Source of the DNA: Synergistaceae bacterium
GTDB lineage: Bacteria; Synergistota; Synergistia; Synergistales; Synergistaceae
Length of the DNA stretch: 33,536 nucleotides
Reading direction: 5' to 3'
Assembly: GCA_031271065.1 (NCBI GenBank)
Contig: JAISWP010000042.1
Span: forward strand, 1-33,536
The notes under the pieces were generated by a model. The model ran no database searches. It saw only the letters and a list, made by a program, of their open reading frames with translations, and was not told the origin of the DNA. Shown here in pieces: positions 1 to 33,536 of this stretch (its first letter is position 1; the number at the start of each line of letters is the position of its first letter). The position numbers and the translations under genes are program-made.

Positions 1-389
1 GAGTCCCATCGCGTCCATCACCTACCACATACTGCATTTTTAAACCACTTAAATCCATTTTCTGACACTTTACCATGACCTATGGCGCTTGGCAAGGGGC
101 ATAGGTTAATTATTTATCCCTGAAAAAAGGCTTCAATTGCATATATCACTGTATGTATACAAATAAACTTTCAAGAGACCGCGTTTTATGTCTCTTTCTT
201 CTGCTGTTTACGAGAGGTAAATTTGCCATGTGATATTTTCACTTGAAAAAATTGCGGAAAATTGCAAACAATTTGTAACAAAAAATATTTAGAAAAAAAG
301 AAAGAAAGGCAAAGAGGTAATACTACCTGTATGAGATGCGTAAATATGGTGATATCCGCAAAATATGAAATCCGTTGAAAAATTTGGTG

Positions 390-1322
390 TTACATCTGCA
401 GAACCGCCGCCCACTTTTCCCAAAAACCGCCGCGTGACGCCAGTTCTTTCTCCCCGGCCTGTTTGACGATCGCGGCGTCCATATCGATCTGCCGCCGCAG
501 ATCCGCGGCACCGCCGAACTTTCGTTCGTCTCTGACGCGCTCTATGATGAAAGCGGCTATATCCCTGCCGTAAAGGTCCCCTTCGAATCCGATGAGGTTT
601 ATCTCAAAACGCGTGCCAGAGACGTCGGAGAACGTGGGGTTTATTCCGGCATTGGCCGCTCCGGCGTACCACTTTCCGCACGCTCGCACCAGCGTCGCGT
701 AGACGCCGTGGCGCAGCGCCGCCTTTTCTTCGCTCACTTCCAGATTTGCCGTGGGGCGCCCCAGTCCGCGTCCTCTTTCATTTCCGTGGATCACTCTGCT
801 CACGCAGAAAAAGGGATACCCTAGCATCGAACGGACGCGCGTCATATCCCCGGCAGAGACGGCTTCCCGGACCGCTGTGCTGGACAGAGGGGCTCCGCCG
901 CATAAACGCATCGCGTCCAATATGCTGCAGTCCCAGCCGCGCCTGCGGCACTCGCTGCGGAGAACGCCGCAGTCTCCCGCCCTGTTTTTCCCGAAACGGA
1001 AATCCTCTCCCACCGCTATTCCCGTCACGCCGAATTTTTCCGATATGAAGTCCAGAAATTCCCCGGGGGCCATATCTGCGACGCGCCTTGTAAAATCTAT
1101 CCTGCACGAGACGGGCACGGAAAAATATTTTTCAAGGCAGCGCTGTTCTTTAGCCGTGAATAGATATTTGAACTTAGGGCCGTAAAAAAGGGAATCAGGA
1201 TGTTTGGAGAAAGTCACCGTCCCCCAGGAACCGCCGAGGGTTTCGGCCCTGACCCTCGCTCGCCCGAGCAGGGCCTGATGCCCTATGTGAAAACCGTCGA
1301 ACGCGCCTATTGCCGCTATCAT
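390..1322 (-). CDS. ribF: bifunctional riboflavin kinase / FMN adenylyltransferase
   Basis: ORF 390..1454 trimmed to the ATG at 1320-1322 (MIAAIGAFDGFHIGHQ...). That ATG forms an ATGA overlap with the truB stop (1319-1321). Adenylyltransferase motifs: GAFDGFHIGH, GEDFRFG, SST. Riboflavin-kinase motifs: GRPTANL, GVYA, NAGINPTF, EINLIGFEGDLYG. Confidence 0.9.
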   Translation of the reverse strand: MIAAIGAFDGFHIGHQALLGRARVRAETLGGSWGTVTFSKHPDSLFYGPKFKYLFTAKEQRCLEKYFSVPVSCRIDFTRRVADMAPGEFLDFISEKFGVTGIAVGEDFRFGKNRAGDCGVLRSECRRRGWDCSILDAMRLCGGAPLSSTAVREAVSAGDMTRVRSMLGYPFFCVSRVIHGNERGRGLGRPTANLEVSEEKAALRHGVYATLVRACGKWYAGAANAGINPTFSDVSGTRFEINLIGFEGDLYGRDIAAFIIERVRDERKFGGAADLRRQIDMDAAIVKQAGEKELASRGGFWEKWAAVLQM

Positions 1323-2269
1323 GCCGGAGACTCCCCGCTTTGTTCCAGTTTTATATTGATCTCCGGCCTGATGAAAAGGCCTTCCGCGGTTTCGTTTATC
1401 CGCCCGACCGACAGGATGGAATCGGTACTGACCGCCGCGATTCCGGGAGGGCACATGTGTCCGCAGGATATCCTGGAAATAGGATCCAAGGGCGCGTTCC
1501 GCCCGTTTGACAGGTGCGAAGCCAAGTCCCCGGAGACGGTATACACGGGTATGAAACGCCCTATGTCTCCTGCCGGCCGGATCATGGACTCGAGCGCGCA
1601 GGAAGCCGCGGATATATCTTCAGGCCACGAAAACGCGTCTTTGAGGGTGAAATGTCCGACCGCCTCCCGCCGCAGTGAAGCTATATGAGCGCCGCATCCG
1701 AGAATTCTGCCGAAATCCCTTGCTATCGCTCTCACATAGGCGCCCTTTCCGCAGCGTATGAGGAGTTCGACTTTTCCGTCCGATATGTCCGCGGTGCGGG
1801 TAATATATTCCACGAATACGGGACGGGGCCTGATTTCCGGGTTTTGGCCGAAGCGGAAGATTTCATGCGCGCGGCGGCCCTTTACATGAACTGCGGATAC
1901 CTCGGGCGGCAGCTGCATCCTCCATCCCAGGAAAGAGGGTATGCGGCCGTCTATGTCGGAGGCAGTCACGCCTTTGTAATCGGAGGTTTTAGTCACATCC
2001 CCGGAATAGTCCCATGTAGAGGTCTCCACCCCGAGCCGCAGGACTGCCCTGTAGGTTTTGGGCATCCGTATGACCAGGTCGGACAGACGGGTCGCGCCTC
2101 CAAAAAGCATGACCAGAACGCCGCTTGCCGTCGAATCCAGCGTTCCCCCGTGTCCCAGCTTGACGCCCTTTCCGATGATTTTTCTGAGCTGTTCAACACA
2201 ATAGGAGCTGCGGAGTCCGATGGGCTTATCTATCGCCAGAATACCCTGAAACATGACGTTCCATTTCAT
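1319..2269 (-). CDS. truB: tRNA pseudouridine(55) synthase
   Basis: GILAIDKPIGLRSS and GHGGTLDSTASGVLVMLFG (catalytic Asp in GTLD). Sits in the conserved position between nrnA and ribF. Start is ambiguous: ATG at 2269 or ATG at 2254 (MFQGIL...). Confidence 0.9.
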   Translation of the reverse strand: MKWNVMFQGILAIDKPIGLRSSYCVEQLRKIIGKGVKLGHGGTLDSTASGVLVMLFGGATRLSDLVIRMPKTYRAVLRLGVETSTWDYSGDVTKTSDYKGVTASDIDGRIPSFLGWRMQLPPEVSAVHVKGRRAHEIFRFGQNPEIRPRPVFVEYITRTADISDGKVELLIRCGKGAYVRAIARDFGRILGCGAHIASLRREAVGHFTLKDAFSWPEDISAASCALESMIRPAGDIGRFIPVYTVSGDLASHLSNGRNAPLDPISRISCGHMCPPGIAAVSTDSILSVGRINETAEGLFIRPEINIKLEQSGESPA

Positions 2270-3251
2270 CGCGAATCAAAGAGAGCGTTTCCTCGACCGA
2301 GGCCGCTATGGTACATCCGGAAGCGAGATCATGCCCGCCTCCGCCGAATTCAGCGGCGACCTCCCTCGCTTTGAAGGGAGGCCGCGATCTTATGGACACC
2401 CTCACTCCGGCGTCCGCCTCTCCGTCTTTCGGAGGAAATTCGCTGCAGAGCGCCGCCAGCTTCACCCCTTTTATCCTCATCAGGAAATTCACCAGATTCT
2501 CCGTCGCGCCCCGCGATGTCCCGGTCTCCAGAAAATCTTCCTTCGAAAGCCAGTATACCGCGCAGCGCGAATCCGCGAAAATTACTGTCCTCGTCATAGC
2601 CCGGCCCCACAGACTCAGCACGCCGGGGGACAGATTCGACTCCAGTTCTTCCGCCGCGAGGTTCGGCGAAACCCCAGCTTCGAGCAGTTTCATGGCGCAT
2701 CTGTGGCTGCGGAGCGTGGTGGAGGCGAAACTGAAACTTCCGTTATCCGAAATCATAGCCACATACAAGGCGGAAGCCTCGCCGCCCGTCAGCCCCCAGG
2801 GGGAAGACGACAGGAGCTCGGTGACCATTTCCCCCGTGGCGGACGCTTCCGGCTCTATCCAATTCAGGTCTCCGTAACGCTCGTTATCCGTATGGTGGTC
2901 TATGTTTATTATCGGGCACGTTCCCCGCAGTCCGGCGAGCCCCGGGAGGGAACGGGCCATAGTGCTCGTGTCCACGCAGATTATCACTCCGTCATGCCCG
3001 AAATTTTCCGGCATACGATCCAGCACCGCTAAATTCAAACCGTCCAGGAGAAATGAATATTTGTCAGGACACGGATCCATGCAGGCAAACAGAACATCCT
3101 TGGAAATACGCCCGCCTAGACGGGTGAGAGCGGCCCCGCACCCCAGCGTGTCTCCGTCCGGTTTCTCGTGGGATATGACAAGCCATTTATCTTTTTCCCG
3201 GAGGAGCTCCAGGACAGCTTCCCGCAAGCCGTTACGTTCTTCCCGCGCCAT
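2226..3251 (-). CDS. nrnA: DHH/DHHA1 phosphoesterase, NrnA-type nanoRNase/pAp phosphatase
   Basis: DHH motifs HEKPDGDTLGCG, INIDHHTDN, MISDNGSF and DHHA1 motif GGGGHDLASG. About 340 aa. Conserved position between rbfA and truB. Confidence 0.85.
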   Translation of the reverse strand: MAREERNGLREAVLELLREKDKWLVISHEKPDGDTLGCGAALTRLGGRISKDVLFACMDPCPDKYSFLLDGLNLAVLDRMPENFGHDGVIICVDTSTMARSLPGLAGLRGTCPIINIDHHTDNERYGDLNWIEPEASATGEMVTELLSSSPWGLTGGEASALYVAMISDNGSFSFASTTLRSHRCAMKLLEAGVSPNLAAEELESNLSPGVLSLWGRAMTRTVIFADSRCAVYWLSKEDFLETGTSRGATENLVNFLMRIKGVKLAALCSEFPPKDGEADAGVRVSIRSRPPFKAREVAAEFGGGGHDLASGCTIAASVEETLSLIRDEMERHVSGYSGDR

Positions 3252-3591
3252 CTTCTTTTATAACCCTGTCGATCAGGGCATCGATGTCCCTGGCTTTTCG
3301 CTCCGAATCGTCGAATATGAAGCGCAGCTCAGGTATCTGCCTGATGTGCATCTCTTTTCCGAGATACCCTCTCATTTTGCCGGAAGCTCCAAAGAGAGCC
3401 GACTGGACGCGCGGCTCCGAATCCCCGCTCAAGGTAGTATAGTAGACCTTTGCGTGACTGAGATCCCGTGAGCATTCGACATGAGTCAATATAACGTCCT
3501 TCAGCGTTTCGTCCTTCAGACCGTTTGCTATAAACCCCGCAAGGAGCCTCAAAAATTCTCTGTTGAGCCTCTCTATCCTAAACGTCGCCAT
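3232..3591 (-). CDS. rbfA: ribosome-binding factor A
   Basis: MATFRIERLNREFLRLLAGFI...LTHVECSRDLSHAKVYYT is a typical RbfA sequence. The ORF track begins at TTG 3597; I prefer ATG 3589-3591, with a GAGG 10 nt upstream. Lies downstream of infB as in most bacteria. Confidence 0.85.
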   Translation of the reverse strand: MATFRIERLNREFLRLLAGFIANGLKDETLKDVILTHVECSRDLSHAKVYYTTLSGDSEPRVQSALFGASGKMRGYLGKEMHIRQIPELRFIFDDSERKARDIDALIDRVIKEDGAGRT

Positions 3592-3886
3592 ATCCAAAAA
3601 CCTCGTGCTCTATATCCAATATTACAAATTCTCCCGTTTCCTCGGCGCTGTCCAGAAATGAACGAAACTGCCCCATCCTGGTTTCCGTCTCCTGGTGCGA
3701 TGAACCGACGTACGCCGCCGCGAGGTCCGCCCGGTTCCGCGAATCGGGCCCCAGATCGGATACAGAGGCATTGAAGTGCCTCCTTATCCTGTCCGTCAGG
3801 GAACGAACGACCTGCCGCCGGTCCTTGAGGCTTCCCGAACAGGGTATTTCTATGGAGATCATCACTACTCCGAGCCATGCCCTCAT
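3578..3886 (-). CDS. ylxP: DUF503 (YlxP-like) protein
   Basis: About 100 aa. ISIEIPCSGSLKDRRQVVRSLTDRIRRHFNASVSDLG matches the DUF503 pattern. Its ATG forms an ATGA overlap with the infB stop (3883-3886). Canonical position between infB and rbfA. Confidence 0.75.
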   Translation of the reverse strand: MRAWLGVVMISIEIPCSGSLKDRRQVVRSLTDRIRRHFNASVSDLGPDSRNRADLAAAYVGSSHQETETRMGQFRSFLDSAEETGEFVILDIEHEVFGYGDV

Positions 3887-5949
3887 ATATCGAGAGTCTT
3901 TTTCTCCGAGAGTATCTCATAAGCCTCCACTATGTCGCCCTCACGGAAGTCCTGGAACCCAGAGAAGCTGAAACCGCACTCGTTGCCCGCGGCTATCTCT
4001 CTCACGTCCTCCTTGAAATGGCGCAGCCCTGAAAGAGAACCGTCCCATATCACTATCCCATCCCGGACGACGCGGACCTTCGTGCTGCGCTTTATGGTCC
4101 CCTCCTGCACGAAACAGCCGGCTATCCTGCCCGCCTTCGGGACCTTGAACACAGCCCGTATCTCAGCCTGTCCCACTATGTTCTCGCGCAGGATTGGGGC
4201 GAGCATCCCCTCTAAAGCCGCCTTTATGTCCTCCTGCATGTCGTATATCACCCTGTAAAGGCGTATCTGGACATTTTCCGTCTCGCTCTGTTTTTTGGCG
4301 TTGGAGTCTGGCCTCACGTTGAAACCTATTATTACCGCGCCTGACACGGACGCCAGGGCGACGTCAGAACCAGAAATCCTGCCGACCCCCTCGTGAATGA
4401 TGTTGATCCTCACTTCGTCCGTGCTCATCTTCATGATTGTCGATCGAAAAGCCTCCAGGGACCCCTGTACGTCGCACTTCAGGACGATATTGAGCTGAGG
4501 AGTGCCGCTCGCCTGCATCTGGTCGTAAAGTTCCTCCAGCGTCAGGGGCTGCCTCCCCTGCCCGGATACAGCGTCCCTGCGCATAGCCTGTGACGCCAGG
4601 CTGCGGGCCTCCCGTTCGGAGGCGAGAAGTTTGAACTGTTCTCCGGGCATCGGGACCGATTCGAGCCCGAGGACCTCCACAGGGGTACTCGGGCCGGCCG
4701 AATCCACGGCTCGCCCTTTGTCGTCCAGCATAGCCCGTATCTTGCCCCAAGCGGTATCGGTCGCTATGATACTGCCCTTTCTGAGTGTGCCCTGCAGTAC
4801 TATCACTGTCGCTACAGGACCTTTCCCCTTGTCCAGATTGGCCTCGACGACGACCCCCTCGGCGGGGACGGTGTCGGATGCTCTGAGTTCGGCCATCTCC
4901 GCCACCAAAAGGACCATATCCAGAAGCGAATCGATGCCCTGTCCGGTTTTTGCAGAGAGCTCGACCATAACGGTGTCCCCGCCCCACTCCTCGGGAACGA
5001 GTCCGTAATCAGAGAGCTGCTGGCGGACCCTCTCCGGTTTGGCGTCCGGTTTATCCACCTTGTTTATCGCCGCGATAATCGGCACTCCGGCTGCTTTCGC
5101 GTGATTCATCGCCTCCAGAGTCTGCGGTTTGACCCCGTCCTCAGCCGCGACTACGAGGATGGCTATGTCCGTCACGCTTGCCCCCCGCGCTCTCATTGCG
5201 GTAAAAGCCTCGTGCCCCGGCGTATCCAGGAACACTATCTCGTTTCCGTTGTAATTGACCTTGTAAGCGCCGATATGCTGCGTTATGCCGCCGGCCTCGC
5301 CCTCGGTCACGCGGGTCTTGCGTATAAAGTCGAGAAGCGTGGTCTTGCCGTGGTCGACGTGTCCCATAACCGTCACTATCGGCGGCCTGGGCTTGGCATC
5401 GGGAGCGTCTGTCCTGGCCCTGCGGGATTTCTGCACGCGCCCGGCTTCGGCGGACGGCTCGCGGCGAGGCGCGGTTTTATCGGCCTTCAAAGGCGCCGGA
5501 ACTTCCGGCTTCACAGGAGCAGTTTCGTCCGGTCCGTCTCCTTTTTTTATCTCGCAGTTGAAAGCGAGGCTTATCACGGTGAGCACGTCGTCGGTGGGCA
5601 GCGAGTTGGCGGGTATCATAAACCCTTCGTCTATAAGTATCTTTACGACCTCGGCCGGGGATCTGTCCAGTTTCCTGGCGATGTCCCCCACTGTCGCGCT
5701 GCTGTCAATGAAGATAGTTCTCATTGCTTTGGATGCTTCTCCTTCTGTGGAGCCTGTATTCTCGGCAGGAGCGCCGGGCTTCGTCCCAGAGGACGCTTTG
5801 ATGCGGTCCTCCACCAGCTGGGCGGCCTCCATGTCGATTGAACTCATGTGCGATTTAACTTCGATTTTCAGTTCCTTCAATACGTTGAGCAGCTCCGGAT
5901 TGGTGCGTCCGAGAAGTTTAGCGAGCTCATAAACTCTGATTTTATTCAT
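3883..5949 (-). CDS. infB: translation initiation factor IF-2
   Basis: G-domain motifs [25 protein letters not shown]. Two IF2_N-like N-terminal segments. 688 aa. Confidence 0.96.
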
Positions 5950-6278
5950 TGGTTCAACGTCCCCCCCTGTCTCAGCAATTCTTTAAGTTTTTTCGCAAAG
6001 CCGCTTCCTTCGGGAAGGGCCGCTATTTGAACATTATTCAGTCCCAGAGCGCCGCCCAGCGACTCCCGGGAGACATCCGCCGCAAGCCTTGCGTCTTCGC
6101 CTATTCTGCGCAGCACATTTTCCGAGCAGTCGCGCGAGACTATGACAAGGAGCTTCCTGCCGGCCCCGCGCGCCCGAAACACGTTATCCTGCCCCACGAT
6201 AAGTTCTCCCGAAGCCCTGGCCAGCCCTAAAAGAGACAGGGCCCTGGCCGTACCGTCAGCCGTGCTGATCGTTCTCAC
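5946..6278 (-). CDS. ylxQ: L7Ae/YlxQ-family RNA-binding protein
   Basis: LSLLGLARASGELIVGQDNV...LLVIVSRDCSEN matches the YlxQ/L7Ae pattern. GTG start at 6276-6278. Stop forms an ATGA overlap with the infB start (5946-5949). Confidence 0.72.
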   Translation of the reverse strand: MRTISTADGTARALSLLGLARASGELIVGQDNVFRARGAGRKLLVIVSRDCSENVLRRIGEDARLAADVSRESLGGALGLNNVQIAALPEGSGFAKKLKELLRQGGTLNQ

Positions 6279-6555
6279 CTCGATCGCACATCTTTCCTAT
6301 CATGGCGTATATCTCCTGCGGGACGGGGCGTTTCAGGACACGGGACAGAGAGTTCTTTTTCGCCGCAAGACGAATGCACTCCGCCCTCGCGCACAGATAA
6401 GCCCCGCGCCCAGGCATGGGTCCGGATGTATTTATCTCGATCCCGCCGCCGGGCAGCCTGACCACTCTGATGAGTTCGGTTCTGGGGCGTTCCGTCCCGC
6501 AGGCCGCGCACTTTCTTACGCGCGGAACGCTCAGTCTTTTGGCAGATCCTCCCAC
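6256..6555 (-). CDS. ylxR: YlxR/DUF448 (RnpM-like) RNA-binding protein
   Basis: RKCAACGTERPRTELIRVV...PGRGAYLCARAECIRLAAKKNSLSRVLK is the DUF448 signature. The longest ORF (to 6825) runs deep into nusA. I chose GTG 6553-6555, preceded by GGGAGA with a 6-nt spacer, which overlaps the nusA 3' end by 25 nt. The start is uncertain. Confidence 0.68.
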   Translation of the reverse strand: MGGSAKRLSVPRVRKCAACGTERPRTELIRVVRLPGGGIEINTSGPMPGRGAYLCARAECIRLAAKKNSLSRVLKRPVPQEIYAMIGKMCDRGENDQHG

Positions 6556-7658
6556 AGCGATTCTCCCGTAGTCTTTTTGATATCGTTGAACAAATCCTGC
6601 AAAGTCGGCAGTCTCTCCGGCTCGATCACTTTGATGTCGATCTTCCAGCCGGTCAGACGGGCAGCCAGCCGCACGTTCTGTCCCGCCTTCCCGATCGCCA
6701 GCGACAGCTGATCCTGACGGACAAAGACCCTCAGCGAATGTTCCTGCTCCAGCACCGGCTCTATCTTGGCCGCTTTGGCCGGAGAGAGCGCGTTGCGAGC
6801 GAACTGCATCGGATCGTCGCTCCATATTATAACGTCGATTCTCTCTCCGCCCAGCTCGTCGCTTATCGATTTTATCCTGGTCCCGGCGGCGCCTACACAG
6901 GCCCCCACCGGGTCGACGTTCACGTCAAGGGATCGCACCGCGACCTTCGCCCGGGCGCCGGCTTCCCTCACTATCGATTTTATCTCGACAGTGCCCTCCG
7001 CGATCTCGGGGATTTCGAGTTCCATGAGGCGTTTCAGCAATCCCGGATGAGTCCGGGAGACAATTATGCGCGGCCCTCTCGTGGTCTTCCTGACATCCAG
7101 CAGAAGGAACTTCCTGCGTTCGCCGGGCGGATACGACTCTCCGCTCATCCTCTCTTCCTTGGGGAGCAGCGCGTCGGTCCTGTCGTTCACCTGCACCAGA
7201 ATCTGGTCGCCCTCCGCTTTGAATATCGTCCCCAATACCATATCGCCGATGTGATCGGCGAACTCGTTGAAGATGATCTGACGCTCGGCGTCCTTGAGAC
7301 GCTGAATTATCACCTGACGGGCGGTCTGCGCCGCTATGCGCCCGAAATTTTCCGGATTGACCTCCACGTATGCGAAGTCCCCCGGTTCGAGGCCGCCGTG
7401 TCCGTTGGCGCTCGCCTGTTCCGAAGTCCATTCCGCGTCCGGGACTGTGACTTCCTCCACGATATGATATTTCTCGGAAAGGGCTATTTCCCCGTTTGTG
7501 AGGTTTATATGGACCTCCACCACCTGATTCCCGTTCTTGTACTTTTTATATGCGGAAGCCATGGCGGCTTCCAGGCTCGAGGCTATTATTTCGATTGGAA
7601 GACCCTTTTCGGTCTCAATCTGCTTTAAAGCCTTGACAAAATCCTTTCCGAGCTGCAT
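6531..7658 (-). CDS. nusA: transcription termination/antitermination factor NusA
   Basis: NusA N-terminal domain, an S1 segment (GDMVLGTIFKAEGDQILVQV) and two KH segments (GACVGAAGTRIKSI; AIGKAGQNVRLAARLTGWKIDI). SD GGAGGG lies upstream of the ATG. Confidence 0.96.
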   Translation of the reverse strand: MQLGKDFVKALKQIETEKGLPIEIIASSLEAAMASAYKKYKNGNQVVEVHINLTNGEIALSEKYHIVEEVTVPDAEWTSEQASANGHGGLEPGDFAYVEVNPENFGRIAAQTARQVIIQRLKDAERQIIFNEFADHIGDMVLGTIFKAEGDQILVQVNDRTDALLPKEERMSGESYPPGERRKFLLLDVRKTTRGPRIIVSRTHPGLLKRLMELEIPEIAEGTVEIKSIVREAGARAKVAVRSLDVNVDPVGACVGAAGTRIKSISDELGGERIDVIIWSDDPMQFARNALSPAKAAKIEPVLEQEHSLRVFVRQDQLSLAIGKAGQNVRLAARLTGWKIDIKVIEPERLPTLQDLFNDIKKTTGESLWEDLPKD

Positions 7659-8162
7659 TTATTTCCCTCCCCGGGCTTTGTTTGCCTTTTTTACGCCCTT
7701 ATTTTCGATGTACGCCAAATTTCCTTTTTTTATACCGCCGAACGGCAAAGAGACGTCTCTGTCGTCCTGAGCTCTCATAACCACGACGCCTCCGTCGCAT
7801 GACATTATCTGTCCCGTGACCTTCTCTCCCGAGGCGAGAGATAAGGAAGCATATCGTCCGGCAAAACGCCTGTAATGCTCCTGCGTGTAAAGGGGACGCT
7901 CCAGGCCGGGCGAACTGACTTCCAGGAAATATTTCCCCGGGAAAAGGGTTTCCCCGCCGGAACTTTCTATCATATCCGACAGCGCGCGGGAAACCTTTTC
8001 GCAGTCTTCATGCCTCACCCCTCCGGGTGCGTCGATGTAAACTCTGACGACAGACCCGCGTCCCGAGCGGGCAATCTCCGTGCCGACACATTCGTACCCC
8101 AGATTTTCCGCCGTCTCGCAGACATTTTTTTTCAAGAACGCAAGAGCATTCCCGGAAATCAT
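7659..8162 (-). CDS. rimP: ribosome maturation factor RimP
   Basis: YFLEVSSPGLERPL signature. The track ORF starts at GTG 8222, but that 20-codon extension contains a perfect terminator hairpin. ATG 8160-8162 (MISGNALAFLKK...) has a GAGGA at 8174-8178 and matches the N-terminus of RimP homologues. Confidence 0.86.
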   Translation of the reverse strand: MISGNALAFLKKNVCETAENLGYECVGTEIARSGRGSVVRVYIDAPGGVRHEDCEKVSRALSDMIESSGGETLFPGKYFLEVSSPGLERPLYTQEHYRRFAGRYASLSLASGEKVTGQIMSCDGGVVVMRAQDDRDVSLPFGGIKKGNLAYIENKGVKKANKARGGK

Positions 8163-8189
8163 CAAATCACCGATCCTCGGCACCCGCCT

Positions 8190-8219
8190 AAAAAACAAAG
8201 AGTGGGAAAGCCCACTCTT
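8190..8219 (-). terminator. intrinsic-terminator-type hairpin in the rimP-nusA-infB leader (candidate attenuator)
   Basis: Minus-strand RNA reads AAGAGUGGG-cuuu-CCCACUCUU followed by UGUUUUUU. That is a 9-bp perfect stem (8198-8206/8211-8219), a 4-nt loop and a U-tract at 8190-8197. It lies between the predicted promoter and the rimP SD. Confidence 0.6.
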
Positions 8220-8246
8220 CACAAAGAAACCGTGCAGACATACATA

Positions 8247-8274
8247 ATTATAGCATCAATTGCCGAAAAGACAA
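8247..8274 (-). promoter_or_regulatory. sigma70-type promoter for the rimP-nusA-infB operon (extended -10)
   Basis: Minus strand reads TTGTCT (8269-8274), a 16-nt spacer, then TGcTATAAT (8247-8255). Confidence 0.45.
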
Positions 8275-8302
8275 TCAAAAATCTAAAATACCGACTTTTG
8301 TC

Positions 8303-8491
8303 CTATAGACACATATCCGCCACAAAGTTCGGCCACCAGTCGTCAAAACCTGAGGAAAAAGATTCCTCTATGCACGGGACGACGACGTCCGCGAACAAAA
8401 TATCGTCCTCCAGATCGGGCAGAAGCTCAATACAGCTGTACTGCACCATACGTTCCCGCTCAGATAAACCAAGTACCGCCATGAACTCCAC
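8303..8491 (-). CDS. hypothetical small acidic protein (59-62 aa)
   Basis: The only ORF in the 545-bp rimP-guaB spacer. Start is GTG 8489-8491 or ATG 8480-8482, preceded by GGAAGGGGGTGGAG. A perfect TATAAT lies on the same strand at 8514-8519. No family recognised, so coding status is unproven. Confidence 0.3.
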   Translation of the reverse strand: MEFMAVLGLSERERMVQYSCIELLPDLEDDILFADVVVPCIEESFSSGFDDWWPNFVADMCL

Positions 8492-8708
8492 CCCCTTCCG
8501 ACCCGGTCACGCAATTATAGTACAATAACGGGGAAAATAAAAGAAACCGGCGCAAAAAACGTGATCGTCACTGAAAAAATCATCTAGGCTCTCTGATTTC
8601 CACTGAGAAGCTGTATTAAATAACCGCTCAAAAACCGCCGGTACGCCTAGTATAGATTGAACGTCGGAGTATGGTCATAGGATATAACAGCATAATGAAC
8701 CACCGGCC

Positions 8709-8751
8709 CCCGGATTTGCGGCGGAACTCGGGAAAGTTCGGCAAACCCGGG
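8709..8751 (-). terminator. long stem-loop 17 nt downstream of guaB (possible terminator or 3' stabiliser, no U-tract)
   Basis: CCCGGGUUUGC...GCAAAUCCGGG forms an 11-bp stem. It includes one G.U pair that would be an A.C mismatch on the plus strand. The loop contains an inner GAACU/AGUUC hairpin. No U-run follows. Confidence 0.3.
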
Positions 8752-8767
8752 AACGGGCCCATACGCT

Positions 8768-10237
8768 TTATTCCACAGCGTAGTTCGGGGCTTCCTTGGT
8801 TATCACCACGTCGTGAGGATGCCCCTCCTTCATGGAAGCCGGAGTGATCTCGATGAATTTCGCGTTTCTGTGAAGCTGCTCCATGTTAGCGGCGCCTACA
8901 TACCCCATGCCCGAGCGAATGCCGCCGACCATCTGGAACACTATCCCGGAGAGAGAGCCTTTATGCGGGACCAGGCCCTCTATGCCCTCGGGGACGAGTT
9001 TATCCTCGGATGAACCCTCCTGGAAATACCTGTCCTTGCTTCCACCCTTCATGGCGCCCAGAGACCCCATGCCGCGATAGCTCTTGAAAGACCTCCCGTG
9101 ATATATGACCGCCTCTCCGGGGCTCTCCTCGGTACCGGCAAAGAGGGAACCTATCATGACGCTGTCGGCTCCGGCCGCGAGTGCCTTCACTATGTCCCCC
9201 GAATATCTTATTCCGCCGTCGGCGATCAGGGTGCAGCCTCTCTCGTGCACGGCGGGAGCCACTTCCATTATCGCGGCTACCTGGGGGACGCCTATGCCGG
9301 CGATCACCCTGGTGGTGCAGATCGACCCAGGCCCTATGCCCACCTTGACTCCGTCCACACCGGCGTCCATGAGGGCTGCGGCCGCTCCCTTCGTTGCGAT
9401 ATTGCCTCCGATGAGCTGCAGGTCCGGATATTTCCCGCGAACCGCTTTGATCGTAGACAGCACCGATTTCGAGTGTCCGTGGGCCGTGTCGACTATTATC
9501 ACGTCCACGCCGGCCTCCGCCAGCGCGTCGAGCCGGTCCATCGAATCCGCCCCGGTTCCTATCGCCGCCCCGACGCGGAGCCTTCCCTTCGCGTCCTTCG
9601 TGGCGTCCGGAAAATCTTTGGCCTTCTGTATATCCTTTATTGTGATGAGTCCCTTGAGCCGGCCGTCAGAATCCACTATCGGGAGTTTTTCGACTTTCCT
9701 GCTGGCAAGTATGTTCTTCGCGCTGTCGAGGTCCGTTCCTACAGGGGCTGTCACGATGTTTTCCTTCGTCATGACGTTGTCTATGGGCTGCTCGTAGTCG
9801 GTGATGAAACGAAGATCCCTGTTCGTGATGATGCCCACCAGTCTGAGGCTCTTATCGACTATGGGCACCCCCGATATATGGTAGTGGGCCATCAGTTCGA
9901 CCGCGCTCGAAACTTTGTCCTTCGGATACAGGTAAAACGGATCGACTATGACTCCGCTCTCGGATCGTTTTACTTTGTCCGCCTCCTCCACCTGGCGCTC
10001 TATCGTCATGTTGCGGTGAAGTATGCCTATGCCGCCTTCCCTGGCCAGGGCTATAGCCAGTCTGGCCTCTGTAACGGTATCCATAGCGGCGCTGCAGATC
10101 GGGGCGTGCAGCGATATGGCCCTGGTCAGATACGAGGATGTATCCACCTGGGACGGGAGCACCTCGCTGTAACCCGGCACCAGCAGAACGTCGTCGAAGG
10201 TAAAACCCTTGTAATTTTCAAATTTATTATTGTCCAC
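8768..10237 (-). CDS. guaB: IMP dehydrogenase
   Basis: FTFDDVLLVPGYSEV, a CBS pair, the catalytic loop GIGPGSICTTR, and GGIRYSGD. The track ORF starts at TTG 10285. GTG 10235-10237 (MDNNKFENYKGFTFDD...) is preceded by GGAGGAG (10244-10250) with a 6-nt spacer and gives a canonical N-terminus. Overlaps the gltX stop by 11 nt. Confidence 0.93.
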   Translation of the reverse strand: MDNNKFENYKGFTFDDVLLVPGYSEVLPSQVDTSSYLTRAISLHAPICSAAMDTVTEARLAIALAREGGIGILHRNMTIERQVEEADKVKRSESGVIVDPFYLYPKDKVSSAVELMAHYHISGVPIVDKSLRLVGIITNRDLRFITDYEQPIDNVMTKENIVTAPVGTDLDSAKNILASRKVEKLPIVDSDGRLKGLITIKDIQKAKDFPDATKDAKGRLRVGAAIGTGADSMDRLDALAEAGVDVIIVDTAHGHSKSVLSTIKAVRGKYPDLQLIGGNIATKGAAAALMDAGVDGVKVGIGPGSICTTRVIAGIGVPQVAAIMEVAPAVHERGCTLIADGGIRYSGDIVKALAAGADSVMIGSLFAGTEESPGEAVIYHGRSFKSYRGMGSLGAMKGGSKDRYFQEGSSEDKLVPEGIEGLVPHKGSLSGIVFQMVGGIRSGMGYVGAANMEQLHRNAKFIEITPASMKEGHPHDVVITKEAPNYAVE

Positions 10238-11630
10238 GGTTATCTCCTCCAGGCATCGCAGCGCGCCCATTTCTGTATTCGTCAAGGCGTTTTAATGTAT
10301 CGGTCCGTCCGATACATGACAGTATAAGGCTTATCGGCGCTCCGCGCGACATACCGGTCAAAAAAATTCTGAGCGGATGGAAAAAATCAGCGCCTTTCAA
10401 GCCTTTTTCTTTTTGAAATGATTTCATAATATTTTTGATGTTTGAGGAATCCCATTCGATATCCGGAATCAAGGTGAACCGCTCTTTTAAATCTTCAATC
10501 CATTCCGGGGCATCGGCCGTTTCACTGCCCGAAAGAGAGAGATTTGCCCTGATCTGAAAAGCCAGCTCCCTTTTTGTCGCGCATTCCGGCAGGACTTCCC
10601 GCAGAAAGGCGATTTTTTCGCTTTTCGCGACTCCGGAAGATCCGAACTCCGAAAACCCGTCACTGCAATAAGCGAGCAGAGTTTCGTCCGCAAGGCCGGA
10701 CAAAAACAGCCGGCCGAAATGCCTCATTCTGGCCTCGTCATGGACCGGGGCGAAGCGAGCCACGGAATTCAGGTCGAACATTCCGGCCAGCTCGCTCAAA
10801 GGAGCGATCCTGTCCGTCGGCGCCTGCGCCCAGCTCAGCGTCGCCAGATAAGAGACAACCGCTTCGGGCGCCCATCCCGATTCCCTGTACTCATCGATTG
10901 AGACCGCGCCGAGACGCTTGCTCAGCTTACGGCGCTCCCTGTCCAGTATCATCGGGATGTGAGCCCATTTCGGCGGAGACCACCCCATCGCCCTGTATAT
11001 CATCTCCTGTTTGGGGACGTTCGGCATGTGCTCCTCGCCCCTGATGACGTGCGTGACGCCCGAATCGTGATCGTCCGCGGCGCAGGCCAGAAGATATGTC
11101 GCCGAACCGTCTCCCCGGGCTACCGCGAAATCCTCCGCGGCACATCCGGGAACTGATATCTTTCCCCGCAGTATGTCGAAATAGGTATAATTCGGGGATG
11201 CCGGGACTTCGAACCTCCAGCAGTGAGGGTCTTTTCGCGAAATTCTGGACTTACGCTCCCCGGGGTTCATGCTTCTGCAGCTGTGTCCGCCCTTACTGAA
11301 CTCCTCAGAGCTCGAGCAGAAACAGGGATAAACCGCGCCGCGCTCTATGAGGAAGTTCAGCACCTCTTTGTGTCGTTCCGAGCGGGAGGACTGCCTGGGA
11401 GACAGAACGTCCGGCACGATCCCCAGCCACTTCAGATCTTCCAATATGCTTTTTTCGTACAGTATGTCGGAACGAGATCTGTCGGTGTCCTCAAAACGGA
11501 GCATGAAAGAACCCTGTTCTCTCCGCGCCCACAGATAGTTGAAAAGCGCCGTGTGAGCCCCCCCTATGTGAAGGGAGCCGGTCGGCGACGGAGCAAACCT
11601 GGTTACGACCCTGCCGTCACTTTCCGCCAA
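10227..11630 (-). CDS. gltX: glutamate--tRNA ligase
   Basis: RFAPSPTGSLHIGGAHTALFNY (HIGH motif) and KLSKR (KMSKS motif). 467 aa. TTG start with GGGAGAG 9 nt upstream. Confidence 0.92.
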   Translation of the reverse strand: MAESDGRVVTRFAPSPTGSLHIGGAHTALFNYLWARREQGSFMLRFEDTDRSRSDILYEKSILEDLKWLGIVPDVLSPRQSSRSERHKEVLNFLIERGAVYPCFCSSSEEFSKGGHSCRSMNPGERKSRISRKDPHCWRFEVPASPNYTYFDILRGKISVPGCAAEDFAVARGDGSATYLLACAADDHDSGVTHVIRGEEHMPNVPKQEMIYRAMGWSPPKWAHIPMILDRERRKLSKRLGAVSIDEYRESGWAPEAVVSYLATLSWAQAPTDRIAPLSELAGMFDLNSVARFAPVHDEARMRHFGRLFLSGLADETLLAYCSDGFSEFGSSGVAKSEKIAFLREVLPECATKRELAFQIRANLSLSGSETADAPEWIEDLKERFTLIPDIEWDSSNIKNIMKSFQKEKGLKGADFFHPLRIFLTGMSRGAPISLILSCIGRTDTLKRLDEYRNGRAAMPGGDNRGQ

Positions 11631-12360
11631 CGCCGTCCACTCTCCCGATTACCTCTATCCTGGCCGGCGCGACGCCCTTATTTTTGATCCCCAGAAGATC
11701 GGCCGCGGCATGTGATATGTCCAGCACTCTGTTTTTCGTCTCCCTGAAACGGTCGGTCACCCTTACCACCGCGAATTTGCCGGAAGGCGCCGTCACCTTG
11801 ACGAGCGTCCCGAAGGGCAGGGATTTCGCCGCGGCCGTCAGATGAGTTTCCGTGAAGCGTTCTCCGTTCGCGAACTTCCTGCCTACAAATTTTCCGCCGT
11901 ACCATGATACCGAAGCGGATAAGTCATATCTGCCCCTTATCTGATATGCCGGTGTGAGATCCGCCGCGTGCCGCTCACCGAGAGCTCCGTAAAGACGGGA
12001 CATTATCTGTAAAGCTATGCTTTTCTGATCCTGCTTCGTAGATCTGGCGTATTCAGGATCCACCGAATAAATCGGGGTTTTGCCTATAAAGAGCGTCCAT
12101 CTGCCGTTTGCCTTGTCCACACGCAGATCTTTCAGCTGGAATCCAATTTTGTATAACCTGTTGAACATTTCCGACAGCTTGGACACGTCCTTCGCGTTTG
12201 CCGCAGGAAATTTCCAGACCGGTTTTCCCTCCGCATACCACACGACATAATTTCCATCCCCTGTGTAATAGGACGAAGGCGCCGCATACAGCTCCGGCGC
12301 GTAAAAGAAGATGACTGCCAGCACACATGCGGCGGCGTATTTTTTAATGACACTGATCAT
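11617..12360 (-). CDS. exported RlpA-family (double-psi beta-barrel) lytic transglycosylase-like protein
   Basis: C-terminal DPBB signature: SWYGGKFVGRKFANGERFTETHLTAAAKSLPFGTLVKVT...AVVRVTDR. N-terminal signal peptide MISVIKKYAAACVLAVIFFYAPELYA. Start chosen at ATG 12358-12360, with AGGAAG 8 nt upstream; the track starts at 12396. Confidence 0.8.
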   Translation of the reverse strand: MISVIKKYAAACVLAVIFFYAPELYAAPSSYYTGDGNYVVWYAEGKPVWKFPAANAKDVSKLSEMFNRLYKIGFQLKDLRVDKANGRWTLFIGKTPIYSVDPEYARSTKQDQKSIALQIMSRLYGALGERHAADLTPAYQIRGRYDLSASVSWYGGKFVGRKFANGERFTETHLTAAAKSLPFGTLVKVTAPSGKFAVVRVTDRFRETKNRVLDISHAAADLLGIKNKGVAPARIEVIGRVDGVGGK

Positions 12361-12403
12361 TAGCAGAACTTCCTTTCCGACAAACAGACGGAGCATCCGG
12401 AAT

Positions 12404-13558
12404 TCAAATATTATAACGTTCGATGAGCGCCGACGCGAAACACTCCATACACTCAGCCCTTCCGGTACTCCCCACTTTTTCGCCCGATTTTACCTTCACC
12501 CCCAGTTCTGCGTATGGGCAGACGGCCGTGAGCAATGTTTTCAGATTTTCCGAAACTCTTTTCATTCCGCCGCCCAATCTGGGCGTCTGGGCGACCAAAG
12601 CGGCGTCCACGTTGCAGACGCTCCAGCCCTTCGATGAAATGAGTTTAAGCACACGGGTCAGAAGCTCAGTGCTGTCGGCCCCTCTGTACCGCTCGTCGGA
12701 GGCGGGGAACATCGCGCCTATATCCCCTTCGCCGGCAGCCCCGAGGAGGGCGTCCGAAACCGCGTGACAGACCACATCTGCGTCGGAATGACCCAGAAGT
12801 CCCAGAGGCGAGTCGAAGGCCACTCCCCCAAGCACCAGCCTCCTGCCAGGCACGAGTTCGTGCCGGTCGTATCCTATCCCCACCCTGGATACCCTGGAGT
12901 TTCCGACCAAAGATACCGCGGCTGTCCAGTCGAAATCCGTAGTTATCTTGAAATTTTTCTGGCTGCCCCGCACCCAGGACAGTTTTTTCTCCGCGTCCAG
13001 CCACAGAGATGCTTCGTCCGTGGATTCCCCGGAGGATTCGAGGAGCGCCAGGATGGAGGCGCGTTCGAAGGCTTGGGGAGTCTGTGTTCGAAATATCTTC
13101 TCCCTGGGCAGGACAGTCATATCTCCGTCCACCAGCTTCAGCGAGTCCGTCGACTCAAGGAGCGGAACGGCGCCGGCGTCCCCGGTAACAGCGGAGGCCA
13201 GGGCTTCGCACATTTCGACAGGCAGAAAGGGCCGCGCCGCGTCGTGTATCATGACGAAGCGGCCCGACGCCGATGATACTCCGTTTCGCACGGACTCCGT
13301 CCTCGTTCTTCCGCCGAGCGCATATTTCACCGGCACCGACAGATCTTTGCACGAATGACCGGGCTCGTGACCTTCCGGAAATACCAGTACCAGTTCGTCT
13401 ATTATTCCGCGCCTGAAAAGCTCGTCCGCGGCTTTGGCGCTCCAGCGCCATACGTCCTCTCCGCCCAGTTTCCGGAACTGTTTCGGCGTGCCCCCCAAGC
13501 GTCTGCCGCCTCCGGCCGCGGCCAGCACAAAGGACCATGTCCGATCCTCAGGCTTCAT
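12404..13558 (-). CDS. ispDF: bifunctional IspD/IspF (MEP cytidylyltransferase / MEcPP synthase)
   Basis: IspD N-terminus FVLAAAGGGRRLGG...IHDAARPF. IspF C-terminus IGIGYDRHELV...GHSDADVVCHA. No stop codon between the two halves. Start ATG 13556-13558 forms an ATGA overlap with the yacL stop. The 105-codon upstream extension in the track is Arg/Asp-rich and overlaps yacL. Confidence 0.9.
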   Translation of the reverse strand: MKPEDRTWSFVLAAAGGGRRLGGTPKQFRKLGGEDVWRWSAKAADELFRRGIIDELVLVFPEGHEPGHSCKDLSVPVKYALGGRTRTESVRNGVSSASGRFVMIHDAARPFLPVEMCEALASAVTGDAGAVPLLESTDSLKLVDGDMTVLPREKIFRTQTPQAFERASILALLESSGESTDEASLWLDAEKKLSWVRGSQKNFKITTDFDWTAAVSLVGNSRVSRVGIGYDRHELVPGRRLVLGGVAFDSPLGLLGHSDADVVCHAVSDALLGAAGEGDIGAMFPASDERYRGADSTELLTRVLKLISSKGWSVCNVDAALVAQTPRLGGGMKRVSENLKTLLTAVCPYAELGVKVKSGEKVGSTGRAECMECFASALIERYNI

Positions 13559-14718
13559 CGCTTCAGTTTCCCGAACACCATTCTTCCGGCGGATGTCTGG
13601 AGCATCGACGTTATGACTATGTCGGACGTCGTCCCGATGGCGCTTTCTCCATCTTCCACAACCAGCATCGTGCCGTCCTCGAGATACCCTATCCCCTGTC
13701 CCGTCTCTTTCCCGTGTCTTATCACGTCTATCCTCACTATGTCTCCCGGAAGAAACTGGGGCTTCAGCGAGTTGGCCAGGTCGTTCACGTTGAGCACCAT
13801 CACGCCCTCGATGCGAGCGATCTGATTGAGGTTGTAGTCGGTGGTCAGAATTTTCGCCTCGAGTTTTTTGCACAGCTCCACCAAGGCTTCGTCAACTTTA
13901 TCGCGTTTCAGCTCCTTCATGCTGATGTCGACTATGCTCACAGTCATGGTCTTTATCTTCTGCAGTTCCGCCACGACATTGAGCCCCTTGCGTCCGCGGG
14001 CGCGGCGGGCCGGATCGGATGAGTCGGCAACCCCCTGAAGCTCGGTGAGGACGAAACGCGGAAGGACAAGCACCCCTTCCAGAAATCCGGTGCTGGCGAT
14101 GTCCAGTATGCGGCCGTCTATGAGCGCGCTGGTATCGAGGACCTTTCTGCCCGCCTCATGCCGCTCGCAGGACGCGGCGTCCCCCTCGGCGGAAAGAAGC
14201 CCCGCATCGGCCCCGGCTTTGCGCCTGTGGGTGATGCGGCTCCCCCGGCCGACCAAATTGAGGATAAACCCCCATACGTCGTCCCTGTGTTTTAAGAAAG
14301 CTCTCATTCCGACGAAGGCGAAAAATATATTGAGGGCTATCGTTATGTAAAAGCCCACTCCCGGGATGTTGATGAACACGAACGGTATCGCCAGCAGATT
14401 AGCGAGTATCAGGCTCACTATGAGCCCGACTACCGCCACCACGATATCAGGAGCGCTGACGTTTTGAAGCGTATTTTCAAACAGCTGACCCGTCTTCTTG
14501 AGTATCCACCATATCATCGGAGTTACCATGAAGCCGCAGAGAGCGAAAAACACAATGCAAAAAGCCATCCATATGTTTGGGTGCGTGAGGCCAGCCGTCC
14601 AGCCCGGCTGGAGTTCCAGCACGAATTGGGCTATCTGATACCCTGCGATTCCGAAGACGATGATCATGAGAAATCTCAGAACCATCTTCATTATGCCGTT
14701 TATTCCGCTTTCAGCCAC
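13555..14718 (-). CDS. yacL: membrane-anchored PIN/TRAM-domain protein (YacL family)
   Basis: Hydrophobic N-terminal segments, then VLDTSALIDGRILDIASTGFLEGVLVLPRFVLTELQGVADSSD (PIN) and GIGYLEDGTMLVVEDG...VITSMLQTSAGRMVFGK (TRAM). Very close to B. subtilis YacL as I recall it. GTG start with GGGGAG 6 nt upstream. Lies upstream of ispD/F as in Bacillus. Confidence 0.88.
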   Translation of the reverse strand: MAESGINGIMKMVLRFLMIIVFGIAGYQIAQFVLELQPGWTAGLTHPNIWMAFCIVFFALCGFMVTPMIWWILKKTGQLFENTLQNVSAPDIVVAVVGLIVSLILANLLAIPFVFINIPGVGFYITIALNIFFAFVGMRAFLKHRDDVWGFILNLVGRGSRITHRRKAGADAGLLSAEGDAASCERHEAGRKVLDTSALIDGRILDIASTGFLEGVLVLPRFVLTELQGVADSSDPARRARGRKGLNVVAELQKIKTMTVSIVDISMKELKRDKVDEALVELCKKLEAKILTTDYNLNQIARIEGVMVLNVNDLANSLKPQFLPGDIVRIDVIRHGKETGQGIGYLEDGTMLVVEDGESAIGTTSDIVITSMLQTSAGRMVFGKLKR

Positions 14719-14765
14719 TCGAATCTCCCCTCTTCATGTTATTGATATACTTTTTACGCCCTCGT

Positions 14766-15377
14766 TCATTCTTCCTCCTTTTCCATTTCTCTCCTGCTTT
14801 CAAGGGCTACGTGCAGAGTCGCCCTGTCGGCGTAACCTATGCTTCCGCCGACGGGGAGACCGTAGGAGAGACGTGATAGCCTGACTCCCGTACCGCTCAA
14901 GGCATCCTGGAGGGTAAAAGCCGTCAGATCGCCCTCCACCCGCGGGTCCAGCGCGAGTATTATCTCCGTAATACAGAGCTCGCGTATACGCCGTTTCAAC
15001 TGTTCCAGGCTTTCCTCCGGTATTTCCTCGTCGTCCAAAGGAGAGCATCTGCCGCCGAGTATATGGTAAAGCCCCCTGTAAACGCCGGACTGCTCCATAG
15101 CCACGCAGTCCTCCTGTGTTTCCACCACACAGATGGTTTTTCTGTCCCTGGCCGGATCGGAGCAGACGGAACATATATCTTCAGTGGTGACAGCACCGCA
15201 CTCACTGCAGGACCGCACCTGATCCATCACGTCGTTTACTGCGCGGGCGAGCGACCTGGCCCATTCGGGGTTCTGGCTCAGCAGGAAAAAAACCATCCTG
15301 CGGGCGGTTTTATTCCCCACCCCCGGAAACTTTCCCCAGAGATTTATGAGCAGTTCGAGCGGGCCCGGAAGAGACAA
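14766..15377 (-). CDS. recR: recombination protein RecR
   Basis: FPGVGNKTARRMVFFLL (HhH), the zinc finger CSECGAVTTEDICSVCSD, and Toprim ICVVETQEDCVAMEQSGVYRGLYHILGG. TTG start directly after the ybaB stop. Confidence 0.93.
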   Translation of the reverse strand: MSLPGPLELLINLWGKFPGVGNKTARRMVFFLLSQNPEWARSLARAVNDVMDQVRSCSECGAVTTEDICSVCSDPARDRKTICVVETQEDCVAMEQSGVYRGLYHILGGRCSPLDDEEIPEESLEQLKRRIRELCITEIILALDPRVEGDLTAFTLQDALSGTGVRLSRLSYGLPVGGSIGYADRATLHVALESRREMEKEEE

Positions 15378-15686
15378 TCAGAACAACCCCGGTATATTCA
15401 TGCCCCCGGTAAAGTGTCCCAGCCTGCTTTCAGCCAATTCACGAGCCTTGCGTACGGACTCCTTCACCGCCGACAGAACCAGGTCCTCGAGCATTTCCAC
15501 ATCGTTCGGATCGACCACATCCTTCGATATCGTTATTGAAACGACGTCGCCGTGACCGTTGGCGCGAGCCACAACCATGCCTCCGCCGCTGGCCCCTTCC
15601 ACCGTTTCGCCGGCGAGCGCCTCCTGAGCCAGAGTCATCTGCGCCTGCATCTTCTGCACCTGTTTCAGCATCTTGTCCATCTTCAT
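15378..15686 (-). CDS. ybaB: YbaB/EbfC nucleoid-associated protein
   Basis: MKMDKMLKQVQKMQAQM...VEGASGGGMVVARANGHGDVVSITI is typical of the family. Four in-frame ATGs exist (15713, 15695, 15686, 15680). ATG 15686 has GGGAG 9 nt upstream. Confidence 0.85.
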   Translation of the reverse strand: MKMDKMLKQVQKMQAQMTLAQEALAGETVEGASGGGMVVARANGHGDVVSITISKDVVDPNDVEMLEDLVLSAVKESVRKARELAESRLGHFTGGMNIPGLF

Positions 15687-15744
15687 CCCTGTCATCTCCC
15701 AGGCTTGTAACATTGCAACAGTATAACCCCGCTGGTTTAAATGT

Positions 15745-17508
15745 TCACACAGGGTTTCTCCAAAAATCCAGGCCTATTTTTTTAAGCAGGACGAAAACCA
15801 CAAAGAGCGGCAGTTTTATCACCCTCCGCCAGCGAGCCGGTTCCTGTATCGTCCTGTACAGCCACTCCAGATGGAGTTTTCTCCATCCCTGCGGGGCCCG
15901 GTTAAGTCTGCCCGACATAACGTCAAAACTGCCGCCCACCCCTATGCCGACCACCCCGCCCAGCTTTGGAAGGCTGCCGGACAGCCAGTACTCCTGCCGG
16001 GGCACTCCCAGGGCGACGAGCAGTATGACAGCCCCTGATTCACGTATCTCTTTGCAGATATCGTCGCTTTCCTCAGGTTTGAAATATCCGCTCCTCGTCC
16101 CTCTGACCAAAAGCCCGGGATATTTCGCGCACGCGTTCTCTGCGGCTTTCGCGGCCACCCCCGGACGTCCTCCGAAAAAGTAAAAGGACCACCCATGCCC
16201 GGAAGCTATCCTGAACAGGTTTTCCACGAAATCCACGCCAGGTATCTGCTCCTGCACGCGGAAGCCGAGGAACCGAAGCGCCCATACGAGCCCCGTTCCG
16301 TCCGGAATTACCAGTCCGGCGCTCCTCACTATCGAGGAATATTTCCGGTCTTTCCTGCTTCGCAGGGCAGCCAGGGCATCCGGCGTCACGATCATCTGGG
16401 GCAGGCTTCCGGAGGATATCCATCCCGCTGCGCGCCCCAGGGCGTAGTCCAGAGAGAAATTGTCGACAGCGACTCCCCAGAGTTCGGGCCGTTTTTCCGA
16501 AACATCGCCGCCCCCTTTCGCCCCCGCAAAGGCCACGTAAAGCCCGAGACCGAAGAAAACGACAGACAGAGCCAGGGATACCGGATCCAGGAGTCTCATC
16601 TGGAGAACCGCCATTCCGACCCCGCAGACTCCGCAGACGGCGGTGACAATGAATACCGCCGCCGGATGATCTATACCTCCCCGTACGAGTTTTCTGTAAA
16701 AAATCATGTTCCCGAGAGGCTTGGGAGAGAATGCGGCGGACAGCACGCTGAACGACGTTTCTATTATGGGTATCGCAAAGAGTCCGAGGGGCAGGATCAT
16801 CACGGTGGCGAAGGCCACGCCCTTGCTCGCGCCCAGCATCGACGTTCCGGCGAGAAGGGTGCCCCACATCGCTGACAGCGAGGTGCCGAGCCTGCGGTAT
16901 ACATTCACGTGTCTGGTCCAGAACACGGCGATGAGGGCGAGGCCGCATACTGACATCATAAGGGCGTCCGAAGGCCCTCTGCTGGAAATGGCCGTGACTA
17001 TGACCATCAGCACCCAGCTGACCAGTATCAGCCCTCCGCCCATCCCTGGTATTTCGTCCAGTTCCTGGAACAATATCGGAAAAAAGCCCATCCAGAGCGT
17101 ACTCAGTACGAGTATGGTGGTGAAACTGGAAAGATACATGAATTCACCGTCCGGCCTGCCTATGAAAGTTATCCTCGGCCCCAGCAGCGCCGCGCCCAGC
17201 CCTATCGCCAGGTAACAGAACCTGAGGTCCCAGTTTTTCACCACTTTCTGGCAGAAACCGACGAGGCCGGCGATGACTCCTGCCGTTATCATGAGTTTCA
17301 TCGGGCCGCTCTGCGTCCAGATGCCGCATATTGCCCACGAGGCTATGAGGCTGATGTCTCTCAGGTAGTAATACTGATCTCTCTCGAGATCGCGTTTGAA
17401 AAAACGCTGAGTAAAAAAACACCCTATGACTACGAACGTTATGACCATAGCCATCGTCAAAAAGCCCGTATCGGAACCGGCAAGACCCAGCAGCGCCCGG
17501 CGCATCAT
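15745..17508 (-). CDS. fusion protein: polytopic WecA/TagO-like (apparently degenerate) membrane domain + WecG/TagA/CpsF-family (GT26) glycosyltransferase
   Basis: C-terminal residues ~343-575 carry VIPDGTGLVWA, YFFGGRPGV, LVALGVPRQEYW and GGSFDVMSGRLNRAPQGWRKLHLEWLYR (GT26). N-terminal residues ~1-335 are multiple hydrophobic segments with relic PNPT-family motifs (see findings). Confidence 0.8.
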   Translation of the reverse strand: MMRRALLGLAGSDTGFLTMAMVITFVVIGCFFTQRFFKRDLERDQYYYLRDISLIASWAICGIWTQSGPMKLMITAGVIAGLVGFCQKVVKNWDLRFCYLAIGLGAALLGPRITFIGRPDGEFMYLSSFTTILVLSTLWMGFFPILFQELDEIPGMGGGLILVSWVLMVIVTAISSRGPSDALMMSVCGLALIAVFWTRHVNVYRRLGTSLSAMWGTLLAGTSMLGASKGVAFATVMILPLGLFAIPIIETSFSVLSAAFSPKPLGNMIFYRKLVRGGIDHPAAVFIVTAVCGVCGVGMAVLQMRLLDPVSLALSVVFFGLGLYVAFAGAKGGGDVSEKRPELWGVAVDNFSLDYALGRAAGWISSGSLPQMIVTPDALAALRSRKDRKYSSIVRSAGLVIPDGTGLVWALRFLGFRVQEQIPGVDFVENLFRIASGHGWSFYFFGGRPGVAAKAAENACAKYPGLLVRGTRSGYFKPEESDDICKEIRESGAVILLVALGVPRQEYWLSGSLPKLGGVVGIGVGGSFDVMSGRLNRAPQGWRKLHLEWLYRTIQEPARWRRVIKLPLFVVFVLLKKIGLDFWRNPV

Positions 17509-17615
17509 ATATCAGACACTTCGCCCCGGCGCGGCCGGCCGCTTCCCGCAAACCGCGCAGGCGCCATATCCGGTCACCTCGAAGCCGCCATGCCGGCGCC
17601 CGTGATCCGGCTCGG

Positions 17616-18104
17616 TCATTCGTCGTTCTCTCCTTTTGCCTGCGCCCGCGTCCGTGTCAGCAAAGACGCGGTCTCGACGGCGTCCGCGGCGGCTTCCGAT
17701 CCCCTGCAGCCTGATCCGCCCCCAGAGGACGCCGCCGCTCCTTCGAGACTCGCGCAGCAGAGCAGGCCAAGGCCGACCGGGACCCTCTGTTCCAGGGAAA
17801 TGCGGGACAGTCCTCCGACGACCTCGTCATAAATTTTTTCAGCGCCGCGGTCTCCTCCGATGACAGCGCCGACAGCCACAATCGCGTCATACCTGCCGGA
17901 CAGGGCCAGCTCATGAACCGCGAGAGGGAGTTCCCATATGCCCGGCGTCCTGTATACTTCTATATCGCTGTGACGGACTCCGTGCCTCGTCAGCGCGCCC
18001 ACCGCATCCTCGAGCAGTCTTTCCGAGATCAGCTCGAAACGGCGGGAAGCGGCGACGGCGCACCGAAGCCCGGTTCCAATGAGTGAGCCGCTTATCGTTT
18101 TCAT
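17616..18104 (-). CDS. ribH: 6,7-dimethyl-8-ribityllumazine synthase family protein (divergent)
   Basis: Collinear with RibH: GSLIGTGLRCAVAASRRFE, RHGV..SDIEVYRTPGIWELPLA, RYDAIVAVGAVI. The segments that hold catalytic residues in RibH are diverged (see findings). SD GGGGG lies 6 nt before the ATG. Confidence 0.72.
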   Translation of the reverse strand: MKTISGSLIGTGLRCAVAASRRFELISERLLEDAVGALTRHGVRHSDIEVYRTPGIWELPLAVHELALSGRYDAIVAVGAVIGGDRGAEKIYDEVVGGLSRISLEQRVPVGLGLLCCASLEGAAASSGGGSGCRGSEAAADAVETASLLTRTRAQAKGENDE

Positions 18105-18142
18105 GCACTACCCCCAAAATAAAAAAGACAATTCATCTCTGC

Positions 18143-18213
18143 CGGCGCACGCGCCGAACAGCGCATTTATTTATTATTTTACCAGAAGCTGCGCTTCCAG
18201 TGGCCTGTTCGGC
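18143..18213 (-). promoter_or_regulatory. structured RNA element between uvrC and the ribH-like gene (candidate leader or terminator region)
   Basis: Nested and overlapping stems on the minus-strand RNA. Outer 9-bp stem: GCCGAACAG (18205-18213) with CUGUUCGGC (18153-18161). Inner hairpin CUGGAAGC-gca-GCUUCUGG has two G.U pairs that are mismatches on the other strand. A GC hairpin CGGCG-cgug-CGCCG (18143-18156) competes for the 3' arm of the outer stem. A U-run follows at ~18121-18127. Confidence 0.3.
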
Positions 18214-18332
18214 TGAATTTAGCAAATTTAAATGAACTTTATTCCCTCAGCCTTCACTTCCATAACTTCTCGCCGAAATATGAAACCGGTGTTCAGCCGC
18301 GATCCGAGGCACAAGACGCCCGGTGGTTTTGG

Positions 18333-19802
18333 TCAATTCTGGACGGCCGATATATCGAGCGCTTTTGACACCCGTTCGGCAAGCACCGCCCCGACCCCGG
18401 GAACGGCGGTCAGCTCCTCGGGTGACAGACGCGCTATAGCCCTGATGCTCCCGAAACGCGACAGCAGCTGCGCCACACGGTTTTTGCCCATCCCTGGGAT
18501 ATTCTCCAGGGCGCTTCTTGAAAATTTTTTATCTCTGGCTCGCCTGTGAGAAGTTACGGCGAACCTGTGAGCTTCATCCCTGACCCTCTGCAGAAGCTGG
18601 AGGCCGGGATCGTCCAGGCTCAGGCGTATCGGAGCTCTGCTGTGGGGAACGTATATCTCCTCCTCTCTTTTTGCAAGGGAGACTATCGATATTCCCGACA
18701 GGCCGAGCTCCCGGAGGGATGAGAGGGCAAACTCGAGCTGCACCGGGCCGCCGTCTACCATGATGAGCTGAGGCGTCGGCTCTTCGCGTTCTATCGAACG
18801 CCTGTACCTCCTTTTCAGCGTCTCCTCCATTGACCTGAAGTCGTCTATGCCTTCTACAGTTTTGATGTTGAAACGCCGGTAAAGGGAAGTATTCGCTATA
18901 CCCTGTTCGAACACCACCACCACTCCGACGGTATTTTCTCCGGCCGTGTGGGATATGTCGTAACCGTCTATTCTCCAGGGCAGGGTCTTGAGCCCCAGCA
19001 CCTCCTGAAGCCTGCTGAGGGGGGTCCAGTCCAGCCTGTTTTCTTCGAACATGGCGGGGGTCGCCAGACGTTGGCGGGATACCCGCCATATCGCCCTTAT
19101 CGTGTCCCTGAGACGCGCGGCTTCCTCGAACTCCATTTTCGCCGCCGCCGCGTCCATCCTCCTGTGAAGGCGGTTCGCCAGGTCGGCGCCCTTGCCCTGA
19201 AGCAGCATGACGAGATCGGCGACCCTCTCCCGATATCGGGCCTCGGCGCACAGCCCGGCGCAGGGGGCGAGGCAGAGGCCGAGCGTGTGCCTCATGCAGG
19301 GACGCGTCATCGGCAGATTACCGGCACTGAGGCGGATGGAGCAGGTCCGAAGCGGAAAATACCTCTCGCTTATGCGCAGGAGGGAACGAAGGTCGCCGGC
19401 ACGGACGAAAGGGCCTATATAGACCGCCGCGTCGTCCTGTTTGTGACGGGTGACCACAGTCCTCGGGAAATCCTCGTTCGTCACCTTTATGAAAGGATAG
19501 CGCTCCCCCATCTTGAGTTCGACGTTGAAAAAAGGCTGATACAGCTTGATGAGCCTCGATTCCAAAACCATAGCCTCGGCCTCGCTGTCGGTCCTTATAG
19601 TCGAAATATCCGCTATGTCGGAGACCAGCCTCGCAAGACGCGGAGAAGCGAACGACGCGTGCCTGAAATAAGACGACACCCTTTTTTTGAGGGATTTCGC
19701 CTTCCCTATATAGATAGCTTTCCCGTCCTCCCCGTGCATCACGTACACCCCGGGTTTGTCGGGAAAGCGCCTGATCATTTTAAGCAGCTCTTCTCTTTCC
19801 AT
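18333..19802 (-). CDS. uvrC: excinuclease ABC subunit C (compact form)
   Basis: GIY-YIG (PGVYVMHGEDGKAIYIGKAKSLKKRVSSY), UVR motif (MEFEEAARLRDTIRAI), RNase H-like endonuclease (RIDGYDISH...DDF), and C-terminal (HhH)2 (IPGMGKNRVAQLL...VPGVGAVLAERV). Only 489 aa. Confidence 0.9.
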   Translation of the reverse strand: MEREELLKMIRRFPDKPGVYVMHGEDGKAIYIGKAKSLKKRVSSYFRHASFASPRLARLVSDIADISTIRTDSEAEAMVLESRLIKLYQPFFNVELKMGERYPFIKVTNEDFPRTVVTRHKQDDAAVYIGPFVRAGDLRSLLRISERYFPLRTCSIRLSAGNLPMTRPCMRHTLGLCLAPCAGLCAEARYRERVADLVMLLQGKGADLANRLHRRMDAAAAKMEFEEAARLRDTIRAIWRVSRQRLATPAMFEENRLDWTPLSRLQEVLGLKTLPWRIDGYDISHTAGENTVGVVVVFEQGIANTSLYRRFNIKTVEGIDDFRSMEETLKRRYRRSIEREEPTPQLIMVDGGPVQLEFALSSLRELGLSGISIVSLAKREEEIYVPHSRAPIRLSLDDPGLQLLQRVRDEAHRFAVTSHRRARDKKFSRSALENIPGMGKNRVAQLLSRFGSIRAIARLSPEELTAVPGVGAVLAERVSKALDISAVQN

Positions 19803-19952
19803 TCCAAACGCGCTTTCCGATATTCAAAATAAAACTCTGCCCCGGCAGCTCTCTGGCCGGTAAATTACATAAAGGGCGGTATAGTGCTCAGTGGCATTAT
19901 AGTATAAGATATGCAAGTATGCTATAAAAATCCTCAGGAGGTGCAACTCTGC

Positions 19953-21371
19953 TTGAAGCTGCGGTTATATAACGATCTGTCCGGCAGCATGGAACTATTT
20001 GAGCCTATGGAACCGGGCCGCGTGAAGTTTTACACTTGCGGCCCTACCGTGTACGATTACTTCCATATAGGCAACGCCAGACCATTTATAGTTTTCGACG
20101 TACTGCGCAGATATTTTGAATCAAAAGGTCTCAGTGTGACATTCATACAAAATTTCACGGATATAGACGACAAAATGATACAGAGAGCGGATCAGATGGG
20201 AGTCACGGTCAGGGAGCTCGCGGACAGATTCATAGCCGCCTACTATGAGGACGCGGACTCCCTGGGCATACGCAGGGCCACTTACAATCCCAGGGCGACG
20301 GAGGAAATCCCGGCGATACTGGAACTCATTCAGGCCCTGATAGACAAGGGACACGCTTATCCGGCGGACGGTGACGTCTATTTCGAGGTGGATACATTCC
20401 CGCCGTACGGCAAGCTCTCGAAACAGAGCCTCGAGGACCTGCACGCCGGCGCCCGGGTGGAGGTGGACGAGCGCAAACGCGCCCCGCTCGATTTCACCCT
20501 ATGGAAGGCGCAGAAACCCGGAGAACCGGCGTGGGACAGCCCGTGGGGCATGGGACGGCCGGGATGGCACATTGAATGCAGCGCCATGGCCCGTCATCAC
20601 CTCGGCGATACGATAGACATCCACGGCGGCGGCAGCGATCTCATGTTCCCCCATCACGAGAACGAGATCGCCCAGAGCGAGGCGGCAAGCGGCAAGCCAT
20701 TCGCCCGTTTCTGGATACACAACGGATATCTGATGGTGGACCGGGAAAAGATGTCGAAGTCCCTCGGCAATTTCTTCACCGTCCGTGAGGTGCGCGCCAG
20801 GTATTCCGCCCAGGTGATACGGCTTTTCATGCTGTCGGCGCACTACCGCTCTCCCATAAATTTCTCACGTGAGACGCTGGAACAGGCACAGCACGCTCAC
20901 GAGCGCCTTCGCAACGGATGGGCCGAGATAGAATTCGCCATGAAAACCCGCCCCTGCGACGTGGTGCCCTGCGAACCGGACGCCGAACTGCGGGAGGAGC
21001 TCAAAAACGCGCGGGAGCTATTCGACGAGAGTATGGAGGACGATTTCAACACAGCCGGAGCGATCGGAGCGGTGTTCGACGTGATACGGGCCACCAACGT
21101 GTCCCTGGGACGCACGGGCGGGATCGATTACGAGACGGTGAGCGAGGCTGCCGATTTCCTCCGCACGGTCGACGACGTGATGGGCATAATCGGAATGACA
21201 TACGGCGGCGAAGATGCCGAATCCTCGGAGATCGAATCTCTCATCGAGGAAAGAAGCGAGGCGAGAAAGAACAAAAATTTCGCCAGGTCCGACGAGATAC
21301 GCGGAATACTCTCCGAACGCGGCGTCATACTGGAGGACACCCCGCAGGGCACCAGATGGAAGCGGGCATAG
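19953..21371 (+). CDS. cysS: cysteine--tRNA ligase
   Basis: FYTCGPTVYDYFHIGNARPF (HIGH motif) and KMSKSLGNFF. The track ORF starts at ATG 19911. TTG 19953 (MKLRLYNDLSG...) gives the canonical CysRS N-terminus and follows a perfect AGGAGGTG at 19936-19943. Confidence 0.92.
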   Translation: MKLRLYNDLSGSMELFEPMEPGRVKFYTCGPTVYDYFHIGNARPFIVFDVLRRYFESKGLSVTFIQNFTDIDDKMIQRADQMGVTVRELADRFIAAYYEDADSLGIRRATYNPRATEEIPAILELIQALIDKGHAYPADGDVYFEVDTFPPYGKLSKQSLEDLHAGARVEVDERKRAPLDFTLWKAQKPGEPAWDSPWGMGRPGWHIECSAMARHHLGDTIDIHGGGSDLMFPHHENEIAQSEAASGKPFARFWIHNGYLMVDREKMSKSLGNFFTVREVRARYSAQVIRLFMLSAHYRSPINFSRETLEQAQHAHERLRNGWAEIEFAMKTRPCDVVPCEPDAELREELKNARELFDESMEDDFNTAGAIGAVFDVIRATNVSLGRTGGIDYETVSEAADFLRTVDDVMGIIGMTYGGEDAESSEIESLIEERSEARKNKNFARSDEIRGILSERGVILEDTPQGTRWKRA

Positions 21372-21416
21372 GGCAGGCGGCAGGCCCCTTGTTTTATGTC
21401 AGCCTCTGCAGTGCTG

Positions 21417-21458
21417 TAAAAACAGAAGCGGGTCAGGCGGGGCGGCCTGACCTGCTTC
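21417..21458 (-). terminator. intrinsic terminator of the nitroreductase-like gene (the hairpin may also stop convergent cysS)
   Basis: 14-bp stem 21425-21438/21445-21458 (GAAGCAGGUCAGGC...GCCUGACCCGCUUC, one G.U pair) with a 6-nt loop. Followed on the minus strand by UGUUUUUA (21417-21424). Confidence 0.6.
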
Positions 21459-21495
21459 AGTAATCGCTCGAAAATTCCCGAGTTTTATGACAGCT

Positions 21496-22140
21496 TTACC
21501 TTTTACCGAGAGGCATTATGCAAATGGGCGTTTCGTCCCCCTCGAGCCTGAGTTCCCGCGTCACCTCTCCGGCATTCATCGAGATCATATAACGCGTGCT
21601 GATGCCGAGGGAATCCGCCGCCAGATAGACATTCTGGGACATGGCGCCGGACGCCGTGTACATCAGCGCGTTGTTCCCGTTGGCTCTCGACATCGATCCG
21701 AGGTTTTTAGCGTCCGTTACGAATATCAGCACGCAGGGAGACTCCCGGACGAAACCGTCGCCGCTTATGTCGCTCAGAACGTTTTTGGACGATATTTCGA
21801 CAAGCGAATGTTCATCCCAGTCGTATAGAAAGACCCCGTCCGGCCGCACCGCGTATATTTTGACGTAAGGCGGCCTGCCCCCTGCCATAGGAACGGTCCA
21901 TCCGCCGCCGTCCCTGTTGCGCCCTGTCGCGGCCCAGAGTATTGCGGAGAGTTCCTCGTCCGCGACCGCGTTTCTTGGAAACGCGCCCCTGGTCCCTGAT
22001 GCCCTTCTTTCGAGCAGGACGAATATGCCCTCCCCGCCGGCGCGCTTCGGTTCGGGCAGTTTTATGTCCGCCCATGACGCTCCAGCCGCCGTAAAACAAC
22101 CTATGATCACGCTCAAAAACAAAATCACCCTGCGCAGCAA
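21496..22140 (-). CDS. exported nitroreductase-fold (SagB-like) protein
   Basis: ERRASGTRGAFPRNAVADEELSAILWAATGRNRDGG...PYVKIYAVRPDGVFLYD resembles nitroreductase/SagB-type proteins. The track starts at ATG 22176, which has no SD. TTG 22138-22140 follows AAGGAGG (22149-22155) with an 8-nt spacer. It yields the signal peptide MLRRVILFLSVIIGC. Confidence 0.72.
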   Translation of the reverse strand: MLRRVILFLSVIIGCFTAAGASWADIKLPEPKRAGGEGIFVLLERRASGTRGAFPRNAVADEELSAILWAATGRNRDGGGWTVPMAGGRPPYVKIYAVRPDGVFLYDWDEHSLVEISSKNVLSDISGDGFVRESPCVLIFVTDAKNLGSMSRANGNNALMYTASGAMSQNVYLAADSLGISTRYMISMNAGEVTRELRLEGDETPICIMPLGKR

Positions 22141-22229
22141 TTCGACCGCCTCCTTATATATTCCGCAGCGTTTCATGAATCGGTAATCATTGCATCATCA
22201 AGGGTATCCGATGACAATGTATAAATACG

Positions 22230-23291
22230 TCATGCGAACTCGTCCAGGGACTGCTTGAGATGAATGGCCAAAGACGTCTCCATATCTTCCGTTCCTCCTG
22301 AAGCCACCGCTTTCCCCCGCCTGAAAAGCACAAAACCCTTCGGGGTCCCCGCAATCCCTATATCGGCGGCTGCCGCTTCCTGCGGCCCGTTGACCTCGCA
22401 TCCCATCACCGCTATGGTGAACCCGTCGGGCAGCCCTTCCGGCAGGATGCCCTTGACTTTCGCCAGCAGATCGGAGACGTCCACGCGTCTTCTGCCGCAG
22501 CAGGGACAGCTTATGATATCCACGCCGCGTCTGCGCATATTGAGCGAACGGAGCAGCGTGAAGCCCGCCTCCGCCTCCTGTACGGACTCTCCGGTCAGGC
22601 TCACCCTTATAGTGTCGCCTATACCCTGGGCCAGCAGTATCGCGAGTCCCGCCGCGCTCTTGACCGCTCCGCTCATCCCTGCCCCGGCCTCAGTTATTCC
22701 TATGTGCATCGGAAAATCATATCTGCCGGAAAGCATATGATTGGCCCTCACAGTTTCGGTGACGGAACTCGACTTCGCCGATATTATTATGTCCTCGAAC
22801 CCCGACCGCGTCAGCAGTTCGATCTGTTCCGCAGCCGCGTTGACCAGCGCCAGCGCTCTGTCTCCTCCGCAGGCGGCAATGCGGGACGCGCCGATGGATC
22901 CTCCGTTCGCGCCTATCCTGATGACGGCCCCGTTGGATTCAGCGGCGGACAGCACCGACTCCAGCCCCGCCCTGCCGCTCATGTTCCCGGGATTTATCCT
23001 GATCGACGCCGCGCCGCAATCCAGGGCCGTCAGGGCGAATTTATGATTGAAGTGGATATCGGCCATTATCGGTATCTCTGAGCGCTCTATGATTTTCGAG
23101 AGATTCGGACCGCACGAATCGTCGGGAAACGCAACCCGCACCAGTTCGCACCCCGCTTTTCGCAGACCGCCTATTTCCTCAAGACACTTCTCGGTGTCCT
23201 CGATCCGCGATTTGAGCATGCTCTCGACCCTGACCGGAGCTCCGCCGCCGATCTCCAAGCCGCGTATATTGACCTTGCCCGAACTCGCCAT
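22230..23291 (-). CDS. ispG: 4-hydroxy-3-methylbut-2-en-1-yl diphosphate synthase
   Basis: IRINPGN, the IISCPCCGRRRVD and VMGCEVNGPQEA cysteine motifs, and RVAFPD. Start at ATG 23289-23291, with GGAGG 5 nt upstream. The 20-codon extension in the track would begin almost at the predicted transcription start. Confidence 0.9.
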   Translation of the reverse strand: MASSGKVNIRGLEIGGGAPVRVESMLKSRIEDTEKCLEEIGGLRKAGCELVRVAFPDDSCGPNLSKIIERSEIPIMADIHFNHKFALTALDCGAASIRINPGNMSGRAGLESVLSAAESNGAVIRIGANGGSIGASRIAACGGDRALALVNAAAEQIELLTRSGFEDIIISAKSSSVTETVRANHMLSGRYDFPMHIGITEAGAGMSGAVKSAAGLAILLAQGIGDTIRVSLTGESVQEAEAGFTLLRSLNMRRRGVDIISCPCCGRRRVDVSDLLAKVKGILPEGLPDGFTIAVMGCEVNGPQEAAAADIGIAGTPKGFVLFRRGKAVASGGTEDMETSLAIHLKQSLDEFA

Positions 23292-23367
23292 TAAAACCTC
23301 CGTCGTTTTTATCTGCCGCCAGCCCCGTTTACCTGTGATAAGTCCCGGCACATTTTAATATACAAAA

Positions 23368-23376
23368 ATTATACCA
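23368..23376 (-). promoter_or_regulatory. extended -10 promoter element upstream of ispG
   Basis: Minus strand reads TGgTATAAT. No convincing -35. About 75 nt upstream of the ispG ATG and just downstream of the gdh terminator. Confidence 0.45.
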
Positions 23377-23537
23377 GCGCGGCGTCCCATTGGGGCAAAA
23401 TCAAACAGAAATCCGGCAATATCTATGATCGCCCAGCCTGTGCGCGGTGCGCGCAGACCCATGAACTATCCCAGCGGCGTATGCCGGCTTCCTGCTCAAA
23501 ATCCGCGCTGGACGCCGCCGGCGCCGGGCGTACACGG

Positions 23538-23563
23538 AAAAGGGCCGGCGATTTCGCCGGCCC
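23538..23563 (-). terminator. intrinsic terminator of gdh
   Basis: GGGCCGGCG-aaau-CGCCGGCCC is a perfect 9-bp GC stem, followed by UUUU. It starts 35 nt after the gdh stop. Confidence 0.8.
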
Positions 23564-23597
23564 GTGACACTTTGTATCTCTTTTTAAGAGAAAATTC

Positions 23598-24875
23598 CTA
23601 CAGGAACGTTCCTCTCATCTTCACCGCGTCCGCCACGCGCTTTATGGCGACGAGGAACGCGGCGCGGCGCATTTTTACGTCGTGCACCTTCGAATAATTC
23701 CACACCCTGTGGAAATTGTCCGTCATTATTGGGATGAGCCTGCTATTGTACTCATCTTCCGTCCAGAAGTACCCGTTCAAGTTCTGGACCCACTCGAAGT
23801 AGGAGCCTATGACGCCGCCGGAATTTGCCAGGAAGTCGGGCACCACGATAATCCCCTTGGAAGCGAGCGCCTCGTCGGCCTCCGGCGTTACGGGACCGTT
23901 AGCCCCCTCAACTATGTATCTCGCTTTTATCTTATCGGCGTTCCTGGCGCTGACCGCGCCCTCCAGCGCGCATGGAGCCAGCACATCGGCGTCGGCTTCC
24001 AATATCTCTTCGCCCGATACCTTTGAAAGTCCCGGCTGAGTGAAACCCTCCAGCATCTTCTTCGGGTGGCTGGAGACGTGATCGAACGCTTTTTTGACGT
24101 CGATTCCGTCAGGCGCGTAATATCCGCCGGTCACGTCGGATATGCCGACTATTTTCGCCCCAACCTCGGACATGAATTTCGCCGCGTAGGATCCGACGTT
24201 GCCAAAGCCCTGAATGATGATCTCAGTGCCTTCGGAGCCGATTTTTTCTACCGCCAGAAGTTCCTTGATGCAGGTGGCCACGCCCAGTCCGGTGGCGGCG
24301 GTCCTCCCCTTCGAACCCCAGATCGATACCGGTTTCCCAGTGACGACGCCAGGCTCGAATCTGCCGCGCATCTTGCTGATGGTGTCCATGAACCATATCA
24401 TCTCCGGGGCTCCGGTGTTCACATCAGGCGCCGGAACGTCCTCCCATTCCCCTACTATAGGGGATATGCGGGCCGCGAAGCTGCGGGTGAGACGTTCTCT
24501 CTCCGACATCGAAAGCTCCAGAGGATCGCAGGCGATCCCGCCCTTGCCGCCGCCGTAAGGGATGCCGGCCAGGGAACATTTCCAGGTCATAAGACTCCCG
24601 AGAGCCTCGCACTCCTCCAGGTTGACATCCGGGTGATACCTGAATCCCCCTTTAGCGGGTCCAAGCGCCGTGGAATGCTGAACACGGTAACCCTCGAATA
24701 CCCGTATGCTGCCATCGTCCATAGCAACCGGGAGCGAAACGCAGATCGCGCGTTCGGGACGGCTCAGTATCTCGACCAGACCATCCTCCAACCCCATCTC
24801 CTCTGCCGCTCCGTAAAAATTTTCCAGCGCGGTATCGAGAAGCACGTTTTTTGAAGTGCGTCTGACAATTGACAT
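23598..24875 (-). CDS. gdhA: glutamate dehydrogenase (Glu/Leu/Phe/Val dehydrogenase family)
   Basis: GPAKGGFRYHP, PYGGGKGGIACDP, and the dinucleotide-fold segment IIQGFGNVGSYAAKF. 425 aa. GGAGG lies 10 nt upstream of the ATG. Confidence 0.93.
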   Translation of the reverse strand: MSIVRRTSKNVLLDTALENFYGAAEEMGLEDGLVEILSRPERAICVSLPVAMDDGSIRVFEGYRVQHSTALGPAKGGFRYHPDVNLEECEALGSLMTWKCSLAGIPYGGGKGGIACDPLELSMSERERLTRSFAARISPIVGEWEDVPAPDVNTGAPEMIWFMDTISKMRGRFEPGVVTGKPVSIWGSKGRTAATGLGVATCIKELLAVEKIGSEGTEIIIQGFGNVGSYAAKFMSEVGAKIVGISDVTGGYYAPDGIDVKKAFDHVSSHPKKMLEGFTQPGLSKVSGEEILEADADVLAPCALEGAVSARNADKIKARYIVEGANGPVTPEADEALASKGIIVVPDFLANSGGVIGSYFEWVQNLNGYFWTEDEYNSRLIPIMTDNFHRVWNYSKVHDVKMRRAAFLVAIKRVADAVKMRGTFL

Positions 24876-24949
24876 TACTCTTATACCTCCTCAGAGTGTT
24901 TTGATGCAAAAAAACAATGCTTGCCGTCAAGGAAAGTTATCTCGGGAAT

Positions 24950-24977
24950 ATTGTATGACTTTCTTGCGGAAAGTAAA
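24950..24977 (-). promoter_or_regulatory. candidate gdh promoter
   Basis: Minus strand reads TTTACT (24972-24977), a 16-nt spacer, then TACAAT (24950-24955), inside a 168-bp AT-rich spacer. Confidence 0.35.
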
Positions 24978-25043
24978 GCCGTATTTTTGTGCAAAATTAT
25001 TCAGATTATTATGCAAAACTTTGGATAATTATGAATTCGGTTT

Positions 25044-25970
25044 CTAAACAAAAAATGATATAAATTGGCCGGGCATCGGCGATTTTATCGTGAGTCCCTC
25101 TATACCTGGCAGCGACGAGTCGTCCGGAAAGGAGAGGGAGTAAGCGTGAAGCATGGGGCGTGGAAATGAGCGCGCGTGCCGCTCGAAGCCGTACTTCTCG
25201 TCCCCGGCTATGGGAAATCCCAGCAGGGCAAGATGCGCCCTCGCCTGATGCGGGCGGCCGGTGACCAGTTCTATCTCCGCCAGGGAATAAGGGGATTTGA
25301 AGCGTATTCTGCGGAAAAGCGTAAGTGAATCCATGCCGGAATCCCCCGGGCGGGCCGCGCAGACGATATTGCGCCGCCCGTCCTTGACAAGAGGGATGTC
25401 TATCCTGCCCGTTTCAGGTATTTTCCCGTATACGACAGCCCTGTATATTTTTTTGACCGCTCCATTGCGCATATGTTCCGAAATGGCCCGCAGCGCCGGG
25501 TAAGTCAGGGCAATCGCGGTGACTCCCGACACGTTGCGGTCGAGCCGTCCGGTCACCGCCGGCCTGAAGTCGTCCCTTTTCCAGCCGAGCATATGCCACG
25601 CCCTTGTTATTACGGAATCACCTCCCGGTTCGTCCGGCTGGGCCAAAAGACCCGGAGGCTTGTCGACGCACCAGAGGAATTCGTTCCTGAAAAGGGTTGA
25701 GAGAGTGAGGTCCCCTCCGGCGTTTTCTTCATCATTATTATCGGAAATAATGCCCCGGGCGTCCCGCGTCCAGGGCACGGCCACCTCGTCTCCGGCGGAC
25801 AGGCGGAAATCGCCGCTTGCTTTGCGGCCGTTCACCCGCACGGAACCGTTTCGGATCGACTTCATCACCGCCCCGAGGGGGACGTCCCTGAAAAGCCCTC
25901 TCAGTACGCGGTCGAGGCGCCTGTCCGCCTGGTCCCCAGTGGCTCTGAAGCTATATCTTTCATTGATCAT
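25044..25970 (-). CDS. RluA-family 23S rRNA pseudouridine synthase with N-terminal S4 domain
   Basis: S4-like RLDRVLRGLF...SIRNGSVRVNGRK. Catalytic motif TGRLDRNVSGVTAIAL. C-terminal GRPHQARAHLALLGFPIAGDEKYG. Confidence 0.85.
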   Translation of the reverse strand: MINERYSFRATGDQADRRLDRVLRGLFRDVPLGAVMKSIRNGSVRVNGRKASGDFRLSAGDEVAVPWTRDARGIISDNNDEENAGGDLTLSTLFRNEFLWCVDKPPGLLAQPDEPGGDSVITRAWHMLGWKRDDFRPAVTGRLDRNVSGVTAIALTYPALRAISEHMRNGAVKKIYRAVVYGKIPETGRIDIPLVKDGRRNIVCAARPGDSGMDSLTLFRRIRFKSPYSLAEIELVTGRPHQARAHLALLGFPIAGDEKYGFERHARSFPRPMLHAYSLSFPDDSSLPGIEGLTIKSPMPGQFISFFV

Positions 25971-27009
25971 CGGCGGCGGCCCCGCCCGGCTTCCAGAAAC
26001 GCCTCCCTGCCGCGTGATGGAAAGCGGAAATGCTCTGTCCGGCGGGCATTTCCGCGGTGGCGTCCTTCCAGCAGAATATCTTGAAATCGAGTTCGTCCGA
26101 CGAGGCGACTATGAGGGCTTCCGGCGTCGCCGGCAATACCGGCGAGCCGAATTCCTTGTGTCCGTGATGACTCAGCAATATGTGCCCTATGTGAATGGCT
26201 GTCTGGGACGGCAGTTTCGCCTCCCCGGCCAGCCTTGCGAACTGCGCGTATCCGATGGCTATGTGGTCCAGCACTGCGCCCTCCAGCGTGATCTCAGGAA
26301 CCGGCGACATGGAGTAAGACGCCGCTTTCCCTATATCGTGGAGCAGAGCGCCGGCGATGACTATCGACACGTCTATGTCCGGATAAGCGTTTTTGTAGTG
26401 CGCCGCGAGGGAACGGGCCGCTTCTGTGAGGGTCACGGAGTGTTCGAGCAAGCCGTGGGCATAGGCGTGGTGATTCGTCACGGCAGCCGGAGATTCCTTG
26501 TAGGCTTTGCCTATCGGCTCTTCGAATACGAATTTCAGGAAATCGCGGATCACGGGACTGCAGGCTTCTATCAGAGCCTCCAGCCGTGACTCCAGCACGG
26601 AAAGAGGCACATCCGAGTGAGAAATAAGGTCGCATACGGGATATTTCTCCTGGTCGAGCAGGGAGAGCGCGTTGAAATTATACTGGACCTGTCCCCTGTA
26701 ATCGACAGTCTTGCCGGTTATTCCCAGAACCAGCCCTCTCAGCTCGTTTATCTTTGACTCGGAAAGAGGGGCCGGGCGAGCCGACAATTCCGGGTCGGAA
26801 CGGTCCCACCATGCCGCGTCCGACCATATCTTGGCCGCGAGCGCGCCGCGCTGGTCGGAAACGATTATATCCCAGTACGGTTTCCCGTTTTTATCAGTTT
26901 TTCTCTGCAGCGAGTTCACTGCAAAAATACCTTTGAACGTCTCTCCCGAGGCTAACTGCCGGACATCGGACGTCTTGAGCAGCTTTGCGGCAGGCTGCTG
27001 CGGCATCAT
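25960..27009 (-). CDS. yhaM: OB-fold + HD-domain 3'-5' exoribonuclease, YhaM family
   Basis: N-terminal OB segment (KNGKPYWDIIVSDQRGALAAKIW...YRGQVQ). HD domain (TNHHAYAHGLLEHS, ALLHDIGKA, ILLSHHGHKEFGSP). Collinear with B. subtilis YhaM as I recall it. Start is ATG 27009 or 27006, after GAGGGTGG; the track starts at 27024. Confidence 0.75.
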   Translation of the reverse strand: MMPQQPAAKLLKTSDVRQLASGETFKGIFAVNSLQRKTDKNGKPYWDIIVSDQRGALAAKIWSDAAWWDRSDPELSARPAPLSESKINELRGLVLGITGKTVDYRGQVQYNFNALSLLDQEKYPVCDLISHSDVPLSVLESRLEALIEACSPVIRDFLKFVFEEPIGKAYKESPAAVTNHHAYAHGLLEHSVTLTEAARSLAAHYKNAYPDIDVSIVIAGALLHDIGKAASYSMSPVPEITLEGAVLDHIAIGYAQFARLAGEAKLPSQTAIHIGHILLSHHGHKEFGSPVLPATPEALIVASSDELDFKIFCWKDATAEMPAGQSISAFHHAAGRRFWKPGGAAADDQ

Positions 27010-27089
27010 CGACCACCCTCTCATTAATGACTCAGGTTATTTTAGCATGACCGAACGCGCTGCTGCTGCGTAAAAAATCATGAGATGGA

Positions 27090-27098
27090 TGATACAAT
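27090..27098 (+). promoter_or_regulatory. extended -10 promoter element upstream of thrS
   Basis: TGaTACAAT. No clear -35. It would give a leader of ~120 nt containing GC-rich alternative hairpins. Confidence 0.35.
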
Positions 27099-27223
27099 AT
27101 ATTGATGAAATCCGGCTGAAATGACCTTTGACTGCAAACCTCGCGCGGCCGCCCCCGGCTTCGCGGGCGGCGAAGCTCTCAAAGACTCTCTGATCAGCGG
27201 TTCTGACGGGAGGAGACGATGTT

Positions 27224-29119
27224 ATGCCCCTATACAAGGGACCTGATAATAAAACGCTGGATATAAAGGGAGATACCACTCCTTTCGATCTGTTCAAAGA
27301 GATGGAGATCAAGGGCGCGGTGGCGGCAAAGATCGATGGGCGGGCCATAGACCTGCACTCGGCGCTTAGGGACGGCGGAATTTTGGAGCCGATAACGTCT
27401 GACAGCGGGGAAGGGCTCGAGATAATCAGGCATTCCGCCTCACACCTCATGGCTCAGGCTATAACTAAGCTGTATCCCGGAGCGAAATTCGGCGTCGGAC
27501 CCGCAATAGCCGACGGGTTTTATTACGACGTCCTGTTTCCGAAGGCGGTCACCGAAGAGGATCTGCCGGTCATAGAGGCCGAGATGAAGCGTCTTTCTGC
27601 CGAAAAGATCCGCATAGAGCGCGTGGAGATGAGTTCGGATGAGGCGCTTGGGAAGTTCACCGAAGACCCCTTCAAGACCGAGCTCATAAAGGAAATAGGA
27701 TCGCCCTCCGTCTCCCTGTACGGGCAGGACGGATTCTGGGATCTATGCCGCGGGCCGCACGTGCCCAATACAGGCTATGTAAAGCACTTCAGGCTCATGT
27801 CGCTGGCCGGGGCCTACTGGAGAGGCGATGAGAAGAACGTCATGCTGACGCGGGTGTACGGGACCGCTTTCGCCGACGCCGAATCGCTCGGCGAATACCT
27901 GAAGATGATGGAGGAAGCCAAGCGAAGGGATCACAGAAAACTAGGGAGAGAATTGGACCTGTTCAGTTTTCAGCCGGAGGGACCGGGGTTCCCGTTCTTC
28001 CATCCGAAGGGTATGGTCCTGATGAACAGCCTCGTGGATTTCTGGCGGAAGGAGCACATCAGGCGAGGGTACAGCGAGATAAAGACCCCTCTGATCCTGG
28101 ATCGGGAACTGTGGCGGAGGTCGGGACACTGGGATCACTACCGGGACAACATGTACTTCACCGAAATCGACGAGCGCCCTTACGCTATAAAGCCGATGAA
28201 CTGCCCGGGAGGCATCCTCGTATACAAGACGTCGCGCAGGAGTTACCGCGAACTGCCGCTGCGCATGGCGGAGATGGGCACCGTCCATCGCCATGAGCGC
28301 TCCGGCGTGCTGCACGGGCTCATGAGGGTCAGGTGTTTCACCCAGGACGACGCCCACATATACTGCAGCCCCGACCAGATCGGCGATGAACTCAAAGGGG
28401 TCATCGATCTCGACAAGTACATCTACGACGTATTCGGTTTCCAGTTCGGCGTCGAACTGTCCACCCGTCCGGATAACTTCATGGGAGACCCGGCGCTGTG
28501 GGAAAACGCCGAGCGAAGGCTCCAGGATATATTGGAGGAGACCGAGACACCGTACAAAATCAACCCGGGCGCCGGCGCCTTTTACGGGCCCACGATAGAT
28601 TTTCACCTGAAAGACAGCATCGGAAGGACCTGGCAGTGCGGCACGGTTCAATTGGATTTCCAGATGCCGGAAAAATTCGACATGACGTACATAGGCAGCG
28701 ACGGCGCGGAGCACAGGCCGGTCATGCTCCACAGGACGGTGCTAGGCAGCCTGGAACGCTTTATCGGGATACTGATAGAGCACTATGCGGGAGCGTTCCC
28801 GTACTGGATAGCGCCGGTACAGGTGAAGATAATACAGGTCAAACCGGAATTCGAAGAGTACGCCCTGAAACTGGGGGAGATATTGAAGGAGATGAACGTC
28901 CGTTTCGAACGCGACGCGCGGGACGAGAAACTCGGCAGAAAGATACGCGACGCCCAGCTGGAAAAGACCCCCTACATGCGGATAGCCGGCGCCAGAGAAG
29001 CTGAATTCAACTCCGTATCAGTGCGCACGCGCGCGGGCGGCGACATAGGTTCGCGCAGCATAGACGAACTGAAGGCCATGCTCGCGTCGGAGTTTGTGCC
29101 CGAAGCGCTGAAATTGTAA
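27224..29119 (+). CDS. thrS: threonine--tRNA ligase
   Basis: N-terminal TGS segment, an editing/second additional domain, and a class II core (HRHERSGVLHGLMRVRCFTQDDAHIY, GAFYGP). C-terminal anticodon-binding domain. GGGAGGAG lies 8 nt upstream of the ATG. Confidence 0.96.
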   Translation: MPLYKGPDNKTLDIKGDTTPFDLFKEMEIKGAVAAKIDGRAIDLHSALRDGGILEPITSDSGEGLEIIRHSASHLMAQAITKLYPGAKFGVGPAIADGFYYDVLFPKAVTEEDLPVIEAEMKRLSAEKIRIERVEMSSDEALGKFTEDPFKTELIKEIGSPSVSLYGQDGFWDLCRGPHVPNTGYVKHFRLMSLAGAYWRGDEKNVMLTRVYGTAFADAESLGEYLKMMEEAKRRDHRKLGRELDLFSFQPEGPGFPFFHPKGMVLMNSLVDFWRKEHIRRGYSEIKTPLILDRELWRRSGHWDHYRDNMYFTEIDERPYAIKPMNCPGGILVYKTSRRSYRELPLRMAEMGTVHRHERSGVLHGLMRVRCFTQDDAHIYCSPDQIGDELKGVIDLDKYIYDVFGFQFGVELSTRPDNFMGDPALWENAERRLQDILEETETPYKINPGAGAFYGPTIDFHLKDSIGRTWQCGTVQLDFQMPEKFDMTYIGSDGAEHRPVMLHRTVLGSLERFIGILIEHYAGAFPYWIAPVQVKIIQVKPEFEEYALKLGEILKEMNVRFERDARDEKLGRKIRDAQLEKTPYMRIAGAREAEFNSVSVRTRAGGDIGSRSIDELKAMLASEFVPEALKL

Positions 29120-29129
29120 ATAACTCGTA

Positions 29130-29176
29130 AATAGCAAAGCGGCGTCCCGGAGGATTCGGGACACCGCTTTGCTATT
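29130..29176. terminator. bidirectional stem-loop between convergent thrS and the DHH-fusion gene
   Basis: 20-bp stem with one mismatch (29130-29149/29157-29176: AATAGCAAAGCGGCGTCCCG...CGGGACACCGCTTTGCTATT) and a 7-nt loop. Lies 11 nt after the thrS stop and 92 nt after the DHH gene stop. Confidence 0.75.
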
Positions 29177-29267
29177 CAGTATCTGTCCGTTTTATTCCGA
29201 TTTCCGGCTATGTTTGCAGACATAAAATCCTATGTGCTGCAAGTAAATATATAAAGCGGCAGTAAAA

Positions 29268-31187
29268 TTACCGGACGACGAACGCGGATTCAAATATCTC
29301 ACGGTCGATTATGCCGTGTTCACCGGGCGAATACTGCATCAGCCAATCTCCCCTCTTCCCGAAGAGAACTCCCCTCTGTCCGGAAAGGGATACGCAGAAG
29401 GGGCAGTCCATCCGCAGCGCCAGCCCGGGCAGCTCTTTTTTCATGTAAAAACCGTCGTCTCCATATTCAGTTCCATCGCAGGGCGAGTAGGTCTCGAAAA
29501 ACTTTTCCCGCTGTACCGGCCACGGCTCCTCCTGTGTGCCGGATATCAGCGCGTCTTTCTCCTCGAAGGAAACGTCTCCTTCCAGCGTCCTAACGACTCC
29601 CGGTTTATGCGCGAATCTCACGGAAACGGGGATATTTTTCTTCACTGCGCGGACCGCGTCGGCGCGCTTTGAAAGGTCCTCGTCAGTACAGTCAAGTATG
29701 TAGATTTTGTCGAACACGTCCCCCGCAATGACGTAGTAATCATCGGCGGAACGGGAAACCAGCCAGTCGCCGGGGTCGCCCCTCAGGTAATTTTCGGGGT
29801 CCCACCTGGTGAATACCTTGACGCGGCCGCCGAGCCGGGCCGCTTCCACTCTGCCCCCCTCATGCCCCACGCATATATGGGCGCGGCTTATTATGGATAT
29901 CCTCTCGCCCGTGTTTTTGTTGAGCACTGTCGGATTGTACATCAAGTCCGGCGTGAACTTCTCCCCTGTCACGGTATAAGCGGCGATGAATTTTTCCAGC
30001 TCTATCGGGTAAACTTCGCCCTTCACGCCGATCATCAGGATCGTCTCCTCATCGGCGGTTATGTCCATATCCCCCTCGAGCATCCGAATCCTCAGATCGG
30101 CATTCCCTTCAAACAGCATGTGACAGGGTACGAATCCTACCCTGACCGGCAGTTTCCTGAAGGTTTTCATGTCCCCGGCGCATAATTCCGCCCTTGTATC
30201 GCCGTCGAGGACCGCGCAGTCCACCACCTTGAAGCCTGTCACGTAATCTCTGACGGAGTTCGTGATATAGTCGAATATACCCATGTCTCCAAAACACTCG
30301 GCGAACCTGCCGAGCGCTATGCGCCCTCCGGCCTTTTCCCGGTGCCCGCCTCCCGAACCTATGCCGCGCGCCAGCCAGGAAGCCAGCTCCGAGGCGTGGA
30401 AGTCCCTGACCGCCGTGCGCACCGAGTATTTGATCCCATCCATGGACGGAGTATAGGCGACGGCCGCATCCACGCCGTCCACCTGCATAGCCATGTCGAT
30501 GATGAAACCCAGCAGGTTCGGGTCGCATGGAGGCGCGGATATCACCACGAATCCGAGTCCGGCGTCGCGATAGAGGCCGGACAGCGCGGCGGACGCGACT
30601 CCGATGTCGGCGAAGGACAGGTTCGAGCGTTTCAGTCTCTTGAGCAGATCCTTATCCGTTTCCAGAGAATCCCACATGTCCCTGTCCAGAGGGTGCATGA
30701 CCTCGGAAAAACCGTTGGTGTCTGAGAAAAGTCCATAGTGCAGAGCCGTGCCCAGCCGAGTGTCTATGGGAAAGGACTCCTGAACCAGCATGTGCCAGAC
30801 CAGAGTAGAACAGCTGCCGAGCCAGGGACGGAGTTCATGGTCGAAAGGAAGTTCACCCTCCTGGATATGATGGTCTATGACGGCGACGCGGGATGCGTCC
30901 ACCCGTGTGACGTTGCCGGCCCCGTGCTGACAGTCCACACTGATTAGAAGGCCGTCCCATTTTTTTATGTCTCGGTCGTTTTGGGCGGGGATGCCGAGCC
31001 TGTCGATCATGCGTATAAGATTCGGTTTTGTGATGGCGGCGCCGCCGTAAAAGAATCTGACTTCTTCCAGGCCCCTGGACTCGAAAAAACAAAACAGCCC
31101 GAAACCGGAGGCCAGCGCGTCGGCGTCCGGATTATCGTGACACTGTATCGCTATACGGCGTTCGTCAGAAAAATCGCTGAGTCTCAT
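29268..31187 (-). CDS. DHH/DHHA1 phosphoesterase with a ~300-aa C-terminal array of four related modules
   Basis: HDNPDADALASG, VAVIDHH, GLFSDTNGF, GSGGGHREKAGG. Four repeat units follow (see findings). GGTGGAG lies 5 nt upstream of the ATG. Confidence 0.85.
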   Translation of the reverse strand: MRLSDFSDERRIAIQCHDNPDADALASGFGLFCFFESRGLEEVRFFYGGAAITKPNLIRMIDRLGIPAQNDRDIKKWDGLLISVDCQHGAGNVTRVDASRVAVIDHHIQEGELPFDHELRPWLGSCSTLVWHMLVQESFPIDTRLGTALHYGLFSDTNGFSEVMHPLDRDMWDSLETDKDLLKRLKRSNLSFADIGVASAALSGLYRDAGLGFVVISAPPCDPNLLGFIIDMAMQVDGVDAAVAYTPSMDGIKYSVRTAVRDFHASELASWLARGIGSGGGHREKAGGRIALGRFAECFGDMGIFDYITNSVRDYVTGFKVVDCAVLDGDTRAELCAGDMKTFRKLPVRVGFVPCHMLFEGNADLRIRMLEGDMDITADEETILMIGVKGEVYPIELEKFIAAYTVTGEKFTPDLMYNPTVLNKNTGERISIISRAHICVGHEGGRVEAARLGGRVKVFTRWDPENYLRGDPGDWLVSRSADDYYVIAGDVFDKIYILDCTDEDLSKRADAVRAVKKNIPVSVRFAHKPGVVRTLEGDVSFEEKDALISGTQEEPWPVQREKFFETYSPCDGTEYGDDGFYMKKELPGLALRMDCPFCVSLSGQRGVLFGKRGDWLMQYSPGEHGIIDREIFESAFVVR

Positions 31188-31206
31188 CGATACTCCACCT
31201 TACTTT

Positions 31207-31215
31207 AATATATCA
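31207..31215 (-). promoter_or_regulatory. extended -10-like element upstream of the DHH-fusion gene
   Basis: Minus strand reads TGaTATATT, in the 93-bp AT-rich spacer between deoR and the DHH gene. It lies ~20 nt upstream of the ATG, so the call is weak. Confidence 0.3.
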
Positions 31216-31280
31216 CAAAAACCAAGGCCGTTCCTCGTGCGCTGTGATAATAATGAAGAAAATAAATTATGACTATCGGC

Positions 31281-32045
31281 TTAAATTATGTTTATACCCC
31301 TCAGCGTAATATATTCGCGGTAGTCGGGGGGGAAATCGTCGTCGACGATGAAGCAGCCGATTACATCCATAGGCGTCATGCTGAAAAAGGCCGTTTTGTT
31401 GATCTTGCTCGAATCGGTAACGACGTAGTTTTTATCCGATACGGAGAGCATAGCGGCGTTCAATTCCACTTCCTCCAGGACGGGGTGCATGATTCCGCGT
31501 TTTTTGCAGAGGGCTGAGATACCGAAAAAGCACTTGTCTATAGAGAATGACTTTATAAAGTCGAGGGAGCCCGGCCCGACGACCATCCCGGAACTGCTGC
31601 GCACCCTGCCTCCCGGTATATATACGGTGGCTTTCGGCAGAAGGAGCGCCTTTGCCGCGACGTTCACATTCAGCGTTATTATATGCACGGACTTGTCGCC
31701 GATGTAGTCGATGATATATTCCACGGTGCTGCCGGAGTTGAGCCCTATCATATCGCCGTCCTCTATGAGCTCTGAGGCCTTCCGCGCTATTATCTGCTTC
31801 GCCTCGTAGTTCTCGCTCCGCTTCGCGGAAACGGCGAGCTCCTTCACAGCCTGCGTTCCGTTCGAGTCCCTTATATGCGCGCCGCCATAGACTATTTCTA
31901 TGTCCCAGCCGCGGGCGAGTTCTTTGAGATCCCGGCGGATCGTCTCGTCTCTCACGCCGTATTTCCGGGCGAGTTCCCCGACAGTCACGGAACCTCTGCC
32001 AAAAAGCGTGTTCAATATCTCTTTGCGTCGATCCACATTAAGCAA
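31281..32045 (-). CDS. DeoR/GlpR-family transcriptional regulator
   Basis: HTH RRKEILNTLFGRGSVTVGELARKYGVRDETIRRDLKELA, plus a DeoR C-terminal sugar-phosphate-binding-type domain (IGLNSGSTV..., VVTDSSK). The track ORF (to 32105) overlaps the upstream gene. TTG 32043-32045 (or GTG 32034-36) gives the usual N-terminus and leaves a 16-nt gap. Confidence 0.85.
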   Translation of the reverse strand: MLNVDRRKEILNTLFGRGSVTVGELARKYGVRDETIRRDLKELARGWDIEIVYGGAHIRDSNGTQAVKELAVSAKRSENYEAKQIIARKASELIEDGDMIGLNSGSTVEYIIDYIGDKSVHIITLNVNVAAKALLLPKATVYIPGGRVRSSSGMVVGPGSLDFIKSFSIDKCFFGISALCKKRGIMHPVLEEVELNAAMLSVSDKNYVVTDSSKINKTAFFSMTPMDVIGCFIVDDDFPPDYREYITLRGINII

Positions 32046-32061
32046 CTTGGAGTACCCCCGC

Positions 32062-33195
32062 TCAAACCAGCAGATCCCAGAAATACGCGAGTTTGCCGGC
32101 CCCATAGCCGATACGCCTCAGCTCGCTGTAGGCAAAAGGCTCGCAGATCACGAGCTGGTCGTACGGCGTAAAAGTTATCTCTTTTAGCGCCGCGCCGCGG
32201 ATCTTGTCCAGGATATCCCTGTCAGTGTGACGGTTTACATACTCCGAGGAAATAGGGCTCTCCCAGACGCCGACTCCGTTCAGCCTTCTGTCTGCGTCGT
32301 AAAGGGGCCTGAATTCCGGCGCGTTCGGAATGGGGATCTCGCGCGTGTTCCGGGACAATGCCTCGATGCGCCGTGACTTCCCGAGAAATCTTGTGTAGAA
32401 ACTTCCCCCGTAGATGTGGGCTCTCTGCGTCTCAATGCCGGAGGCGGCGTCGAGCACGTCCGTCACGTCAAAGCCGCGCTGTATGCCGAGATCGTCCGCG
32501 AGAACGGTCAGACAGTATGCCGCCTGACCGGAGACAGTGACCACTCTTTCCGCTCCCTGCGAAGCGAGTTCTTCTATGAGCGAACGGAGGCGATCCGCGC
32601 CCTCGCCGGCGAATCCGTGGGCCATGAGCGCGAACCCCGTCCCCGACGTCAGCCACCCTCGCAGGGATATGCCTTTGCGTCTCAGGAACCCGCCGAGTTT
32701 TTGAGGGGAGGTGCCGGTATACTCGAAGCTCGCGTCATCGACAAAGAGGAAGCAATCCGCTCCTCTTTCGATTTTTATCGCGTCGTCCCAGAGATCGCGC
32801 CTGTCCGGGCTTTTCGGGATCTCCAGCTCCTCCGCCGATTTCACGCGTGAAAAACCGCTTTTGACGAATAATTCCCTGGCCAGGATCATACAGTGCAGGA
32901 AGTCGTTTCTTTCCTCGCCGAAGTTCTGCCACCGCTCCCCCTGTCCGGAGAGTATCGACGTGAAAATTATCTCCGCCCCTCGTTCCGAAGGTTCCAGCCC
33001 GCCTCGCAGCACAGCCAGCGCGATTTGCGCCGCCCGCGACGGGTAGAGGCTCGTCAGCCGCGTCGCAAGGTACTCGGGGTTATAGCAGACGCCCTGGTCC
33101 ATGTGGATTGCCTGTTTTTTGAGTTTTTCAGCGTATTTTTCGCATCCGAACGAAAAATTTTCCCGTGTCCCTTTTGCCGGAATTCCAGCGTTCAT
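32062..33195 (-). CDS. GlcF/LutA-like (CCG-domain architecture) protein lacking the Fe-S cysteines
   Basis: Collinear by eye with GlcF-type subunits (FLFVDDASFEY..., TSGTGFALMAHG, ERVVTVSGQAAYCL, HIYGGSFYTRFLGK, LVICEPFAYSEL). It has only 6 Cys and no CxxCxxCxxxCP or CCG motif. Its ATG forms an ATGA overlap with the upstream oxidase stop. Confidence 0.6.
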   Translation of the reverse strand: MNAGIPAKGTRENFSFGCEKYAEKLKKQAIHMDQGVCYNPEYLATRLTSLYPSRAAQIALAVLRGGLEPSERGAEIIFTSILSGQGERWQNFGEERNDFLHCMILARELFVKSGFSRVKSAEELEIPKSPDRRDLWDDAIKIERGADCFLFVDDASFEYTGTSPQKLGGFLRRKGISLRGWLTSGTGFALMAHGFAGEGADRLRSLIEELASQGAERVVTVSGQAAYCLTVLADDLGIQRGFDVTDVLDAASGIETQRAHIYGGSFYTRFLGKSRRIEALSRNTREIPIPNAPEFRPLYDADRRLNGVGVWESPISSEYVNRHTDRDILDKIRGAALKEITFTPYDQLVICEPFAYSELRRIGYGAGKLAYFWDLLV

Positions 33196-33536
33196 AGTCC
33201 CAGGACTCCTTTGTTGAGTATTCCCTTCGGGTCCAGCGCGTCCTTGATTCTTTTCATAACCCCGACCCCGACCCCTCCGTGTTCAAGCGTCATGAACTCC
33301 GCTTTGGCCGTCCCTACGCCGTGATGGTGCGAGACGTTGCCGCCGTTTTTCACGCTCGTCTCGCAGGCCGCGCGGAGACATTCCAGGTAACGCTTTTCGC
33401 CCTCCCTGTCGTCTCCCCCCGTCGCGGCGTGGAATATCACGTAGACGCTCGCCCCGCTGTGGTAGACGTGCGAAAAGTGGCAGTCGACGACATCGCACAG
33501 GGGTTCGAGCGCGGCGCGCATCTCGCGCCAGACCGT
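33192..33536 (-). CDS. FAD-linked oxidase (GlcD / D-lactate dehydrogenase family), C-terminal fragment; the gene continues past the right edge
   Basis: GGNVSHHHGVGTAKAEF...MKRIKDALDPKGILNKG is the conserved C-terminal signature of FAD_oxidase_C proteins. The reading frame is open to the window edge. Confidence 0.85.
   Translation of the reverse strand, partial: TVWREMRAALEPLCDVVDCHFSHVYHSGASVYVIFHAATGGDDREGEKRYLECLRAACETSVKNGGNVSHHHGVGTAKAEFMTLEHGGVGVGVMKRIKDALDPKGILNKGVLGL

Follow-up and report, generated by a model that had tools for sequence, protein, structure and literature searches.

A DHH/DHHA1 phosphoesterase with two tandem PGDYG domains, from a family genomically coupled to TIR-domain genes

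The window (the whole 33,536-nt stretch of Synergistaceae DNA analysed here) encodes a protein in which a DHH/DHHA1 phosphoesterase is followed by a long C-terminal half built of small related units. What is this extension, and what could it do on an enzyme of this kind? A sequence-only reading had proposed an accessory nucleotide phosphoesterase governed by a quadruplicated binding module. We conclude that the protein is probably part of an undescribed bacterial immune or signalling pair, because a TIR gene adjoins it in about half of the related species.

The gene and its surroundings

The open reading frame (29268..31187, reverse strand) is complete and encodes 639 aa plus a stop codon. A ribosome-binding site, AGGTGGAG (31193..31200, reverse strand), can be read directly, with 5 nt between it and the ATG start codon at 31187. 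A promoter-like site (TAGTCA-17-TATTAT; 31247..31275, reverse strand), which is a match to the consensus only, lies in the 93 nt that separate the ORF from the DeoR-family gene before it. Two such sites were seen where 1.4 would be expected, and thus this promoter call is weak. The immediate neighbours are the DeoR-family regulator and thrS, and a pseudouridine synthase and an HD-domain protein are also among the surroundings. The closest homologues are proteins from Synergistaceae metagenome-assembled genomes (62-65% identity). A second DHH gene of the window, at 2226..3251, encodes a protein of canonical NrnA-like type (E 8e-31 against TmPDE) that shares 24% identity with the DHH-PGDYG protein, which agrees with the earlier view of the latter as an accessory paralogue.

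The catalytic core

Residues 1-295 (30303..31187, reverse strand) contain the DHH and DHHA1 domains, with motifs I-IV and GGGH. Pfam assigns residues 11-137 to DHH (E 3.9e-10, 40.5 bits; cut-off 28.1) and residues 221-292 to DHHA1 (E 5e-6, 27.3 bits; cut-off 25.9). The full DHH-family motif set of the sequence-only reading is where it was said to be, with HDNPDADALASG at residue 17, VAVIDHH at 101, GLFSDTNGF at 152 and GSGGGHREKAGG at 277. The catalytic residues are present in a proper alignment, where H17, D21, D23, D85, D105-H106-H107, D156 and G280-G281-H282 are invariant in 46 homologues. Also invariant among the homologues aligned is a DHHA1 strand motif, K253-x-S255-x-R257, in contrast to an Arg-rich motif in NrnA-type enzymes.

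Profile searches matched the solved chains of NrnA/Rv2837c, 4ls9, TmPDE and Pde2-type proteins (E 2e-14 to 5e-6), and in both sequence and profile searches of the PDB the matches were confined to the DHH part. NrnA, Rv2837c (CnpB), TmPDE and the Pde2-type enzymes share with this protein the two-domain core and motifs I-IV and GGGH, whereas the 340-residue C-terminal extension is found in no solved DHH protein and linkage to TIR genes is a feature of the DHH-PGDYG family. As judged from these motifs and matches, the core is an intact NrnA-type DHH/DHHA1 enzyme and a predicted phosphodiesterase. Identification as a DHHA2-type pyrophosphatase was rejected, as the NCBIfam pyrophosphatase models score far under their cut-off (25 versus 283 bits). 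The JGI label of 'phosphoglycolate phosphatase' carried by homologues is supported by neither Pfam nor NCBIfam.

Tandem PGDYG domains

By profile comparisons, the C-terminal half consists of two tandem PGDYG domains, each a duplicated beta unit of about 60 residues. A poorly conserved linker (residues 296-339; 30171..30302) leads to module A (residues 340-498), which consists of an N-type unit 1 (residues 340-404; 29976..30170) and a C-type unit 2 with a two-strand insertion (residues 405-498; 29694..29975). After an inter-module linker (residues 499-514; 29646..29693), module B (residues 515-639) repeats this order, with an N-type unit 3 (residues 515-567; 29487..29645) and a C-type unit 4 (residues 568-639; 29271..29486), all on the reverse strand. 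The sequence-only reading was right that there are four related units, but their grouping is into two PGDYG domains of two units each; 'quadruplicated' really describes two copies of an already duplicated domain.

The resemblance to PGDYG that the terminal signature had suggested is borne out by Pfam, in which the whole protein reaches 77.3 bits over two stretches, the cut-off being 27. Module B alone scores 65.4 bits and module A alone 19.6 bits, under the cut-off of 27. The Pfam model is about 1.5 units long (residues 542-635). Unit 4 forms its core and scores 46.2 bits alone, and unit 2 gives a partial match (19.7 bits).

Profile-profile comparison of module A with module B gives E 5.7e-16, so that the internal repeat is significant, although self-BLAST of residues 296-639 finds none; profile methods alone reveal it. 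In hhalign comparisons, unit 1 matches unit 3 (E 1.4e-10) and the N-unit of stand-alone PGDYG proteins (E 9e-12), and unit 2 matches unit 4 (E 1.2e-10) and the stand-alone C-unit (E 3e-14). Phage proteins that consist of a single unit also match unit 3 (E 6e-5 for Lactobacillus phage LfeInf). N-units and C-units align with one another at E 7.6e-10, with 55 columns in register, in profiles from 88 diverse stand-alone PGDYG proteins. The same cross-type comparison from 55 close homologues is not significant (E 0.004-0.06), so this similarity reaches significance only when the diverse stand-alone sequences are added. The duplication within each PGDYG domain is thus an ancient one.

The terminal signature [PVI][IV]x4Fx3[YF] is at residues 392, 484, 555 and 624, the four positions first assigned to it, although unit 4 lacks the leading aromatic residue. 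Four occurrences compare with 0.064 expected, and three or more were seen in 0 of 20,000 shuffles of the sequence, for a pattern chosen after the sequence was seen. The strings said to be shared between alternate units were also located as described: GDWL at 473 in unit 2 (GDWLV) and at 613 in unit 4 (GDWLM), and LPVRVGF at 346 and IPVSVRF at 519 in units 1 and 3. Strongly conserved in module A are R368, E371, D373, E391, Y417, K457, W462, Y467, D474, D483 and Y485.

AlphaFold models of the extension are confident (pLDDT 94-95; 95.1 for module B), with a lower value (72) for model residues 1-20, which correspond to protein residues 321-340. One pattern recurs four times: some six strands, or eight in unit 2, then a helix of 7 residues and one more strand. 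The model of A and B together has a pTM of 0.87, consistent with a fixed two-module assembly. Foldseek searches of the PDB with the four-unit model and module B found no relative (best E 0.018 and 0.38, TM at most 0.25) and no similarity to known RNA-binding folds. Thus, assignment to an SH3-like, OB or cupin fold is unjustified, and no characterised domain combination among solved structures explains the C-terminal half. Against viral models, Foldseek returned uncharacterised phage proteins and 'PGDYG protein' entries only.

The protein family and its linkage to TIR genes

A survey of this architecture and its neighbourhoods in related genomes placed the protein in a large existing family that is TIR-linked in about half of its loci. 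The architecture is not rare: there are 2,190 homologue matches, and scanning 185,579 species genomes gave at least 557 confirmed ones. Homologues are of two forms, one of about 640 aa with two modules and one of about 500 aa with a single module; the shorter form covers query residues 1-496 and stops about the inter-module linker. Neither the family size, nor the TIR coupling, nor the mobility of PGDYG is visible from one sequence.

The DHH-PGDYG family is genomically coupled to TIR-domain genes. Of 80 species-level loci, 36 have a TIR ORF next to the DHH-PGDYG gene, as do 29 of the 58 that have full flanks; in the first five contexts examined it is directly downstream in three. The TIR gene is usually within 160 nt of the DHH-PGDYG gene or overlaps it, most often overlapping or directly following (spacings include -22, -3 and 0 nt), and all relative orientations occur. 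TIR-positive loci are found in Synergistaceae, Desulfovibrionaceae, Betaproteobacteria and many Clostridia, and on the DHH tree the loci with TIR are dispersed. Some partners are short TIR proteins; in the others the TIR domain is joined to a beta-propeller or to TPR repeats. Pfam searches of 52 downstream ORFs gave matches to TIR_2 (26), ThsB_TIR (21) and beta-propeller families (14), and the catalytic Glu of WCxKEIE is kept in 90% or more of the 40 TIR domains taken from partners in related loci.

We identified no third recurrent gene in these loci, the other neighbours being miscellaneous. ORFs of about 305-318 aa between the DHH and TIR genes (L005, L013, L018) were considered as a third component and rejected, as they are mutually unrelated. 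None of the TIR partners of the 80 loci carries a PGDYG unit at E <= 0.01. In three Desulfovibrio loci (L018, L019, L021) module B is a separate ORF after DHH-module A. The TIR protein of L092 carries module B at its N-terminus, and directly upstream of it lies the C-terminal end of a protein with module A, of which only 95 residues are encoded before the contig stops. Among Lachnospiraceae, the gene for the DHH protein lies before glnS either with a TIR gene (14 loci) or without one (17 loci); this constant position indicates that the DHH protein is kept without TIR. In 10 loci purH is upstream of the DHH gene. No TIR ORF of at least 90 aa occurs anywhere in the 33.5-kb window, and thus the copy described here is an orphan, either with a partner TIR gene encoded elsewhere or with a TIR-independent role.

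Outside the DHH family, many PGDYG proteins stand alone, including in phages; those of 130-170 aa share 35-47% identity with module B. PGDYG is also fused to a TIR domain (P0235), to a protein family for which 2-4 membrane helices are predicted (P0187, P0204, P0211, P0233, P0240, P0256, P0259), to Peptidase_M41, to NUDIX and, in one protein, to the RNA chaperone domain ProQ/FinO. In P0181 it is weakly joined to DUF4231. With this range of partners, PGDYG behaves like a mobile, sensor-like module.

Possible functions

TIR coupling and the mobility of PGDYG shift the likely biology from nucleotide housekeeping to TIR-centred conflict or signalling. Our tentative preference, which seems possible rather than likely, is that the DHH-PGDYG protein is a receptor/hydrolase that corresponds to ThsA in a TIR pair resembling Thoeris. 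The TIR partner would detect an invader and produce an NAD-derived nucleotide, the PGDYG modules would serve as receptor for this molecule, and the bound ligand would turn on, or feed, the DHH/DHHA1 hydrolase. The analysis shows that the active site is intact, that the units are repeated, that the genes pair in several phyla and that PGDYG is fused to other effector-type domains; which ligand is bound, which way control runs and what is targeted in the cell are inferred. Counting against a TIR pair are the window copy and the roughly one-half of family loci that lack TIR, as does the retention of the gene before glnS in TIR-free Lachnospiraceae. NrnA-type enzymes act on small nucleotides, and a cell-killing activity is not obvious; we know of no DHH effector in known defence systems.

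The same pairing could serve to end a signal. The PGDYG domains would capture the TIR-made nucleotide and the DHH/DHHA1 core would hydrolyse it, as an off-switch or self-protection for NAD-consuming TIR effectors, resembling the ring nucleases of type III CRISPR. The core is of a small-nucleotide-cleaving type, NUDIX (enzymes that cleave nucleoside-diphosphate derivatives) is the other hydrolase fused to PGDYG, and the loci have no recurrent gene besides TIR and DHH-PGDYG. A DHH gene that comes first and is often overlapped by the TIR gene resembles antidote-then-toxin order. However, PGDYG is also found on membrane and peptidase parts that are incapable of degrading nucleotides, so that by itself it is no substrate-delivery device, and the enzyme is retained in genomes without an adjacent TIR gene; we consider this explanation unlikely. 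A little less probable still, in our view, is that the TIR genes are incidental insertions beside a housekeeping paralogue, a nanoRNA, pAp or dinucleotide phosphodiesterase with PGDYG binding RNA or oligonucleotides. The fixed glnS position, with or without TIR and in 10 cases with purH upstream, would suit such a role, as would the thrS, pseudouridine synthase and HD-domain setting in the window, the ProQ/FinO fusion and the unpartnered window copy. Against it, the confirmed matches (at least 557) are too patchy over the species genomes for a core function, and the window already has its canonical NrnA-like gene (2226..3251). Adjacent TIR genes also occur in all orientations in several phyla, a direct PGDYG-TIR fusion exists, and the models show no likeness to known RNA-binding folds.

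PGDYG could instead be a protein-protein docking domain that ties the DHH enzyme to the TIR protein, with phage PGDYG proteins as decoys. Module B changes carrier, being joined to DHH-module A in the window, a separate ORF in L018, L019 and L021 and the TIR N-terminus in L092; the model packs A and B into a single compact body, and stand-alone PGDYG proteins are many, phage ones included. Yet TIR partners with a PGDYG unit number 0 in the 80 loci (E <= 0.01), one-module forms pair with TIR-propeller proteins devoid of PGDYG, and the conserved charged and aromatic residues of module A would better suit a ligand pocket. This adaptor role strikes us as improbable.

The receptor/hydrolase reading can be extended to a broader proposal, which as a whole is somewhat unlikely: PGDYG would be a receptor domain for TIR-derived immune nucleotides, DHH-PGDYG with TIR-propeller or TIR-TPR proteins a new two-gene anti-phage system with the first DHH-type effector or signal hydrolase, and stand-alone phage PGDYG proteins sponges or decoys. 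The gene pair in question is common in gut Lachnospiraceae and also occurs in Synergistaceae, Desulfovibrionaceae and Betaproteobacteria. If the proposal is true, it would give the first functional context for PGDYG, a domain of hundreds of bacterial and phage protein families, bring DHH/DHHA1 as a new output or processing enzyme into TIR-based bacterial immunity, and suggest a class of phage proteins as candidates for counter-defence. The two-gene operons of Desulfovibrionaceae (L016) and Betaproteobacteria (L017) and the Lachnospiraceae glnS loci with or without TIR allow direct tests. Were the TIR link incidental, this would still be a large, unstudied accessory NrnA-type family whose duplicated beta module is without a relative among solved structures.

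Comparison with known defence systems

The proposed likeness to Thoeris lies in one conserved non-TIR enzyme and candidate sensor protein that is accompanied by a variable TIR gene, or by two. The order usually has TIR second, and the partners match ThsB_TIR (21 of 52) with the catalytic Glu kept. Thoeris loci carry several thsB genes, to which we compare the three loci with two TIR genes each (L017, L023, L027). Unlike Thoeris, the pair has neither a SLOG or Macro sensor nor a SIR2 or membrane effector: Pfam finds DHH, DHHA1 and PGDYG alone in the DHH-PGDYG protein. The TIR partners also differ, most of them being large proteins that combine TIR with a beta-propeller or with TPR repeats, and the window copy lacks a TIR partner.

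Like the sensors of CBASS, Pycsar and type III CRISPR (SAVED, CARF, STING, cNMP-binding), PGDYG is fused to many outputs (TIR, membrane, M41 peptidase, NUDIX and DHH), and it has a tandem form beside a one-module form. The tandem form recalls SAVED, a fused pair of CARF-like units. These systems differ in that the PGDYG fold has no solved relative, and the generator would be TIR rather than a cyclase or Cas10. The stand-alone proteins of Pfam PF14083 in bacteria and phages resemble module B, whereas here two tandem copies are carried on an enzyme and module A is divergent.

Searches of PADLOC-DB 2.0.0 gave no match to the window protein at E <= 0.1 and none to the PGDYG-membrane and M41-PGDYG proteins at E <= 0.001, and the PADLOC Thoeris models match the TIR partners weakly. 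As PADLOC has no model for it, the DHH-PGDYG protein may be new. PHROGs returned families of unknown function only. A literature search on PGDYG/PF14083, and on DHH or phosphoesterase with Thoeris or TIR, found no relevant paper, and none in the library covered that describes the pair; the Metis preprint (10.1101/2025.11.05.686725) concerns unrelated phosphatases. Among the PGDYG-membrane genes, one is 1.3 kb from a TIR gene, and another adjoins an island of cyclase, cNMP-binding-TIR, JAB and ThiF genes.

Catalytic half of the protein

The ORF at 29268..31187 (minus strand) encodes a 639-residue protein with above-threshold matches to Pfam DHH (residues 11-137) and DHHA1 (221-292). All strings quoted in the sequence-only reading were found where it had placed them. 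Across 46 aligned homologues drawn from several phyla, the DHH catalytic residues are present and invariant, in motif I (Q15, C16, H17, P20, D21 and D23), motif II (D85), motif III (D105, H106 and H107), motif IV (D156 and T157) and the GGGH motif (G280, G281 and H282), as are K253, S255 and R257. The family profile matches the solved chains of NrnA/Rv2837c, 4ls9, TmPDE and Pde2-type enzymes, exclusively at profile positions up to ~300. This conservation indicates an intact NrnA-type enzyme. Because the core is intact and a canonical NrnA-like gene also occurs in the window (2226..3251, 341 aa, E 8e-31 to TmPDE, 24% identity to the target), the protein is an intact accessory paralogue, as had been claimed. 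The NCBIfam pyrophosphatase models scored far under their cut-offs.

A full-length search returned 2,190 matches, the nearest being Synergistaceae MAG proteins (62-65% identity), and at least 557 relatives were confirmed when a single genome of each species was scanned. Homologues take a two-module form (~640 aa) or a one-module form (~500 aa) that ends after module A (residues 340-498 of the target). They carry generic labels in the source records ("DHH family phosphoesterase"), and the DHH-PGDYG family is catalogued but unstudied.

Four related units in the C-terminal half

Pfam PGDYG matches the target with 77.3 bits, its 102-position model spanning residues 542-635 (unit 4 and the end of unit 3); by itself module A scores just 19.6 bits. 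Self-BLAST of the C-terminal half detected no repeat. Profile-profile comparison built on 55 full-length homologues aligned module A with module B (residues 515-639) at E 5.7e-16 and 98.6% probability, unit 1 with unit 3 at E 1.4e-10 and unit 2 with unit 4 at E 1.2e-10; cross-type pairs were weak (E 0.004-0.06), always in identical register. When 88 diverse stand-alone PGDYG proteins were included, the first and second units of the domain (N-unit and C-unit) aligned with each other over 55 columns (E 7.6e-10), unit 1 with the N-unit (E 9e-12) and unit 2 with the C-unit (E 3e-14). Unit 3 is matched by single-unit phage proteins of 61-68 residues, including those of phage LfeInf (L089:2483-2689) and phage Javan199 (L090:1340-1525, adjoining an integrase gene), and units 2 and 3 both match one PHROG profile region. 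These unit-against-unit, phage and PHROG matches show that all four units are homologous, which confirms the earlier observation of four related units; they form a pair of PGDYG domains, each with two units.

The confident AlphaFold model of residues 321-639 (pLDDT 93.9, pTM 0.87; module B, pLDDT 95.1) is consistent with this fourfold architecture, with a pattern of about six strands, a short helix and a strand seen four times; unit 2 has two additional strands. Foldseek found no solved relative of the four-unit or module B models (best E 0.018 and 0.38), and viral model matches are uncharacterised proteins without exception.

PGDYG in other proteins

Module B alone retrieved 548 cluster representatives, the majority stand-alone proteins of 130-170 aa with 35-47% identity. 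Fusion partners include Peptidase_M41, NUDIX, ProQ, ABC ATPase and TIR itself (P0235), with a weak match for a DUF4231 fusion; in a further family PGDYG is N-terminal and 2-4 predicted membrane helices come after it. One such membrane gene has a TIR gene 1.3 kb away, and another (L096:155-2218) adjoins an island (3704-8218) of cNMP-binding-TIR, JAB peptidase, ThiF-type E1 and nucleotide cyclase genes that resembles a Pycsar/CBASS-type defence system. These architectures show PGDYG to be a mobile module attached to effector-type domains. PADLOC has no model for the target, PGDYG-membrane or M41-PGDYG proteins. P0122 (3743 aa) contains 19 separate module B-matching stretches, a long PGDYG domain array.

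At locus L092, the end of a module A-bearing, DHH-family protein (3-290; cut by the contig end to just 95 residues) is followed by the gene of the PGDYG-TIR protein P0235 (305-1687) and a SLOG/LOG-family gene (1733-2314; Pfam LDcluster4). In this gene row module B has left the DHH protein and become part of the TIR protein. In three Desulfovibrio genomes module B is an ORF of its own just after a one-module DHH gene (L018:7245-7955; L019:7700-8137; L021:3214-3648), which reflects a genuine split of the gene or else a frameshift. In L021 another gene of the DHH-module A type lies at 7049..8605 (minus strand).

Pairing with TIR genes

A TIR gene adjoins the DHH gene in three of the five first contexts. 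Pfam matches among 52 downstream ORFs with a length of 250 aa or more were to TIR_2 (26), ThsB_TIR (21) and beta-propeller repeats (14); 16 of the 52 encode GlnRS. An iterated TIR search of all ORFs found one at 36 of 80 loci (29 of the 58 with full flanks). It is on the same strand directly downstream of the DHH gene in 28 cases, with spacing from overlap to 160 nt, convergent in 6, divergent in 3 and directly upstream in 2, both in Synergistaceae relatives (L014, and L011 with 68% identity to the query). Three loci have two TIR genes. No other recurrent neighbour occurs among the locus neighbours examined. The TIR partners retain the catalytic Glu, and the DHH gene is repeatedly paired with TIR proteins that are catalytically competent.

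Loci with a TIR gene are scattered over the tree of DHH proteins. At 17 Lachnospiraceae loci glnS comes directly after the DHH gene, and at 14 a TIR gene stands between the two. Of the DHH-TIR pair, the TIR gene is the one that varies. No TIR ORF was found in the 33.5-kb window.

At L005, a 1314-aa CHAT-TPR protein (1862-5806) is encoded upstream of the two-module DHH-PGDYG gene, and a 304-aa ORF without a Pfam match, then a 1007-aa TIR-TPR protein (8988-12011), lie downstream. At L013 an LRR protein overlaps upstream, in the place of the CHAT-TPR protein.

Possible roles

The pairing would fit a system in which PGDYG receives a TIR-made nucleotide and then controls the DHH hydrolase, a reading that we put forward tentatively. 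The sequence-only reading had likewise proposed a phosphoesterase governed by its repeated module; the intact accessory paralogue and the related PGDYG units lend it partial support, and control by the module stays at the tentative level. With the same pairing and an intact core, the enzyme could also simply destroy the TIR product, which we find doubtful. PGDYG, found fused to TIR itself, might be a docking domain holding DHH and TIR together, an idea we rate as quite improbable.

The main weakness of every TIR-centred reading is that the DHH gene is kept without TIR, including in the window. The target may alternatively be a TIR-independent paralogue for RNA or nucleotide housekeeping, a role that we consider unlikely. 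Control of the hydrolase by PGDYG is the reading we retain, and the target is best classed among TIR-based sensor-effector systems, with the window copy as an orphan. The literature library that was searched contains no paper on PGDYG or a DHH-TIR pair, and TIR coupling of the DHH-PGDYG family appears to be undescribed.

Surroundings of the gene in the window

A AGGTGGAG ribosome-binding site precedes the target ATG at 31187. Between this ATG and the preceding stop codon, that of a DeoR-family regulator gene (31281..32105), is a gap of 93 nt with a promoter-like site identified by consensus match only. The start of the DeoR-family gene is overlapped by 44 nt by a 377-aa ORF (32062..33195, minus strand) without a match in Pfam or PADLOC, next to an ORF at 33192..33521. 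Downstream, thrS (27224..29119) is convergent with the target. The window also encodes a 354-aa HD-domain protein (25960..27024, minus strand; Pfam E 4e-12), presumably reminiscent of YhaM-type exoribonucleases, with a pseudouridine synthase gene (25044..25970) directly downstream.
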